Shown: one piece after another, positions 1 to 64,000 of the stretch
Position numbering within the stretch: the first letter of the stretch is position 1
How the letters are laid out: every line of letters begins with the position of its first letter
DNA from: Antedon mediterranea
Lineage: Eukaryota; Animalia; Echinodermata
Length of the DNA stretch: 64,000 bases
NCBI RefSeq assembly: GCF_964355755.1
Contig: NC_092673.1
Span: 25,848,269 to 25,912,268 of the forward strand
Direction: 5' to 3'
The notes under the pieces: generated by a model
What the model saw: only the letters and a program-made list of their open reading frames with translations
Database searches by the model: none
Told to the model about the DNA's origin: nothing
Made by a program: the position numbers and the translations under genes

Positions 1-351
1 CACATAGAATCTGTATCTATCCTGAGCGGAAACCGCCTGTCCATTTCACATTGTGTGTAAATGCTTATAAGGAATAACATAGATTCTTTATTGTTATTAC
101 CGTTACTGCTCGTCTGTATAAATTAGCGTTAATAGTGGTTGTTGACATGGTTGCACACCCATTCCAGATCATGGGTTCATGTCAGTGTCATTAAATAGAT
201 TTGTTGTCAAAGCCACAAATATTTTTCAACAAGAATAAACAATGATTATAATATATAAAAAGATTTAAAAAATATAAATATATTTTTCATTTTGTGTTTA
301 ACATTATTAGATGTATTTAAAAATAAAACATCCATTATTTCTTTGTATAAG

Positions 352-575
352 ATGTTGAGAAAAAGTGTTGAAACCAGGGATTGGCTAAACACAATTGAAC
401 CACGTAATGTCCGTGCCGTAATGAAGCGTGTCGTGGAAGATGTAACAGCTATTGACACGCAAGTTGGACATCTATATGAAGAGGGTGTACGCAAGGCGCA
501 TAGCAGCGATTCTAGTCGTAGGGCTTTTAGCTTGAGCTCTGCAAGACAACAGCAACAACGAATGCAAAGACCAAG
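352..575 (+). CDS. Candidate first coding exon of an unidentified gene. An ATG at 352 opens a frame that stays open to a GTAAGT donor at 576 (phase 2).
   Basis: [53 protein letters not shown]...QQQRMQRP ends exactly at a consensus donor GTAAGT. Its GC content is above the surrounding AT-rich sequence. No family was recognised. Confidence 0.3.
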
Positions 576-589
576 GTAAGTACAATTAC

Positions 590-715
590 AAATACACAAT
601 CCTTCAGATATGTCATATGTGACGTGCCCATATATCAACATGATGATGTCATATCACTAAATATATTTGGCATATCACACTTTTTTGTCAAACTAGTTTG
701 AAATTGGAGACAGAA
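590..715. mobile_element. MITE-family copy (internal segment plus right end).
   Basis: It shares the core ...gtgacgtgcccatatat..catgatgatgtcatatcacta..atatttgg.catatcaca.tttttgtcaaactagttt... with the copies at 35065, 42849, 51763 and 56781. Confidence 0.6.
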
Positions 716-1845
716 TTTAATATTTCTATATAAGCAATGTTTTATTACTTATTTTTGTTTTTTTTAGTGCAAATATCGATAATAGTCTAATGAGCAATAT
801 ACAGAAGTTGTTTTCTGAACGAATAGAGATTTTCAGCGCTGTAGAATTCTCCAAAGTGTCTGTGCTTACCGGTATTGTTAAAATAAGTCTTAAGGTAAAA
901 ACTAAAGTACTAAGCAGATATTTTGAATGTTGGAGTAAAGTAGTGTATACTGCATTAGGCAGAGATGAAATACATAAAATATATTAACTTTTTTTAGCAA
1001 GTAATCGTATACAAATAATATTTTATAAGTGGAAAGATTGTCTGCTCTATTTAATGAGGCAGTCAAGTGAAATAGCACAGTCAGGCTTTCAAAGGATGAA
1101 AATATTTTCCCCATTCAATCAATGAAACATTCATTATTTGTTTTATGAACATTGTTGTTCTAAAGCAAAATATCATTTAGTTAATAAGCCACTTCTATTT
1201 TGAACCAAAGGCCAAGAAGGTCAAAAAAAGGTCAAATTAGCAAACTCCATTGGTGGGTTCCCATACCGCAATATTTATGCCTAACATATTGCGGTGCACC
1301 AATCTTATCATTTTTACAATGAAGTTCTTTTTAGGTGTCATTTTGTTTCACTCCATCCAGTCCATTGATTGAGTGCCTAAAAGCATAGTACTGTAATATA
1401 AAAGAAATGTTTGTATAAAAATTGTGTTTAGTAAATGCAAAAAAATTAATTCTAAAAATTCTTTATCAGACTTTATTAGAATGTGTACGTCTACGGACAT
1501 TTGGTCGCTATGGGTTACAACAAATGCAAGTGGATACCCACTATTTAGACATGTATCTATGGAGATTTGTCAGTGATGAAAAGTAAGGATATGTTTATCA
1601 ATTTTTCAGTAATATGTATTTACTGAATTTGTGTTTTTGTTTTTTTTAAATTATTATTTATTTTTGTTTAATTTTATCAAGAAATCAGTTGCCTGGGATT
1701 TTTTCCATTATGTAATATTTTTTTCAATATTTATTTATTTTGTTCCTATCAAGTACTCTCTCAAGTTAGAGGCAAACTTGTCTGTAAAAACAACACTAAA
1801 ACGCTGGTTCAAAATGATGTATCTGGTTTTTTTTTTTCACTTTAG

Positions 1846-1924
1846 TTTGGTTCACTTTCTTCTTGATGAAATCATTGGAAGTACTATTCACCGCTGTTTG
1901 GACCCAATCCTCATGGAACCCAGT
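1846..1924 (+). CDS. Candidate second exon of the same unidentified gene. Acceptor TTTAG at 1841-1845, donor GTAAGT at 1925.
   Basis: Phase-compatible with the exon at 352-575 (AG + T gives Ser). It encodes LVHFLLDEIIGSTIHRCLDPILMEPS, is bounded by canonical splice signals, and its frame is open only between them. Confidence 0.25.
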
Positions 1925-3289
1925 GTAAGTATCTTATCTTATATAACTAACAAATTTCACAACAAACATTCATTGCTGTCTTTACAACAATGCATGAAAC
2001 CCTGTGTAAGTATCGTCTACTAATTGCACACAGTACACCATCACTTTTATTGTTTTAAGTATAATTAACTACTTTAGAATTATGTGAGAATAAAATGTTG
2101 ATGTTAAATGTATTCTTGTATAGTTATTATGTAAAATATTTTTTTTTAGAGAATTAGCTATAATAATATACAAGGACAAGTGAAAAAAAATGTAAGGGTG
2201 TTTGCCCACATTGTAAAACGTTATGTATAAAGGCTACAGACTAGATGACCCCATCCACTTGTATACATGGATGGTATTGTTCTGTGTGAAGGCATTTTGG
2301 TACTATGTACAGTATTTTAACGTATATGATTGTGGTATAAAAATTAATTTTACACCTTTGCAGTTTCCTAGTGCTTTTTAGTTGTCTGTTTCCTCAGATA
2401 ATTTATTTATTTTTTATTACAATATTTTAGTTGGTAAAAAATTACTTTGTGTTGATATTAGGTCCCTGTGATGTGTCAATGTTTCTACAATGGTCATATT
2501 CCATTGTTTTCATTGCATAGAGTTTGGTTATGGCAAGTTTGTCCGTAACTAACAATTAAGCGTACATTTATCTGCAATTTAATTTTTCAAAATCGATCTT
2601 TTCAACAACAGTAATTCACTTTATGTCCTTATTTACACAACTTACATAATATTTTAATAAATCAACATATGCATACATGTTAGAAATTGATCATCAACTT
2701 TATTTAATAAAGGTCACACTAAACAAATTCTGATATTTAGCATACAAGCTTAAAAACTTTTGAATATTCACAACCCCTTAATCTATATGTAACACTTCTC
2801 TCTACAATTTTAAAAATTTAAATTTCTGTAAATTGTGAGATGAAATGAGATTTGTACTTTGATACAAAGCAAATTATTGTGTTGCCTCAATTCATTATCA
2901 TGCATATTACAATTAGATATCATTTCCATATTTGTTAAATTGTATTATTGTAAGGTATATCCTAAACTAAGTAAATCAGATTGTTAAACATTTACATTAA
3001 CATAATTTCAATGGTTTAATTGCTTTTCTTTGTTATCAGAGACTTCATTATATATTTCTTGTATATATTTAAGTACTAGTTTATTGTTAATGCCCTTTGC
3101 CAGATATTCCAGAATATTCTAATGAATTTGGTAGATACTAAACTATAAAATATTATCGCTTTGTGATTCGTTTTGCTGGTAGTATTAATTATCGAGTTTG
3201 AATATGTTTTGCAAAAGTGTTGTTGCACCCTGAAATTGTGTGTGTAGCCTGCTAAAACCTTGTCTTACATTTAGAAATCTGAAATCTAT

Positions 3290-3850
3290 GTCTTTTAAAA
3301 TAATCAAATTAATCTAAACTAGTTATCAGCTAAACTTAACATCCATTAAACTAAACTAGAAATTGTGTAAACTGAATTAATAGTAATCACCTAAACTAGT
3401 ATTAATAAACTAAAAGTACTGTATTTTCAACTTAGAAACTAGTTATCAACTAAACAAACCTAGTTAAATCAACTAAACTAAAATAGTAATTAACGAAACT
3501 GAATTAGTAACATAAACTAAACTAGACTACTAATCAATTAAACTAGTAATGAACTAAACTAGACATCAACTAAACTAAATTAGTAATCAACTAAACTAGT
3601 ATTAGTAATAAACTAAACAAACCTAGTTAAATCAACTAAACTAAATAGAACGAAACTGAATTAGTATTGTAATATAAACTAAACTAGTAGTACTAATCAA
3701 CATTGTAAACTGGTAATCAACTAAACTAAATTAATAATCACCATACACTAAAGTAACAAAACAAAACTAATAATCAAACTAAACTACTAGTCAACTAAAT
3801 TAAACTAGTAATCAATGAAATTAAAACTAGTAATAAACTAAATTAGTTTG
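3290..3850. repeat. Cryptic minisatellite / low-complexity block built from the motifs aactaaactagtaatcaa, with a higher-order period of about 175 bp.
   Basis: taaacaaacctagttaaatcaactaaactaaa recurs at 3443 and 3617. gaaactgaattagtaa recurs at 3494 and 3655. Confidence 0.6.
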
Positions 3851-4664
3851 CTGTGCATTGAAACAATTGTTTTCACATGCACTGTTTTACTATTTTTCGA
3901 TCACTACACCTACATATTATTTGCACAAACTCCCTTTTTGTTAGCTACTACCAGCTGAGCTTTTACCATTATTTATTCATTAATAGGTGGTTTGTTTGTT
4001 GGCCTCTATTGCTTTGTGTGGAGAACATTCCCTTGTTTATATTGTAACCCGTATGTATAAGATTTGATATATTCATTACCTGCCACATATTCTGTGCCAA
4101 TCATACTGACGAGTTTAGTATTCACATTCATTACTGATGCCTGCAAATTTTACAACTTCCACTTGTCTATTTATCATGCCACATATTCAATATTTTTCAA
4201 TAAATTCTTCTATTGCAATTTTAAATATTCTGGTAAACCACCATAATTAGCTTTGAAGTAAATGACTTGGGAGGCAGAGCCTTCCTCCACTATATGGTCC
4301 AGGAGGTACAATATTGTGATTATTTAGGTTCCAAGTGGTCTTAGCATTGTTTTATGAGAGCCCTACAGTATGCCTTAAACCCTTCTACACTCTCAAACTT
4401 TTTGTAACAACAAATTGTGAGATGTGCCCATATATGGACATGATTATGTCATATCACTACCATATTTGGGCATATCACATCAGATCATTATCCAGAATCT
4501 CATAGCTCATAGCATTAACACGATTATATCTCTTCCCCACTTCTCTGCTATTCATATTTAAATTGTCCCCTTTTATGCCATAAATATATCATGCTTTAAA
4601 TTACCAAAATTCAAAGCAAGTTTAAACTCATTTCTAACTTTTCATTGTATAAAACAAATCTGCG

Positions 4665-4730
4665 GTCTAACAGTATGGTACTTGCCTTGTAAAATAAGAG
4701 GTCAAAGGTTCGAATCTAATTTTTCTTACA
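4665..4730 (+). other. tRNA-like Pol III box A / box B fragment followed by a T5 run (probably a SINE head or tRNA pseudogene).
   Basis: gcggtctaacagtatggtacttgccttgtaaaataagaggtcaaaGGTTCGAATCtaattttt has a good box B but poor acceptor and T stems. Confidence 0.25.
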
Positions 4731-7700
4731 ATAATATTACAACTTTTTTAATATGCTCAATACAATGAGATCATGTTCTACCATTGAGGTATTATATATA
4801 ACTAGAGAGTTAACTAGGAGACAGCGAGGTAATAGAAACTGAACAGGGATTCCTCAAAATGGTGCAGTTTCAATAATAATATATTCAATAATAACTCCAC
4901 AAGCAGTATTTCTATAAATTGATAATATATAAATGTGCTATGCAAAAATCTAATTTGAATATCATTCTTTAGATATACACTGTATAAACAGCTTGGTATG
5001 GACGCCAGCTGCTATTAACAGAATATTTGTATTTATTATCCATTACTTTGAAACTAATTTAAATGAGAATGGATTTATAATTTTATTCTATGACATTTGA
5101 TTTACCTTTTCATCTGATTTAAGTCCAGATTTAATGGCTTAGTAGAAGTGTATTTGTTTATTACAAGAAATTGTATTATTCATCAGTTTTATGAAGTAAA
5201 CTCACTCACTAAAACTGCACACAATTTCCTTAGCCCAAAAGAAATTCCTTTTTTAATATCAATGAATTTGGCTTTAGAATTTTGGTTTTTCGAAACTTTC
5301 CCATTTTCAGAAAGTTAATTGTATTATAGATTCTTGTTTTATGATGTTTTAAGATGTTATAAGCAAATTCTAATTTCTGTATTGTGAACAAAACATCAAC
5401 ATTTTAGTGACCTTTCATTTTAACTTCATGCACGCAAATACTATTAACATTCATCTCCGCTCAGAAATGTTTGCAAAATGACTTTTTGACTAGATAGCTA
5501 CATACTATAGTCATAAAGTTCAAAAGAGTCTTACCGGTACTAACAATCTCAAAATTCCGATTTGCAATGATGACATGACCACACCCACCTAATCCTAAAT
5601 CCTAACTGAATGTTATGAAATATGAAAAGTGTATGTTAATTCCATTCATTTTGAAAATCTATTTATCTTTTCAGGTAATTGAAGTAATTTGTGAACGAGG
5701 ATAGCTCTGATGGCGCACTCCAATCTACGAACTGTGGACCAATCAACTTGAAACGTGTGCAATAACATTTACCTGCCATTTCCAAAAGAAAGAGTTTTCT
5801 TGATTTGATGTACTGGCGTGTCCTACTTCTTTCACTGGTGAGCATTTTGCAGACCATATGTGTAAAGACTGAGTCATTCCGAGTAACTCACTTGTTTAAT
5901 TTTATCTGCCCTGCACCACATTGTGGTCTACCTTAAAACCAAATATACTTAGAAACAAATTGTTTCTCAAGAATGCGATTAATCAACAACAAAGTAGTTT
6001 TTTAATTTTGGCAAACAAACAACTGAAAACAGATTGCCATGTGAGTAGTTAAATAAAAGGTATAGCAACTTTTGTGCTACGTGCTACGTTTTAAATATTT
6101 ATTATATCAGCAGGTTGTTTTTTACACGATATTCAATTATGTAAACTTATAATATGAGGTTCAGGTTGACACAGAAGCGCGTTGACAATAAAATCTTTTC
6201 TTGCGCTACAAGAAACACTAAAAAGAAAGTCCTCAGGAAAAACAGGAATTAATAGCATTTATATACGTACTGAAATGTCGGTAGAAACATCAGGCACGAT
6301 TTTTCCTTTGGCTCTTTCTGTTTACAAAAATATAGTGGCATTGTCTCCGAGAAACTTATTAAACCAGTTTCTGCCTCTAATACAATTTAATTAAATACAA
6401 TAGATACCTCTATTCAGTGGACACACTTTCCAATAAACATAGAAGGAATGTATAAATATGTTCAACACTACGACCAGCCTTTTTCCAGTGGACACAACTT
6501 TGTTGGCTCCAAAGTTGTTGTAGTTGTAATAATAATATTTTATTTAATCCTAGAATAACCTAATTATAGTATTTATAATTGATTTAAACATTATTCAGAA
6601 TATTACAGTATGTAATAGACATTATAAAGTTGTTTGTTTTTTTATTTAAACATTTTCACATTTTTCTGTCCTGCTTTATTACCCCACATCACTTCTAAAT
6701 AAAGTCATAAATATTTTAATCCGGGTTTTTTTGTATATGACATCAAATTTAATGGGGCCATATTGTTGACTATTAAATTTATATTTAAGCTAAATATAAG
6801 AAAAACATTTTAAAATAAGAAAAGATGTTAATAATAATAATTTAATAAATATTTACATAAATCGTATTTTGGATATATATTTATTAAGTATCAGTGAGTT
6901 GTTATTTTGTGTAGCGACATTAACAGTGATAGACTATCATGAAATTGTGTCGTTTTTTGATATGCTTAGAGAGAGGACTATCAGTGCAATGTTTGTTTTA
7001 ACTCATACAACTCTTTTAACTTTTTATTTGAACCAAAACAATAATAAAAATTTGCATTTTCTTACACATAAATAGGACATAACCACATCGTGACTGCAGT
7101 CTGTAGTATGTACCAAAAAATTACAAACAATATAGTCTTAAAATTGAATGTAAAATGATTCATTTTGAAATTTAATAAAAACGAGAATATCGTGCACCAA
7201 GAAAAGCTCTAAAACATATGTTACGTTAACCCCCTCTCCCCTCTCCCCACCTCTGGATACCCTCCCCACCTCGATTTTCTGAATTGTGGATCTGCGCCTG
7301 ATAATCTACCATGGAAAGGTTATGACTTTAAAAATTGTGAAACTTTGCGAGTTCACTTTTATAGTCTGAACTATATAGTTTTACAACTTTCTGCCTACCC
7401 ACATTATTAAAATGTGGTGTCTCTTGAAAGTATGTTGTCCTCGGCTAAGCAAGGTCGGTCGTATGGGCAAGCGCCAATATGAATTAGATATACTGGTACG
7501 CTAGTGATGCATCGTTGCCAATTTACTACAAAAGCATAAATCAAGAAAAACGTTTCTTTAATCGAGGCTGAAATTAGCTATCTTTAATTAGGCCAGGGTA
7601 GAGTGGTTCTTCCCTGATTAGGCCTATTTTTTATGCATAAGTCATTACTATACAGATAGACACCAGGGAATCAACATAATCAACCAGGGACATTTGACCA

Positions 7701-9924
7701 GGGAATAGTGCAATTCTTCCCTGGTCCAATTATCAAATTTTGTGTTTGTTTTTAGCTATAATGTACCATGTGATATATTTATGTCATGCATGTCAAAGCG
7801 AAACTGTATTCGGTTTACAAAACCAACATGATCTTGCAGTGAATCATTTAACCTATATAGCCTTCGGAAATTATACATTAATGTATTGGTATTATTCGTA
7901 TTGAATCAAACCCCCTCTCCTGGGGGTTCAATCAGATCAAATTGTTGAATAGATAGGCCTAATATTAAATTACATTTAAAAAAAGGTAACGTTTTAACAC
8001 GCGGTAGATAACATTTCCAATAACATAGTTTTCCGATAATCGATTTTGGATTTGTATACTAATTTTTGCGATGATCCTTGTTGATTACTGTATTAAATGA
8101 TATCACTTGATGATAATACTAAGTCCCATGTTAAGTACAAGCACAACAGGGATGATTGATATTAACACCTGCGGCACTAGTACTTAGTATAGGACCAGTG
8201 AGTATCGACTGGATGATTCGTAGCAGCTCAAATATCTAGATTTGTGAAGCTGGACTCTTGTAACGATGTCTTGCAGGAGAAGTAAAGACGTTGGACGTAG
8301 GAGACAACAAAACTATTATGTCCATTAGAAAGAACCAACAGTATGCGTATACGGTTGCATATTTTACGAATTCAGACTTTTTACATTTTTATCGATATTG
8401 TGTTATCACTGGAAAGAAATATTGACCGTAGCATAGAGAAACTGCGTGACTGTACAGTAGCATTGTTCAACAGGTCCCTCAGTCAACTATTAATACATAT
8501 ACAGTCTGCTTTGCCGTAAACCATGTTATTCTAAAAAGAGTAAAGTAAAGTTTGCATTCGCCATGCACATTTTTAAACAAAAGCAGGTCCTACCTAAAAT
8601 AACGGTAAAACAACAAGTTTAATAATAATAATAAATAATTAATATTTGTACACATAATGCAGGATATCTAATTATTTATCTTACTCGCATGGATTCACAA
8701 TAACGGTACGCTAACGAAATATCTCTTGTGCACGTAAAAGTCGTGTCATTAACGGTATAACACACATCCACTAACTACAGTTAAACACATAAAATTAAGA
8801 TTTAAAAAATATCCCTTGTAATATTTAAACAAAAAATGTTACTTTAAAAGGAAAACTGAGAAGAACTGTGTCCGGAGCTGGCCATTGATGCATATCTCGA
8901 ATTTTGAAGACTTGTAACCATTGGAGGTATAACTGATGCAACCTGTGGAAAGATGTAGCCGAGGCCTAGAAGTAAGAAAGTGCAGACACGCATCAAGAGC
9001 AGCAGGAGGAGCAGACGTTGCAATGGAACCATGGTGAATGATGATGGCACAACAAAGGCTGTTTTTCGAATGACACACCCTTTAATAGTAGCCTACCCTT
9101 ATAAGTTTCCAACGCTGGTCACATGCTAAAGTGTAATTAAATATTACGATCTATCTATCAATAGTCGTCACGTTGCGCATCATATGAATTGCATGTTTTT
9201 ATATATATATCGTGCCAAGTCATCGTGAACTCATTTTTAAGAAATGAAAAATATCATCCGGCATATTGCCTCGATTTCTAAGCCAACTATCACAGAGCCA
9301 ATACTTCCGCCAATGAGCTATGCTCGACGCGATTATGAGATCATATCTCGAATATGAGCACTGTTTCAATTTAACAGAGTGATTTACATATAATATCAAA
9401 GGGAATTTGGTTACCATAAACCATATTTTAGACCTGGTATAGATTCACCATTACTTTGATGTTCTGGACTACCTTTCATTCATGACTATATAATACAAAA
9501 TAAAGCATAAATGACAGAGATGACAACATTAATTCTTCAGTAAATATTTAGAGCATTGTAATTACAGTATATAGAGCTGGCAGGTGGTTGTGCCGTACAC
9601 TTGCTAATTAGTTATGCATGACTTGCTGGCCTTATGTGAATTCCTAACGTACCGTTTTGTATGCAGGAAGAGAGAAGCTACAAGTTACTGTCGCGTTGTT
9701 CATCATTAGTATGAATCTTAATGTCGTTAATTGTAAGCCTACAGTAATCATAATATTTGCTATGAGTTTGTGAAGTAAGGAAACTGACCACCGGAATATA
9801 TCCGTGAGTATCGTAAACTGCTGGTTTTTATATGTATTCCTTTTAGGACTATTCGTAAGATCACTGATCACACCCATGTACTCAGAGCCTTGGTTCAAGC
9901 TCTGTATACGCTATAAAAAAATGT

Positions 9925-10040
9925 GTGCCCAAATTTGGTAGTGATATGCCCAAATATGGTAGTGATATGCCCAAATATGGTAGTGATATGACATCACCAT
10001 GTCCATTATGGGCACATCACATTTTTTGTCACATAGGCCT
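9925..10040. mobile_element. MITE-family internal segment with a 3x internal 21-bp tandem (tgcccaaatatggtagtgata).
   Basis: It has the same internal core as the other MITE copies. It explains the ORF MPKFGSDMPKYGSDMPKYGSDM. Confidence 0.6.
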
Positions 10041-12114
10041 AATTTGTATAAGTGTAGACAGCTTTAGAGAGACCGGCACAACGATTGGAGTGTCGAACTA
10101 TACCGAACTTAGTGCACTGTGTAGGCTACTCATTGGCAAATCAAGGAGACCTAAAAAGACCGTGAATATTAATTTTTAATTACTATATTAAATTACAGAA
10201 TTACGGCAGGTTTCGCTTTCCTTCCAACGATTAATGTTTGTTTAATTTCGTGAACCAATAACGACGTATGCCAGCCGATAAAAACTGTTTGTAGTTTGTA
10301 CATATGATTTTTGTTTAATTAATTTATGTTGATGGCGTGCAGTTTATACATTAAAGCGCAAATTGTTCAACATAAATTTCATTATTTGTTACGATTTGAT
10401 TGGAAGAAAAAAACAAAAAATGTTTGGTTACGTAATAATAACTATTTTAATACTTACCATATCAGGAGTTAATGTTACAGAAAAGAGTCGTTTTGACATT
10501 ATAAATACACAAGTACGGTAGTAGTCCAGATATATGTTTATTTCTGGTAATGAAACAAACAAACCATCCTCTCTATAATGGTGATCATGTGGTGGCGGAT
10601 ATGCGCTGTCGAGCATGTGACGGCTATTTCGAACTTTAGCAGACATGTTAATGTGTTTAACAAGTTAATAAATGAAATAATAGTTCGACTGGAAAAATAA
10701 TTATTATTGATGTGTAAGGTATTTTAGGCCTATATAAAGAAACATTAGTTTAAAAGAATGTATTGAATAAAGTTTCTGAAAAGGGAACAAATAAATTTTA
10801 AAAATAAAGAAACATTTAATGTTATAAAATGCCAGTATTATGTATTCTGTCCTGTCCTGTCCTGATTCTTTTTACCGACCCGTTTCGTAGATAGTTGTTT
10901 TGTTAACTAATGTTACATAATACTTTCTATATGCCATTATTAATTATTATTTGCAAGATTATGTTTTAAATTTAGTGAATTTATACTTTTGAAAGTAGTC
11001 GCTAACAATGATAAGTTTTGAGAACTCTTTTTTTTTTTTTTCTTTTTTGTGGCGTTAACCACTATTTTATTCATTTCATTCTCAAATGATCAATACAATG
11101 ATTTTACACTTCATCCAAATATATATTCCCTTGTTATTCTGTTCTGTTATTTTCTTGTACTTTCTTTTATCTTTAGTACGATTTGATCGAAACAACTCGG
11201 TCAAATATATATATATATATACTTTATACTTTTATATGTATTATCCACTTTTTTCATTATTTTCTTTTATTTTAACTATTCCTTTCTACAATAGGTCTAT
11301 GTCTCTGTACAAAACACACAAGTGCATATATTCGAGTATATGATTGCACACATGCATACATACATACCCACGACAAAGGTATATAAATAAATAAATATTT
11401 ACAATATATAAAATGCAATACAATTATTATTCTTAATTCTTTTTTTTTTTTTTTTTTACAATAAGAACATAAATAAAAATATAAAATTCAAATAATTATA
11501 GTAAGCTTAAAAAAAAAATCTTTCCTTACTCTTGTGTTTTAGTTTTATGTCTCATGGTTATATTTGTTGCTTACTTATATGTTACGTTTCGTTTTGTTTT
11601 TAATATTTATTTCATTTATTTTCATTTTTTTTTTTTTTATATAATTCTATATAAACCTCTGTAGAATATACCGTATTATAATAGTCGGTTAAGGTATAAC
11701 CTATTATTTTTTTCTGCCAAAAAGAGGCGAGAAAGTGAACCATAATTCCATTTCTTTACTTTCTTCAAAATGTGTGCTTTATAGATACAGAAGCATCCAA
11801 GAGAGAACATGTGGTCAACAGAACTCTTTTTTTTTGTTGCCACAGCTGGTGGTGTTTTCGAGAAAAAAAAAAGATGATATTTGTGATAACATTAATTACG
11901 TTACGTTACGTTACGTCATAACAGTACCAATACCGGTATATAAGACTACCGTACAATAATGTATGATAAACACTTAAAATATCAATATAGATGAATGGTA
12001 CCAATACCTGCGATGGTGAAAATAATGAATAGAAGATGATTAAATGACCCAGATAGTTCACCATGATGACGTATGAAATATTTACTTATACCTTATTAAG
12101 CAGCAATGTACAGG

Positions 12115-12235
12115 TAAAGTATGACGTCATTCTTACCTGCGGCACTACTACTTAGTAGAGTACGAGCAATAATGAACTTTCAACCAATCACCGCGGGCCT
12201 CCTGTATGCGTGTAAATAGCCAATCACGATCTCGG
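12115..12235. promoter_or_regulatory. Promoter-like cluster with a palindromic CRE TGACGTCA (12119-12126) and two CCAAT boxes (ccaatcac at about 12184 and 12222).
   Basis: The motifs are seen directly. No confident gene is found next to it, so its function is unassigned. Confidence 0.25.
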
Positions 12236-13628
12236 ATACAAAATCGGTTCAATCAGAAATAATATAAAACGAATACTGTAATTAAGGATGCAACGACTCA
12301 TGATTTGAACTTAATAAAGTTCATAAATGAAATGTTCGAAATGAAAACAAACGTATAGCCTAGTATTGTTAATGAATGAGTAACCGGACATGCGGTAAAG
12401 GTGTAAACCAAAATACTATAGTCTAATTATTACAATTTTTGATATTTCAGGAAGTTAAACAATGTGGCTATGACTGTTATGACAACGAATAATGTGATGT
12501 AATAGGAATAATGTATTGCAATTCACGCAGTATTGTGAGTATGTATAACAGCAATCAACAAAATGCGTCATCGATATTATTTACGAGGCGATCTTGAGTA
12601 AGGTGTTTATATTTTTAAACAAAGCGTCTTATCATTTGAGAAGTCGTGTTTTTGTTGAAAACGGTGCTCTCTTTACTACTAAGTTGTGCAATCGTTATAA
12701 CGGACATGATACAGTGTTACAATGCCCATTATCACGGTCACATGACCTTGTAGAAAACGTACCTGGGAAAAACCAACCAGCTGATCTGCTGAATTTAATT
12801 ATTTTTTTGCCTGTAACTTCACAAGAACGAAATTGGCACATTTAGAAAGAAAATGTTGTGAAAAGATACATACTAAATTTACGGTATCTTTTGCATGCAT
12901 CGACACTAGAGATTTTTATTTTCCAATAACATTTTGACATTCATTTGATTTGAGTCATGTATTATTTATCTATTTTCTCTGTATCAAACACTCATTGTGT
13001 TCCATGCCTAGCAGTCAGCCTATGAACTACATGTTACTCTTCACAAACCAAAAATGTTTACATCTTGAGATTGGTATTGATGTTATTATGCTATTTTAAA
13101 TACAAACTGAGCAGGCCTATGCCTGCAGTAACATTCTGATTAAATACGCAACAGAAATGATGGGATTCAACGGGCGCCAGTACGCACATTTCTGAAGTAA
13201 ATCTGAATTAGCCGAAGTCTAGATTAAGATTCAAGTTTTTTATAAATCGGAGAAAATGTTCCCACAAACTGTATAAATTAATAGTGGTTGGGTATCTACC
13301 CGCCCCCGTTAATAAAATGGTAGAGTCCAAACGACAACTTTCAAAAATATATTCAAATCATAATTTGTGCGGGTCTGTGGTTTATACAATGACGGTTTGG
13401 TTACATTGAAATTGACGCCATTATGTCTATGACGACTAGATAAAAAAAAATCTTCAATATTATCTCCTAAATAAAAATATATTATCTGAGCATGGAGAAA
13501 AATTACTTAGTCCATGGAGGTATAAACATTTATTTTAAATAGATTCTATATTTATATAGGTATTATTGTATTACGTTAAATCATTTTTAATCAATCTATT
13601 CTGATCATGCTCATTGTCCACATGCATG

Positions 13629-14430
13629 ATTTACCGGTATAATGGATATAATAGGTCCTAAATGGTAAAATAATAAGCTTAGTCTTAAACTGTGAATTAT
13701 TGGTTATATAACATTTTATAATTTTCATGTTAAATTTTATAGTATATTACCAGTATAATAACATGGTTTACCGGTATAATGGATATAATACTTAATAGGT
13801 CCTACTTGGTCAAATAATAAGCTTAGTCTTAAACTGTGAATTATTGGTTATATAACATTTTATAATTTTCATGTTAAATTTTATAGTATATTACCAGTAT
13901 AATAACATGGTTTACCGGTATAATGGATATAATACTTAATAGGTCCTACTTGGTCAAATAATAAGCTTAGTCTTAAACTGTAAATTATTGGTTATATAAC
14001 ATTTTATAATTTTCATGTTAAATTTGATAGTATATTACCAGTATAATAACATGGTTTACCGGTATAATGGATATAATAGGTCCTGCATGGTCAAATAATA
14101 AGCTTAGTCTTAAACTGTAAATTATTGGTTATATAACATTTTATAATTTTCATGTTAAATTTTATAGTATATTACCAGTATAATAACATGGTTTACCGGT
14201 ATAATGGATATAATAGGTCCTGCATGGTCAAATAATAAGCTTAGTCTTAAACTGTAAATTATTGGTTATATAACATTTTATAATTTTCATGTTAAATTTT
14301 ATAGTATATTACCAGTATAATAACATGGTTTACCGGTATAATGGATATAATAGGTCCTGCATGGTCAAATAATAAGCTTAGTCTTAAACTGTAAATTATT
14401 GTTCATATAACACTTTATAATTTAATTTGT
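13629..14430. repeat. Tandem array with a unit of about 115-122 bp, about 6.5 copies.
   Basis: The unit tttaccggtataatggatataata(cttaat)aggtcct.cttggtcaaataataagcttagtcttaaactgt.aattattggttatataacattttataattttcatgttaaattttatagtatattaccagtataataacatgg is repeated head-to-tail. A 7-bp indel distinguishes two subvariants. Confidence 0.85.
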
Positions 14431-17036
14431 ACATTTATATTTTAGTACATTTCAATTATGTTGCAAGGAAAGAGATATTGCGATTTAACCAGCCAATCGT
14501 AACCGTTTGGGCGGAAAGTCTAAAAGGGCCAGAAAATATAGACGTTCACCTAATGTTATAAGTTCAATACGTAGGACTTAAGATTAAAACTCTGGTTTGT
14601 GTTAGCATTTAAAATAAAATAAATAAAATAATTTGGTTTTAAGATATCAATAAATTATTTGAATTTACTCTCGTGTCAGAAATATATCAGTAGGCCTACT
14701 GAGGATATAACATATTTTTAAATTGTGCATATGACAATCCATAAAATAGGCCTATACAAACCAGTGTGTATTTAATATTATTGGTAATAAACCTGTGAAC
14801 GACTTTTTAAACTTGTAAATTAAATCAACTTACCTGAACCAATACTTGAAAAAAAAACCGCTGACAATTGTAAACATTTATCGCTTCAACGAAATGGTCC
14901 TGATGTGCTATTACATTTTATTAGTAGTAATATTTGTCAACTTGAATGCTGATAAAATCACTTTGATGTATCGTGACTTCTGCTGTACTGTCCGTGTAGA
15001 CCAACCGAGGCACTCAAAGGTTGTCAAATACTTTTTACAACCGTTTTCGAATGCTATATACCCATTGAATACCAGCACATGGTATATGCGGGCGCGTGCG
15101 TTATTATTATTTAAAGTGACTGCATAATTTTCTCTCGGAATTGATATCAGTTAGTTATACAAACTGCACTCTAATAGTATGGAATTTTAACCCGTATATT
15201 CTAGGTCTTTGTTTGCGCGATCAGAAAAAGATGCATTGAAATTTGACCCACAACAATACAAATTAATAGATGGATACTTTTAATTATCCTTTAATTAAAC
15301 TAATGTGTTATTAATTAATGCTAAATAATTAAGTATCGATTATGTAACAATTAATTTATACCAGATACAGTGGTGGAAATTGAATGACAAAAGACGACAC
15401 GCGTCGAAAAGGTCGCGTGCCAGTTCTCTTTGTTATATTATATATGGTCTAGGCCTAATCAAAGTAGTACATTGATATTACTAGCATGGGTGATTTAAGT
15501 CAATTCAATTTAGTTAAACTTTATTTTACCACGGATGCCCAGAACTACTAACGGGGTCGTACACATACAAAAATACAATTTTAACCATTAAATATTATGT
15601 ACAGTATATATAAAGTATCCGGGAAGAGTGAAATTACAATTACTTAATAATTAGTAATTTCACTCGTCACTGAAAGATATAGTCTAAATATATTATTGTG
15701 TTAAGTGTTTGTGTTTATTCGATTGTTTGCGTTAAAACACAAGATTATTCCATTCAAGTGTAGGCCTATACCATTATAATGCAAGGCTACCAGAGTACTA
15801 TTTAAAAGGGCATAGGCCTATGTATTATTTTGTTCCTGAGTATAAAAAAGATGCTTTCCCAATTCTGACGTAATTTGTAATTCATTTTTGAACATTTTAT
15901 TTATTTTTCTGTTGATGTTGCCACAACGGTGACCTTTTTACCTGTTTGTTTATGTAAACGAGAATCATTTAAAAACATCTCTGACGTAATACACCAACGT
16001 AATTTTATTCTTTAGATGATATCAAATCAACAATATTTAAAAATCAATAGTGTATGTATGTTCAGTGTATTTATTTTATTTATTTAACTTTATACAGGAT
16101 TACACAATCAGGTAAAAGAAACCTGTTTTGCATTGGTAGGCCTGTAGTTTACAAATACTGTAATGACGATCCAGGATTTTGAAACAGAGACAACTTCTGT
16201 GGCGTGTGGAGGGAGAAGAGATAGCAAAATTGTCAAATGAAAAGCTTGACTGAATCTAATGTCCTATTTGAAGTGCAATGTTTAATTAGGGAGGGGTGGG
16301 GTGGTGGTAGCTGTGGCCCTCTCTGTCCATCATAGGCGGACCTACATACAAACCAGGGAGAAATTGGCCCCAACGAACGCGCACTTGCCAAATCTAGCAT
16401 ATCTTGACCCATTTAGCATTAAGCAATAATGCTTAGACATAATTTTTGAAAAATCTAGCATAATGTGGCATAATTCGGAAAAACTAATTTTCAAGGCTTA
16501 ATGTTTTCTTTCTTTTTAGCATTTTATAGAAACAAAATAGCATATGCCTGATTTTAACGAAATCTAGCATAATTTGACCAAACCCCGATGAGCTGTTTTG
16601 GTTTTTGTTTCCACTTTATTGGTACTTAGGCCTATCCATATCGAGATTTAGGTGAAAATTGTGCTAAATTAATAATTGTGTCCAGTATGTCGTCTGGCAC
16701 AATTTTATGCTGCCATCTAGCTTGTTTTTTTCATCACTTGCCACAAAACGTATGCGTCTATTATTATTTGAATTTGCAAACAAAGGAATGTGATTGCAGG
16801 CCTAATGCATTATTATGGTATAAACAATATTATTAATATCAAAATTGATTTTGATTTGTTTTTATTCGGTTTCAACTTAAGATTACAAGCCAATATGAAG
16901 ACAAACAATGTACAAGCAAATACATTAAATTAGAAACCAAGTCAGAAAGTCGAAAGAAAAATCAACTTATTCCAATGGGGTCCTTTAATTAAAAACAGCA
17001 TAGACAATAAAAACAAACTGAACAAACAAACACGCA

Positions 17037-17185
17037 TAAAAATAATATATGGCAGAATATTTATTATATGTCAGAAGATTTAATATATGGCAGAAGATAA
17101 TACTATATGGCAGAAGATATAATATATGGCAGAAGATAATTATATATGGCAGAAGACATAGGCCTAATATATGGCAGAAGAGGTG
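17037..17185. repeat. Tandem array of about 21 bp (aatatatggcagaagataat).
   Basis: Six to seven copies that share the core atatggcagaaga. Confidence 0.75.
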
Positions 17186-18229
17186 TTGAATAGACGCCTA
17201 GTTGCTAGTTTTTCACAAATGAGGATATTTGCTCCGTTCACACTATTCGTTCTTTGTTGTATTTGAATTTAATGATATCATGAAAACGATGAAGAAGGTC
17301 ATGTGAACATGCCTTATGGAATTTAACAGTGTTATTGTTTTCATTTTACACTTTTGTTACAATAATACAGTTTAGAATATAAAGGGTTACTATTCAGTGT
17401 CTACACAACCTTCCCCGCCTCTACCTCTACTACTTTCTCGAATCCTTCTCCCAGCTCCAGTTCCCACATACTAAGATCAGAACTCAGATTAAGTTGCAGA
17501 ATATTTTGGCGGGAAAATTGGGACTACTTACTTAGGCATATATTCACTTTTCCCTGGTTTTGGTATACTTCGAAAAATTACATAAAAAGCTAAGGCTGGG
17601 CTGTATATATAATGTATAATAATCTTACTATCATAATTATTTGATTATAAAAAAAAACCAACTCAAAGTTCATCGTTATAATCAATATACATGGGACTCC
17701 TTTGAACCACAAAAATATCCTATTAGTATTAATATTCAGTATCAATTTATTAAACTCTGGCCTATGGGTTATTTCATGAATGTTGGTCGTTTTCAAACAT
17801 ATATATTTTTTCACGCTCAAGGTATTCCATAATAGAGAGTTCACTGAATAGGCTACCGTATAGCAATAGGTATAAATTATTGTGATTATGATTATATTCA
17901 ATAAAGCATGACATTTAAACATGGATAGCCTGCTCTCGTTCATAGAAAGGTCTTGGTGGTGTTGAAGGCATATCCTTTTGATCAACAGGTGTCCGGAATT
18001 CGTTGAGCTGTTTTGTTTATCATTGAGAAATGATTATTATTATTCCATGCTTTTATTAATCACTAGCAATTATACCCGCCCCAGGGCGGGTTTCAAAATT
18101 TTTTTTGTTTACAGCCTTCTCAGTACATAACACCCGACGCCAGTATCTGTCTATACTCACCAACCTCCACCCCTCTACTCTTTCTTAAAAACAAATTCTT
18201 CCCAGTGATGGACAAATTCAATTCAACCT

Positions 18230-19450
18230 AAGCTTCGAATTGAGAGGAGTATGCATAGCTACGATGGGTCTAATAATGGTTGAAGTACGTTGTAAATTGT
18301 GTAAATGAATAGGTGTCATATTGGCTGATAATTAAAATATGTAATTTAGATACTGCGGCCCCCAGCCTTCTTTCTCCTTTCACCACCCCAGCCACCATCA
18401 ACAAACCTTAACTCCTCCCCTGGACAGTTCAAATTTAGTAACTTTTCCTAGTACAATCCAATCATATAGGCTACTTCATTACGCTAGTATTTTCGCTCCT
18501 CCTCCCCCTACAAACACACCCCAGATACACTGGGTGACGTGTTGAAGCCGGTTCCAGTACAAATTATTTTATTATCACTCCCAACCCATAATCCCTCAGT
18601 GGCAGTTTTCAAATGTAGTTTAAAACATTCCAAATACAGTTTCGGTCATGGTGATAGACCTACATCCCCACCCCAAACTCCCATCCGCTTCCCAGGGATG
18701 ATTAAATACTTTAACATTTTCCAACCACAATTCTGGTGTAAGCAAAATTCCCACTATCCCCTGAACCCAAACCCTATCTCCCTACCCCCACTCTCCCACA
18801 ATTGACGTTTTTTTCTTGGAGGATTGGTGATGTAGTTGAACACAGTAACAGTAAACAACATGTGTATGTTCACACAGGTATGGATGTCTGTAATGAGACA
18901 ATCCAAGAGACCGATACTGTATACATAGCTGGATATGGTTAAAGTACTTTGCTAAATGTGTAATTGAATAGGTGTCATATTGGTCAATGAATAAAATATG
19001 TATATCTAACGCCTTGCTGAGGATAATTCAAATACTGTAAAACTTTTGTAGTATTTAGTTTACAATTCGATAGCCTACAACCCCGAGGCCTAGCAAAAAT
19101 GTGACATCACAAACCACCACACCACCCACCCCTGACACAAAAACCCCAGGAGTCGGGGGAATTTTGTTAAATGTAGGTTAAAACCTTCCGGGTACAATTG
19201 CCATCATTTTGATTCCCCATACGTATGGTTACGTGCAGAAACAGAAATTTGTATAACGAACAAACATCGAAAGTGGGGTTTTGACCACATTTTGGTCCCT
19301 AACTTGGATCCTAGGTGGCGGATGATGTTGAAATATAGCTTAGAACATTCCCGGTACAATTGCGGTCATTTTGGTACCCCATATGTAAGATTATGTGCAG
19401 TAACAAAATTTTGTATAACGAACAAACAAACAAACAAACAGACAAACAGA
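18230..19450. repeat. Degenerate tandem duplication (about 650-bp unit, with a roughly 150-bp sub-duplication at 19175-19425) containing CCCCACC-rich tracts.
   Basis: tgtaaatgaataggtgtcatattggctgataattaaaatatgta at 18300 matches tgtaattgaataggtgtcatattggtcaatgaataaaatatgta at 18960. The block gtt.aaat.tag.ttaaaac.ttcc.ggtacaattgc..tcatttt.g...ccccata.gta...tta.gtgcag.aaca.aa.tttgtataacgaacaaaca is repeated at 19175 and 19325. Confidence 0.5.
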
Positions 19451-19465
19451 CAGACAAACTCTCTC
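19425..19465. repeat. (CAAA)n / (CAGA)n microsatellite.
   Basis: gaacaaacaaacaaacaaacagacaaacagacagacaaac. Confidence 0.8.
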
Positions 19466-21615
19466 ACTTATAATATAGATTAGGATGTATTCCTTTTAAT
19501 GTTTTGTTATTCATTGTTAGGTCCTATTGAAATCATTCAATTTAGTCGCGTGTCGGACGGACATCCTCGTGTTTTTGTATCACACGTCGTACACTTTGAA
19601 ATATGGCATTGTGTACACATGAGAACAAGGCACGCGCTATTTAACATAAACCATAAAGATCAAACTCCCAAATATAGGCTTACTGCCATAGAGGAAATAA
19701 ATATGTATTATAATGGTTCCCTTCCACGTATTAATAATAGAGGAAAAAGTAATAATTCTGTTAACAAAATAGTATTAGCGACATGTGCAACGTTATGTCC
19801 TAGCGCTGCAATAATTATTATTTCATCAACTTTCAACTAAGGAGGTATAGGCCTATACATACAAATATCAACTCATCTATTAAGCCGTAATTCTTTGGTA
19901 ATCGGTACAAATAAACACGACATTGAACGAAAAAATAATATTTATATTATTATTATTAATCATCGTAATAATTATAATTGTTTTCGTTGTAAAACATCAA
20001 AATGTAAACCCTAAAAAAAAGCACGTATTACTGTACTTTATTTTGGTTATTCTAAATTATAAACCTGTTGTTTTTGCTAATATCATGCAAACTTCCCGTA
20101 GATCTACTACGAATTTATTACAGGCCTATTAATATTTATAAAAACCGCTCTCTTACCAGAATATTTCCATTCGATATTGATAAATGAAGGCACAGTATTT
20201 TCCTTTTCAAAGGTCCTGGTACCGGTATAAAGCACTATCTTCCGACGCACTCTTTGTGTATGAAAAATAATAATATTAATATGTTATACGGCAGCATCTA
20301 TTAATACTATAGACCTATAGTAGGATGTTAAAAACCTTTTAGAAATCAGCTACCAGAGAGAAATGTTATTTTTGTAACAGACACGTTGCATTTTCATCTC
20401 TAATTGTATACGTTTAGTTTATTCAGGTTTAATCGTTTAGTTATGCTCATAAAAATTGCATGGTTCAAGTTGTTTATTGTCTGCGTATGTGTGAGAAATT
20501 TAGCCATGTGTTGTATAAGCTACAAATGATTTGGATTTATTAAAAATTGTTATAATATGCGAAAATGCGAACAGACCATATGTAGGCATGGCAAGTTAAT
20601 ATCGGTAGTCGAAAAATGGTAGGGAAATAAATCAAATAAAAATTAAATCAAGTCTATTTTTAAAACGTATCTTCAAACCAGATAAACATTTTCAATCAAA
20701 TCAAGTCTATTCTCATTGTTAAAAATTTATCCATCGGTGAAAAAATCATTTTCATTTAGGCCTATATCATTAGCATATAGTGTGCATTAATGGGAAATAC
20801 ATTAAATGTTCTAAATAACAATTGTGAATAAAATTAAAAAGTTGTTAAAAATGAAATTAGTAGGGCCCTATGCCGTCTGATTACCGTTGATATTATTTTT
20901 TTTAATTATTTCTATATTATAATTTATTATAATTCTATGTTTGTACGCCCGCTGTATTAAAATATGCCATAACACACTCGACTACCGGTAAACCTAAGTA
21001 TTGCTGGTTTTCCGTATGCACGGGTTGTTAAAATTATGGAAAGTCATCACAAGTAATGGCAATTTATCTGGTTTCTACTTCATTTATCGTTGCATAATTA
21101 TAGCCCCATAATAAACTACTCTACGCCTACAAACTTTATTTTTCCATGATTTTCCATGACTTTTTTTTCTTTTTTTTTAAATCACGATTGGCCAATTTAT
21201 TATGTTTTTTTCTAATAATAAGACCATGGAGGTATAAAAAATAGATTAGAATCTATTTTTATACCTCCATCAGTAGACCATGGAGGAAACAATCATTAAT
21301 TTAAAAAAAAATATATATATATACATTGTCCTTCATGGGTAGACAAATATCCCATAATTTAATGACAATACTGTATAAACAATATAAAAAGTTGCAAAAG
21401 TTGTAAGTAGGGGAAATCCCCGAATTCGTGCGATACCGGAAAAGCATATACTACATAAATTCAACCATGCGTGACAGTTACCCTGGATCGGATCGTCGAT
21501 AAAAATAAAGTGTGGGCCTATATATAACATTCATTAACAAGATGTTTCTAAAACTATCTAGCATCGTCATATATGATCTGAACTTCTTGTTTGTAGTAGA
21601 CTTATTGATGCAAAA

Positions 21616-23307
21616 ATGAGTCTGCCGAACTTTGTAGAATTGGGAAAGAAGATTGTGTGTGTTGGTAGAAATTATGCGTAAGTTATTAGCCTTAGTTAGC
21701 AGGTAGGTCTGCCTAGCTAGGCCTAATTAATAGGAGGCCTGACTGCTAGTAAACAAACACTCAGCAGCCCAGTGAGATCTATCCTATAGAGAAGCCTTCG
21801 GGTACATTACTCATTTTTTCCACATAATAGATTCTATTCGGACAAAAACTTTGTGACGACAGAATTCATTCTATGTAGACAAAATTCATTCTGTGTAGAC
21901 AGAATTCATTCTGTGTCAAAAAAATTCATTTTGTGTCAACAAAATTCATTTTGTGTCAACAAAATTAATTTTGTGTCGACAAAATTCATTCAGTGTCGAC
22001 AAAGTTCATTTTGTGTCGAAAAAATTCATTTTATATCGACAAAATTAATTTTGTGTGCTGAGCCTACTCAAGAGTGAGACAGAACGTTTTAACATGCAAA
22101 TTAGAAGGCAGAGTTTTTAATGGAGCCTCAAAGATTGACAGTTATATTAATTTTATTTCCCCAACCTTTTCTACTAACACTTTATAATTACTTGATTTAC
22201 CAGCAACAGTCCAATATAATTATGGAAGTCTTAGTTGAGCAGCAGTGAAATAAAATTTGATGATCGATACTGAAAAGAAAGACACGCATTTTAAGTGTAA
22301 TGAAGCATCTTTATTTAAAACCCCATGCGTCGACTATACCAATTGTTCTTGTTATTAAAGAAATGTCTAATATTGCTTCAACATGGTAGAGACTAACTAG
22401 GCTACTACTAGAAGTGTACAAGAGCCTAGGCCTAGACTAAACTGTCATTTATAATATTTTAATGCCATATGGTTTTTTCCTGAGAGTTGCCGTCAACCAA
22501 TAATAATGCCCTAGAAAATGTTGTACCCAAAATTTCACTAAACTGTCTTTTTACAAATTTTTAGAGATCATGCCGTGGAATTGGGGAACGAAGTTCCAAC
22601 AGAACCACTGTTATTTTTAAAGCCGACTACGGCATACTTACAAGAGGGAAGCTTAATTAAGGTAATTTTGTGTTGTTTTTAGTGAAAATACAGTCTATAG
22701 AAGCCCTTATTTGGGACACTGTCACACCCCTCTATTCATTTGATATTATTTTCTAATATAGGTAATAATAGATAATTAATTCAGCATTGCAACATCTACG
22801 AATAATTCTTGTTAATGCTTCTAGATGCCTCCTGGTTGTACAGACCTTCACCATGAAGTTGAGCTTGGAATTGTCATCGGAACCAAAGGTTCCAACATCC
22901 CAGAAGCATCAGCAATGAACTATGTTTGTGGGTATGTTCTGGGTCTTGACATGACTGCTAGAAACCTTCATGATGCTGCTAAGAAGAATGGTCATTCGTG
23001 GACGCTAGCAAAGTCATTTGACACGTCTTGTCCCATTAGTAAATTTGTCGAAAAAGATTGTGTAAAAGATGTTGATAATGTAAGATTATGGTTGTCCGTT
23101 AATGGAAATATGCGTCAAGACGGAAACACAAGCGATATGATTTTTAAAATTCCAACACTTATTAGTTATATTAGTCGTTCGATGACCCTTGAACCTGGCG
23201 ATGTTATATTAACTGGGACCCCCTCTGGATTTGGACCAGTAAAGTCTGGCGATGTCATTGTGGCTGGTCTAGACCAACTCCTGGAAATGTCTTTTACAGT
23301 CGCCTAA
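21616..23307 (+). CDS. FAHD1: FAHD1-like acylpyruvase / oxaloacetate decarboxylase (fumarylacetoacetate hydrolase domain protein), copy A, 3 exons, 213 aa.
   Basis: join(21616..21677,22565..22661,22825..23307). The translation is [21 protein letters not shown]|[32 protein letters not shown]|[19 protein letters not shown]...[11 protein letters not shown]...TVA*. It aligns residue-by-residue with human FAHD1 ([57 protein letters not shown]). Donors are GTAAGT and GTAATT, acceptors are TTTTAG and TTCTAG, and the phases are consistent (62+97+483 = 642 nt). Confidence 0.9.
21850..22065. repeat. Tandem array of about 20-22 bp (gtgtcgacaaaattcattttgt-like, about 10 copies) in intron 1 of FAHD1 copy A.
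   Basis: Copy B has no counterpart. The array is part of a roughly 560-bp insertion (21815-22375) relative to intron 1 of copy B. Confidence 0.8.
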
Positions 23308-23404
23308 TTTCCGATTACTGTATAAATAAGGTTTTAATAGTCTATCTGTTGGAATTTGTTGGTGGGTATTGAGCAAATTCTAGGAACCTCTGGACGTAAC
23401 CAAT

Positions 23405-23495
23405 AAAAGTGTTAAACTTGCCTCAATTGATATAAGACTCTGAGCTTTATTGGTTTCAAGAGTATTTTGATCTCGAACAGTGGCGAGTTCTAGGT
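23405..23495 (-). pseudogene. Orphan fragment of the MVP penultimate exon (its 3' end plus 11 nt of the following intron) lying downstream of FAHD1 copy A.
   Basis: 23410-23490 is about 90% identical to 27936-28016. The latter is the real 3' end of the MVP exon at 27947..28138 plus its GC donor. Translated on the - strand it reads ...[28 protein letters not shown]. Homology stops abruptly on both sides. Confidence 0.6.
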
Positions 23496-24472
23496 CTGAT
23501 CGCCAACCCACAGTAAATGTAAAATGTGCTAATTTACATGCAAAACTATTATAGGCCTTTAAAACAAAATAATCTGATCTACCTATTGTAAGTTGCTGAG
23601 CATATTTGTTAAATATTATCCACTGCAATAAGAGATTACTGCAGCAATCTGGGATTAGGCCAAATCTTCGCAAAGTGTATACTTGTTTACTTAAATATGA
23701 CCGGCCACTTACCGGCGTTCCCATCTTATTTAGGCCTACGTGTGGGTATAATTATTATGTTTTCTTTGTAGAAAGCAAAGTGTTGCAGATGCCATATTAA
23801 ACTATTGAGTTTCTAAAATACTTCCTTCATGATTTATTATTTTAAATTATTTTTATATTATAGTTTATTATAATGCCATGTTTGTACGCCCACCTGTATT
23901 CAGATATGCCATAACACACACTACCGGCGGTGAACCTAAGTATTGCTGGTTTTCCATGTGCACGTATTGCAGTTGTTACAATTATGGAAAGTCATCACAA
24001 TTGCATTGGAAATTTAACTGGCTTATGCTTCATTTATCTTTATATAATTATGCCTCCACAATAAACTACTGTACGCCTACGAACTTCATTTCCATGACTT
24101 TTTTTAAAACCACGTTTGGCCAATTTGTTGTGTTTTTCACAGGTGACCATTGAGGAAACAATAATTGATCTAAAATTATATATTTTCCTCCATGAGTAGA
24201 CAAATATCCCATAATTTAATGACATTACTGAAACAATAATGATAATAAGTTGTGAAAGTTGTAAGTAGGGGAAATCCAGTAGGGGAAATCCCCGAATTCA
24301 TGCGACACACCGGAAGAGCATACCACATATATTCAGTCATGCGTGACAAAACGTTACCCTGGATATCGGATCGTCGATCAAGTGTGTGGGCCTGTACAAG
24401 ATGTTTCTAAAACCACCCGGTATCGTCATATGATCTAAACTTCTTGTTTGTAGTAGACATATTGATGCAAAA

Positions 24473-25597
24473 ATGAGTCTGTCGAAATTTGTAGAATTGG
24501 GAAAGAAGATTGTGTGTGTTGGTAGAAATTATGCGTAAGTTTAGTGGCCTTTTAGATAGTTATCAGGTAGGCTAGGTCTGCCTAGCTAGGCCTAGCTAGG
24601 CCTAGTGGTAGGCCTGACTGCTAGTAAACAATCCTATGGAGAAGCCTCCGAGTAGCCTGCTTCGACATGGTAGAGACTAACTAGGCTACTACTAAAAGTA
24701 TGCAAGGGCCTAGACTAGACTGTCATTTACATACTTTATTACCATATTGTTTTTTGCAGAGAGTTAATAAATTAATAGCGTAGGTCCCCTAGATGATTTT
24801 GTATCCAACATTGCACAAAATTGTTTTTTTACATATTTTTACTTTTATTTAGAGAACATGCTGTGGAATTGGGGAACAAAGTTCCAACAGAGCCACTGTT
24901 GTTTTTAAAGCCGACTACAGCATATTTATCAGAGGGAAACTCAATTAAGGTAATTTTGTGTTTATATACATTTGGTTGTTTTTAGTGAAAACGCAGTCTA
25001 TAGTCTACAGTCTATACCCCTCTATTTATTAGATTTTATTTTCTAAAATAGGTAATAATAGATAATTTATTCAGCATTGCAACATCTACGAATAATTCTT
25101 TTTAATGCTTCTAGATGCCTCCTGGTTGTACAGATCTTCACCATGAAGTTGAGCTTGGAATTGTCATTGGAACCAAAGGTTCCAACATCCCAGAAGCATC
25201 AGCAATGAACTATGTTGGTGGGTATGCTCTGGGTCTTGACATGACCGCTAGAAACCTTCAAGATGCTGCTAAGAAGAAAGGTCACCCGTGGACACTAGCA
25301 AAGGCATTTGACACGTCTTGTCCCATTAGTAAATTTGTCGAAAAAGATCGTGTAAAAGATGTTGATAATGTAAGATTATGGTTGTCTGTTAACGGAAATA
25401 TGCGTCAAGACGGAAACACAAGCGATATGATTTTTAAAATTCCAACACTTATTAGTTATATTAGTCGCTCGATGACCCTTGAACCTGGCGATGTTATATT
25501 AACTGGGACCCCCTCTGGAGTTGGACCAGTAAAGTCTGGAGATGTCATTGTGGCTGGTCTAGACCAAGTCATGGAAATTTCTTTTACAGTCGCCTAA
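24473..25597 (+). CDS. FAHD1: FAHD1-like acylpyruvase, copy B. It is a tandem paralogue of copy A, with 3 exons and 213 aa.
   Basis: join(24473..24534,24853..24949,25115..25597). It has the same exon structure and phases as copy A and is about 92% identical in protein ([21 protein letters not shown]..., VGGYALG versus VCGYVLG, and so on). Both copies are intact with conserved splice sites. Confidence 0.9.
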
Positions 25598-26734
25598 CTT
25601 CCGATTATAAATATGGTTTTAATAGAATTTGTTGGCGGGTATTGAGCAAATTCTAGGAACCTCTGGACATATCCAATAGTGAAACCGATTGTAAAACATT
25701 TGATTGGGTATTATTAGCCAAATAACAGATTGTTTTTGTGCAGTTTCCAGCTGCAACAATTCCTAAAATAATTAAAGTACCTGCAGAATAAATAATACAG
25801 TATGTGTTTGATGATTGTAGAAAATATGTTGTTATGGATGCTATTAAAAACAGTCAATTATGTTTTGCAAATAAATCTACATTTTATTATTTAATTATCA
25901 TGCATAATATTGTATTGATATGTAGGAAACACAGAAAGTGTATTCACAATAGTTTAGATTATACACTGTTTTTTTTTCTTGAACTGTGGTCAATAAAAGA
26001 ATTAAATTCACAATTTAGTTTGTAAACACGTTTCATGTGACCTGATCTTTCTTTGTATAGACAATGTAGGTATATGTATACATTGGTTCATAATTATAGC
26101 ATACCTATATTATTTTTTTTTTCACAATAAACAACTGAATACACATACATATATAAAATATTAATCTTTAGGTAAGCCTAAAATACCACTATTATCAATT
26201 AGAAAAAATAATAAAAAAACTAAATATTACATTAAAAAAAATATAAACTCAATATTGCATAACATATTCTCTATGCTTCATTACCTCTTGTTTAACAATA
26301 AGCATGCCATGCTATTATCTTTGAGAACCATTAACCTTTTTGCAAAGTTTGAAACACTACAATACTCATGTTAATAAATCTAACATCTTAAAATAGTGCT
26401 GTATTAACATTTTTTATGACATAATGTTTTTTTTTATTTTTTATTTTATTGTGCATTTTAAGAAATGTTATGGTGCCTGTTCCTGTTATTTACTATGCTG
26501 TATATGCTTTTTTTTAAAAATTGTATTTTTTTTTAAACAATTTCTTATTTTTTCAGATGGGTTTTAAGATTAGTTTCTAGGTGACACATCTGTGAATGCT
26601 GTTATTTCTTTACACGGTGAGTTTTCTGATTTTTTTTCTGCATACTGCATGTATATATCTTTTACAAAATGGTTACTTCTATTGCAAAATACAGTTAACA
26701 ATACAAAAATAAATAGACTACTCTTACTACTAAT

Positions 26735-26858
26735 GCTCTGTCTACACTATCAAACTAGGTTGACGACAAAAAAAAGTGTAGTAATATGACATGTTCATAG
26801 ATGGGTACATCACATTTTTTGGTCACATAAAGTTTGATAGTGTAGAGAGAGCTTGAGG
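26735..26858. mobile_element. MITE copy with both terminal inverted repeats, in the FAHD1-B / MVP intergenic region.
   Basis: It begins gctctgtctacactatcaaactag and ends ctttgatagtgtagagagagct. Confidence 0.75.
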
Positions 26859-27026
26859 TTAAATAATATATGAATAAACATTTTATTCTCCGACATAAAA
26901 TAGAATATAACATTATATATAATTCTTTTTGTAAACTACTGTAGGCCGCAATTCCTAAATCATGGGATAAAATTTTGGTTAAATTCAAACAAGTTTCCAT
27001 TTCAATGTATTTACTTGGCGTATATT

Positions 27027-30000
27027 TCACTTGGTACCAATAAGACCATGAGCCGTATTTAAAAGGTTGATGGGATTGTTGCCATCGGTGATAAAAGTGG
27101 TCTCAAGTCCAAGTGCTTTCAGCAACTTAACCTGGTGAAAGAGAAATAAACAGATTAGCATTCTTGGTTGTTGTTTTTTTCAATTTCATACGCATTCAAC
27201 AGCAAGCACAGACTCACCAATTACTGGATGAATAAACTATTTTATAATTGTGATGCTCATAAACTAAGTCTCATTTAAGGCTTAGGGAGTGGAATTGAAA
27301 GAGTCGTGAATTACAACCCTGGCATGGTCAGGATTGAACCATGGACCTTGGGATTGGAAGGCAAACACGTTAACCACCAAGCTACAGCTCCACTTGTCAT
27401 GGTAATTGTAATGGTTGGAACAGTCACAGATGGATGCAGTCTATATGAATGTATGTACCCTATCCTCCTTACCTGCATTTCTGGACCTGCAACTGCTATA
27501 CCTGATATTGTATCTGCTCCTAGAGTATTAACAATCTTCTTAAACTTGGATACCTATTTTTTAAAACAATCATTCTTAGTTTTAGGCTCGGTATGAATTG
27601 AAGAAGACTAAAATTTGCTGGAAACTTTCTTCGCAATAAAGAAGAAATCATTGCTGTGGCAGCCAAAACATGTGCTTGCAAAAAAAGGATGACCAGCACT
27701 CACATACATTTATGTACTAGAGGCGGGTTCTGGTATGCAGAGAGATGAACTGGCTGTCACAATGGCAGATAGGAAGTTATAGAGGAATCTAGTCATATAA
27801 GTTTGGATATGTCCTGAGCTAAGTAAGTTAGTAATGAATTATGAAGAAATAAATTATAAAAGCCCAATAGTCTGTTAAAAAAACAAACTGATAAAAATAA
27901 TTGAATGAGAAAGCGAGTACTGTATTCTAAAAAGGGTTAAACTTGCCTCAATTGATGTAAGACGTTGAGCTTTATTGGTTTCAAGATTATTTTGATCTCG
28001 AACAGTGGCGAGTTCCAAGTCACGAAGTATAGTTGTAGTATCCAAATCTGATGCGTGTAGAATCTCATCGGCCTGCGCCTTCAGCTGGGCGGCTACTATC
28101 TCACTCTGGCACTCAATACGAAGCTTTTCTGACTGGGCCTAAAGATAATTTTTCATATTTGTTTTTATTATTTATTTTTCACCCGTCAATGTATCAGATA
28201 GGATTAAAGAAACCAGTCCGCCCTCATATCCTTCCCTCATGCGTCAAAGTTCATAAAAATCCACCCCTGATAATCAACATTGTTTGATGAACTGGTGCTA
28301 CAATTTTCTCTTCAATTATCAAGCATAATCACTTTTATCATAACTTGCCAAAATAACCAGGCCCATCACAGCTACCCCTGGATCTTGTAAATTCCAGCCA
28401 AATAGGTAAATAAATGCCAACCAAGCCCCCGACCAAGCCCTAATCAACTAAAGTCAACTACAAACAAAATGTTTACCGATGCTTCTGCCTTAGCCTGACC
28501 ACTTGACTCAATAGCAGCTGTCACTGCTTGTAGAGAATATAGCTGACATCTTGCCTTCTCTGCTTCTTTCTCATTGGATAGTTTCTGACGTTCTAATTCA
28601 CCTTTAGCCTTCTGCTCCATTCTGCTTGCCTCGTGCTCTGCTGATGCCTCAACAGATCTTTCATAAAGACTTATAATTAATAGTCTTGAAATCTTTCATA
28701 TTCAAAAACTTAGTTTTATTGAAATAATCTTGTAAAATAGTTCATATGTGGCCAACTAGTCCTCGGTACTGTATCTAAGTTTTCTAGTAAAATGTGTTTT
28801 AAATGTGGAGCCTGTCTCATAGGTCCTAACAATAATCAGGGCCTTAACCAGAATGAGGTAGAGAAGTCACTCCAACACAGCTTGTATACCCACTTATTTT
28901 AATCTCTCACAGACCTGATAGTTTATCAGCGTATTCACCCGCTTTAACCAAGATAGGAACTAGCATTCGCCGTCACAATGTATTTCAATGTCATAACTTA
29001 TTAACGTATTAATGGAACTGCCATACTCACCTTGTTGCTATTTCAATTGCCATTTGAACAGATTTCATCAGACTATCTCTCATATGCTTGTCAACAGGCT
29101 CAATACTTTGTACGTCAACATTGGTGATCACCTTTCAGGTAAAACAATCATTACTAACAAATTAATATATCGCACTATCTTTATATTTAAGGCTACAAAG
29201 AAACAACAACTAAACCACTTCAAAATAAAAATACCTTCAAAATATACATAGAACCTTTCCTGAAAACCTAACAAGGGGCAATATATGTACAGTATGTCTT
29301 CGCAATAATGGACAGGGGTCATAGAAAGGTCATAAAGGTCATGTGCATCACAAAAACATTAAAGAAATAATCCTAGATACAGTAGTATTAAAAGATACGA
29401 AACCATTTTAAAAGCATTATTTTGATTCCTCAGAAAAGCATGGGTGGGAATTATAATTTTATATATAAAATGTTATGTTTTACCAGTTGATTGGCCTCAA
29501 AATAGAGTCTATCTAACACCTTTCCATTGTCATCCACACCAAACACAGCAGCCCGTATTATCTTCACTGAAAACTTGTGGAATTCATCGAAACGAATGCG
29601 GGATACTGCACCTCGAATTCTGCCTCCTAAGAGTGAATTGATAACAAGTCTGGTAAGTTTAGTCATTTTTTTAAGCTCTAGTGATAACAGTTGTTCAGAT
29701 GTGATTGTGCTTAAGTATGAAAGCTTAAAATAGCCACCCACACTCACCATTATCAATTACTTGATTCACTTATAAAAGACTTACCAATCTCACGACAAGC
29801 AAATCCTATAAAATCTGGAACAGAAAAGATAGCCTGCTCTGACTTTTTGTCACCTTTTTTCACCTGTAAAGTGTTAATAGTTAATGGACAGTAAAGATAT
29901 ATTCTTAGAATTCTGAAAATAATTCATTATTTTAAATACAGTAGAACTGTAGAACTTTTTACTTAATAGTAGTTATAACCCTTTAATAATGGCTTCCACT

Positions 30001-33000
30001 TAATAATGGCTTCCCCCTTAATAATGGCTTCCCCCTTAATAATGGCTTCCACTTAATAATGGCTTCCCCCTTAATAATGGCTTCCACTTAATAATGTCTT
30101 CCTCCTTAATAATGTCTTCCCCTTAATACGGGTTACATCTTAATAAGGGTTTACCTGTTATAGGGGTTAGCCCTTAATTAGTGTTCCCCATAATACTGTA
30201 GGAAAGGAGGCGTTCTACTGTAATAAAAAGCAACCAATTTATACCTCAAAATGATTATTGCAGGCAATCTTGATTCGCAGTCTTGCATGGTCGGAAGTTT
30301 CTACCTGAAAGATTTGTTTAAAAAAAATTGTTTTGTTCTGTAATCAGTCTCTGTGATATTTCTTAACCAAGACTTTTATTGGTCGTTAGGCCATCAAGAC
30401 AGGGATGGTACACAAATGAGACGGTACCTGACTATGATGCATGTGTGTATTCTATACCATCATAGTAAATTAACATCTCCCTTTGCATATCATCCCAAAA
30501 CACTGAGCTCGCTATTTTGTGGCAATTAACAGAAATTTACCTCAATGATATCTGTGATGTAGTCTGGACCGAGCATTAGGCAAATTGTTTGAAGTGCATT
30601 TTCTCGTTTTGGCTTGCCAGCTGTAAGATAATAAATACTTTAATCTTAATTAAGTTAAGCGTGAAGTTAAGTTAGGAATTAAGATTAATTAAGACCTGTA
30701 CATCAGATATAGTTCAGCTAGAAAACAATGGAAGATAGCCGAACTACTTACTAAATCTTAACCTGACCCTCTAAATAATCTCTCACTATAAAGTACAAAG
30801 AAATCAAACTCCATACATCCACATTCAAAGTCTAGTCAATCCATTCTACTACACACACGGCTCAACAGAAAGTGTTTACATTAGTAAATTGTAGTTGGGT
30901 CAGTTCTTTATGTCACACCTTATGGATATGAATATAATGAAAATTCATGTTTATTTTGTGACGTTTTATGAGGGGTTCCCAACTGATGTACGAAAAGAAA
31001 TGTTGCGGTCAGGCTACTGTATCATTATGCTATATCCATATTAAAGCTATACAGGTAGGTATTCTTGAATACAGTAGTAAACAATGAGTTGTTACTTTAC
31101 CACTAAGGCTAAGAATATTAAAGTCTTCATGTGGGCCTAGGATTGCCATATCAGGACCAAACACAACTCTGCCAGTCTTCTCTTTGTATTTGTAAACCTA
31201 AAATGGTATGGTAAATTTAATACAATATTGCTTCCAATTTAATAAAATAATATTGTAACGGTAAAATAATAAAAATCAGTACCACTCTATGTATTTCAGA
31301 AAATTTCTATTCTAACAATACCTGAACAGCTGTGTTTCCTGGGCAACGATATGTAACGACTCTAGTTTTATCTCTTCCCTAGAAAAACAAAAGATTATTG
31401 TAAAGAAAAATTAAATCTGAGTTTATTTATTTTGTTTACAATGGATTGAAATTATCTACTCTCTTCCCAATAGTTGTACACACAGACTACCACAGCCTCT
31501 CAAGCTATAGGTAATCCCCTATTTAAAAGTACGCCACAAAAGTCATAACAAAAACATGAATTAAAATGGCTCATCAATTCAACAACGTAAAAATACTTAC
31601 CTTTTTACTAACATATTGTGGATCGATCGATGCTTCAAAATAAGCCATTTTGCGAATGTCATCAGCGCCACATCCACCCCCATTTCTGAAATGGAACACT
31701 TTCATTTTAACACAAGAAACGGATATACATACTTTTTACTACCTATGAACTGCATACTTTTAAGGAAGAGTACTGAGATTTGTAAACTAAATATAAATAA
31801 TTTATATCTTCCAGAAAGAGCTCACTTTAGTATTTCTTCAACTAGTGGTAATAACTTTTTTTCCCACAGCTCTTCATATTCCTCGAGAAGATACGATTGA
31901 GGACCCATGACCGCTCGAATCTTTCCCGTTTGTAAATGTCGAATGTAGATTCCTTCATTTTCTGCAAGAGATATGGCTTTCCTGAAAGGTAAAATAAACA
32001 AACACTGTTTAAAATTAATATCAATAATATAAAACAAAAAACAAAACACTGAAAAAAGAATCTAGGCCATAGGCATGAAATAGAGCATTAGCTTTCTTAA
32101 CCAACCAATCAAAACTCTGCTTACAGTACTATTGAATGGCAAACTAACCTTACAAAGCCACGGTCGTCTTGTTCCATCACATGCACCTGAATGGGTGGTA
32201 TGTATGATGCAGGCCCTTTGATCATCCATCTGTCCCCAGCCTTCCTTGATGGTTTACCTGCATATAGAGAACAATACATAGGTCGCATATGTCATGCCTC
32301 TGGACCAAGCATACAGATACAGTACATACAACAGGTTTGCAGGGATTGAATAGATTTAACACTAAAGCTCTGTCTACACTATCAAATGTATAGCTTTGCA
32401 GGGATTGAAAAAGTTTAACACTGAAGCTCTGTCTACACTATCAAATGTATAGCTTTGCAGGGATTGAATAAGTTTAACACTAAAGCTCTGTCTACACTAT
32501 CAAATGTATAGCTTTGCAGGGATTGAATAAGTTTAACACTAAAGCTCTGTCTACACTATCAAATGTATAGCTTTGCAGGGATTGAATAAGTTTAACACTA
32601 AAGCTCTGTCTACACTATCAAATGTATAGCTTTGCAGGGATTGAATAAGTTTAACACTAAAGCTCTGTCTACACTATCAAATGTATAGCTTTGCAGGGAT
32701 TGAATAAGTTTAACACTAAAGCTCTGTCTACACTATCAAATGTATAGCGTTGCAGGGTTTGAATAAGTTTAACACTAAAGCTCTGTCTACACTATCAAAT
32801 GTATAGCTTTGCAGGGATTGAATAAGTTTAACACTAAAGCTCTGTCTACACTATCAAATGTATAGCTTTGCAGGGATTGAATAAGTTTAACACTAAAGCT
32901 CTGTCTACACTATCAAATGTATAGCTTTGCAGGGATTGAATAGATTTAACACTAAAGCTCTGTCTACACTATCAAATGTATAGCTTTGCAGGGATTGAAT

Positions 33001-36000
33001 AAGTTTAACACTAAAGCTCTGTCTACACTATCAAATGTATAGCTTTGCAGGGTTTGAATAAGTTTAACACTAAAGCTCTGTCTACACTATCAAATGTATA
33101 GCTTTGCAGGGATTGAATAAGTTTAACACTAAAGCTCTGTCTACACTATCAAATGTATAGCTTTGCAGGGATTGAATAAGTTTAACACTAAAGCTCTGTC
33201 TACACTATCAAATGTATAGCTTTGCAGGGATTGAATAAGTTTAACACTATAGCTCTGTCTACACTATCAAATGTATAGCTTTGCAGGGATTGAATAAATT
33301 TAACACTAAAGCTCTGTCTACACTATCAAATGTATAGCTTTGCAGGGATTGAATAAGTTTAACACTAAAGCTCTGTCTACACTATCAAATGTATAGCTTT
33401 GCAGGGATTGAATAGATTTAACACTAAAGCTCTGTCTACACTATCAAATGTATAGCTTTGCAGGGATTGAATAAGTTTAACACTAAAGCTCTGTCTACAC
33501 TATCAAATGTATAGCTTTGCAGGGATTGAATAAGTTTAACACTAAAGCTCTGTCTACACTATCAAATGTATAGCTTTGCAGGGATTGAATAAGTTTAACA
33601 CTAAAGCTCTGTCTACACTATCAAATGTATAGCTTTGCAGGGATTGAATAAGTTTAACACTAAAGCTCTGTCTACACTATCAAATGTATAGCTTTGCAGG
33701 GATTGAATAAGTTTAACACTATAGCTCTGTCTACACTATCAAATGTATAGCTTTGCAGGGATTGAATAAGTTTAACACTAAAGCTCTGTCTACACTATCA
33801 AATGTATAGCTTTGCAGGGATTGAATAAGTTTAACACTAAAGCTCTGTCTGAACTATCAAATTTTATGTGACAAAAAATGAAGTGATCACACATTTTTTG
33901 TCAAACTAGTTAGTCATACCGTGAACTGCATCATCAATGAAATCTTCAATTGCCAGCAAAACTATCGCCTCATCTTCTGAGAGTACAAACTCTTTTTGAA
34001 TACCCTCTGGAATTCGTTCATCTAAATTAAGAGAATACCAGATGGAAGGTTAAAACAATTTCAACCATCTTTACATGGTCAAATCTTTCAGATAAACAAT
34101 TTTAGGAATTGGTACATTTTTTAGTACATTTAATTATGTATTTCTTGATTAAAATAAATAAAAAACCTTACTTGGATTGAGGAAGAAGCTTGTAACACCC
34201 TTGCGAAGTTCTTTTTGTCCAAGTCTCGGCCTTCCTGTCGAATTCACTGGATCGTGAATAACACAATATTCACCTTTAGCTAAAACTTTCTTTGTTACAA
34301 TGTCTGCCACAACCTGTAAACATACAATGATTTGAAACTGGATCAGAAAAAAAATGATTTACCTGAAAAAAAAATGTAATTTAAAGCAAGTCAAAGAATT
34401 ACAGTTTTTTTGTTTTTGTTTTTATAGAAGTGAATAACTTTATTAAAACTGCAAAATGGCCTATTTAAAGTCTGATTTTATTAATCTTAATTTTTCATGT
34501 TTTTGGAGGAAACATAACAGTATACATAACATAAAAGTAACATAGCGAACATGTCACTGTTTGCATTAACATTTCACTTTTTAAAACAGTAAACTGAAAA
34601 TTGTTTTTCTTTAGCTCAAAAAATTGACCCAAGTGTTTTTTATTTTGTTTTTAGATAATGGTTTTAACAGCCAGAAAATATGCTAGTTCTATGCAGATAA
34701 CCATTCCTCAAAGATGTAAGTGTTTCATAGTTTTTTTTAAATGTATTTGCAGTACCTCTCCAATCTCTGGAATATATGCCTCAATATCGTTTTTTGTGAT
34801 CAACCATGTTTGGCCCGACTTTCTTTCACGGCCAAGTCCATCAACGCAGGTCTGCTCAGCAACCATGTGTAAGCCAAGGTTGTCGTTTAGAATGTACGCT
34901 TTGACTTCTTCCAAATACTCCTCATAGACACCAGGAAGGTATGCTCCTGGTGTTCTAACTAACCACATCTCATCTGTTACACGATTCCTGTGTTTAAAAA
35001 GAGAGGCACAATAAAATTGCTCAATTTAACTGACAGATATTCACCATATTTAGCACCTAAAGCTCGGTCTACACTATCAAACAAAAAGTGTGTGATGTGC
35101 CCAAATATGGTAGTGATATGACATCATTTCTATATATTGGCACAACACTTTTTTTGTCAAACTAGTTTGATAGTATAGATAGAGCTTTAGAATTATCACA
35201 ATGTGTTATAAGCTACTGGTTATACCATGGAGAAATAAGTTAGTTAACTTATTTCTCCATGGTTATACATACTGCAGAGAATATTTACTTTTATTATGAA
35301 AGAACAAGGTAGGAAAAAAGATAAAAAGAACTTTGTAGGCAGACCATTCTGTAATAAAAAATATTCAAACCCATATTAAACCAGTTACTGCAGAAGTTTA
35401 AAAAGGGAAAATCAAGCCAAACATTAATGTATACTAACTTTCCATTGTCATCGGTAAAATCTTGTACAGCTCTCATTTTTAGTGCATGTCCTTCCTTCAC
35501 GATAAATGGCTTAATAATCCCCAAAATTTCCTGGAAAAAAGGTTTGAAAATAAATACGTCTACATTGCTTAAAAACACCTGTTTTTGTAAACTATTGAAC
35601 TTTTTAAAAACTTACTACATTAGGATTTGGGTAATATGTCAACGGACCAATAAGCTGAAAGCAATCACCAGCGGTACGCTGAACATCGCCATCCTGGTGA
35701 TCCAGAAGAACTTGAAGTCTAATGGCATGATTTGATTTAACAACTGGTAAAGGGCGCACAGCTTTTGAATATGAACCACCTGAAAAGACACAAAAATCTA
35801 TAAATCTATGACACTTTCAACTTTTAAAAATTCAATCCAAAATATTACTGATTAAGTATTAAGTATCTTTTACCTTGAATTCCTTCAATTTGTTATATAT
35901 AATGTATGTTTTTGTAGATATTTACCTAAATGTATATCTATCTATAAATGTGTGTGTACTACAGTTTTGTAAATTACTTGGTTAGTTGTCTTTGAATTAT

Positions 36001-37909
36001 TGTTATTATATTGTAAATGTTCTCTACTGAACCACTTCAATCAATGATTTAGCACTGAGTGAAAGCGTCATTCAATATAATGACAGAATAAATAATAATT
36101 ATTACATTGGAGCAGGTGAAACCTATTAATCTGTGTATTGAAATTATTTTATGCTTGCTTCATTTCCATATTTCGCTTTACTAATTTAATAACCTGAATA
36201 CATACAGGCTAATGTAGAGTAAAAAAATAACAAATTTAGTTTGCAATGTCATAATTTACCTTTAGAGATATATTCTTCAGCGTTGACAAGAATCTCGCCT
36301 GGATACAGAGGAAATGGTGCCTAAAATTAAAGAAAGACTGTTTTATATGAAATTTAAATGAATTTTCTCTGCTTTGATACAACATACAGTAAACCAGACA
36401 CAATAACTGACACACTCACTTAGAGATCATGATATTGTTTATATCATTTACCTGGTGAAATCGAACATCAAAATGGCCATGTTCTACCTCGCATTGTTTA
36501 CCTTCTTCCAATTTTCTAAAAAAACAAAATTATGTAACAAGTTAAAAATTGTTAATTAAAAAATACTAATACTGGTTCAGTCCATGTGATTTACGAATGA
36601 GGTCGGGGTGGGTGAAACCTTATACTAGATGGAAGGTGAGGGTGAAACCTTATAGGGTGAGGGTGAAACCTTATAGGGTGAGGGTGAAACCTTATAGGGT
36701 GAGGGTGAAACCTTATAGGGTGAGGGTGAAACCTTATAGGGTGAGGGTGAAACCTTGTAGGGTGAGGGTGAAACCTTGTAGGGTGAGGGTGAAACCTTAT
36801 AGGGTGAGGGTGAAACCATATAGGGTGAGGGTGAAACCATATAGGGTGAGGGTGAAACCTTATAGGGTGAGGGTGAAACCTTATAGGGTGAGGGTGAAAC
36901 CATATAGGGTGAGGGTGAAACCTTATAGGGTGAGGGTGAAACCTTATAGGGTGAGGGTGAAACCTTATAGGGTGAGGGTGAAACCTTATAGGGTGAGGGT
37001 GAAACCATATAGGGTGAGGGTGAAACCTTATAGGGTGAGGGTGAAACCTTATAGGGTGAGGGTGAAACCTTATAGTAGGGTGAGGGTGAAACCTTATAGG
37101 GTGAGGGTGAAACCTTATAGGGTGAGGGTGATTTCTCATCATCTCATCTTAGATTTATCCATGGTGTTCCTACTTTACACACAAGAGTATGACACTATCG
37201 GTAACTGCATGCAATTTAAAGTCTTCTAAGTTATACTTGTTGGTTATCGTATCGGCACAGGTAACAGGTACATGGACCATATTGATAACGTACATAGAAA
37301 ATAGTAAATTACATGCAAAGTTGACGTGCTGTAATAGTCACTCCCCGTACAAGAGTATGCAGAAATTGTTCTTATTTTCTTACTTGACTGGGTTTTTAAC
37401 AGTGCAATAACCAGCTGGTGGTAATATTATACAAGACAGCGGTCCAGCTAATAGTTTCTCATTTGATTGCAGAACAAGACGTTGAGGACCCGTCTCAAGA
37501 TGAGTAATGTTGGTTGACTGAAAAAGAACAAAAACAGATTAGTGAAATGTCAATCGACCCAGTGAATTGTTTTGGTCGGACCAGATTTATAAATTAAAAT
37601 AATGATATAAGAAGAACATTTATAATGATTGATATTGCAGCTCATTATAATTCAATAAAGACAATGAATTTATGTGAATAGTCTAGGATGAGGTAGTAGC
37701 ACCTCATACAGAAGGAAGCCACTTTCTTACTTCCCATTATAGTTGTTCTGTTGAATGTTGTTTGTTTTAGGAATAGAGGATCAGGAGAGGTGGGCGTACA
37801 AAAACATAAAACTGGTCCAACAAACTGTATGTAGGCCTATGCCCGAATTCTATCATTATCATACCAAATCAAGAACGTGCACAAACTCTGTAGGGCCTAT
37901 TCCTATCAT
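27027..37909 (-). CDS. MVP: Major vault protein (MVP), 23 coding exons, about 853 aa.
   Basis: complement(join(27027..27131,27473..27553,27947..28138,28477..28657,29031..29131,29484..29626,29785..29863,30244..30303,30541..30620,31101..31197,31322..31378,31601..31685,31826..31981,32149..32257,33920..34021,34172..34313,34756..34987,35439..35530,35616..35779,36260..36320,36452..36515,37384..37517,37865..37909)). Exon translations match human MVP block by block: [36 protein letters not shown]-like [118 protein letters not shown]...[17 protein letters not shown], and [27 protein letters not shown], followed by a stop. All introns are GT-AG except a GC-AG donor at 27945-27946. Phases are consistent throughout and the total is 2562 nt. 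Exon 1 ([15 protein letters not shown], donor GTATGA) is the least certain. Confidence 0.82.
27175..27430 (-). mobile_element. tRNA-derived SINE copy (the tRNA-like head reads on the - strand) in the MVP intron before the last coding exon.
   Basis: The - strand reads tggagctgtagcttggtggttaacgtgtttgccttccaatcccaaggtccatggttcaatcctgaccatgccagggt, with box A (TAGCTTGGTGG) and box B (GGTTCAATCC) motifs. It is about 85% identical to the copy at 41110-41345. Confidence 0.7.
29983..30180. repeat. Tandem array of about 20 bp (cttaataatggcttccccc) in the MVP intron.
   Basis: Seven to nine head-to-tail units, decaying at the 3' side (cttaatacgggttacat...). Confidence 0.8.
32339..33850. repeat. 59-bp tandem satellite, about 25.6 copies, inside the MVP intron between the exons at 32149..32257 and 33920..34021.
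   Basis: The unit gcagggattgaataagtttaacactaaagctctgtctacactatcaaatgtatagcttt repeats head-to-tail with a few point variants (gaatagattt, gggtttg). The unit contains the MITE terminal repeat aagctctgtctacactatcaaa. Confidence 0.9.
35058..35190. mobile_element. MITE copy with both terminal inverted repeats, in the MVP intron.
   Basis: It begins aaagctcggtctacactatcaaa, is followed by gtgatgtgcccaaatatggtagtgatatgacatca..., and ends tttgatagtatagatagagcttt. Confidence 0.8.
36603..37131. repeat. 21-bp G-rich tandem array (agggtgagggtgaaaccttat, about 25 copies) in MVP intron 2.
   Basis: Perfectly periodic with variants ccttgtag and ccatatag. It produces the artefactual repeat ORFs RVRVKPY and HPHPIRF in the six-frame track. 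Confidence 0.9.
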
Positions 37910-38725
37910 CTGCCCGTTTATGCTGATTGAATCGCCTCCAAATCTCTGCATTTTACGTTGATTTTGTTGCAGTTATGTGTACTTCTTATTTTGTTTCCTG
38001 TGTTTTTGTTTATAAATTTAACTGGATATACGCACAGCGGCTGTGTATGTCATAAAACCACAGCCGTGCGTATAGCTGGCAACGGTTCTCTTAACTTTAC
38101 CGTTGGTGGCGACAAAATTCGGAAATTGCTGTTGTTTTCGTTTGTGTTTTTGAAATCTATAATTCTTATAAAAAAATATCAAATATAAGCTGTAAACAAA
38201 GTATTAGAGTAAGTTTATAATCGGTAGAGATGTATTTGAGAATAATACTTTTTTAATTTATCGAAACAAGCCTAAATTATAATCAGAAAGCCAGCTAATG
38301 ACCGCTTTCATATCAAGTCTCACCGTAGCCTGGCTCTGGCCTTCTACACACGTTCGCACGCAGTTCGCTATCATCATGTGCCGGTGTAGGCCAGGCCTAT
38401 GTAGTTCTGGCCTAGCTAAGCTTTTTTTCAATGAGATACTTTTAAAATATTTTACTATGGCCTAGGCATAATTTTTATTCAAAACGCCGTCCTAAATAGA
38501 AACAATTAAGGAACAAATTTAATAAATAAGATAAAATACCAAATAAATTATTCTGCAGCTATCAAATATGAAGAAGAAGGCTGTTTTTTTCCCCTTTTCT
38601 TTCCCTTTTCTTTGTTTTGATTGATGATACAGTTATTCAAATCAAAACGACTACTATTACTAACTTACATGTCATTTTTGTTTGTTTTTTCATATTAATG
38701 AATGTTCTTTTATTTCAGAATTACC
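37910..38725. promoter_or_regulatory. Divergent (bidirectional) promoter region between the MVP ATG (37909, - strand) and the BUB3 ATG (38726, + strand).
   Basis: The two genes are head-to-head with about 0.8 kb between their start codons. The region is GC-richer (cgttcgcacgcagttcgc, ggtgtaggccaggcc). It contains an imperfect palindrome tatacgcacagcggctgtgtatgtcataaaaccacagccgtgcgtata at 38024-38074. An acceptor at 38711-38718 implies that the BUB3 5'UTR exon lies within this region. Confidence 0.5.
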
Positions 38726-41700
38726 ATGACGGAAACATCAAATGAGTTCAAGCTAAACCAATGTCCAGATGATGGTATTTCTGCTGCTAAGTTCAGCCCA
38801 AAGTCATCACAGTTCCTTTTAGTATCTTCTTGGGATGAGAGTGTCCGACTATATGATGTTCAGTCAAACCTCCTTCGTACAAAATATAGCCATTCTCAAG
38901 CTGTTTTAGATTGCTGTTTTTATGTAAGTTCAGTGCAAACATTATGCCTAGTAGTGAAAATGGAAAAATCTTTCAACTAATGAAACATTCAATAAAAACA
39001 TTCATTATTTGTAATTACCCAATTAAATGGCAAGGATACTTTCAGATGTGTTTATCACATTACACAATCTATTACAATCAATATTACAGTATATTGATTT
39101 TAAAAATTCAATCAGATTAAGTCGTAGAGAGGTCATCATGATTTAAATGATGTTTGTCCACATTAGCAAGTGAACCGCTAGTGTTGATAATTAAGTATTA
39201 AATGTTGCTATTATTATCTCTTGTTTTTTAGGATGGTACACACACATACAGTGGTGGTTTAGACAAGCAGTTGAAGGTGTTTGATGTCAATACAAGCTCA
39301 GGTATCTGGATGTTGAAAACATTTTCTAGCCCTTTTATAAACATAACAAAAACTTGCAGAATAAATTAGATTGGGTTCTGACTCCTTCCCCTCCTAATAA
39401 GTAATTTTCTCCCCAACCCTTCTTGCTCTTACCGCACAAATACTGTGGTAATTTCTTCTTCTTAAATTTTATTAGAACAAATAAGGCTAATGGTAATTTT
39501 ACATTTTTCTGCCACAGTCACCATAAATTAATATTTGATGTATGTTCATGTATGAAATTGTTTCTTATTGACAACAAGATCAGCTTTGCGTCTAAAGCCA
39601 TGTTTATTATCAGCAAGGTTTTCTATTGGCAAGGCCGACCATGCTCCTTAATTCCGTTCAGTTTCTACTGATAGAAACTTTTAATTTGACCTATAGTCAT
39701 GCCGATAAGAAAATATAAACTACATGCATGGTTGAACGTGACACACATTTAGACAGTACCTATTATAATTATAGGTGTGCTACAAATTGCACTCCTCTAT
39801 ACATTCAGGTATGCTGTACTAGTAGGTGTGCTGTTTGTATTTTGGTGTGTAGAAGTTTACCAAATTTAAGCACTGTAAATCGCACTCCTCAAGGGCAGTT
39901 AGGTGTTAGGTGAGTGATCACACTCAAAAGAAATGGCCTGACTTTACATACTACATTAAACTATATTAAACAACCCATATATTTTTCCTTTTTTTATAGA
40001 AATTACTGTTGGCAATCATGAAGGAGCTATTAAATGTGTTGAGTATTGTCCAGATGTGAATGTAATAATCACTGGTAGTTGGGATCAGACAGTGAAGCTA
40101 TGGGACCCTAGGACACCATGCAATGCAGGTTCCTTCTCACAGCCTGATAAGGTACGGTATTAATGTCCTTAGACCATGCCTGTGAGTAAACTATCATCAG
40201 GCTAAAGCGTGGTTCCTACTAGAACGCAACGCAGCGAGGTATCTACGCAAAGTGCTGTATTGCGTAATCACACGTAGGAACCAACGACGCAATAGTGCTG
40301 CAAACATCGTAGGTTTGATTTCACGCAGACGGGGGCATACACAATGATTGGAAGGGCATTTTCTTACGTTACGAGTAGATTGCGTTGGGTCGCTAGTGGG
40401 AACCAAGCTTAACAAAATGATCTTTGTGCCGAGCTGTTGGTCTCTAAACTATTGTATTGTGGTGTCTTGTATAGTCGGAGGATATCATCACTCACTCCAG
40501 CATCTTCTGACAGACTCTAATCCTTTTTAACTTGCATACATTTCTGTATAACTATTCTATTCAGTACTGATTAGCTTTAACCTTTTGTAGCAAATCCACA
40601 TCATTTCTGGTCTTCCAATTATTCCTGTTATGGTCCTCAGGTCACCAGATCTGACATTATTTTTCCGTCACACCTTTTACAGTTGCCATAGCTTTCTATT
40701 ATTAAATTAAAAATCTTTGTTAATAATATGCATTGGTTACTGCCTATGAGCTTGTGTGGTTGTATCTCAATACATAGCATGATTTATTTTCCAGGTATAC
40801 ACAATGGCAGTTTGTGGAGAAAGATTAATTGTTGGAACAGCAGGTAGGAAGGTCCTGGTGTGGGATCTCCGAAACATGGGCTATGTACAGCAGAGACGAG
40901 AATCAAGTTTAAAGTACCAGACGCGCTGTATTCGCTCCTTCCCAAATAAACAAGGCTACGTTTTGAGTAGTATAGAGGGCAGAGTTGCCGTAGAATACCT
41001 TGACGCAAGCCCCGAGATACAGAAAAGGAAATATGCATTTAAATGTCACAGATTAAAGGTTATTATTTTAATTTAATCATTAAGTATTTTATATGTCAAT
41101 TGCTTATGTATTTTTTTACGCATCCAACAGCGAGTAACTCACCAATTGTAGGATAGATAAACTATTTTATAATTGATTATGCTTATAAACTAAATCTCAT
41201 TTGAGGCCTAGGGAGTGAGTTGAAAGAGTTGCGAGTTACAACCATGGCACTAGGTCAGGATTGAAACCTACACCTTTGGATTGGAAGGCAAGCAAGTTAA
41301 CCACCAATTTACAGCTCCATTCTTAAGCGTGGTTCCCACTAGCGATGCAATATAAGCAAATGCCCTTCCAATAATTGTGTTTGCCCCCGCCTGCGTGAAA
41401 TCAAACCTGCTTATTGCACGTCAACGTTGGAATGCTGTAGCCTTTGACATGGTTCACCTCGCATACTTTAAGTACGTGCTGTACTTTGTTTTCCAGTGTT
41501 CTTTTGCCTTGCGTTGTTGCGCGAGTACCTGTAGTACCGATGTCTGCAGCAATATTGCGTCGTCGGTTCCCACTCGATTACACAATATAACACTTTGCGT
41601 AAATACGTTGTTGCGTTCTAGTGGGAACCAAGCTTTATAATAATAATTTAATGATGAAATTATTTTTATTTCTCTTTTTTTTAGAATGAAGGTAAAGAAG

Positions 41701-42581
41701 AGATCTACCCTGTGAATGCCATTGCCTTTCATAGTGGGCATAATACATTTGCAAGTGGAGGCTCTGATGGATTCGTAAACATCTGGGATGGATTTAACAA
41801 GAAGCGGCTATGTCAGTTTCATAGATACCCTACCAGTATATCATATTTAGCTTTCAGGTAATGAACGATATAGTATATAAGCCCCTTCTAGGGTATATAC
41901 TTGCCTTACCCTAAACCCAGTGAATGTGTCCTTCCGGCCTAGGATTCCACAAATGTACTAATTCTGTCTAATGCACATAATAATGCCCAATAATTTCTAA
42001 TTATTGACAAATGCAAATTTTCTTTTTTTATGATCCAATATGTTTGAATATAATTGTAAACAGCGAAAGTAAAAAGTAAGTTTAAGATTTTAATTCAAAC
42101 ATGTGAGATCATATCAAAGGAAAATTTGCATTTATCAATAATATATAAAGATCCAGATGAATCTTTTCACTAATTTCCAATTTAAAGAATTAAATAGTGA
42201 TATTAGTGATATGCCCAAATATTGTAGTGATATGGCATCATCATGTCCATATATGGGCACATCACATTTTTTTGTCACATAAAGTTCCAGATCCAGATTT
42301 TATTCTCGAGTATGAGCCCACTCTGGGGTATAATGTCCATATATGGGCACATCACATTTTTTTGTCGCATAAAGTTCCAGATCCAGATTTTATTCTCGAG
42401 TATAAGCCCACTCTGGGGTATAATGTTACTAATTATTTTAATGATTTTCTCTTTTAGTCATGATGGTAGTATATTAGCAATCGCTTCATCATACATGTAC
42501 GAAAATGGTGACATTGATCATCCTGATGATGCCATTTTCATCAGAAAAGTTACCGACCAAGAAACCAAACCAAAAATTTAA
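38726..42581 (+). CDS. BUB3: Mitotic checkpoint protein BUB3 (WD40), 6 coding exons, 326 aa.
   Basis: join(38726..38923,39232..39301,40000..40151,40795..41058,41685..41857,42458..42581). It begins [45 protein letters not shown]...AVLDCCFY|[23 protein letters not shown]|[51 protein letters not shown]|[70 protein letters not shown]...YAFKCHRLK|...[36 protein letters not shown]|[16 protein letters not shown]...KPKI*. It is near-identical to human BUB3 over its whole length. All introns are canonical GT-AG with consistent phases (981 nt). The ATG lies 8 nt after an acceptor (TATTTCAG at 38711-38718), which implies an upstream 5'UTR exon. Confidence 0.92.
41110..41345 (-). mobile_element. tRNA-derived SINE copy in BUB3 intron 4.
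   Basis: It is homologous to 27175-27430 along its whole length (ctcatttgaggcctagggagtgagttgaaagagttgcgagttacaacc...ggattggaaggcaagcaagttaaccaccaatttacagctcca). Confidence 0.7.
42207..42425. mobile_element. MITE-related internal segment, partially duplicated in tandem, in BUB3 intron 5.
   Basis: gtgatatgcccaaatattgtagtgatatggcatcatcatgtccatatatgggcacatcacatttttttgtcacataaagttccagatccagattttattctcgagtatgagcccactctggggtataatg is followed by a second partial copy. Confidence 0.6.
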
Positions 42582-42848
42582 GGTAATTGCAAGAAATTAC
42601 AACCAAAGCGTTTCAGAAATGACAGACGGACACAGTACTGAACAATAGTTAACGTTGGTAATGCTTGGTACCCACTAGAGACCCAATGCAAGGACGTAAC
42701 GCAACGTAAGTTACCAACCGATAGCGATGAATTATTTGAACTGTTGCTTGTCATTGGTCAACACGCTTGCATTGCTTTTACCAACCAAGCTTTATGTCAA
42801 TGTAGCTATGGTACTTCACAATGATAATCTAATATTGTGGAAGCTGTA

Positions 42849-43015
42849 AAGTTCTGTCTACACTATCAAACTTTATGTGACAAAAAATGTGATGTGCCCA
42901 TATATGTACATGATGATGTCATATCACTACCATATTTGGGCATATTACTTACCATATTTGTGCATGTCACACTTCTTTTGTCAAACTAATTTGATAGTGT
43001 AGACAAAGTTCAAGA
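42849..43015. mobile_element. MITE copy with both terminal inverted repeats, just downstream of BUB3.
   Basis: It begins agttctgtctacactatcaaa and ends tttgatagtgtagacaaagttc. Confidence 0.8.
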
Positions 43016-43417
43016 TTCATGTCTTCTTTAAATTGTAAATATCTCTATCTATGACTGGAAAATAATTAATGTTGTTTTAAATGTCAATATTATAGCTAGT
43101 GTACTGTTGCCTTTTCACAATGATAATCTAAACTCACAATCTCAAATTGTAAATATCTTCCACATTTTTTATACAATATTGGTCTAATAAAACAAGAACA
43201 TCAGTACTGGCTTTTTAACATCACTTGTCTCTACAAAACCATTTATTTATAAAAATCCCTGTAGTATAGTAAATGGATTGTTTCAGAAATGGCAAAATTT
43301 CGACCCATTTATTTGTTGACATAACTAGGTACTATGGCTCTATAAGACAACACAATATATGTGCCTATAAGGCAATATTATTGCATAATAATTGAATTTA
43401 AAAAGTTAATATTTTGA

Positions 43418-46400
43418 GCATTAATGTCAAAAGTGGTTATGATAGCACAATTGACATGCGCAGAACCCATTATTCGATTCTGCGCATGTTTATTATGCGA
43501 TAGTAACCATTTATGTCAAAAAATAAAAGGGTCAAAAATCGGCCATTTTTCGGAAAATGGCCAATTTTCTACCTTTTTATTTTTCGATAAAACAGGTTAC
43601 TATAGCACAATTAACATGAACAGAACTCATTATTCGACTCTGCGCATGTTTATTATGCGATAGTAACCATTTATGTCAAAAGTGGTTATGATAGCACAAT
43701 TGACATGCGCAGAACCCATTATTCGAGTCTGCGCATGTTTATTATGCAATAGTAACCATTTATGTCAAAAAATAAAAGGGTCGAAAATCGGCCATTTTTC
43801 AAAAATTTCCCTGTACTATAGTACAGGGATTTTTTCTAAAAATGGCAAATTTTCGACCTTTTTATTTTTCGATAAAACGGTTTACTATAGTACAATTAAC
43901 ATGCGCAGAACGCATTACTCGACTCTGCGCATGTTTATTATGCGATAGTAACCTTTTATGTCAAAAGTGGTTATGATAGCACAATTGACATGCGCAGAAC
44001 CCATTATTCGACTCTGCGCATGTTTATTATGCAATAGTAACCATTTATGTCAACAAATAAAAGGGTCGAAAATCGGCCATTTTTCGGAAATTTCCCTGTA
44101 CTATTATAGTACAGGGATTTTTTCTAAAAATGGCCAATTTTCGATAAAACGGGTTACTATAGCACAATTAACATGTGCAGAACCCATTATTCGACTCTGC
44201 GCATGTTTATTATGCGATAGTAACCATTTATGTCAAAAGTGGTTATGGTAGCACAATTGACATGCGCAGAACCCATTATTCGAGTCTGCGCATGTTTATT
44301 ATGCCATAGTAAACATTTATGTCAAAAAATAAAAGGGTCGAAAATCGGCCATTTTTCGGAAATTTCCCTGTACTATAGTACAGGAATTTTTTATAAAAAT
44401 GGCCAATTTTCGACCTTTTTATTTTTCGATCAAACTGATTACTATAGCACAATTGACATGCGCAGAACCCACATTTCGACTCTGCGCATGTTTATTATGC
44501 TATAGTAACCATTTATGTCAAAAGTGGTTATGATAGCACAATTGACATGCGCAGAACCCATTATTCGACTCTGCGCATGTTTATTATGCAATAGTAACCA
44601 TTTATGTCAAAAAATAAAAGGGTCGAAAATCGGCCATTTTTCGGAAATATCCCTGTACTATAGTACAGGGATTTTTCTAAAAATTGCAAATTTTCTACCT
44701 TTTTATTTTTCGATAAAACGGGTTACTATAGCACAATTAACATGCGCAGAACCCATTATTCGACTCTGCGCATGTTTATTATGCGATAGTAACCATTTAT
44801 GTCAAAAGTGGTTATGATAGCACAATTGGCATGCTCAGAACCCATTATTCGACTCTGCGCATGTTTATTATGCAATAGTAACCATTTATGTCCAAAAATA
44901 AAAGGGTCGAAAATTGGCCATTTTTCGGAAATTTTCCTGTATTATAGTACAGGAATTTTTTCAAAAAATGGCCAATTTTCGACCTTTTTATTTTTCGATA
45001 AAACGGGTTACTATAGCACAATTAACATGCGCAGAACGCATTACTCGACTCTACGTATGTTTATTATGCGATAGTAACCATTTATGTCAAAAGTGGTTAT
45101 GATAGCACAATTAACATGCGCAGAACCCATTATTCGGCTCTGCGCATGTTTATTATGCAATAGTAACCATTTATGTCAAAAGTGGTTATGATAGCACAAT
45201 TGGCATGCTCAGAACCCATTATTCGACTCTGCGCATGTTTATTATGCAATAGTAACCATTTATGTCCAAAAATAAAAGGGTCGAAAATCGGCCATTTTTC
45301 GGAAATTTTCCTGTATTATAGTACAGGAATTTTTTAAAAAAATTGCCAATTTTCGACCTTTTTATTTTTCGATAAAACTGATTACTATAGCACAATTAAC
45401 ATGCGCAGAACCCATTATTCGACTCTACGTATGTTTATTATGCGATAGTAACCTTTTATGTCAAAAGTGGTTATGATAGCACAATTGACATGCGCAGAAC
45501 CCATTATTCGACTCTGCGCATGTTTATTATGCAATAGTAACCATTTATGTCAACAAATAAAAGGGTCGAAAATCGGCCATTTTTCGGAAATTTCCCTGTA
45601 CTATAGAACAGGGATTTTTTTCTAAAAATGGCCAATTTTCGATAAAACGGGTTACTATAGCACAATTAACGTGTGCAGAACCCATTATTCGAGTCTGCGC
45701 ATGTTTATTATGCGATAGTAACCATTTATGTCAAAAGTGGTTATGGTAGCACAATTGACATGCGCAGAACCCATTATTCGAGTCTGCGCATGTTTATTAT
45801 GCAATAGTAACCATTTATGTCAAAAAATAAAAGGGTCGAAAATCGGCCATTTTTCGGAAATTTCCATGTACTATAGTACAGGAATTTCTTATAAAAATGG
45901 CCAATTTTCGACCTTTTTTATTTTTCGATAAAACGGGTTACTATAGCACAATTAACATGCGCAGAACCCATTATTCGACTCTGCGCATGTTTATTATGCT
46001 ATAGTAACCATTTATGTCAAAAGTGGTTATGATAGCACAATTGACATGCGCAGAACCCATTATTCGACTCTGCGCATGTTTATTATGCAATAGTAACCAT
46101 TTATGTCAACAAATAAAAGGGTCGAAAAAAGGCAATTTTTCGGAAATTTCCCTGTACATAGTACATGGATTTTTTCTAAAAATGGCCAATTTTCGACCTT
46201 TTTATTTTTCGATAAAACGGGTTACTATAGCACCTTTAACATGCGCAGAAGGCATTATTCGAATCTGCGCATGTTTATTATGCGATAGTAACCTTTTATG
46301 TCAAAAGTGGTTATGATAGCACAATTGACATGCGCAGAACCCATTATTCGACTCTGCGCAAGTTTATTATGCGATAGTAACTATTTATGTCAAAAGTGGT

Positions 46401-47489
46401 TATGATAGCACAATTGGCATGCTCAGAACCCATTATTTGACTCTGCGCATGTTTATTATGCAATAGTAACCATTTATGTCCAAAAATAAAAGGGTCGAAA
46501 ATCAGCCATTTTTCGGAAATTTTCCTGTATTATAGTACAGGAATTTTTTCAAAAAATTGCCAATTTTCGACCTTTTTATTTTTCGATAAAACTGATTACT
46601 ATAGCACAATTAACATGCGCAGAACCCATTATTCGACTCTACGTATGTTTATTATGCGATAGTAACCTTTTATGTCAAAAGTGGTTATGATAGCCCAATT
46701 GACATGCGCAGAACCCATTATTCGACTCTGCGCATGTTTATTATGCAATAGTAACCATTTATGTCAACAAATAAAAGGGTCGAAAATCGGCCATTTTTCG
46801 GAAATTTCCCTGTACTATAGTACAGGGATTTTTTCTAAAAATGGCCAATTTTCGATAAAACGGGTTACTATAGCACAATTAACATGCGCAGAACCCATTA
46901 TTCGACTCTGCGCATGTTTATTATGCTATAGTAACCATTTATGTCAAAAGTGGTTATGATAGCACAATTGACATGCGCAGAACCCATTATTCGACTTTGC
47001 GCATGTTTATTATGCAATAGTAACCATTTATGTCAACAAATAAAAGGGTCGAAAAAAGGCAATTTTTCGGAAATTTCCCTGTACTATATATACAATTGAC
47101 ATGCGCAGAACCCATTATTTTACTCTGCGCATGTTTATTATGCAATAGTAACCATTTATGTCAACAAATAAAAGGGTCGAAAAAAGGCAATTTTTCGGAA
47201 ATTTCCCTGTACTATAGTACAGGGATTTTTTCTAAAAATGGCCAATTTTCGACCTTTTTATTTTTCGATAAAACGGGTTACTATAGCACAATTAACATGC
47301 GCAGAAGGCATTATTCGAATCTGCGCATGTTTATTATGCGATAGTAACCTTTTATGTCAAAAGTGGTTATGATAGCACAATTGACATGCGCAGAACCCAT
47401 TATTCGACTCTGCGCATGTTTATTATGCAATAGTAACCATTTATGTCAAAAGTGGTTATGATAGCACAATTGACATGCGCAGAACGCGT
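43418..47489. repeat. Satellite of about 285 bp, about 14 copies. Each unit has an 87-bp A subunit and a 195-bp B subunit.
   Basis: Start positions of the repeat ORFs recur every 272-286 bp (43424, 43673, 43958, 44230, 44515, 44799, ...). The units contain the perfect palindrome ccctgtactatagtacaggg and the inverted repeat gcgcagaacccattattcgactctgcgc. Degenerate, circularly permuted unit copies flank the array at 43255-43417 and 47855-48000. Confidence 0.9.
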
Positions 47490-47845
47490 GTTTTTTTTTT
47501 CCAGGACGAACGTGGGCAGAAGTCATGAATAATTCATTACCTTAATTATTTTTATTATAAAGAATTGAAAGATAGCTGATCTACTTCCTAAATATACTAA
47601 TCCTACCCCTCTAAATAATCTCTCTCAACTATTAAAAAAAACCTCGAACCGAGGGCTTCAGCGTAATAGGTTAAAGCCTTTACCACTAGACCAAACATTT
47701 CGGTTGGCAAACGTTGTTTACACTAATTATTTAATCTCTCTCCATTCTTATACAGCGCCCTCTATAATGTTCCCTATTATGTCATAATTAATCATGAATT
47801 ATTCATGATTTCTGCCCACGTTCGTCCTGGAAAAAAAAATTACGC
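47486..47845. mobile_element. Non-autonomous DNA-transposon-like element of about 360 bp with terminal inverted repeats of about 50 bp, inserted into the 285-bp satellite. It has a 9-bp target-site duplication.
   Basis: The left end is gcgtgtttttttttttccaggacgaacgtgggcagaagtcatgaataattcat. The reverse complement of the right end is gcgtaatttttttttccaggacgaacgtgggcagaaatcatgaataattcat. The direct duplication gcgcagaac occurs at 47477-47485 and 47846-47854, and the satellite unit continues across it. The internal part contains a tRNA-like segment (ggtctagtggtaaaggc...ggttcgagg on the - strand). Confidence 0.75.
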
Positions 47846-48020
47846 GCGCAGAACCCATTATTCGACTCTGCCATTTATGTCAAAATATACGTTTACATAG
47901 CCATATTATCGCATAATAATTTAATTTTAAAAAGTCCCTGTACTATATGGCAAACTTTCAATCCATTTATTTGTTGACTAACTAGTTTCTATGGCTCTAT
48001 AAGATGATGCACATATTATA

Positions 48021-48190
48021 CAAATAATGAATGTTTATGAGTGTAATGGTACAAATAATGGCATGAGGTGAATGATGAAAGGTTATATCAACGAGGCAAA
48101 GCCGAGTTGATATAACCTTTCATCATTCACCAAGTGCCATTATTTGTACCATTACACGAATATAAAACATTCATTATTTGTTTTATATTA
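48021..48190. mobile_element. Foldback element with arms of about 75 bp and a 14-bp loop.
   Basis: The left arm caaataatgaatgtttatgagtgtaatggtacaaataatggcatgaggtgaatgatgaaaggttatatcaac is the reverse complement of the right arm ttgatataacctttcatcattcaccaagtgccattatttgtaccattacacgaatataaaacattcattatttg. A related single arm lies at 52960-53050. Confidence 0.65.
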
Positions 48191-48699
48191 CATAGCCTAT
48201 GTAAATACGCTAACGTGATTGGTTGAAACTGCATCACATGACTACCGCTGCGAGGATCGTAAATCGTATATATCCTCGAGAACGATGATATTGACTGTGT
48301 AATTTTCGCGTAATTATCGTGTCCCCTGTCATTAAACATATAGATTCTCGAGTACGATGATATTGACTGTGTAATTTTCGTGTGCCAACACTCGCGTTGC
48401 CGATAAATAAACAAAAGTCATCTACTCGATCTTGAACTCGGGTGGAATTGTCACTCCATCGCAAGACAACGTTTCATCCGCTGGGCCACGGAATTTGCTT
48501 GAAGAAATTAATCTTCTAAACTATTTAAGCTATGCATACATAGCGCCCTCATTTGTTATAAGTCCACCCTAAATGTGATGAAACACCGTTTATGATTGGT
48601 CAATACTCACGGTAGTAACCTAGTAACTAGTACGCGCTGAACATCCGGTGATTCGAGGAGCCGACGAATTGTTTATTCGGCCTACCTGATTATAATATT

Positions 48700-49783
48700 A
48701 TTATTAACGCTGTGGTTAGGATTCCGGCACCGGAACTCAACTGCCCACCGTTAGGGAATCCGACACGCTATTGCGCATGCCCAGAGCTCTGGGAAGTGAA
48801 TTATAGCTTGCACTAATAATAGTGCCACACCACGGAGAGTCGGAGTGTTATAGGGATTTACTGTAGCCTAGATAGTCGTTGCGCGAGCGAGAGAGCGATG
48901 GATGAAACTTGGCCTATGCCATACATGAATTAATAATTAAAATATGACTACGCCACGCGTTAAAATAATTATAATGATATTAATAAGTATCAGTATCTAT
49001 CTAAGAATCGTAATGCTGTTTTTAGCGTTGCGACCCTGACTTCCCGAACAGTTTTTTCACATCCACGCGGTGGCTGCCGTCAACAAATCAACTTGTGATT
49101 GCATGTTGTATATGTACAGTATAATGCGTTATGAAAAATCATAAAACTAGTCATGTAATTATATAATTCATAATGATATGAATTTTATATATGAATGAAG
49201 CAACCACTTTTTAATTACAAAATAAATACTATAGGCCCACTGGTCACGTAGTCTAACTGGTAGCCCTAGCCTAGAATATAATAATATATAATAATAATTT
49301 ATTTGGAAAACGCTTTTTGAACAGCGGCACACATAATAATGGTGCATCCTTAAAACAATTAAACATACAATATAAAAAATATGAGTATAAAAATAAAGAT
49401 AAACTAGATTAAAACAGATAATACTCAGATAAAACGGAAGTTCGATAAAACCAAATTAAAAATAAACTGTAATACTAAAACCAATTAAATGCAACCCACA
49501 TACATAAGCTTGGACACTAAATTAGCATATCAATTAGTATATGAACAAAGGAATATACAGTACTTAGAATCTATGTTAAGATATACACATTCTTGTGGAT
49601 CCCATATTAGAAGGCATCTAGGCTAGTTCGCCGTGTGGCGCAGCTATGAAATAATCCATCGCTGTTGATAAGTATAGAGTCGCCGATTACCTCGCTCTGG
49701 GCATGCGCAATAGCGTGTCGGAATCCCTAACGCTGGGCAGTTGAGTTCCGGTGCCGGAATCCTAACCACGGCGTATTATTAAT
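48700..49783. mobile_element. Inverted-repeat element of about 1.08 kb (non-autonomous DNA transposon candidate) with terminal inverted repeats of about 90 bp.
   Basis: 48706-48787 (aacgctgtggttaggattccggcaccggaactcaactgcccaccgttagggaatccgacacgctattgcgcatgcccagagc) is the reverse complement of 49694-49774 at about 95% identity. No ORF in the interior. A possible AT-rich target-site duplication (attatta) is not reliable. Confidence 0.65.
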
Positions 49784-50037
49784 AGGCTTATTGATGGAAA
49801 TTCTTCTGTTAATTTAAACGACCTAGGCCTAAGTGAATATTTTATTGCCAAGGAATCATTAATTATTATCTGTATATTATTCTTCGCAAGGTAAGGTGTC
49901 TAGGCAGGCTTGTTTTAAATACAATACAAATACTATAAGAAGGCCTAGCTAGCCTAGCTTCACCCAACCCAGCAGACTTGTTCTTGGCTATATAATATAA
50001 CAGATATTGCCTTTTATATCAGTTAAATATATGATTT

Positions 50038-50146
50038 GACATCCCCTCGGGAATGATATTAAGTTCTCGGGGAATATATATTTCCCTCAGCTGGCGCTTC
50101 GGGAAATATATATTCCCTCGAACTTAATCATTCCCTCGGGGATGTC
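50038..50146. mobile_element. Near-perfect 109-bp palindrome (hairpin / foldback MITE).
   Basis: gacatcccctcgggaatgatattaagttctcggggaatatatatttccctc ... gggaaatatatattccctcgaacttaatcattccctcggggatgtc. Confidence 0.7.
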
Positions 50147-51762
50147 AAATCTTATATTTAACCTCTAAGCAGTCAATATCTGTATAATATAACATCTAAA
50201 TAGATTCCTGTCATTTGAATCAAATAGTAAAAGGTAGCCCTAGCCAAGAGGCCTACATTTCATTCACATTGATTAAAACAGTAACATTTGGTTTTTAATA
50301 TTATATTAAATGTTATATTTATATGGATTTTATATGGATAATTAGTGTTAATTATGTCAACAAACGAACAAACAATCCTAGGCCTAGCAAGGCTAAAATG
50401 CCTAGGCTAGGCCTAGCCTAATACTAACAGGCATAGCTAGGCTAGACCTAATTAAGGCCTAGTACTAGCTTGACTGAAAGACAAAACTTCGACAGACAAT
50501 TGGAACTTATCTAGGCTAATTATGGTTTTTCCAAAGATTCCACGTCTTGTAGGAAGGGATGTCCCCATTAATTAATCAAAATGCTAAAAACGATCTAAAG
50601 CTAATTTAAATGCCTTTTTGAATGAAATTAGTACATATATATCTTTAAATCGTACACAAAAATCTGCTGCTGTTGTAGATCTCGCGGTGATTTTTACAGA
50701 GGCAGGACTATAGGTGACGCAGTAATTTTCGTATAATAGATTTTTTTCATCCGCGAAACGTTTTTTGTTTCGTACACAAAAATGTTGAAAAAAGTACTAT
50801 TAAACGATCATTTAATAGTGCGTACTATTGCACGCCATGTGACCCACAATCGTCCAATCAAATGACAGGAATTTATTTAGGTGTTATATAAAAGGCAATA
50901 TTACTATGGCTCTAAAATATTGACTTTTCAAACATTTCAGTTATTATTTGAAATGAAAACACAATTTGTATACGAATATTTATTTCACAAGACATTTATA
51001 ATCACAAGATTCCTTATTAAAGAAATAAAGACCCTAAATTAAAAAATTATACTTATTTAATAAATCGAAAACAGTATTTGTATTTACTGCTGTTGTAAAA
51101 ATACATACATTTTTTGTGACAACATAATTTACTATACACAATATAATTTTCAATTACATTATACGATTTACATAGCAAAGTGCTATAAAGTGTACACAAA
51201 AAATGTACACTAAATATATTATATCATATAATATTTCATATTCTTATACTAATTAATGAAGTACTAAATGTCATTTTGTTTTTGTTTAAAACATAAGTAA
51301 ATAGTATTCACTTGATTAAAAATGTTATCTTGTTATTAGTACTAAATAGCCAATGAGATTGTTTGTATGAAAACTGATAATAGTAATCCATCTCAGTATT
51401 TTACATTAATAATGAAATGAAAATGCATGGTTTTGTTATAATTTGAATTTAAATATGGGATACCTTCAATACATTATTTGTATCAAATTCTTGATATATT
51501 TCTAATCTTAACTTAATATTTCAAATGTTTTAAAGAGTTAAATTTATTAATCAAGCCAATTAATAAATGATACATTTCATATTCATAAGAGTTTAGGAAT
51601 GAGTTGAATTTAGGTTCAGAATTACAGGTTAATGTACAGCAGGTTTTCAGATACTACAACAGTAACCGTAAACTGTAATCCACACCTAGTTCAAACAATA
51701 CATTTACGCCATGAGTGATTATATACTACAGTGATTTCCAATGTAAAAGAATCATGGAGCTA

Positions 51763-51915
51763 AAGCTGTCTACACTATCAAACTAGTTTGACAAAAAAAA
51801 GTGTTATATGCCCAAATATGGTAGTGATATGCACAAATGTGGTAGTGATATGACATAATCCTGTCCATATATGGGCATATCACATAAAGTTTGATAGAGT
51901 TGACAGAGCTTAAGG
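51763..51915. mobile_element. MITE copy with both terminal inverted repeats.
   Basis: It begins agctgtctacactatcaaactag and ends aagtttgatagagttgacagagctt. Confidence 0.8.
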
Positions 51916-52103
51916 GACAAAACACATAGCGATCTGTGTACAATATATAAACAACAAGTTATTCCAAACAAAATACACAATGAACAAACACCAATGGAAG
52001 AGAAACATTACATTTGACAGAACCAAAATCCACCCAATTTCCAAGGCAATAAATTAATACAAAAATTTCTATTTAAAAAATACTTTTTTGTACATCAACT
52101 TAA

Positions 52104-52247
52104 ATCTGTTTACACTATCAAACTACTTTGACAAAAAGTGTGATGTGGCGAAATATGGTAGTATTATGACCAAATATGGTACTGATATGACAACCCGTGT
52201 ATATTTTGTCAAAGTAATTAATTGATAGTGAAAACAGAGCTTTAGAT
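52104..52247. mobile_element. MITE copy (diverged).
   Basis: It begins atctgtttacactatcaaa and ends attgatagtgaaaacagagcttt. Confidence 0.7.
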
Positions 52248-52479
52248 TTATCTATTGAAGCACCAATCACATTGAGTTAGACTATAATACCATCTATGAT
52301 TTTTAATAAAATAGCAAAAATGATCTAAACATATTTTCAAGAAATGTAAATCAGATCACCTGATACTCTATATCAACATAAGTATCAGATTATGTAATAT
52401 AAAGTCATATGTATCACATATGACACAGTATTGTGTTAAGGTTATGTTTATGTGATACATATTGTATGTGACATGTATT

Positions 52480-52645
52480 AAGCTCTATACACTAACAAAC
52501 TAGTTTGACCAAAAAGTGTGATGTGCCCAAATATAGTATAAATATAGTATGCCAAAATATGGTATTGATATGACATCATCATGTCCATATATGGTCACAT
52601 CACATTTGTTTATCACATAAACTTTGATAGTGTAGACATAGCTTT
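52480..52645. mobile_element. MITE copy (diverged).
   Basis: It begins agctctatacactaacaaa and ends ctttgatagtgtagacatagcttt. Confidence 0.7.
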
Positions 52646-53497
52646 ACACGCTACTTTACAATCTTTAATTGGCTAATCAGATCTTATGCACAATTAGGAG
52701 GAAGTTTTCTCTTGGTTAAATTGAATGACTGGAAAACTTTCTAGCAAGTCTACACCCATTCTCAACAAAATTGTAAGTAATACAATTGACAATGGTACAT
52801 ACTTCATATTTATTATCTGTTATTATATAACACCTGAATAAATTTTTGTCATTTGATTGGACGATTGTGGGTCACATGGCATGAATAGCCTTAGGCTAGG
52901 CCTATCTTTTATTTGAATCAAATCAAATCTATTTAGATGTTATATAAAATGGCATTTGGTGAATGATCAAAAGTTATATATCAACTCGGCTTCACCTCAT
53001 TCACTTCATGCTATTTGTACCAATATACTCATAAACATTCATTATTTGTATACTATAGCATTATATACATTTTAAAAGAAAATGGATTTATTTATGGGGC
53101 GTATAACAATAAACACAACATGGGCAAGATAGCTAGGGAATTGTGATACCAGCTCATACTAATTCTAGCATTTCATAATCCAATTGCCACAAATGTACAT
53201 ACCAAGAACCATATTTTCAAACTTACTATAAACAAATCTTTCTCTTCAAAAGTCAGGACATATGGATTTGAAATGTATGAATTTTTCACCAGAACACAAG
53301 ACAAACAAATACCTTTATTCCCAGTTAGGACACTCCACAGATGGTGCTCCTGCCAGCCGCATCATAGTATAAAAATGCTAAGTCTATTCACATAGTTCAT
53401 ACTACCCCAACCTCAGCACGTCAGGAATTCTTACTTGAGGTGGGACTTCACTGACGAGACTTGACATGACAATAGTAAATGTTTTATGCAGAAACAG

Positions 53498-56400
53498 CTA
53501 TTGTACTACACAACAAGAGTTCGTTTTCCGTGCCTAATAAAAGATAAACACATATATTTACTAATGACAAGTTAACGTGATAAATTGGCCTACAAGGAAA
53601 TGAAGCAAATGTATTGAAATACAATGTGTGTGTTAAAATACAATGTATGTGTTAAAATACAATGTATGTGTTAAAATACAATGTATGTGTTAAAATACAA
53701 TGTACTGTATGTGTTAAAATACAATATATGTGTTAAAATACAATGTATGTGTTAAAATACAATGAATGTGTTAAAATACAATGTATGTGTTAAAATACAA
53801 TGTATTTGTTCAAATGCAATGTATGTGTTAAAATACAATGTATGTGTTAAATAACAATGTATGTGTTAAAATACAATGTATGTGTTAAAATACAATGTAT
53901 GTGTTAAAATACAATGTATGTGTTAAATAACAATGTATTTGTTCAAATGCAATGTATTTGTTCAAATGCAATGTATTTGTTCAAATGCAATGTATGTGTT
54001 CAAATGCAATGTATGTGTTCAAATACAATGTATGTGTTCAAATACAATGTATGTGTTCAAATACAATGTATGTGTTCAAATACAATGTATGTGTTCAAAT
54101 ACAATGTATGTGTTAAAATACAATGTATGTGTTAAAATACAATGAATGTGTTCAAATGCAATGTATGTGTTCAAATACAATGTATGTGTTCAAATACAAT
54201 GTATGTGTTCAAATTCAATGTATGTGTTCAAGTACAATGTATGTGTTCAAGTACAATGTATGTGTTCAAATACAATGTATGTGTTCCAATACAATGTTTG
54301 TGTTCAAATACAATGTATGTGTTCAAATACAATGTATGTGTTCAAATGCAATGTATGTGTTCAAATACAATGTATGTGTTCAAATACAATGTTTGTGTTC
54401 AAATACAATGTATTTGTTCAAATACAATGTATGTGTTCAAATGCAATGTATGTGTTCAAATGCAATGTATGTGTTCAAATTCAATGTATGTGTTCAAATT
54501 CAATGTATGTGTTCAAGTACAATGTATGTGTTCAAATACAATGTATGTGTTCAAATACAATGTTTGTGTTCAAATGCAATGTATGTGTTAAAATACAATG
54601 TATGTGTTCAAATACAATGTATGTGTTCAAATGCAATGTATGTGTTCAAATACAATGTATGTGTCCAAATGCAATGTATGTGTTCAAATACAATGTATGT
54701 GTTCAAATGCAATGTATGTGTCCAAATGCAATGTATGTGTTCAAATACAATGTATGTGTTCAAATGCAATGTATGTGTTCAAATACACTGTATGTGTTCA
54801 AATACAATGTATGTGTTCAAATACAATGTTTGTGTTCAAATACAATGTATATGTTCAAATGCAATGTATGTGTTCAAATACAATGTATGTGTTCAAATAC
54901 AATGTATGTGTTCAATACAATGTATGTGTTAACATACAATGTATGTGTTCAAATACAATGTATGTGTTCAAATACAATGTATGTGTTCAAGTACAATGTA
55001 TGTGTTCAAATATAATGTATGTGTTCAAATACAATGTTTGTGGTCAAATACAATGTATGTGTTCAAATGCAATGTATGTGTTCAAATACAATGTATGTGT
55101 TCAAATACAATGTTTGTGTTCAAATACAATGTATGTGTTCAAATGCAATGTATGTGTTCAAATACAATGTATGTGTTCAAATGCAATGTATGTGTTCAAA
55201 TACAATGTATGTGTTCAAATACAATGTATGTGTTCAAATGCAATGTATGTGTTCAAATACAATGTATGTGTTCAAATGCAATGTATGTGTTCAAATACAA
55301 TGTATGTACAGTATTCAAATGTACTTACGGTTTTGTAGAATGTTTTTGATTGTAAACTTAAATCATCAGATTTTGATACTAAATCATCTAGTTTTTCACC
55401 TCTCTGTAAAACTGCTTCTATAGTGCTGTGCTAAAAAACGTAAAATATAGGCAATACTGATAAATTCGGAGAAAATGTATTATGCAATGAGGAATTATAT
55501 AAATCCAAGGGGCAATATTCGTTTGTCCGTTCTATGGGAAAGTGTCCCCTCAATGGTATTAAAGCAAGGAAGCACGTCCCAACATCCCTAGTGTTCAGTG
55601 TAATAAATTACCATTCCTAACATATACAGTATCATAGTCTACATGAACATTCTAGAATAAGATGTTTTGATTTAATAAACCATGTATAATTAATATATCA
55701 ACAATCAGCAACATTCCAAAAGTATACTATTAATAGAAACTGTAATCCAATAGAGTAAGAAGTTTAAGGAATGATCTAGAAGGTTATGAACATATTGTAT
55801 ATAAGGGGAAATATGACAATTGTAAGGGGGAGAAGAATTTTTGATTGAAGCATTTATTTTGAAGAAGGTTAGATATTAGATTGTAAAAGTTATTGTGAAG
55901 CTGTTGTTTAAAGTGCTTACTGGATTGTTGAAAGTTGAAGATAAGTGAAATTAAAGCTTTGTTTTTGAGTTATTTTACAACTTTGTGGATTTTGTGTGTG
56001 TACTTTTATGTCACAAGGGAGTTCCTAAAGTATTTTCAACCGCTCGGAAACATACGTAAAGAGAGTTCGTGACATCAGTAACGTACCATTATGATTTTAG
56101 TTTCATCTAATTCTGCTTGTACCTTTGTCATTGCATCAGCTTCCCTTGGATTCTGAAATAAAATAATTTTTTTTAATGTTAAAAATAATAATTTAACTTT
56201 TCTTAATAATGTATCAATTGATCAAGTGAATGAGGTTTAAGCTTTTTATATATACTTTTTTTTTTAATTTTTCATTAAATCAAAATACAACAAATGTAAC
56301 AAAAAATTCAATCAAGTAATAAAATAAGCGCTCAGAAACTAAATACTTGGCATTGAAGAACTCAGGATTTTAACAAGCTTTTGTAACATATCAATTTTCC

Positions 56401-57481
56401 TGAATATGTAATTTGTGGATGATAAATTTGGGACGATAACCTGAAAATTGTGGCTGGTATACTTAGCAAATGCTTTGTAGGCATTTTTTCTACAATACTC
56501 TGAAATCTGATAATACTAACCTGATATTTAGCTAAAAATTCATCTAATCCCGAAAAATCTGCGGAGTTTTCTGCCATTGTTGGCCATGATCCTGAAGGTA
56601 CTTGTGTTGCAAATAAATCCAGTATTTTGGTTAGTAACGTAAACGCCACACGGTTAGGGTACTCCCGCTAGACTGTCATTACGTATGTATGCGTGACATA
56701 AGTAATCTGTGAACAGACATATTTGCAAAGTTAAAAAAGCGCACAGTAAGCAAGTTTTTATGGTCATTTAAAGTGGTGTTGAGCCTTGTCTACACTATCA
56801 TACTTTATGTGACAAAAATATGTGATGTGTGTACCTATGGACATGATGATGTCGTTACACTACCACATTTGGACACATCACATTTTTTTGTCAAACTAGT
56901 TTTCTAATGTAGACAGAGCTTTACACTTTAATAATATACAGTACTACACTTGTGGAATCAAACAAGTGGAAAACACATGTTACTACGGGCAATATGTGTT
57001 ACTACTGCAACCATTATTCTGGGAATACCCCTATTAAGTAAGAAAAAACTTGTTTGGGTCTAGAATGTGTACAGTGGTTGTACTGTATAATGGAGTCTTT
57101 TATTTCATAAATAAAATTGATATGGGTTTTTTAAGACAAACCATAAGCTTTTTTTGATTGAATCTGAAAAAAAAATAATAAGTAAGGTTTGCATTTAATT
57201 ACTACTAACCTTGTTCTTTTACGGAGGTTCTGAGGCCAACTTGTGTTCTTTCAACAATAATCTGACTAGTGAATTGCATAAATTCTTGAACACTGCATGA
57301 ATGAATGTAGGAAAGTTAATGGTATAATTAGATAAGATATATAGTAGGTCATTGAAATTCAAAATGTATTTTGGTCTTACCTTTTTCGTTGGAAATATCC
57401 AAAGGATGAGAGATCGTAGGCTGCCTTTAATGACAGTACCTTCACACCCTTATATAGAATAGTTAAAGAATACAGACGCAT
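53498..57481 (-). CDS. YKT6: SNARE YKT6 (longin domain, R-SNARE, C-terminal CCVVQ prenylation box), 6 exons as drawn. One exon carries a frame disruption.
   Basis: complement(join(53498..53533,55329..55430,56087..56152,56521..56706,57210..57292,57381..57481)). The exons read MRLYSLTILYKGVKVLSLKAAYDLSSFGYFQRK|SVQEFMQFTSQIIVERTQVGLRTSVKEQ|DYLCHAYIRNDSLAG/EYPNRVAFTLLTKILDLFATQVPSGSWPTMAENSADFSGLDEFLAKYQ|NPREADAMTKVQAELDETKIIM|HSTIEAVLQRGEKLDDLVSKSDDLSLQSKTFYKT|ARKTNSCCVVQ*. They match human YKT6 along the whole protein. The exon at 56521-56706 is 186 nt where phase requires 2 mod 3. It lacks about 7 codons (GVVIADN of human) and switches frame at the GGG run (see findings). Confidence 0.75.
53616..55312. 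repeat. 21-bp tandem array (gttcaaatacaatgtatgtgt and the ttaaaatacaatgtatgtg subfamily), about 80 copies, inside the last intron of YKT6.
   Basis: There is strict 21-bp periodicity over 1.7 kb. It produces the artefactual ORFs MYVFKYNVCVQIQC. It lies between the YKT6 exons at 55329..55430 and 53498..53533. Confidence 0.9.
56781..56925. mobile_element. MITE copy in the YKT6 intron.
   Basis: It begins gccttgtctacactatcatac and ends ttctaatgtagacagagcttt. Confidence 0.75.
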
Positions 57482-57799
57482 GGTCCTGTGAGTGTGTAGT
57501 AGCCTAGTTTCTCACAAAAACGGCTACTTCGTAGGCCTACGATCTGTATTGTTTTCCTCTTGACTTTGCCTCGTTTTTTTATATTTGCGTATATTTTTCC
57601 TGGAAGAAATGAAAATTTGTATTACTAGGCTAGTAGGCCTAGCTAGCTATAGTATTAGTAGGCTAGGCCTAGGCTATTATTAAAAATAAATAATAATTCA
57701 AAATACAGTATGACTAATAATGTATGTCCTATTGTGTCGTCTACATTTTCTAAAAGCTAAATTTAGGGCTACATTTCTGATCACACTCAGGTCATGCAT

Positions 57800-57910
57800 G
57801 GATTACAGGTTATACTTTGGCCAGGCTAGGCGGCACAGCTCCGGCTGGTGACGGGGCAAGATACTTGATAGTAGGCCGGGCCGGCCGGGGAGTAACCAGA
57901 CTTGCCCAGA
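57800..57910. promoter_or_regulatory. GC-rich tract upstream of the YKT6 start (the putative YKT6 promoter).
   Basis: ggccaggctaggcggcacagctccggctggtgacggggcaag...ggccgggccggccgggg lies 320-430 bp upstream of the YKT6 ATG at 57481 on the - strand. It is the only CpG-rich stretch in this neighbourhood. Confidence 0.35.
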
Positions 57911-58666
57911 GTTAGGCTAATCTAACAAGGGCCTAGTTTTCATTTTCTATAAACGGGGTTAGCTAAACAAGACTTAGGCCTATATAAAGTCATTCGTACT
58001 TTACCTTGGTGTAAGTGAATGTTATTAAATTGTTAATATTGTGATTACTACGTTAAATTTAGAACAGACGTCAGAAATTTACAATAAACACAACCACATC
58101 GACAAATTGCCTCGTTTTCGCAGTTCGATTGTTTTTGTGTGTTTACTCATCATAATAAACGGGCGCCACCATATTTTGTTTAAACTTTTTAAGTCTCCGT
58201 ATATTTGACCTTCTAGACCTTTTTCTCTCGTTTTCAAATTCCCAAACAAACATTTATTTATTTTATATTATTATTAACTCGTATACGTAATTACTATCGT
58301 ATCCATCATCCTTAATTGTACTCTGTACATTATCGGCTATTATAAATATAGGCCTACAGCTGGATAAATGAAAGGGCCAAAACAATTAATAGGCCTAATA
58401 ATAAATTAAAGTACATAAACTAATACGAAATAAGGGAATTCCAACCATGCCACAAAAAAAAAAAACGAAGTTAAATATAAAATATGGAGGCTAAATTAAT
58501 ATGAAATCAATTAAATATAGTTAAATAATAATTTAATACCAGAATTCTGAATAAAAACAAACTGCAGATAATAATTATAATCCTATATGTTGTAGTTTAG
58601 GCCTACATTTATTTTTGAACAATTAGAACCGTATTTTTAGTCGCGTGGAGTTTGGTTCACTGTGTC

Positions 58667-58697
<31 letters not shown>

Positions 58698-60460
58698 CTG
58701 TCGGTCCGGTATCACTATGCGTTTTAGCACGCGACTTATGGCGCATGCGATTGTCATGATACGAAACCAAAATTAGCCGGCCTTCATCTTCACCAATTTA
58801 TGATGTTATAGTTTCTATTATGTTATCATGTGATACTTACATAGCAACGTACAACAACAATTACACGAAATTAGATAGGCTTGATCGATCATTTTATTGT
58901 TTAAAATAATATTTAGTCCTTGTACTCTCCAATTACATTGCTAATGTTCAATATCACAATGTCAATATATCATTATTATTAATCAATAATTATTATATAT
59001 TTTTTTTAATTATCGAATATCAAGGCTATATTTTATCAATATTTTTTTTGGGAAAGGTATCAACTGATCAAAAAAATCCACACATCGATTTCTGGAATTT
59101 TATCATTTGACTTGACCGATTTTGCATATTAATGCGCACGCGCGTGCGTGCAAGATCCATAATTAGACAATACACTTGTAAAATAATTGAATTTTTAATA
59201 TTGTCGGTGTTATACCAATCCATGATCTGTATAATCATAGAAATCGATGAGAGACAATTAATTAAGAGTCAATGCTTGCTAGAATTATCCTCCGGCTGCG
59301 GCAATATTCAACTCAAGAAAATTAATTACATCGGAAGAAAGCAGACGATAATATTATAGACTATGCAACATTATTCCGCCAATCGCATTGCTTGCAGGGT
59401 TTGTTGACAAACCCATTAAGATTCACCGAATAGGCCTTTTTAAACTAATCATAATTCATCGGCATGAAAACCAAACGGCTTTATTTATAATGTAGCAACG
59501 ATATTGGAAGATCGACCTGACGTATACATTCGTCGCGAACGAAATGTTGTTGGATGGAAACTAAATAATATGAATAAAGTGAGTATTTGCTTACTTCTTA
59601 TTAACTAAACAATAAACAGATATTACTTAATAGTTCCTTTTCGTTGGGACATATGTCACTGGTTTCTTCAATTGGTAGGGTTTATGCCAACGCCAGTGAA
59701 GGGATGAAAACATCATAAACTATTATAGATACGGATGGAAGCTGTGCTAGAGATGATGCACCTCTCAATTTCAATTTTTAAATGCTTAAAGATGTATTTT
59801 CTCCCTGAAAAAATAAATCTTAACATTTTGTTGAATATGCAACCTAATAGTGGGCCACTTTGACCAAAAATTGGATTAAAAAAATGTATTTATTAAAAAA
59901 ACAGCTGTATTTTAAAGCAAAAAATAGTCAAATTGGCTGTCAGCAGTCATTGGGTTTTTGGTTGAATTGGGCCATTTATTTTTTCATTTTATAAGTGAAA
60001 ACGTTATTTTTTTTCCATTTTTTTTCTACGGAAGTGATTAACTTTATTAGAACTAGAAAATGGCCTATTCAAAGTCTGATTTTATTATTCTTTATTTTTC
60101 ATGTTTTGGGGGGAATATAATTATGTTGAGTTAAAATGTAGGCCTACGTATGGTATACAAAATGCATCAATTGGTTTTAATATTTTCAAAACACATGAAT
60201 CACAGTCTTCATGTGAAGACCCGCACAACAAAAGTAAAATCTAAATTTAGTTTTCTTTTCAATATTTCAGTTTAAACATTTGAATCAGGATCATTTAAAT
60301 GTGATTATAATTGTTTGTTAAACCGTCATTAAAGCACGTAGTGACATTTGACCATCGTGCCAGTTTACAGAAATTGTTGCCTTTATACTGGAAAAATATG
60401 AGGTGAATAGATTTGAGACCAGCTTGAACTTACCAATTAAAAACAAAACAAGACATTACT

Positions 60461-61810
60461 ATGAATTGCTGTTCATTAATATATTTGTGGATCACGCTGC
60501 TTATCTTTACCTCAGGGCCACCAAAAGGTAAATTTAAATCATTATTAGTTATTTTTATTATTTATTTTATCAGTGACAATTAAATAAATAAATGATGAAA
60601 CAGGTAGAACGCGCAAGGGTATATTTATATTTACTTTGAATTTGATAAAGGTGTTTCTCTATACACTAATACTAGGCCTAAACATGTTAATGGTTAGGCC
60701 TATTTCCTGATGACAATAATTAAAGTCGAATATAGAATCTTATTTGACTTTTGAATAAGAGTAATTGAAAAAAATGTAAAATTATCTTGACCAAAAATAT
60801 ACGCGAAACCTATAGTCCCGTGTGGTTAGACATCTGCGGTTTCTCTCTTGGATAATGATAGAATGTCTTATTTCATTACACGCTTGCTTCGTTGGGAGGG
60901 GGAGATTTAAATTGACAGAGAACCTAGTGGTTAAGTACGGTATTAATATCTCAGATTTCTACTATTGTAGCATCAACAATAAAATGTTTTGACTGTGAGT
61001 ACATATTGAAGCCGGGAGAGAACTATGACATCGAAACGGCAGAACCATGTTTCTGGTTGGAGGATCCAAAGACAAATACTTCACGCGAATGTCAACCACA
61101 TGAAGATGCCTGCTATGTAAATATTATAATGCAAACTCTATTAAAAGGACACCTCGAAGCCTCGACAAGGTTCCATTAGAAGTGTCCCCTTAATAGGAGT
61201 TTGTCATAAGTTAAAATAGTACAGTGTATATTATAACCCTTGATCGTTCGTTTCACGGGAAAGTATAGTGAAAGAACAGTGTCCGTTCTTCGTTTCACGA
61301 GGAAGTTTCGACTATAGGCCTATTTATGCTAAAAATAAAATCCCTGAAAGAGCGAACTGACTTAAAACCAATAACAGGGTCTAAATATGGTAACCCAGAA
61401 AAGGTGCGTATGGTTTCCTAAAGGAGGGAATGACCGTTGGTTGCTGGATTTTATTGTTTCGCATTGGAATGATATGCAAAGTGGTCCATACCGTGTATGC
61501 ATACAGGTGGGTATAGCCCTAGTACATTTTTATATTATTACCTTATTCAAATTTACCTTTTTAGATGTATGTAGTAAAAAGAAATAGCGTCATAACAACC
61601 TATCGTCGGAACTGCATTGAAAAAATAAAGTGCCTGGAAGGCTGTATTTACGAAGGCCTAGGATATCTTGATGAAAAGTGTACAACTTGCTGCAACACGA
61701 CAGACTGCAACGATGTTATGGCGGGAAACACCACATGCGTAAACTTTAATCCACTGGTATTGGTCATCCTCACACTGCTAGCAATGATATTGATTTATGA
61801 TAAATCCTAA
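60461..61810 (+). CDS. Candidate secreted cysteine-rich Ly6/uPAR (three-finger, LU-domain)-like protein with an N-terminal signal peptide and a C-terminal GPI-anchor-type hydrophobic tail, 4 exons, about 195 aa.
   Basis: join(60461..60527,60971..61116,61378..61506,61565..61810). Exon 1 reads MNCCSLIYLWITLLIFTSGPPK (a hydrophobic signal peptide). Exon 2 reads ASTIKCFDCEYILKPGENYDIETAEPCFWLEDPKTNTSRECQPHEDACY. Exon 3 reads GLNMVTQKRCVWFPKGGNDRWLLDFIVSHWNDMQSGPYRVCIQ. Exon 4 reads ...NCIEKIKCLEGCIYEGLGYLDEKCTTCCNTTDCNDVMAGNTTCVNFNPLVLVILTLLAMILIYDKS*. It has the CCxxxDCN motif typical of LU domains, followed by a small-residue omega region and a hydrophobic tail. Introns are canonical GT-AG and phases are consistent (588 nt). 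Confidence 0.55.
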
Positions 61811-62869
61811 AAGAAAATTAAAAATAGAAATGTATTGAGCTACTAAATATAGCATTTAGAATCAATGAGCCTTGGTTTTTGAAAAATAACATTTTGTCGA
61901 TTGTGACCAAGCGGTTTTCAATATCTTAACTTGGTCTGTGTGTAGGATGCTACTCTCGATCTTCCATGTTATCCTGGATAAATGAGCTTCTGGACAACAA
62001 AAAATGGTGATCTGTTAAAATTACAAAAAAAAACTCTCATCAAGTACCTAATAATATGATTTAAAAAAAAGTAATACACGCTACCCAGTGGGACATCTAG
62101 AAATGTCATATGTGGTGGGGGTGATGCGGCGTAGCAAGGTATAAAACAATATTATTATTTTTCTAATATACGAAAAAACGAGGGACTTGCAAGTTATGCT
62201 CGTCATAGTGAAGGCCTCCATTGCTACTGAGAAGAATTCAATATTTTGACATTAATTATTTATCAGGAGTGAAGCAGCTCCATAAATTGTATTTACTAGA
62301 TGGCACGCTCGCTTCGCTCGCGTACCATCTAGGTCGTGCCCACAGATGGTTCTCGAATACACAGTATTTCCAGCGAGAAAAAAATGGAGATTTCAAATGT
62401 ACGTACCGCAGGACTATAATACATTGTCGTTTACAGAAACGAATAAATATACACAATGATTTATGTAGTCAACCAAAATTAGCACCCTGGGAATTACTTC
62501 CGAGAGAGAAACAAAATGAGTCAAATTTTTTTATTTGGACTCATTTAAACAAACCCAATTTGTGTTTTGTATGTAACATTAAGGGTTGAGGGATGGGGGA
62601 AGAAGATAGGTACAAAGAGGAAACATTTTAAAATATATTCTTATCCACTCAGTAACGAAATATTGTTTTTAATGTTTTATAGGCCTATAAATAATATACC
62701 ACTAAATACAGTAAAACATTTACGATTTAATACGGTACTTTGTTAAAACTCTCACTGTCATAGTCGATTGAAATAGTAAAGTACATGTAACGATACACCA
62801 CTACGACGTTTATATATTTTTAAATTATTAATTAATACAAACGTTGAGAAGCAACTGTCAGTAATAACG

Positions 62870-63440
62870 TTTATTTATTTGTATATTATATGTTTATAAT
62901 CTAACAGTAGGGCCTACCCACACTCACAGTAATAAAGTTTATTTGTATATATTTTTATATTACATCTAACAGTACCAACACTCACAGTAAGAAATTTGCG
63001 ATTCAAATTGCGATCAAAAGTGGTTAATACCTTAACAGTATTGTACAGCATTGCAATACTTTTTATGTTTATTCTCCAAGGGGGCCCATAAATCTAAATC
63101 TATACCTCTATGGTTAAACCAAATAATTTGGAATGTTTATTTGTATATTATATGTTTATAATCTAACAGTAGGGCCTACCCACACTCACAGTAATAAAGT
63201 TTATTTGTATATATTTTTATATTACATCTAACAGTACCAACACTCACAGTAAGAAATTTGCGATTCAAATTGCGATCAAAAGTGGTTTTAACCATTAAAA
63301 TACCTTAACAGTATTGTACAGCCAGGGAACTCCCTGGTACAGCATTGCAATACTATTTATGTTTATTCTCCAAGGGGGCCCATAAATCTAAATCTATACC
63401 TGTATGGTTAAACCAAATAATTTGGAATGTTCCATTCATC
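62870..63440. repeat. Two tandem copies of a 270-300-bp unit.
   Basis: The block ...tttatttgtatattatatgtttataatctaacagtagggcctacccacactcacagtaataaagttt...gcgattcaaattgcgatcaaaagtggtt...ctccaagggggcccataaatctaaatctatacct.tatggttaaaccaaataatttggaatgtt is duplicated head-to-tail. Copy 2 carries a roughly 35-bp insertion. Confidence 0.7.
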
Positions 63441-64000
63441 ACAAATCAATACATTTGTAAAAACGTATATTAAATGTATCAAAATAGTATTTTTTAAAGA
63501 AAATCAGCCTGTCTTCAACATTATGATGCTGTACTCGAACTGTTCAACCGGTTTTCAGCTATTAAAAACAATTATCGTAGGAGGAGATAGGAAAATGCGA
63601 AGCCTCCTCGCATTTTTGTGGCGGGTATTTTTCAAGATGGACATCCATTAGACAGTGTATACCACGATCGGAAAACACCCCTATTTGGGGCAAATCGTTG
63701 AACCTAAATTCGTTTTAATCGTCAATAACTAATTATCTAACTTAATTTAATTAGTAAACAGGGTTACATCAGGTGGTTAAAATCAGTACCGAAAGTACGA
63801 ACCAACTTTATATACCATCGAGTAAAAATTCTAGAAGTAAGGCGCGATTTACCGAATTTTGCCCTTACGTAAATTTATATATAGATTACACTAGATATAT
63901 AAGAATCCAAAGGTGTTGAATTGTATATAATATTGATTAAATATGCACGCGTCACTTGCATGTGAAAAGAAAAGATGGAGAACATGACCTTTGTTCTTAA

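What the first reader, a model, noticed from the sequence alone, without database searches (positions are those of the whole stretch)
20880..25690. Recent tandem duplication of the FAHD1 gene with both copies intact
Two complete 3-exon FAHD1-like genes lie 2.86 kb apart in the same orientation. Their proteins are about 92% identical and every splice site is conserved. The duplicated unit starts about 700 bp upstream of each ATG (20880 and 23823) and ends about 100 bp after each stop. Intron 1 of copy A is 887 bp versus 318 bp in copy B because of a roughly 560-bp insertion (21815-22375) that carries a 21-bp tandem array. The amino-acid differences cluster around the predicted metal-binding and lid region (VCGYVLG versus VGGYALG, and [13 protein letters not shown] versus NLQDAAKKKGHPW). 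This raises the possibility of subfunctionalisation between the acylpyruvase and oxaloacetate-decarboxylase activities.
Basis: partly seen in the sequence, partly recalled or inferred. Interest (0 to 1): 0.6.

Follow-up and report, generated by a model that had tools for sequence, protein, structure and literature searches.

The report
Feather-star FAHD1 tandem duplicate, one diverging
A feather star (Antedon mediterranea) carries two neighbouring, intact copies of the mitochondrial enzyme gene FAHD1: one copy has stayed almost unchanged, while the other has changed quickly, including at a catalytic residue that is otherwise invariant. This is an ordinary kind of event with one mildly interesting detail.

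Summary
Two three-exon FAHD1 genes lie 2,857 bp apart (ATG to ATG) on the + strand. Each encodes 213 aa, they are 91.5% identical, and all splice sites are GT-AG. The window comes from the crinoid Antedon mediterranea, and RefSeq already annotates both genes (XP_071946800.1 and XP_071947946.1).

The duplication postdates the split from Anneissia japonica, which has one copy next to the same neighbour, MVP. It is not an assembly artefact: non-coding DNA is only 86% identical with 29 indels, there are no Ns, and an 85-bp relic of an MVP exon sits behind copy A. That relic shows the copied segment reached into MVP.

The divergence is strongly one-sided. Copy A has 15 amino-acid changes and copy B has 2 (p=0.002). 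Copy B matches the ancestral state at all 10 catalytic-centre residues. Copy A has Gln102→His at the position of human Q109, which is Q in 118/118 animal homologues and never H in 150 wider family representatives. It also has P111S and V189F at near-invariant sites. Copy A's frame is intact although about 4-6 indels would be expected under neutrality.

The pattern fits neofunctionalisation or relaxed constraint on copy A, not a symmetric split of acylpyruvase and decarboxylase roles. The tandem array has a period of 20, not 21. Interest is modest.

The parts
20888..23405 (+). Duplicated unit A: 5' flank, FAHD1 copy A and 98 bp of 3' flank
   Evidence: blastn self-comparison and MAFFT alignment with 23830-25678. 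Non-coding identity is 86.2%.
21616..21677 (+). Copy A exon 1 (ATG at 21616; donor GC|gtaagt)
   Evidence: Gene model translated. Identical to RefSeq XP_071946800.1.
22565..22661 (+). Copy A exon 2
22825..23307 (+). Copy A exon 3 (stop TAA at 23305-23307). It carries Q102H (CAT, 22969-22971), P111S (TCG, 22996-22998) and V189F (TTT, 23230-23232).
21805..22369 (+). 565-bp segment of intron 1 present only in copy A. Whether it is an insertion or a deletion is undetermined.
   Evidence: Alignment gap. No other copy in the window. No terminal inverted repeats or target-site duplication.
21850..22056 (+). Minisatellite of period 20 with 10.4 copies (consensus TTTGTGTCGACAAAATTCAT) inside the A-specific intron segment
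   Evidence: Tandem Repeats Finder; the repeat finder family D1
23406..23490 (-). Relic of the antepenultimate coding exon of MVP. It reads [27 protein letters not shown] and abuts the 3' flank of copy A.
   Evidence: 94% identical to 27931-28015. tblastx match to the Anneissia MVP exon. Translation.
23491..23829 (.). 339-bp unique junction sequence between the two units, of unknown origin
   Evidence: No significant match in the window, in the Anneissia locus or upstream of A
23830..25678 (+). Duplicated unit B: 5' flank, FAHD1 copy B and 81 bp of 3' flank
24473..24534 (+). Copy B exon 1
   Evidence: Identical to RefSeq XP_071947946.1.
24853..24949 (+). Copy B exon 2
25115..25597 (+). Copy B exon 3. 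It keeps the ancestral Q102 (CAA, 25259-25261), P111 and V189.
25679..27930 (.). 2,252 bp present after copy B but absent after copy A. It holds the intergenic DNA and the last two MVP exons (27042-27143 and 27467-27553, minus strand), and also interspersed repeats.
27931..28015 (-). Counterpart of the relic, inside the MVP exon 27941-28138. It marks the right-hand limit of the duplicated segment.

Best explanation
This is a lineage-specific tandem segmental duplication in the feather star Antedon mediterranea.

Shown:
- The copied segment, about 4.2 kb in present-day B coordinates (about 23830-28015), carried the whole FAHD1 gene with about 0.65-0.73 kb of 5' flank and ran into the 3' part of the convergent neighbour MVP.
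- The upstream copy (A) now lacks 2.25 kb of that segment, leaving an 85-bp MVP exon relic and 339 bp of unique junction DNA.
- Copy B sits in the ancestral downstream context, next to MVP as in Anneissia. It has kept the ancestral protein: 2 changes, omega about 0.05 (equal to the background), and all 10 catalytic-centre residues.
- Copy A has taken nearly all the protein change: 15 substitutions, with omega about 0.5-1. Three hit near-invariant positions. The most notable is Gln102 to His, at the residue (human Q109) that holds bound oxaloacetate or acylpyruvate in the conformation needed for C3-C4 cleavage.
- Copy A keeps its start codon, frame, splice sites, the Mg ligands (E64, E66, D95), the H23-E26 dyad, and K40 and K116.

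Inferred:
- Copy B is the working mitochondrial oxaloacetate tautomerase/decarboxylase.
- Copy A is still kept as a protein-coding gene, but freed from the ancestral constraint. It has an altered substrate-positioning loop and so probably reduced or changed decarboxylase/hydrolase chemistry.
- In short, this is asymmetric divergence at an early stage of neofunctionalisation, not a shared split of functions.
For: Duplication and its anatomy:
- Collinear homology of the two units.
- An MVP exon relic lies behind copy A.
- FAHD1-MVP synteny and a single copy in Anneissia.

Age: dS is 0.10 between the copies against about 1.7 to Anneissia. Non-coding K is about 0.15.

Identity as FAHD1:
- Pfam FAA_hydrolase at 217 and 225 bits.
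- The best solved relatives are mouse and human FAHD1, E about 1e-84.
- Both proteins are identical to RefSeq FAHD1-like entries.

Asymmetry:
- 15 against 2 polarised amino-acid changes, p=0.0016.
- The branch codon model rejects a single omega (p=3e-8). Omega for B is 0.04-0.06 against a background of 0.033.
- Copy A deviates at 3 of 56 sites that are at least 95% conserved. Copy B and Anneissia deviate at none.

Catalytic residue:
- The column for human Q109 is Q in 118/118 animal homologues. In 150 representatives of the wider family it is Q in 134 and never H.
- Its mechanistic role is described in PMC7115867.
- Mutating the equivalent Gln in Cg1458 removes about 98% of decarboxylase activity (PMC8398924).
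- The catalytic-centre residue list comes from PMC7056447 and is mapped onto both copies.

Continued selection for an open frame in A:
- There are no indels in 642 bp, although non-coding DNA shows 29 indels per 156 substitutions.
- That ratio predicts 4.3-6.1 indels on the A branch under neutrality, giving P(0)=0.014-0.002.
- There is also no stop codon (P about 0.3-0.45).
Against: - With only one, saturated outgroup, omega for A cannot be told apart from 1 (p=0.37). The test of omega A equal to omega B gives only p=0.09 at the codon level.
- A's substitutions hit conserved sites about as often as random mutation would (3 observed, 3.9 expected). That is what a decaying copy would also show.
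- The indel argument borrows a rate from AT-rich non-coding DNA and may overstate the expectation for coding sequence.
- No expression, localisation or activity data could be examined here. The two RefSeq isoform models for copy A are predictions.
- His could be a tolerable replacement for Gln, so no functional shift is proven.
Confidence: 0.6

Rival explanations
1. Copy A is simply a redundant young duplicate under fully relaxed constraint. It would be a pseudogene in the making that has not yet suffered a disabling mutation, and the Gln-to-His change is one of several damaging hits.
For: - Omega for A is not distinguishable from 1.
- Substitutions fall on conserved sites at about the neutral expectation (3 against 3.9).
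- Three near-invariant residues are replaced, including one whose mutation nearly abolishes activity in a bacterial homologue.
- The chance of escaping a stop codon by luck is high (0.3-0.45).
Against: - There is no indel in 642 bp, where 4-6 are expected from the non-coding indel-to-substitution ratio (P about 0.002-0.014).
- All four splice sites, the ATG and 9 of 10 catalytic-centre residues are intact.
- A's coding divergence is below the non-coding divergence.
Confidence: 0.3
2. The two copies have divided the ancestral bifunctionality, one specialising as acylpyruvase and the other as oxaloacetate decarboxylase.
For: The differences include residues of the ligand-ordered loop next to the Mg ligand D95. 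FAHD1 is known to be bifunctional (PMC7056447).
Against: - Copy B is virtually unchanged from the ancestor (2 changes, none at conserved sites), so it has not specialised.
- Q109 is assigned the same conformational-control role in both reactions (PMC7115867), so its replacement does not separate them.
- The clustering of changes is not statistically significant.
Confidence: 0.05
3. The duplication is an assembly artefact, for example two haplotypes placed in tandem.
For: None found. Only one assembly could be examined.
Against: - The copies differ by 14% in non-coding DNA, with 29 indels and a 565-bp intron length difference.
- They have different flanks and an MVP exon relic at the junction.
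- The window contains no Ns.
- dS of 0.10 is far above allelic divergence.
Confidence: 0.02

Closest known systems
Human and mouse FAHD1 (oxaloacetate tautomerase/decarboxylase and acylpyruvase; PDB 6FOG, 6FOH, 1SAW, 6SBI, 6SBJ)
   Same: There is a full-length alignment (residues 3-212) to the solved structures at E about 1e-82 to 1e-84. Both copies have a single FAA_hydrolase domain. Copy B has all ten catalytic-centre residues (G24, R25, H30, E33, K47, E71, E73, D102, Q109, K123 in human numbering), and copy A has nine of them.
   Different: Copy A has His in place of Q109. It also has Asn for K115 and Ser for P118 in the ligand-ordered loop, and Phe for V196 in the GTPxGVGP motif. The crinoid proteins are 213 aa, with a shorter N-terminus than the 224-aa human protein.
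Anneissia japonica FAHD1 (XP_033098796.1), the single-copy crinoid orthologue
   Same: It has the same three-exon structure and intron phases, and the same downstream neighbour MVP on the opposite strand. It is 89% identical to copy B.
   Different: Only one copy was found within ±10 kb and only one in the protein search. Its introns are 774 and 783 bp. It matches copy B, not copy A, at 15 of the 18 sites where the two copies differ.
Cg1458 of Corynebacterium glutamicum (a bacterial FAHD1 analogue and oxaloacetate decarboxylase)
   Same: It shares the fold and catalytic scheme. Its equivalent Gln is needed for decarboxylation, and mutating it removes about 98% of activity (PMC8398924).
   Different: It is a bacterial enzyme used here only as mutational precedent. 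The mutation tested there is not known to be His. I did not compare its sequence directly.
Asymmetric divergence after tandem gene duplication (the general neofunctionalisation or relaxed-copy pattern)
   Same: One copy is conserved at the background omega. The other is accelerated and has replacements at conserved sites. A truncated piece of the neighbouring gene was carried along with the duplication.
   Different: Nothing here departs from the general pattern. The only specific feature is which residue changed.

Membership tests
FAHD1 / FAA_hydrolase (PF01557) | FAA_hydrolase domain scoring above the Pfam gathering threshold | tested here: met
   Copy A scores 216.7 bits and copy B 225.3 bits against a cut-off of 23.9.
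FAHD1 / FAA_hydrolase (PF01557) | Closest characterised relatives are FAHD1 rather than FAH, FAHD2 or HpcE | tested here: met
   Mouse and human FAHD1 are the top PDB hits (E 5.5e-84 and 1.5e-81). The next hit, HpcE, has E 8e-57. RefSeq names both proteins FAHD1-like.
FAHD1 / FAA_hydrolase (PF01557) | Mg-binding triad E71/E73/D102 (human numbering) | tested here: met
   E64, E66 and D95 are present in both copies.
FAHD1 / FAA_hydrolase (PF01557) | Complete catalytic centre: G24, R25, H30, E33, K47, Q109, K123 | tested here: not met
   Copy B meets this feature in full. Copy A does not: Q109 is replaced by His102, while the other residues are kept (residue list from PMC7056447). Copy A is therefore a FAHD1 paralogue by descent but not a canonical active-site member.
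FAHD1 / FAA_hydrolase (PF01557) | Orthology by conserved gene neighbourhood | tested here: met
   FAHD1 is followed by MVP on the opposite strand in both Anneissia (L001) and the window.
FAHD1 / FAA_hydrolase (PF01557) | Oxaloacetate tautomerase/decarboxylase and acylpyruvase activity; mitochondrial location | not testable with these tools
   This needs enzyme assays and localisation experiments.
Tandem segmental duplication | Two collinear, same-strand copies with homology that extends through introns and flanks | tested here: met
   20888-23405 matches 23830-25678, with 86% identity in non-coding DNA.
Tandem segmental duplication | Single copy in an outgroup | tested here: met
   tblastn finds one copy within ±10 kb in Anneissia japonica, and only one Anneissia protein appears among the homologues. 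Other crinoid genomes could not be reached.
Tandem segmental duplication | Independent confirmation of copy number from reads or a second assembly | not testable with these tools
   Neither protein is on record in the contig collection.
Unprocessed pseudogene (copy A) | Frameshift, premature stop, lost start codon or broken splice site | tested here: not met
   The 642-nt frame is open, the ATG is present, and all introns are GT-AG.
Unprocessed pseudogene (copy A) | Neutral evolution (omega = 1) | tested here: inconclusive
   Omega of 1 for A is not rejected (p=0.37), but the absence of indels argues against neutrality (P 0.002-0.014).

The most novel reading that the evidence does not exclude
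Copy A could be a natural separation-of-function FAHD1.
- It keeps the Mg site, the H-E dyad and K116 (human K123, the residue proposed to ketonise enol-oxaloacetate).
- It has lost the Gln that aligns the C3-C4 bond for cleavage.
- It might therefore tautomerise oxaloacetate without decarboxylating it, or act on a different 2,4-diketo acid.
- That would make it a ready-made tool for the dispute over whether FAHD1's physiological role is tautomerase or decarboxylase.
Probability: 0.15. Interest if true: 0.5.

Novelty: new member of a known kind. Interest (0 to 1): 0.27.

Why it matters
In itself this is a routine lineage-specific tandem duplicate of a housekeeping enzyme, and RefSeq already annotates both genes.

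Its small value lies in a natural experiment. One copy is frozen at the ancestral sequence. The other has an intact frame but a His at the substrate-positioning Gln, a residue that is invariant in every animal FAHD1 examined and never His in 150 wider family representatives.

If copy A is expressed and active, comparing the two proteins would test the proposed role of Q109. It would also test whether the tautomerase and decarboxylase steps of FAHD1 can be uncoupled.

The MVP exon relic is a clean marker of the duplication's extent and of which copy kept which ancestral context.

Tried and rejected
- The sigma-70 promoter and intrinsic-terminator scan is irrelevant for a eukaryotic locus, so I ignored it.
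- A single-sequence AlphaFold2 model of copy A failed (mean pLDDT 30) and was not used. I did not run a second model with an alignment, because the tool returns no coordinates with which to inspect His102.
- Exact look-ups of both proteins in the contig collection found nothing. There is therefore no independent assembly or transcript evidence.
- I looked for transposon hallmarks in the A-specific 565-bp intron segment. There are no terminal inverted repeats, no target-site duplication and no other copies in the window, so insertion against deletion remains undecided.
- I tested whether the 339-bp junction (23491-23829) derives from DNA upstream of copy A. The best local alignment scores 21 against a shuffle mean of 17.7 and maximum of 25.5, so I rejected this.
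The scan-permutation P is 0.23, so it is not significant.
- The three-taxon ML branch model could not place the synonymous changes because the outgroup is saturated (dS about 1.7). Omega for A ran to infinity in the free model, so I rely on amino-acid polarisation and treat the codon-level tests as weak.
- I looked for a gene-conversion explanation for the higher identity of exon 3. Synonymous differences are spread evenly, so there is no clear tract, and I did not pursue it.
- Other ORFs in the region are mechanical. One of them (23380-23724, minus strand) merely runs through the MVP relic.
Full report
**What is there**

The stretch 20.9-25.7 kb holds two same-strand three-exon genes.
- Copy A: exons 21616-21677, 22565-22661 and 22825-23307.
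- Copy B: exons 24473-24534, 24853-24949 and 25115-25597.

Each CDS is 642 nt (213 aa plus TAA). All four introns in both copies are GT...AG, and the exon phases are identical. The proteins share 195 of 213 residues (91.5%), and the CDSs differ at 33 nucleotides with no indel. The ATGs are 2,857 bp apart. Introns are 887/163 bp in A and 318/165 bp in B.

Both proteins carry one FAA_hydrolase domain, at 217 and 225 bits against a cut-off of 23.9. Their best solved relatives are mouse and human FAHD1, at E 5.5e-84 and 1.5e-81 over residues 3-212.

**Source and annotation status**

Both sequences are exact matches to RefSeq proteins of the crinoid Antedon mediterranea.
- Copy A is XP_071946800.1, 'oxaloacetate tautomerase FAHD1, mitochondrial-like isoform X1'. 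A predicted isoform X2 of 202 aa starts from an ATG at 21674 and uses another donor.
- Copy B is XP_071947946.1.

So the genes themselves are already annotated. I found no paper that describes the duplication.

**Anatomy of the duplication**

Self-comparison and a global alignment show that 20888-23405 is collinear with 23830-25678. Identity by part:

| Part | Identity |
|---|---|
| 5' flank | 85.6% |
| Intron 1 | 84.0% |
| Intron 2 | 88.7% |
| 3' flank | 93.8% |
| Exon 1 | 96.8% |
| Exon 2 | 88.7% |
| Exon 3 | 95.9% |

Overall, the 1,127 aligned non-coding bases are 86.2% identical (K about 0.15) and carry 29 indel events.

Intron 1 of A has an extra 565 bp (21805-22369). It contains a minisatellite of period 20, not 21, with 10.4 copies at 21850-22056. 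It has no transposon hallmarks and no other copy in the window, so I cannot say whether A gained it or B lost it.

Directly after unit A, 23406-23490 is 94% identical to 27931-28015. That target lies in the antepenultimate coding exon (27941-28138, minus strand) of the major vault protein gene MVP. The MVP exons run from 27042 to beyond 35490 and are collinear with the Anneissia MVP gene. The relic still translates as [27 protein letters not shown], against [27 protein letters not shown] in MVP.

From this I conclude the following.
- The copied segment reached from about 23830 to about 28015 in present-day B coordinates, about 4.2 kb, and ended inside MVP.
- The A side lacks the 2,252 bp (25679-27930) that hold the intergenic DNA and the last two MVP exons. 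Either this was deleted afterwards or the event was complex from the start.
- 339 bp of unique sequence (23491-23829) fill the junction. They match nothing significant.
- Copy B keeps the ancestral downstream context and copy A the ancestral upstream context.

**Not an artefact, and its age**

The window has no Ns. The copies differ by 14% in non-coding DNA, with many indels, different flanks and a gene relic at the junction. That is incompatible with collapsed or duplicated haplotypes.

The outgroup crinoid Anneissia japonica has one FAHD1 gene within ±10 kb. It has the same three exons, introns of 774 and 783 bp, and MVP downstream. Only one Anneissia protein appears among the homologues.

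Nei-Gojobori estimates:

| Comparison | dN | dS | omega |
|---|---|---|---|
| A vs B | 0.040 | 0.103 | 0.38 |
| Either copy vs Anneissia | - | about 1.7 | 0.03-0.05 |

The duplication is therefore much younger than the split between the two crinoid lineages.

**One-sided divergence**

I polarised the 18 amino-acid differences with Anneissia. Fifteen are on the A branch, two on the B branch (L205V and M208I), and one is ambiguous. The relative-rate test gives p=0.0016, or 0.0023 by the exact binomial. The polarisable synonymous changes are 5 and 5.

A three-taxon codon model gives these results.
- It rejects one omega for all branches (p=3e-8).
- It puts omega for B at 0.04-0.06, no different from the background of 0.033 (p=0.75).
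- It cannot distinguish omega for A from 1 (p=0.37).
- The test of omega A equal to omega B reaches only p=0.09.

The outgroup is saturated, so this model is weak.

In an alignment with 117 non-crinoid animal FAHD1 proteins, 56 of 213 sites are at least 95% conserved. Copy A deviates at three of them, and copy B and Anneissia at none. With Anneissia added (118 homologues), the three sites are:
- Q102H, where the column is Q in 118 of 118;
- P111S, where it is P in 117 of 118;
- V189F, where it is V in 118 of 118.

Among 150 representatives of 50%-identity clusters across the wider family, the Q column is Q in 134, L/I/V in 12, E in 1 and T in 1. It is never H.

**What the changed residues do**

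Crinoid residue n corresponds to human residue n+7. The mapping is confirmed because all ten published catalytic-centre residues fall on the expected amino acids in copy B. The list is G24, R25, H30, E33, K47, E71, E73, D102, Q109 and K123 (PMC7056447).

Copy A keeps nine of the ten and has His at Q109. In the published mechanism, the Q109 carboxamide holds Mg-bound keto-oxaloacetate, or the 4-carbonyl of acylpyruvate, in the rotamer that allows C3-C4 cleavage (PMC7115867; PMC12176266). Mutating the equivalent Gln in Cg1458 removes about 98% of decarboxylase activity (PMC8398924).

Q102H, K108N and P111S lie in or next to the loop (human Q109-K115) that becomes ordered on ligand binding. The true lid (human G24-E33) is unchanged in both copies. 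The apparent clustering of changes at 88-117 is not significant after allowing for all windows (P=0.23).

**Is copy A still under selection?**

Evidence that it is decaying:
- Omega is near 1.
- Substitutions hit conserved sites at about the neutral frequency (3 observed, 3.9 expected).
- Escaping a stop codon by chance is likely (P 0.31-0.45).

Evidence that it is being kept:
- The start codon, frame and splice sites are intact.
- There is no indel in 642 bp. The non-coding indel-to-substitution ratio (29:156) predicts 4.3-6.1 indels on the A branch, giving P(0)=0.014-0.002. The caveat is that non-coding AT-rich DNA may be more prone to indels.
- Coding divergence is lower than non-coding divergence.

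On balance, I judge that copy A has been retained as a coding gene while released from the ancestral constraint, with probability about 0.6-0.7. The main rival is a nascent pseudogene, at about 0.3.

'Recent tandem duplication, both copies intact' is supported.

The proposed split between acylpyruvase and decarboxylase is not supported. Copy B has not specialised at all, and the key residue changed in A serves both reactions in the published model.

A different split remains possible but untested: tautomerase retained and decarboxylase lost in copy A.

**Assessment**

This is a lineage-specific tandem duplicate of a known enzyme gene, showing the familiar pattern of asymmetric divergence. It is a new member of a known kind and of modest interest. 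The single notable point is the unprecedented His at a catalytic Gln in a copy whose frame is still intact.

Noticed in passing
window 12088-12163 (-) and 12672-12758 (-): There is a mir-252 precursor (Rfam RF00838, 61 bits, above the gathering score). About 500 bp away lies a second hairpin conserved with Anneissia. Both blocks are 86-89% identical to L001 768-870 and 1209-1296, despite dS of about 1.7 between the species. The second hairpin folds with z=-3.15 and matches mir-2001 only below threshold (34 bits against 74). This is probably a conserved miRNA cluster upstream of FAHD1.
   Followed up: partly
window 27042 to beyond 35490 (-): The major vault protein (MVP) gene converges on FAHD1 copy B. 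Its exons are collinear with the Anneissia japonica MVP gene, so FAHD1-MVP synteny is conserved among crinoids.
   Followed up: partly
window about 32361-33802, and 26729-26865 with copies near 35057-35187, 42849-42912, 52580-52644 and 56789-56938: A long satellite of about 59-bp period lies inside an MVP intron. Its unit matches the ends of a short palindromic MITE-like element that is scattered through the window.
   Followed up: no
window 20486-20516: A 31-bp block is 97% identical to Anneissia (L001 7651-7681). It lies about 1.1 kb upstream of copy A and outside the duplicated unit, so copy B lacks it. It has no significant RNA fold. It might be a regulatory element that only copy A inherited.
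   Followed up: partly
window 21410-21421 and 24282-24293: A palindromic GGGGAAATCCCC motif, which from memory resembles a kappa-B site, is conserved about 200 bp upstream of both ATGs. In copy B the 14-mer AGTAGGGGAAATCC is tandemly duplicated (24264-24291). A consensus donor-like GTAAGT overlaps it, and an acceptor-like ...TTGTTTGTAG lies 17 bp before each ATG, so a 5'-UTR intron is possible.
   Followed up: no
window 21217-21275: Copy A's 5' flank carries a roughly 59-bp A-specific insertion. It contains a perfect 15-bp inverted repeat (ATGGAGGTATAAAAA / TTTTTATACCTCCAT) and is flanked by GACCATGGAGG direct repeats. It is absent from copy B.
   Followed up: no
window 23403-23408 versus 25676-25681: The AATAAA that follows copy A's stop codon lies exactly at the A/B homology breakpoint and is not present in copy B (CCAATAGTG). 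Copy B would need a different poly(A) signal, for example AATAAA near 25789.
   Followed up: no
protein P0001 (Pocillopora meandrina, 355 aa): The top-scoring homologue is much longer than other FAHD1 proteins (355 aa against about 215-225). It may be a fused model of tandem copies in a coral.
   Followed up: no

Follow-up and report, generated by a model that had tools for sequence, protein, structure and literature searches.

The analysed window is a 64-kb stretch of crinoid (feather star) nuclear DNA from Antedon mediterranea with an A+T content of about 67%, in which two copies of FAHD1 lie on the plus strand and the 3' exons of MVP on the minus strand. With canonical splice sites throughout, the coding exons of FAHD1-A were placed at 21616-21677, 22565-22661 and 22825-23307 (+) and those of FAHD1-B at 24473-24534, 24853-24949 and 25115-25597 (+), and each spliced copy encodes 213 aa. 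The protein of copy A is identical to XP_071946800.1, 'oxaloacetate tautomerase FAHD1, mitochondrial-like isoform X1 [Antedon mediterranea]', and that of copy B to XP_071947946.1 from the same species, the two being annotated by NCBI as separate genes on one 36.2-Mb scaffold. For copy A, NCBI also lists an isoform X2 with an alternative N-terminus. Exact-sequence look-ups with FAHD1-A, FAHD1-B, the exon-3 ORF of FAHD1-A and a 114-aa ORF (23380-23724, minus strand) that runs across both junctions of the fragment described below found no contigs on record, and a FAHD1 protein search found no crinoid contigs among the read-level assemblies.

The homology between the two copies extends well beyond their coding exons. 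Comparison of the window with itself resolved three collinear blocks, pairing 20888-21278 with 23830-24201, 21276-21756 with 24145-24631, and 22374-23405 with 24658-25678, and these blocks define a duplication unit A (20888..23405, plus strand) that contains FAHD1-A and a duplication unit B (23830..25678, plus strand) that contains FAHD1-B. The units also differ by sizeable indels, since intron 1 measures 887 nt in FAHD1-A versus 318 nt in FAHD1-B and the alignment upstream of the genes contains 145 gap columns. A tandem repeat of approximately 80 bp in intron 1 of FAHD1-A (21850-22056), which is absent from copy B, explains part of the difference in intron length. The only Rfam match was a sub-threshold chance match (YenS) within these intron-1 repeats, which we regard as spurious.

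On the minus strand, three MVP coding exons were delimited at the 3' end of the gene. The first of them (27947..28138; 192 nt, 64 codons) is bounded by the acceptor ctttag| and the donor GAG|GCAAGT, and its translation, read from 28138 to 27947, ends in ...RLTSIE. It is followed by an exon at 27473..27553 with a GT donor (gtaagg), which aligns to positions 15080-15167 of the MVP locus of the crinoid Anneissia japonica (L001), and by an exon at 27027..27131 that includes the stop codon and aligns to L001 14274-14384, the end of the annotated MVP gene. The exon with the GC donor had originally been taken for the penultimate one; because two later coding exons follow it, and both align to the last two MVP exons of Anneissia, it is the antepenultimate coding exon.

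The GC donor of this exon lies at 27947/27946 (GC at 27946-27945) in a strong AG|GCAAGT context. The phase-0 frame carries from the exon into ag|GTATCCAAG, giving ...SIE|VSKFKK, and human MVP reads ...EVE|VKKFKQ at the corresponding boundary, parallel to the Antedon sequence. At the same codon boundary, Anneissia has a canonical GT donor, GAA|GTAAGC (L001 about 15296). No annotated Antedon MVP protein came up in a protein search with the spliced C-terminus of MVP, so the GC donor rests on the alignment with orthologues and on reading-frame continuity. On these grounds, the real MVP intron is a GC-AG intron with a boundary conserved in orthologues, and the switch from GT to GC is a lineage-specific change on the Antedon side.

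Repeats of several kinds populate the rest of the window. Satellite arrays were found at 13625-14423, 32400-33850, 36610-37131, 43239-47485 and 53608-55307; one, with a 59-bp period, lies beyond the MVP exons described above, toward the upstream exons of the gene, a second exceeds 4 kb with a period of roughly 90/285 bp and partial self-complementarity, and for the others the periods seem to be near 57 bp and 137 bp. A MITE-like dispersed repeat of approximately 100 bp occurs in both orientations at 4384-4480, 9941-10069, 26730-26857, 35057-35190, 42205-42286, 42845-43001, 51761-51911, 52480-52649 and 56789-56923. One of its copies is located between FAHD1-B and the last MVP exon, and the repeat is unrelated to the fragment described below. 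In addition, a 200-bp segment of the intron between the last two MVP coding exons (27189-27392) is 83% identical to 41117-41319, 14 kb away.

A fragment of an MVP exon and intron downstream of FAHD1-A

A BLASTN search of 23300-23600 against the 64-kb window aligned 23405-23496 to 27930-28021 in plus/plus orientation without gaps, with 85 of 92 positions identical (92.4%, E = 5e-34). The original prediction had described a match of about 90% identity over 85-90 bp, on the same strand as MVP and 4.4 kb from the real exon, and the formal alignment bore out its coordinates, strand and distance. A three-way alignment with the real exon and its Anneissia orthologue showed that the fragment (23405..23496, minus strand) derives from the 3' end of the antepenultimate MVP exon together with the adjoining 17 nt of intron (27930..28021, minus strand). 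Its exonic part, 23422-23496, corresponds to the 3'-most 75 nt (25 codons) of the exon, and its intronic part, 23405-23421, to the 17 nt with which the next intron begins; the GC of the donor falls at 23421-23420. The intron portion had been put at 11 nt including the GC donor; the donor and 11 perfectly matching bases are indeed present, and after a single mismatch the homology runs on for another 5 matches to a total of 17 nt.

The similarity is thus significant, and it is confined to two places in the window. With a word size of 7, no further match of the fragment longer than 18 nt was found in the rest of the 64 kb, where the source is the sole other copy, and the fragment is therefore not a repeat within the window. 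A dispersed repeat or transposon cargo likewise finds no support within the 64 kb: the window holds only the fragment and its source, and the fragment has no convincing flanking repeats.

The presence of intron sequence indicates that the template was genomic DNA and not a spliced mRNA, and a processed (retro-)copy of MVP is ruled out by the 17 nt of intron with the GC donor. We also considered, and rejected, a role for the fragment as an alternatively used exon of MVP. A good acceptor is lacking, an exon from the candidate AG would measure 73 nt and be out of frame, and FAHD1-B lies between the fragment and the stop codon of MVP, 3.5 kb away. With neither a promoter nor a credible acceptor, and at this distance with FAHD1-B in between, the fragment stands outside MVP expression. 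The practical interest of the fragment is for annotation, since its frame is still open and its donor strong, and it could give rise to false MVP-like exon calls.

The 7 differences in 92 nt amount to a divergence of 7.6% between fragment and source. Six of them are exonic, and three of these change an amino acid (N to T, R to S, T to I). When polarised by Anneissia, five of the six are derived in the fragment and the remaining one is ambiguous, a pattern that indicates neutral decay of the fragment: the real MVP exon is conserved, and the fragment is drifting with no sign of selection.

Anatomy of the inter-unit junction

The homology between units A and B ends at the same base at which the MVP homology begins, position 23405. 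Here the end of unit A, ...CCAATA, meets the MVP homology, AAAAG..., with one nucleotide (A) common to all three sequences. Past the equivalent breakpoint, copy B reads CCAATA|GTGAAACC..., which is unrelated to the MVP piece, as had been predicted. On the other side, the MVP homology stops after GTC at 23496, and a spacer of 333 bp (23497..23829, no strand assigned) separates it from the start of unit B at approximately 23830. The fragment had been placed exactly at the A/B junction; it does abut the end of unit A, but the spacer lies between it and unit B, so that 425 bp of composite sequence separate the two units, the MVP piece being the portion next to unit A.

Sensitive BLAST searches of the spacer against the window, the region upstream of unit A and the Anneissia locus gave nothing significant, the best match being 64% over 116 nt of AT-rich sequence (E = 1.5e-4). 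The spacer has no Rfam match, its ORFs have no Pfam match, and no convincing terminal inverted repeats or target-site duplications were found in the flanks of 23405-23829. These results bear on the possibility that the 425-bp piece, or the 92-bp piece alone, arrived later and independently of the duplication, either as the cargo of a mobile element (transposon-mediated capture) or as filler at an unrelated double-strand break at the unit boundary. Such a history would suit a 333-bp part with no identifiable source in the window and a window rich in MITE-like dispersed repeats and satellites. It would also require, as an unlikely coincidence, that the MVP piece start at the exact base where the A/B homology ends, and it is further weakened by the lack of terminal inverted repeats and target-site duplications around 23405-23829 and of other copies of either piece in the 64 kb, the MVP source exon aside. 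We consider a later insertion distinctly improbable.

Inspection of the breakpoints for microhomology, which had been suggested as a check, revealed at most 1 nt, namely a single common A at the left switch, with nothing visible at the right one. As the breakpoints have diverged by about 8% since the event, microhomology of this length is uninformative. A perfect 10-nt inverted repeat (AACCAATAAA / TTTATTGGTT) pairs 23398-23407 with 23446-23455 across a 38-nt loop and so joins the end of unit A to the interior of the fragment, whereas copy B has only CCAATA at the breakpoint. We rejected this repeat as a snap-back or priming signature, since it would yield an inverted copy and the observed copy is direct; moreover, 6 of its 10 bases are already present in copy B and 3 come from the A-run at the junction.

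The junction has also created a canonical poly(A) hexamer, AATAAA at 23402..23407 (plus strand), from AATA of the FAHD1 unit and AA of the MVP intron copy, and this hexamer falls within the inverted repeat just described. No other canonical hexamer occurs in the roughly 490 nt that follow the FAHD1-A stop codon. The equivalent position in copy B is occupied by CCAATAGTG, and the first canonical hexamers of that copy, at 25771 and 25787, lie beyond the breakpoint at 25678; the breakpoint thus appears to have severed copy A from hexamers that copy B retained. The MVP-derived sequence offers a candidate CA cleavage site at 23424-23425 and U/GU-rich stretches at 23441-23469, at suitable distances. 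A weak TATAAA approximately 15 nt past the stop codon is kept in both FAHD1 copies, so the new AATAAA may not be needed, and co-option of the captured MVP piece as the 3'-end processing region of FAHD1-A, although compatible with these motifs, seems unlikely. If the site were used or read through, the FAHD1-A 3'UTR would carry antisense sequence to the MVP mRNA, which could couple the two neighbours. The locus also offers a small testable case of a poly(A) signal newly made by a duplication junction, here in a young paralogue whose evolution outpaces that of its sister.

Lineage, age and origin of the junction

As the outgroup we used a single locus, that of A. japonica (L001, FAHD1 with flanks). 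It carries one FAHD1 (10001-12202, plus strand) arranged tail-to-tail with MVP (14277 onward, minus strand), and no second FAHD1 was found within 10 kb on either side. This arrangement indicates that the convergent pair is ancestral for these feather stars and that the duplication occurred on the Antedon side. Given the single FAHD1 and the GT donor of Anneissia, the Antedon lineage is the one to which both the duplication and the capture belong. Furthermore, the fragment and Antedon MVP both read G|GCAAGT where Anneissia has GT, so the capture post-dates the change from GT to GC.

Copy B keeps ancestral-like residues as well as the ancestral tail-to-tail position beside MVP. With Anneissia as the outgroup, 9 of the 11 amino-acid differences in exon 3 are derived in FAHD1-A, marking it as the fast-evolving paralogue. 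The changes in FAHD1-A include GGYAL to CGYVL, KKKGHPW to KKNGHSW and GVGPV to GFGPV, sites at which copy B and Anneissia agree and at which human FAHD1 has the same residues as these two.

Upstream of FAHD1, a 31-nt element (TATGTGTGAGAA.TTTAGCCATGTGTTGTAT) at 20486-20516 is 97% conserved with L001 7651-7681, although the non-coding DNA around it cannot be aligned between Antedon and Anneissia. The element has no Rfam match and may be a regulatory element or a small exon. Its position upstream of copy A shows that the left flank of unit A and the right flank of unit B are the ancestral ones, which is exactly what a tandem duplication predicts.

Between copies A and B, dS over the whole CDS is 0.10 (dN/dS 0.38), and the divergence is 6.2% in the 3'UTR, 11% in intron 2 and 14% upstream; dS to Anneissia, about 1.8-2.0, is saturated. 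The divergence of the fragment from its source falls inside the A/B range, and on this measure the fragment is compatible with being approximately as old as the duplication, which argues further against a later insertion. The same figures make an assembly artefact, that is, a junction produced by a chimeric join or by collapsed haplotypes, barely credible. There are 7 differences between fragment and source, the divergence of unit A from unit B is 4-14%, and the two FAHD1 copies code for distinct intact proteins with separate NCBI annotations on one scaffold. Misassembly does not produce diverged copies, and with all copies diverged and both genes annotated separately, an artefact is disfavoured.

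The anatomy of the junction, its lineage, the similar ages and the neutral decay are established by the sequence comparisons. In our preferred reading, to which we give roughly even confidence, the fragment is a templated ('filler') insertion that arose together with the tandem duplication of FAHD1 on the Antedon side; that both came from one complex event, and by which polymerase pathway, is inferred. The ancestor would have had one FAHD1 tail-to-tail with MVP. A break or a stalled fork in the FAHD1 3'UTR, at the position equivalent to 25678, would have released a free plus-strand 3' end that primed approximately 2.25 kb ahead in the MVP intron and exon and copied 92 nt (27930 to 28021). After the end dissociated, approximately 333 nt of other sequence would have been gained, and the final join, at the position equivalent to 23830, would have fallen approximately 0.64 kb upstream of the FAHD1 start codon. 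The product would be ordered as unit A, MVP fragment, spacer and unit B, and the fragment, with neither promoter nor acceptor, would then have decayed neutrally. The pathway may have been iterative template switching of the FoSTeS/MMBIR type, or end joining after an aborted strand invasion; a direct orientation with the source beyond the break is what primer extension on the opposite resected flank or on the sister would predict.

Several features support such a single event. The MVP segment sits between the duplicated units and starts at the exact end of the A/B homology. The junction is composite (92 nt plus 333 nt), as is typical of iterative template switching. For the 92 nt, the template could be located at 27930-28021, which is 2.25 kb past the breakpoint in pre-duplication coordinates. 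Against a single event, no template for the 333 nt was found in the window or in the Anneissia locus, a 92-nt insert taken from 2.25 kb away exceeds classical polymerase-theta inserts both in length and in distance to its source, and microhomology of at most 1 nt provides no positive support.

The collinearity of fragment and source also counts against a single event, as it would be predicted equally by a larger tandem duplication, spanning approximately 23830 to 28021 in the coordinates of copy B, after which copy A lost the 2.25 kb equivalent to 25679-27929. The original unit would then have spanned FAHD1 and the intergenic DNA and run on into the final three exons of MVP, ending midway through the antepenultimate one, and copy A would at first have had a promoterless MVP 3' end, of which the deletion left the last 92 bp. 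This history accounts for a fragment whose order and orientation relative to FAHD1-A are those of the real exon relative to copy B, and whose age matches that of the duplication. Large A/B indels have arisen since the duplication, as intron 1 and the 145 upstream gap columns attest, and tandem duplications commonly end inside a neighbouring gene. On the other hand, two or three events are required instead of one, and there is no other trace of the 2.25 kb. In addition, position 23496 should abut the start of a unit, but 333 bp intervene, and these have no counterpart upstream of unit A. We regard a larger duplication with a later deletion as possible, at a probability well short of even.

The original prediction had interpreted the fragment as filler DNA copied during duplication or repair. 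What holds of this proposal is that a genomic copy of part of MVP, present once in the window besides its source and about as diverged from it as the two FAHD1 units are from each other, lies at the end of unit A; the filler mechanism itself is a sound reading, but a larger tandem duplication with a subsequent deletion fits too, and the window and the outgroup locus do not separate the two.

Comparison with known rearrangement systems

Templated insertions at duplication junctions and partial-gene relics are already well described, and the Antedon junction is a new instance and not a new kind. Under either leading history, the fragment is an ordinary scar of a known kind of rearrangement. Its value lies in extending the record beyond cancer and model organisms to an echinoderm, with a clean, datable composite junction of a tandem duplication for which the outgroup gives the pre-duplication state and a lineage-specific change of donor from GT to GC time-stamps the capture. 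The example adds an instance, not a principle.

At human CNV junctions attributed to FoSTeS/MMBIR, templated insertions range from 7 bp to 13 kb and are joined bluntly or with 1-2-bp microhomology (PMC5120786). The Antedon case resembles them in having a short copy of nearby DNA exactly at the join of the units, a composite junction and an insert size within that range. Microhomology of approximately 1 nt or none would match as well, although after about 8% of divergence it tells neither for nor against this mechanism. Unlike them, it is an old germline event fixed in a crinoid and about 8% diverged, so that the breakpoints are no longer readable at nucleotide precision, and a template was identified for only one of the two inserted pieces.

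In C. elegans, templated insertions have been described at the junctions of tandem duplications that measure 0.1-10 kb, and in helq-1/brc-1 mutants such duplications involve polymerase-theta end joining (PMC8654963). The Antedon duplication, at about 1.8-2.9 kb, is within this size range, and a direct-orientation copy from the opposite flank fits one 3' end extending on the other. Classical polymerase-theta inserts, however, are a few to a few tens of nucleotides long and come from the immediate flanks, in contrast to 92 nt from 2.25 kb away plus 333 nt.

Pack-MULE and Helitron captures likewise place an exon-plus-intron piece of a host gene at an ectopic site, but the Antedon fragment lacks terminal repeats and a target-site duplication, and the window contains no further copy of it. 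Partial-gene relics of tandem duplications offer the remaining parallel, in that a promoterless, collinear 3' piece of the neighbouring gene lies beside the new gene copy and decays neutrally. In Antedon, by contrast, only 92 bp are left and the 2.25 kb between the fragment and FAHD1-A are absent, so that reading the junction as such a relic must assume an extra deletion.

Follow-up and report, generated by a model that had tools for sequence, protein, structure and literature searches.

On the minus strand of the window, the 64-kb stretch of Antedon mediterranea DNA that was analysed as a whole, the locus at 37951..27027 is very probably an intact, single-copy major vault protein (MVP) gene with 23 coding exons, translated from 37951, in which intron 21 has become a GC-AG intron by a GT to GC change. 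The gene is already known, being annotated in RefSeq as XP_071947945.1, "major vault protein-like [Antedon mediterranea]", which was also the top match in a homology search, with 100% identity across the whole query. The 23 minus-strand exon intervals assembled by hand in the earlier note (2562 nt, consistent phases) were reproduced exactly and give an open frame of 853 aa that ends at the stop TGA 27029-27027. With exon 1 taken as 37951..37865, the CDS is 2604 nt, encodes 867 aa and is string-identical to the RefSeq protein. The mapped parts of the locus are listed below; the intron positions that separate the exons are all shared with the sea star Patiria miniata.

37865..37951, minus strand: exon 1, corrected, 87 nt; start ATG 37951-37949, with the ATG at 37909 internal (Met15)
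37384..37517, minus strand: exon 2, 134 nt
36452..36515, minus strand: exon 3, 64 nt
36260..36320, minus strand: exon 4, 61 nt
35616..35779, minus strand: exon 5, 164 nt
35439..35530, minus strand: exon 6, 92 nt
34756..34987, minus strand: exon 7, 232 nt; divided by an additional intron in Patiria
34172..34313, minus strand: exon 8, 142 nt
33920..34021, minus strand: exon 9, 102 nt
32149..32257, minus strand: exon 10, 109 nt
31826..31981, minus strand: exon 11, 156 nt; divided by an additional intron in Patiria
31601..31685, minus strand: exon 12, 85 nt
31322..31378, minus strand: exon 13, 57 nt
31101..31197, minus strand: exon 14, 97 nt
30541..30620, minus strand: exon 15, 80 nt
30245..30304, minus strand: exon 16, 60 nt
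29785..29863, minus strand: exon 17, 79 nt
29484..29626, minus strand: exon 18, 143 nt
29031..29131, minus strand: exon 19, 101 nt
28477..28657, minus strand: exon 20, cap-helix, 181 nt; from the PDB alignment and Patiria intron positions
27947..28138, minus strand: exon 21, cap-helix, 192 nt; 3′-end encodes ...RLTSIE; from the PDB alignment and Patiria
27554..27946, minus strand: intron 21, GC-AG, 393 nt, phase 0; donor GAG/GCAAGT with GC at 27946-27945, acceptor AG at 27555-27554
27473..27553, minus strand: exon 22, 81 nt; begins VSKFKK...
27027..27131, minus strand: exon 23, 105 nt; includes the stop TGA 27029-27027
26882..26887, minus strand: AATAAA, a likely polyadenylation signal, ~140 nt past the stop codon, read from the sequence
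23405..23496, minus strand: 92-bp dead copy of the 3′-end of exon 21 and the start of intron 21, 92% identical, retaining GCAAGT

The one part of the hand-built model that requires correction is the start of exon 1, which had been placed at 37909 (exon 1 as 37865-37909); the true start lies 14 codons upstream, at the in-frame ATG 37951-37949. The RefSeq protein has 867 rather than 853 residues because it uses this ATG, 42 nt upstream; an in-frame TAA stands ahead of it at 37975-37973. In the crinoid Anneissia japonica, the upstream ATG is retained in exon 1 together with 10 of the 14 extension residues, at five extension codons the differences from Antedon are purely synonymous (one of them exchanges AGC and TCC for serine), and the position of the Met at 37909 is occupied by ATA (Ile). 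Given an upstream ATG conserved in crinoids and ATA in Anneissia at 37909, exon 1 is therefore corrected to 37951..37865, and translation most likely begins at the crinoid-conserved ATG rather than at 37909. The N-terminal region of the protein read from the upstream start includes MQRFGGDSISINGQ. Non-crinoid echinoderm MVPs have only ~5 residues ahead of the conserved IGPxEFV motif (MAGVVNIGP... in Patiria, MSGLVNIGP... in Amphiura), nearer to the MIGIGP... of the shorter Antedon model than to the 17-residue version, as would be expected if 37909 were the initiator and the 14 upstream codons were 5′-UTR. That reading is nevertheless unlikely, as 37951 is the first in-frame ATG after the stop, has A at -3 versus C at -3 for the ATG at 37909, is the start in the RefSeq model and, with the peptide that follows it, is conserved in Anneissia with the synonymous changes noted; the short N-termini of Patiria and Amphiura thus make the 14-aa extension a crinoid-specific feature.

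All Pfam matches in the encoded protein exceed the curated gathering cut-offs. The Vault family (PF01505) matches in four stretches (173.7 bits, E 6.5e-52), the remaining repeat families Vault_2 (PF17794), Vault_3 (PF17795) and Vault_4 (PF17796) score 61.9, 112.3 and 37.5 bits, respectively, and MVP_shoulder (PF11978) follows the repeats, with residues 531-648 aligned to profile positions 1-118 of 118 (155.7 bits, E 6.2e-46). In a phmmer search against the PDB, query residues 2-851 align with 8-850 of solved MVP chains (E 1.4e-237), and the cap-helix/cap-ring region (query ~650-851, chain ~650-850), which spans the intron-21 junction, aligns without a gap. The Pfam domains, the end-to-end PDB alignment, the identity with RefSeq and the orthology of the introns with those of two echinoderms all bear out the description of the locus as a complete MVP gene with 23 coding exons. 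Homology predicts that the Antedon protein is the subunit from which the vault shell is built, running from N-terminal repeat domains through a shoulder domain and a long cap-helix coiled coil to a cap-ring.

Each of the 22 Antedon introns has a counterpart in Patiria with identical alignment column and phase, and the same holds for 17 of the 17 introns that can be compared in Anneissia, for which a truncated model covering these 17 was used. Except for intron 21, all (21 of 22) are GT-AG. As had been claimed, intron 21 is a GC-AG intron with the donor GCAAGT, its GC at 27946-27945; the boundaries read ATTGAG/GCAAGT and, before 27553, aaaaatAG/GTATCC. The donor matches AG/GTAAGT at 7 of 8 positions, the sole mismatch being the C at +2, and only one MVP donor in Antedon surpasses it, with 8 of 8. 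There is no U12-type donor motif (A/GTATCCTT) at intron 21, and GCAAGT is not a U12 donor. The protein junction ...RLTSIE/VSKFKK... aligns gap-free to mammalian ...QLAEVEAKKFKQ... in the phmmer search, and the intron is probably spliced in vivo as predicted. The RefSeq protein uses the same junction, but it too is a predicted model and so does not prove the splice independently. In both Anneissia (GAA/gtaagc) and Patiria (GAG/gtaaga), the orthologous intron occupies an identical column and phase and is GT-AG, and the Antedon GC donor is therefore a lineage-specific T>C change within a conserved intron; these comparative data place the switch after the split of Antedon and Anneissia. Intron 21 is a U2-type intron of the ordinary kind, its position anciently conserved and its donor changed from GT to GC in the Antedon lineage. 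Conversion of GT to GC is a documented evolutionary event (PMC2490688), and the GC donor remains usable because all other donor positions match the U1-complementary consensus (AG/GCAAGT).

As only one base separates the two states, and both Anneissia and Patiria have GT at the orthologous donor, the GC might instead reflect an error in the assembly, or an allele that is rare, with a canonical GT as the functional donor; the base at 27945 is known from a single haplotype. This is very unlikely, as the window encodes exactly the RefSeq protein, with no hint of a local error, and an independently evolving paralogous copy of the sequence also reads GCAAGT. This copy, a fragment at 23405 previously reported to preserve the GC, was found at 23405-23496 with 92% identity over 92 bp and, in the same orientation, joins 75 nt from the 3′-end of exon 21 to 17 nt from the start of intron 21. 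Its GCAAGT means that the C predates the duplication or is present in both copies. The 92-bp copy begins precisely at the end of a FAHD-like duplicate block (22374-23405, which matches 24658-25678), just 3′ of the upstream FAHD-like paralogue and on the opposite strand, and is a leftover of local tandem duplication.

Two further readings can be imagined, both extremely doubtful and neither favoured by any observation. The Antedon-specific change to GC might render splicing around exons 21 and 22 regulated; both exons (192 and 81 nt) could be skipped in frame to give MVP isoforms with a shortened cap-helix. Separately, the 92-bp copy, if it were transcribed within the 3′-end of the upstream FAHD-like paralogue, would yield a transcript antisense to the GC donor.

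The further claim that only the GC choice joins exons 21 and 22 in frame holds in substance but not to the letter. When alternative donors and acceptors were enumerated within ~60 nt of the intron-21 splice sites, six GT-donor combinations were found to be in frame and stop-free, formed by GT donors at exon ends 28004, 27964, 27943 and 27889 and acceptors at 27553, 27544, 27538, 27535, 27519 and 27516. None keeps the conserved sequence and so none gives an equally good product: each either deletes 10-25 residues of the gap-free cap-helix/cap-ring stretch or adds unaligned, intron-derived residues. It is barely conceivable that one of these donors is used in place of the GC to make a slightly different protein, as all are poor matches to the consensus (for example ACT/gttcga, AAC/gtctta and CAA/gtttaa) and the orthologous intron in the two relatives sits exactly at the GC position. 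The GC-AG intron, although real, is nothing out of the ordinary. Slightly less than 1% of introns belong to this class (PMC7072748), so a lone example among 22 is to be expected fairly often.

Several invertebrates (Asterias, Lingula, Littorina and Oscarella) have two MVP-like genes that match in the homology search at ~60% and ~49% identity, but the Antedon locus is almost certainly neither a pseudogene nor a non-vault paralogue: the 867-codon frame is unbroken, with 44 of 44 splice sites usable, the protein groups with the higher-identity (~60%) echinoderm set, and the intron positions are conserved in Anneissia, as is the neighbouring FAA_hydrolase gene, which is downstream of and convergent with MVP in both crinoids. 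Rfam identified no vault RNA gene in the 64-kb window, and a tRNA-like stretch within intron 22 (~27320-27395) was called by neither ARAGORN nor Rfam.

To our knowledge, vault particles have so far not been studied in any crinoid. The suggestion that a full gene is useful for vault biology in this lineage was overstated, and the finding matters little. The gene was already in RefSeq, the homology search found MVP in every echinoderm class returned, and across echinoderms and most non-ecdysozoan animals, and a single GC-AG intron is unsurprising. Sea-urchin vaults have, moreover, been purified, imaged and structurally compared with mammalian vaults (PMC550661). What the analysis usefully provides is a check on quality, in which the hand-built model proves correct save for its start codon, together with the comparative dating of the GT to GC switch.

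The MVP of the sea urchin Strongylocentrotus purpuratus, which belongs to a different echinoderm class, is an orthologue with 59% identity across 88% of the query. In mammals, 78 MVP copies form a barrel-shaped ribonucleoprotein shell, and the Antedon MVP would be expected from its sequence to assemble into a 78-subunit vault particle as well. The human MVP gene has ~15 exons versus 23 coding exons in Antedon. The Antedon protein is colinear with the mammalian MVPs in solved shells (for example PDB 4V60/4HL8 from rat, 9z4w and 11dr) from repeat domain R1 to the cap-ring and has the same Pfam domains, but is without the ~40-residue C-terminal tail of the mammalian chains (890-893 aa) and carries two insertions, one of 13 residues in the second repeat region and one of 6 residues, QDDRGF. 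Mis-spliced intron sequence was considered as the source of these insertions and rejected: other echinoderms share insertions at these sites, so they do not stem from splicing errors, and the introns on either side are conserved. Intron 21, in turn, has the GC donor, the AG acceptor and the otherwise perfect consensus (AG/GCAAGT) of U2-type GC-AG introns, and differs from them in nothing unusual.

Cut from positions 26800-38200 of the window (minus strand) and joined, the 23 intervals that the earlier note had assembled by hand are consistent in phase and give an open frame of 2562 nt (853 aa and a stop codon). The chain is thereby reproduced in its intervals, phases and the 2562 nt; that reading has one error, a start codon set too far downstream, which also leaves the total length short. 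The product carries the full major vault protein (MVP) domain set in Pfam (four stretches of Vault repeat, Vault_2, Vault_3, Vault_4 and the shoulder domain), all with scores well over the curated cut-offs, and a PDB sequence search aligns residues 2-851 with residues 8-850 of solved mammalian MVP chains (E 1.4e-237), in agreement with the proposal that the locus is a full MVP gene. In a large protein search, XP_071947945.1 (867 aa; "major vault protein-like [Antedon mediterranea]") matched the entire query at 100% identity. The gene is therefore already annotated as the Antedon MVP and is nothing new in kind; interest in the reading is low.

The RefSeq protein exceeds the hand-built product by 14 N-terminal residues (MQRFGGDSISINGQ), encoded in frame directly upstream from an ATG at 37951-37949; an in-frame TAA stands ahead of this ATG at 37975-37973. 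Exon 1 at 37951..37865 gives a CDS of 2604 nt, which translates to a string identical to the RefSeq protein. In the Anneissia japonica MVP locus (VUNX01015869.1), exon 1 encodes a 29-residue peptide followed by gtatgt and the upstream ATG is conserved. Ten residues of the 14-residue extension are identical, with synonymous-only changes in five of these ten codons, an AGC/TCC serine switch included, and the codon at the position of the ATG chosen previously is ATA (Ile). The Anneissia locus, as read from its sequence, thus provides independent support for the upstream start. That previous choice, ATG 37909 with exon 1 at 37865-37909, would accord with the short N-termini of non-crinoid echinoderms, and some doubt remains on this account, but the RefSeq identity, the conservation in Anneissia and the better context of the upstream ATG (A at -3 versus C for 37909) place the predicted translation start at 37951.

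Exact exon structures were rebuilt for the Patiria miniata and Anneissia genes, and the introns projected onto a three-way protein alignment. All 22 Antedon introns share alignment column and phase with Patiria introns, as do the 17 of 17 that lie within the N-terminally truncated Anneissia model, so every boundary of the hand-built chain is validated. Patiria has two extra introns, dividing Antedon exons 7 and 11. The comparison also shows that insertions of 13 aa and 6 aa relative to mammals are genuine echinoderm features. The public Anneissia model (679 aa) is truncated at its N-terminus, and exons 1-5 were called as a gene of their own (159 aa) immediately upstream; the locus (7137-9530 and 10001-17910) holds 2899 N, and the gene has therefore been split by annotation.

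Introns in the Antedon gene are GT-AG in 21 cases. The remaining one, intron 21, opens with GCAAGT after exon 28138..27947 (GC at 27946-27945), and its terminal AG lies directly ahead of 27553. The PDB alignment crosses this junction, in the cap-helix/cap-ring, without a gap (...rltsievskfkk... versus ...qlaeveakkfkq...). All GT and GC donors ≤60 nt from the end of exon 21 were enumerated, with AG acceptors around the exon 22 start (60 nt upstream to ~40 nt downstream). The earlier note is right that only the GC restores ...RLTSIE/VSKFKK..., but its implication that nothing else joins in frame does not hold: several GT-donor solutions are in frame and stop-free. Each GT alternative drops 10-25 conserved residues or gains intron-derived residues, with poor donor contexts. 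The orthologous introns, GAA/gtaagc in Anneissia and GAG/gtaaga in Patiria, are both GT-AG and phase 0, after ...TSIE and ...CGIE, respectively. Their presence indicates that the intron is old and the GC a later change, a T>C transition that postdates the split of Antedon and Anneissia. Strong surrounding consensus is a known pattern for GC donors and the Antedon donor fits: GAG/GCAAGT matches AG/GTAAGT at 7 of 8 positions, and only one donor in the gene is better. GC-AG introns, which the major spliceosome removes, account for <1% of introns (PMC7072748). Conversion of GT to GC is well documented (PMC2490688), and a single case among 22 introns is unremarkable. Comparative evidence and agreement with the RefSeq model predict that the junction is in use.

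By tblastn and blastn, a single extra piece of the MVP gene is present in the rest of the window, next to duplicated sequence:

23405-23496: copy of 27930-28021, same orientation, 92% identical (last 75 nt of exon 21 plus 17 nt of intron 21)
22374-23405 and 24658-25678: 1-kb duplicate block, 86% identity
22825-23307 and 25115-25597, plus strand: two copies of a FAA_hydrolase (FAHD-like) last exon, within the 1-kb block
21435-21756 and 24309-24631: further duplicate block

The copy at 23405 retains GCAAGT, including the GC reported in the earlier note, and begins exactly at the end of the 1-kb block. It is not a gene, and argues weakly against a local assembly error as the source of the C at +2. 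Both FAHD-like last-exon ORFs are intact (160 aa; Pfam E 1e-51 and 1e-53), and the FAHD-like gene is a tandem duplication. The simplest reading is that a local tandem duplication originally took in both the FAHD-like 3′ exon and the MVP 3′ end, and that ~2.25 kb would then have been deleted from the left copy. The convergent FAA_hydrolase neighbour of MVP in Antedon has a counterpart in Anneissia, where a FAA_hydrolase gene is likewise downstream of MVP and convergent with it; the gene neighbourhood is thus conserved.

With G+C of about 30-37%, the window is AT-rich and looks like animal genomic DNA. It contains further elements, large minisatellites in MVP introns among them:

32336-33862, MVP intron 9: minisatellite, 59 bp x 26 copies, 98% matches
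36635-37131, MVP intron 2: minisatellite, 21 bp x 23.5 copies
29979-30128, MVP intron 16: minisatellite, 18 bp x 8.6 copies
~35070-35210, MVP intron 6: inverted-repeat element with gatagtgtagacagagctttag
~26800-26860, just 3′ of the MVP gene: inverted-repeat element with gatagtgtagacagagctttag
8123-8195, minus strand: mir-252 precursor hairpin, Rfam 62.2 bits (gathering score 45)
12088-12163, minus strand: mir-252 precursor hairpin, Rfam 61.2 bits (gathering score 45)

The motif gatagtgtagacagagctttag is common to the 59-bp unit and the dispersed short inverted-repeat elements, and the intronic minisatellites look like MITE-derived satellites. The mir-252 hairpins share a strand, are separated by ~4 kb and are probably a tandem microRNA duplicate. 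A tRNA-like stretch in MVP intron 22 (~27320-27395, minus strand; ggagctgtagcttggtggttaacg...ggttcaatcctg...), which received no call from ARAGORN or Rfam, may be a tRNA-derived SINE remnant. At ~54100-55400 (plus strand; local GC skew +0.23), a satellite-like tandem array gives rise to several artificial ORFs, long and overlapping, with the form (MYVFKYNVCVQIQCMCSN)n. The tail (41 residues) of an ORF at 42243-42581 (plus strand) resembles the C-terminal end of a BUB3-type WD40 protein; this short piece has no Pfam match.

The next-best protein match is from Anneissia, another crinoid (84% identity), followed by MVPs of ophiuroids, hemichordates, asteroids, echinoids and holothuroids (59-62%); in this search MVP is widespread among non-ecdysozoan animals. 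By homology, Antedon MVP is the vault shell subunit. The succession of repeats, shoulder, cap-helix and cap-ring is intact in it and colinear with that of chains solved within assembled 78-mer vaults, and we infer that the protein would likewise assemble into vaults. Vaults are missing from Drosophila and C. elegans, and those of sea urchin have been purified and imaged (PMC550661).

Follow-up and report, generated by a model that had tools for sequence, protein, structure and literature searches.

An intron of the MVP gene of Antedon mediterranea contains a minisatellite of about 1.5 kb, made of 26 near-identical units (25 full and one partial), whose probable source is the insertion junction of a foldback MITE that targets TA, amplified in place. 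The array lies in the window, by which we mean the whole 64,000-nt stretch of DNA that was analysed, and as a single-locus run of head-to-tail, highly identical copies of a 59-nt unit, within the 10-100 nt expected, it counts as a minisatellite. The features that make up the locus are the following.

33920 to 34021, minus strand: MVP coding exon of 102 nt, for which an orthologous 102-nt exon is present in Anneissia
32258 to 33919, minus strand: MVP intron, phase 1, 1662 nt, with GT at 33919-33918 and AG at 32259-32258
32148 to 32257, minus strand: next MVP coding exon, from the spliced translation
32336 to 33862, no strand assigned: 59-bp tandem array of 25 full units and a final 52-nt unit, from TRF, an in-register listing and 22-mer matches
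33811 to 33862, plus strand: final 52-nt unit (S0), consisting of X, TA (33838-33839), the terminal inverted repeat (TIR) with two substitutions (33840-33861) and T, and joining the resident MITE
33840 to 33910, plus strand: resident MITE fragment, in which one TIR is intact and the interior is shortened (TTTTATGTGACAAAAAATG...CACATTTTTTGTCAAACTAG)
33911 to 33912, no strand assigned: TA adjoining the resident MITE towards the exon, read from the sequence

The window matches the MVP gene of A. mediterranea, and the best matches are MVP-like proteins with PF01505, PF11978 and PF17794-6. Exons for the Vault repeat and the MVP shoulder domains are present and orthologous to annotated MVP, and the exon cores are 100% identical to the annotated A. 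mediterranea MVP-like protein P0001. The exon that an earlier note on this DNA had placed at 33920..34021 has exactly these bounds, and when it is spliced to 32148-32257 the translation is found verbatim in P0001. The array-bearing intron is spliced out cleanly in the mRNA-based protein model, and the array together with the MITE fragment makes up about 95% of its 1662 nt. The orthologous phase-1 intron of Anneissia japonica measures 267 nt and contains neither the array nor a MITE, and no TIR motif was found in 27.9 kb of this species.

TRF places the array, previously claimed at 32339-33850, at 32336-33862, with a period of 59, 25.9 copies (25.88), 98% matches, 0% indels and a score of 2942, the copy number being that of a single assembly. 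Each unit consists of a 27-nt segment that we call X (TTTGCAGGGATTGAATAAGTTTAACAC), the dinucleotide TA, the 22-nt TIR (AAGCTCTGTCTACACTATCAAA), a T and the heptanucleotide GTATAGC. The earlier note had found the terminal repeat in every unit, and the 22-mer is indeed present in 26 of 26, exactly in 23 of them, with one mismatch in two and with two mismatches in the last. TA and TIR have the same orientation throughout, X always lies on their outer (flank) side, and the left edge of the array at 32336 begins at X without GTATAGC. Eleven variants, private or shared, are scattered through the units in a non-periodic pattern and without any indel; GA in units 1, 11 and 19 and A30T in units 16 and 24 are common to non-adjacent units, and the units at the array edges are more divergent than the rest. 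When the array was tested for higher-order structure, mismatches were lowest at an 8-unit shift (1.42% versus about 1.9-2.1%), which is only a weak signal. The array does not fold as a hairpin (DNA-fold z +1.9), it holds no ORF of at least 25 aa starting with ATG, GTG or TTG, and an Rfam scan of the array and the MITEs gave no match.

The motif AAGCTCTGTCTACACTATCAAA is the terminal inverted repeat of a foldback MITE family. In the 64 kb there are at least 8 full copies of 112-170 nt, with TA flanks, and at least four fragments, and these elements resemble TA-targeting MITEs of the Tc1/mariner or Stowaway kind in being short (<800 nt), non-coding and dispersed, with a TIR of 22-23 nt, AAGCTCTGTCTACACTATCAAA(C), at both ends. 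The copies that had been cited at 26735, 35058, 42849 and 51763 are confirmed, as inverted motif pairs bound short elements at these places.

26733 to 26854, no strand assigned: full copy of 122 nt, inverted motif pair, hairpin z -7.9
35060 to 35187, no strand assigned: full copy of 128 nt in another MVP intron, with TA on both sides, hairpin z -7.3
42849 to 43011, no strand assigned: full copy of 163 nt with internal 21-22-nt repeats
51763 to 51911, no strand assigned: full copy of 149 nt with internal 21-nt repeats, hairpin z -5.3
52103 to 52242, no strand assigned: full copy, inverted motif pair and BLAST
52480 to 52644, no strand assigned: full copy, inverted motif pair and BLAST
56783 to 56921, no strand assigned: full copy, inverted motif pair and BLAST
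9897 to 10066, no strand assigned: full but diverged copy with three 21-nt internal repeats, inverted motif pair and BLAST
614 to 714, 4384 to 4480 and 42204 to 42286: MITE fragments

The family shows a TA target-site duplication, with TA next to 9 of the 19 termini in strict register and next to about 14 once indels of 1 nt are tolerated, at a background TA frequency of 0.105; a 3-nt TWA duplication is the less likely alternative. At 2 of the 18 other MITE termini the similarity to the unit reaches 7-9 nt beyond the TA (TTTARCAC), an extension that could reflect either a preference at the target site or an element that ends slightly further out. Intact MITEs fold into long hairpins (DNA-fold z -5.3 to -7.9) and carry internal 21-nt tandem repeats in variable copy number. 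No transposase ORF was found in the window, in which ORFs of at least 130 aa are only repeat-derived or belong to an FAA-hydrolase. A metagenome scan with the exact 22-mer returned one contig, L002, which bears a solo TA and TIR beside non-MITE sequence and contains no repeat, no partner TIR and no ORF.

At its exon-proximal end the array runs into the resident MITE. A MITE-like fragment had been claimed here at 33845-33910, and the 26th unit does continue into MITE interior, with the fragment occupying 33840-33910 and the last unit entering the interior at 33862/33863. As the array is physically continuous with the resident MITE, the transposon end appears to have been amplified in place within the MVP intron. 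The fragment gives a 75-nt BLAST match to full copies over the interval 33840-33914, retains a weak residual hairpin (z -2.1) and ends 10 nt from the splice donor of the MVP exon 33920-34021. Its exon-proximal TIR is deleted except for one T, and therefore this copy cannot transpose. The TA at 33911-33912 and that at 33838-33839 form a putative target-site duplication pair.

The earlier claim that the unit is built from the MITE TIR is correct as far as the significant TIR similarity goes, but it does not extend to the unit as a whole. Unit positions 28-51/52, that is, the TA and 22-23 nt of the TIR, align to the MITE and make the monomer homologous to a transposon segment over 24-25 nt, or about 41% of its length. 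The remaining 34-35 of the 59 nt show no similarity to the transposon, with a score of 17 against all 8 MITE copies on both strands versus 17.4 +/- 2.5 for shuffles. A search of the rest of the window with the non-TIR 35 nt gave 12/12 as its best match (E 0.11), and neither X nor the 59-nt unit recurs in the 64 kb, despite at least 12 MITE copies or fragments. That the 35 nt derive from the interior of the MITE, or from its opposite TIR, was rejected, the alignment score being at the shuffle mean, and TGTATAGCTT, considered as a decayed 3' TIR end (TGTA[GACAG]AGCTT), is part of the same non-significant alignment. Eight other arrays in the window were checked for MITE content and showed none. 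As only 24-25 of the 59 nt are MITE-derived and the rest is unmatched, the unit, judged by its sequence, is a chimera of the insertion junction and not the TIR alone.

Although the similarity between unit and MITE is short, the probability that it is a chance or low-complexity match is negligible. With up to 3 mismatches, the 22-mer has 37 matches in the window, 26 of which sit inside the array at one per unit, versus 0.00 expected from 100 dinucleotide-preserving shuffles. The local alignment of unit and MITE scores 43 against a shuffle maximum of 29, with blastn-short E values down to 3.6e-7, and the similarity includes the TA flank and goes on into MITE interior in the last unit. The 22-mer also has 1.87 bits per base and 11 distinct dinucleotides, and the concern that the similarity might be of low complexity or non-significant, which the earlier note had itself put up for checking, is thereby ruled out. 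Short near-identical tandem repeats are liable to assembly error, but it is very unlikely that the array or its length arose artificially from a shorter repeat, given that the variants are scattered, non-periodic and free of indels, as is typical when a long-read assembly contains a real array, that the flanks are unique and that the gene model is intact. The identity of the unit would be unaffected even if the copy number were wrong. A double insertion, in which each junction would hold a complete element with its target-site duplication and both TIRs (McGurk & Barbash), does not explain the array, as each unit has one TIR in a single orientation and no element body.

The 59-nt repeats might also be part of a larger mobile element, either a Tetris- or FB-like foldback element or a tandem-repeat-bearing MITE variant, whose subrepeats contain the terminal motif; the array and the MITE block would then have arrived whole by transposition, and X would be element sequence. 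The MITEs are foldback-like and already carry internal tandem repeats in variable numbers, satellites are known to be seeded by foldback elements whose TIRs contain tandem repeats (PMC4079207), and the TA and 22-nt terminus also stands beside non-MITE sequence in the unrelated contig L002, so that this terminus belongs to more than one context. We nevertheless consider both the larger element and the arrival of the block as a whole unlikely, since neither the left edge (32336) nor the exon side shows an inverted TIR or an inverted array, X lies outside the TA and TIR, X and the unit occur only here in the 64 kb, and the match in L002 comes without a repeat. A composite-transposon structure was likewise rejected, as the left array edge has no inverted terminus. 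A selected function of the array, as transposase-binding sink, intronic regulator of MVP or small-RNA source, could be imagined because 26 consensus copies of the TIR, the transposase-binding region in TA-targeting elements, stand within a conserved gene; the array TIR equals the family consensus, from which all dispersed termini in the window depart by one mismatch or more. Such a function is nonetheless highly improbable, as the array is absent from Anneissia, shows no Rfam match, ORF or structure, and has a high identity that is accounted for by recent expansion. Moreover, arrays are commonplace here, since tandem arrays make up 14.7% of the window. The array is most likely neutral.

Formation in place from the insertion junction can be laid out in four steps. 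The flanking TAs suggest that a MITE entered a then short MVP intron, which reconstructs to about 114 nt, at a TA lying 8-9 nt downstream of its splice donor. The exon-proximal TIR was subsequently deleted, leaving 1 of its 22 nt and immobilising the copy, as the fragment shows. Thereafter, a 52-nt segment would have been duplicated once, with the 7-nt filler GTATAGC at the new joint; this segment spans 27 nt of neighbouring DNA from outside the MITE, the TA, and the distal TIR up to its nt 23. Such a single junction-spanning duplication is proposed because 25 x (52+7) + 52 equals 1527 nt and both array edges coincide exactly with ends of the 52-nt segment, and the array length suggests that it was followed by unequal exchange or slippage. 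Finally, unequal sister-chromatid exchange, replication slippage or both would have multiplied the 59-nt unit to about 26 copies and homogenised them, as indicated by the 98% identity, the variants common to non-adjacent units and the greater divergence of the units at the edges. What provoked the initial break or template switch was probably the strong tendency of the MITE to form a hairpin. At 13 of 19 family termini the base directly inside the TIR is C, and the array units and the resident fragment have in common the minority state T. Its position suggests that X is ancestral intron DNA; X alone shows no homology to the Anneissia intron, and the reconstructed 114-nt intron shows no similarity to it either (24.5 versus 26.6 +/- 4.8 for shuffles). 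An exact source of the filler was sought within +/-400 nt in both orientations and none was found, and an inverted near-match, CTGTATGCTTGG at 32305-32316, which agrees by eye at 10/12 with a gap, was treated as chance.

A second, independent chimeric duplication is found elsewhere in the window.

42204 to 42426, plus strand: 90-nt unit in 2.0 copies with 97% identity (TRF)

Its unit joins a MITE interior fragment without 3' TIR to 46 nt of non-MITE DNA, with a 4-nt ATGT microhomology at the boundary, and the MITE BLAST intervals are 42204-42286 and 42330-42376. Two MITE copies, 33840-33910 and 42204-42286, have lost exactly one TIR with the break at its inner edge, and the array unit also breaks there, after TIR nt 22-23; the solo TA and 22-mer of contig L002 likewise adjoins unrelated DNA. 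It is a doubtful extrapolation that the 22-nt MITE terminus is a recombination-prone module that breaks repeatedly at its inner edge; if true, hairpin- or transposase-directed breaks at the TIR edge that seed junction duplications could drive the high tandem-repeat load of the crinoid genome.

Several known systems resemble the Antedon array. In Xenopus, Xstir tandem repeats accompany the MITE Xmix (Hikosaka & Kawahara 2004, as summarised in PMC12628747 and Table 1 of PMC9659126); in these summaries the repeat unit likewise shares sequence with the terminal part of the MITE, composite MITE-array structures occur, and the trigger invoked is a hairpin formed by the MITE, as it is here. Xstir is described as a genome-wide family with a unit from MITE sequence, whereas the Antedon unit consists to more than half of outside DNA and is known from one locus. 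The foldback transposon Tetris and the TIR-220 satellite of Drosophila virilis (PMC4079207) provide another non-autonomous foldback-type element whose TIR region is the building block of kb-size arrays. The TIR-220 repeats, however, pre-exist as internal tandem repeats in the Tetris TIRs and are dispersed in beta-heterochromatin, while in Antedon the TIR tip and its outside flank were amplified in a euchromatic intron. Like the Antedon MITEs with their 21-nt repeats, miDNA4, which is a Xenopus tropicalis MITE of the Tc1/mariner type and holds an internal satellite (Scalvenzi & Pollet 2014, via PMC12628747), and the bivalve MITEs DTC84 and pearl/CvA (cited in PMC12628747 and PMC9659126) are presented there as TA-type families with internal tandem repeats of variable copy number, for which microhomology-mediated replication or repair errors have been proposed. 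In these MITEs the repeats sit between the two TIRs and are carried along when the element moves, whereas the Antedon array lies outside the element body and has a TIR in each unit. In D. melanogaster, tandem dimers of hobo, Bari1 and R1 expand into arrays by an initial duplication and subsequent unequal exchange, with identical junction motifs in all units as in Antedon; TIR deletions at the junctions are common, and one euchromatic private array has about 16 copies (PMC5932611). Their units are whole elements from double insertions, in contrast to the single TIR without a body in Antedon. The Sobo satellite of Solanum bulbocastanum is listed in Table 1 of PMC9659126 (Tek et al. 2005). Sobo is, like the Antedon array, a recently amplified and locus-restricted tandem repeat. 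Its monomer is reportedly a chimera of an LTR-like retrotransposon segment and unrelated genomic DNA. It differs from the Antedon array in its kb-sized monomer, its LTR element source, its plant host and its megabase scale.

To call the locus a clear case of satellite birth, as the earlier note did, exceeds the evidence, since a single 1.5-kb array of the 59-nt unit is seen, with none elsewhere in the 64-kb window, and the phenomenon is documented in other animals; a dispersed family of the unit may exist in the Antedon genome. Tandem repeats derived from transposon ends have been described (Xstir/Xmix, Tetris TIR-220 and miDNA4; PMC12628747, PMC9659126 and PMC4079207), and the Antedon array is another instance of this known seeding and introduces no new principle. 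No echinoderm example of a transposon-derived tandem repeat was found in the literature searched. We think that the significance of the locus is that it is an unusually readable early stage of such repeat formation, in which the source element, the TA of the insertion site, both array edges and the 7-nt junction scar are all still visible. The founding event can therefore be reconstructed as a single junction-spanning duplication, in contrast to double insertion or the expansion of internal repeats. The locus also indicates that host DNA can form part of a transposon-derived repeat and make it a chimera, and a repeat-library search with such a monomer would consequently give only a partial match. 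For the MVP gene, it means that an intron at a conserved position has been enlarged about 15-fold by the array, with the annotated splice undisturbed.

Tandem Repeats Finder places the array at 32336-33862, with a period of 59 nt, 25.9 copies, 98% matches, no indels and a score of 2942. In an in-register listing, the consensus is matched exactly by 15 of the 25 full units and the others differ from it by one or two substitutions each, while the 26th unit is partial (52 nt). As claimed in the earlier note, the 22-mer AAGCTCTGTCTACACTATCAAA is present once in each of the 26 units, exactly in 23, with a changed first base in two and with two changes in the last. Outside the array it has 11 matches in the window at up to three mismatches, compared with none expected from 100 dinucleotide-preserving shuffles. 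Exact copies in the window are restricted to the array, and none of the dispersed MITE termini is exact, which is consistent with an array that froze and multiplied a consensus-state terminal inverted repeat (TIR).

The MITE family sharing this terminal repeat, postulated from the sequence, proved to be real, with eight inverted pairs of the 22-mer 112-170 nt apart and three fragments:

9897-10066, inverted pair, internal repeats at 9926-9990
26733-26854, inverted pair
35060-35187, inverted pair
42849-43011, inverted pair, internal repeats at 42920-42970
51763-51911, inverted pair, internal repeats at 51806-51852
52103-52242, inverted pair, internal repeats at 52151-52191
52480-52644, inverted pair
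56783-56921, inverted pair
614-714, fragment
4384-4480, fragment
42204-42286, fragment

The termini combine a common 22-23-nt TIR with two subterminal sequence types, CTAGTTTGAC... and CTTTATGTGAC..., one per end. The interior holds one to three copies of a 21-22-nt tandem repeat, TGCCCAAATATGGTAGTGATA, so that the family itself is a tandem-repeat-containing MITE of variable copy number. A TA adjoins about 14 of 19 termini (background TA frequency 0.105), which points to a putative TA-targeting, Tc1/mariner- or Stowaway-like non-autonomous element; no transposase ORF was found in the window. The exact 22-mer has a single match in metagenome contigs, in the 2.1-kb contig JAAUYM010039078.1, where a solo TA + 22-mer at 317-340 adjoins the unrelated inner sequence ATGAATTCCTGG..., and the contig contains no partner TIR, no repeats and no long ORFs. 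This match, which bears on the 22-nt terminus only and not on the 59-nt unit, shows that the terminus exists as a module separate from the body of the MITE; it may belong to a related element of larger size and form its end.

When the unit dimer was aligned locally with all eight MITE copies on both strands, unit positions 28-51, that is TA and the 22-nt TIR, were aligned every time (score 43; shuffle mean 16.6, maximum 29; blastn-short E down to 3.6e-7). The shared stretch has a complexity of 1.87 bits per base and is thus not the low-complexity resemblance against which the earlier note had cautioned. The other 35 nt, TGTATAGC and the 27-nt segment X, TTTGCAGGGATTGAATAAGTTTAACAC, score 17 against the MITE copies, where shuffles average 17.4, and lack a match in the rest of the window (best 12/12, E 0.11). 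Transposon end thus accounts for about 41% of a chimeric unit, and about 59% of it is DNA of another kind.

In all units X is found external to TA and TIR, in the place taken by flanking DNA at ordinary insertions. The flank outside the TA at two other MITE termini (35049-35059, 26855-26863) is similar to the final 8 nt of X (TTTARCAC), which may be due to chance or to a weakly preferred target site. From X-TA-TIR the last unit runs on, up to 33910, into sequence typical of the MITE interior (TTTTATGTGACAAAAAATG...CACATTTTTTGTCAAACTAG), so the MITE-like fragment described at the array end is indeed there. At 33910 the second, exon-proximal TIR is reduced to one T, followed by TA (33911-33912) and GTCATAC, the reverse complement of the first seven bases of the intron; with a TA on either side, this resident MITE is TA-bracketed, and its exon-proximal TIR is short of 21 of its 22 nt. 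Immediately interior to the TIR, the array units and the resident fragment have a T where 13 of 19 family termini have a C; this small shared minority state favours the resident copy as the source of the array. At 1527 nt, the array measures 25 x 59 + 52, or (S0 + GTATAGC) x 25 + S0, where S0 is X, TA and 23 nt of TIR. Its left edge adjoins the start of X and its right edge the MITE interior; GTATAGC occurs between copies only and was not found within 400 nt on either side of the array.

The host gene was identified from minus-strand stop-free stretches, which form a complete series of exons of the major vault protein gene (MVP). The stitched exons retrieved MVP-like proteins, best the annotated one of the feather star Antedon mediterranea (P0001; exon cores 100% identical), then that of Anneissia japonica (P0002). 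The joined translation of exons 33920-34021 and 32148-32257 is present verbatim in P0001, which defines the intron:

32258-33919, minus strand, MVP intron, 1662 nt, phase 1, GT...AG ends, from the spliced-exon match to P0001

Array and MITE fragment make up about 95% of it. In the 27.9-kb Anneissia MVP locus the same 102-nt exon and phase are found with an intron of just 267 nt, which contains no tandem repeat, and the TIR motif is absent from the whole locus. Without MITE and array, the Antedon intron reduces to a 114-nt reconstruction in which no similarity to that of Anneissia is detectable, so it is only the position of X that suggests its being ancestral to the intron. MVP-FAA hydrolase synteny is common to the window and Anneissia. 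Downstream of MVP lies a rearranged segmental duplication (22374-23496 vs 24658-25678 and 27930-28021); its two copies of a ~1-kb block, 86% identical, each carry a 160-aa FAA-hydrolase ORF (22825-23307, 25115-25597), and the upstream one (22374-23405) is fused to 92 nt that duplicate part of an MVP C-terminal exon (92% identity).

Of the window, 14.7% consists of tandem arrays; among the nine of them, the 59-nt array alone contains MITE sequence. The others include:

53609-55307, 19 nt x 89, no MITE sequence
36635-37131, 21 nt x 23.5, in another MVP intron, no MITE sequence
29979-30128, 18 nt x 8.6, in another MVP intron, no MITE sequence
13625-14423, 137 nt x 5.7, no MITE sequence
21850-22056, 20 nt x 10, no MITE sequence
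3381-3845, 163-nt complex array, no MITE sequence
43546-47485, complex array of ~4 kb whose periods of 89, 285 and 374 nt are nested (higher-order structure)

The 89-nt unit of the last contains a palindrome, CATGCGCAGA...TCTGCGCATG, and related sequence, with an inverted piece, reaches ~125-300 nt leftward. The mir-252 microRNA precursor family is also matched twice in the window over its full length, on the same strand and ~4 kb apart (8123-8195 and 12088-12163, both minus; 62.2 and 61.2 bits, gathering score 45).

Chance resemblance of unit and MITE is excluded by the alignment score, its E-value and the zero 22-mer matches expected in shuffles. An assembly artefact is unlikely, as variants are scattered among the units. 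A Tetris-like composite foldback element whose arms consist of subrepeats is disfavoured: an inverted terminus or inverted array is lacking, X is placed external to the TIR, and the 59-nt unit is absent from the remainder of the window. Nothing supports selection for a function, given that the array has no ORF, Rfam match or structure, is absent from Anneissia, and belongs to a class of repeats that is commonplace here.

What is observed is a resident one-TIR MITE, a junction-spanning chimeric unit, exact array edges and high homogeneity. We infer that a TA close to the donor site received a MITE, which then lost one TIR; the 52-nt junction segment would next have been duplicated once, leaving a 7-nt filler at the joint, the signature of end-joining or template-switch repair. 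The 59-nt unit would then have expanded by unequal sister-chromatid exchange or slippage. This last step is supported by the recurrence of a GA variant in units 1, 11 and 19 and of A30T in units 16 and 24, and by a minimum of inter-unit mismatches at an 8-unit shift (1.42% vs ~1.9-2.1%), a weak signal. As single-stranded DNA the MITE copies form long hairpins (z -5.3 to -7.9 vs shuffles), and a hairpin-forming MITE is a plausible trigger. The same family provides a second, smaller junction-type duplication of the same style at 42204-42426, where a MITE interior fragment that lost its 3' TIR 2 nt in is fused to 46 nt of non-MITE DNA, giving a 90-nt chimeric unit x 2.0 (97% identity) with 4-nt ATGT microhomology at the boundary. 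The view that the array was born from a transposon end thus stands in part: it arose in place from a MITE end, but the greater part of its unit is not MITE, and the array is at most a candidate satellite.

DNA-transposon TIRs are a recognised source of tandem-repeat monomers, and hairpin-, microhomology- and unequal-exchange-based mechanisms have been reviewed (PMC12628747 sections 3-4; PMC9659126 section 2.2, Table 1). Among the closest cases are Tetris TIR-220 of Drosophila virilis (PMC4079207), the hobo and Bari1 dimer expansion in D. melanogaster (PMC5932611) and, as summarised in PMC12628747, Xstir/Xmix in Xenopus and miDNA4 in Xenopus tropicalis. Unlike these four, the MVP-intron array amplifies neither whole elements nor sequence internal to the element but the junction between the TIR tip and the outside flank; it is known at one locus only, and its host is a conserved crinoid gene, in which it occupies an intron. 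A literature search returned nothing relevant on links between MITEs and satellites in echinoderms. The phenomenon is already known, and the MVP-intron array is an added instance of it.
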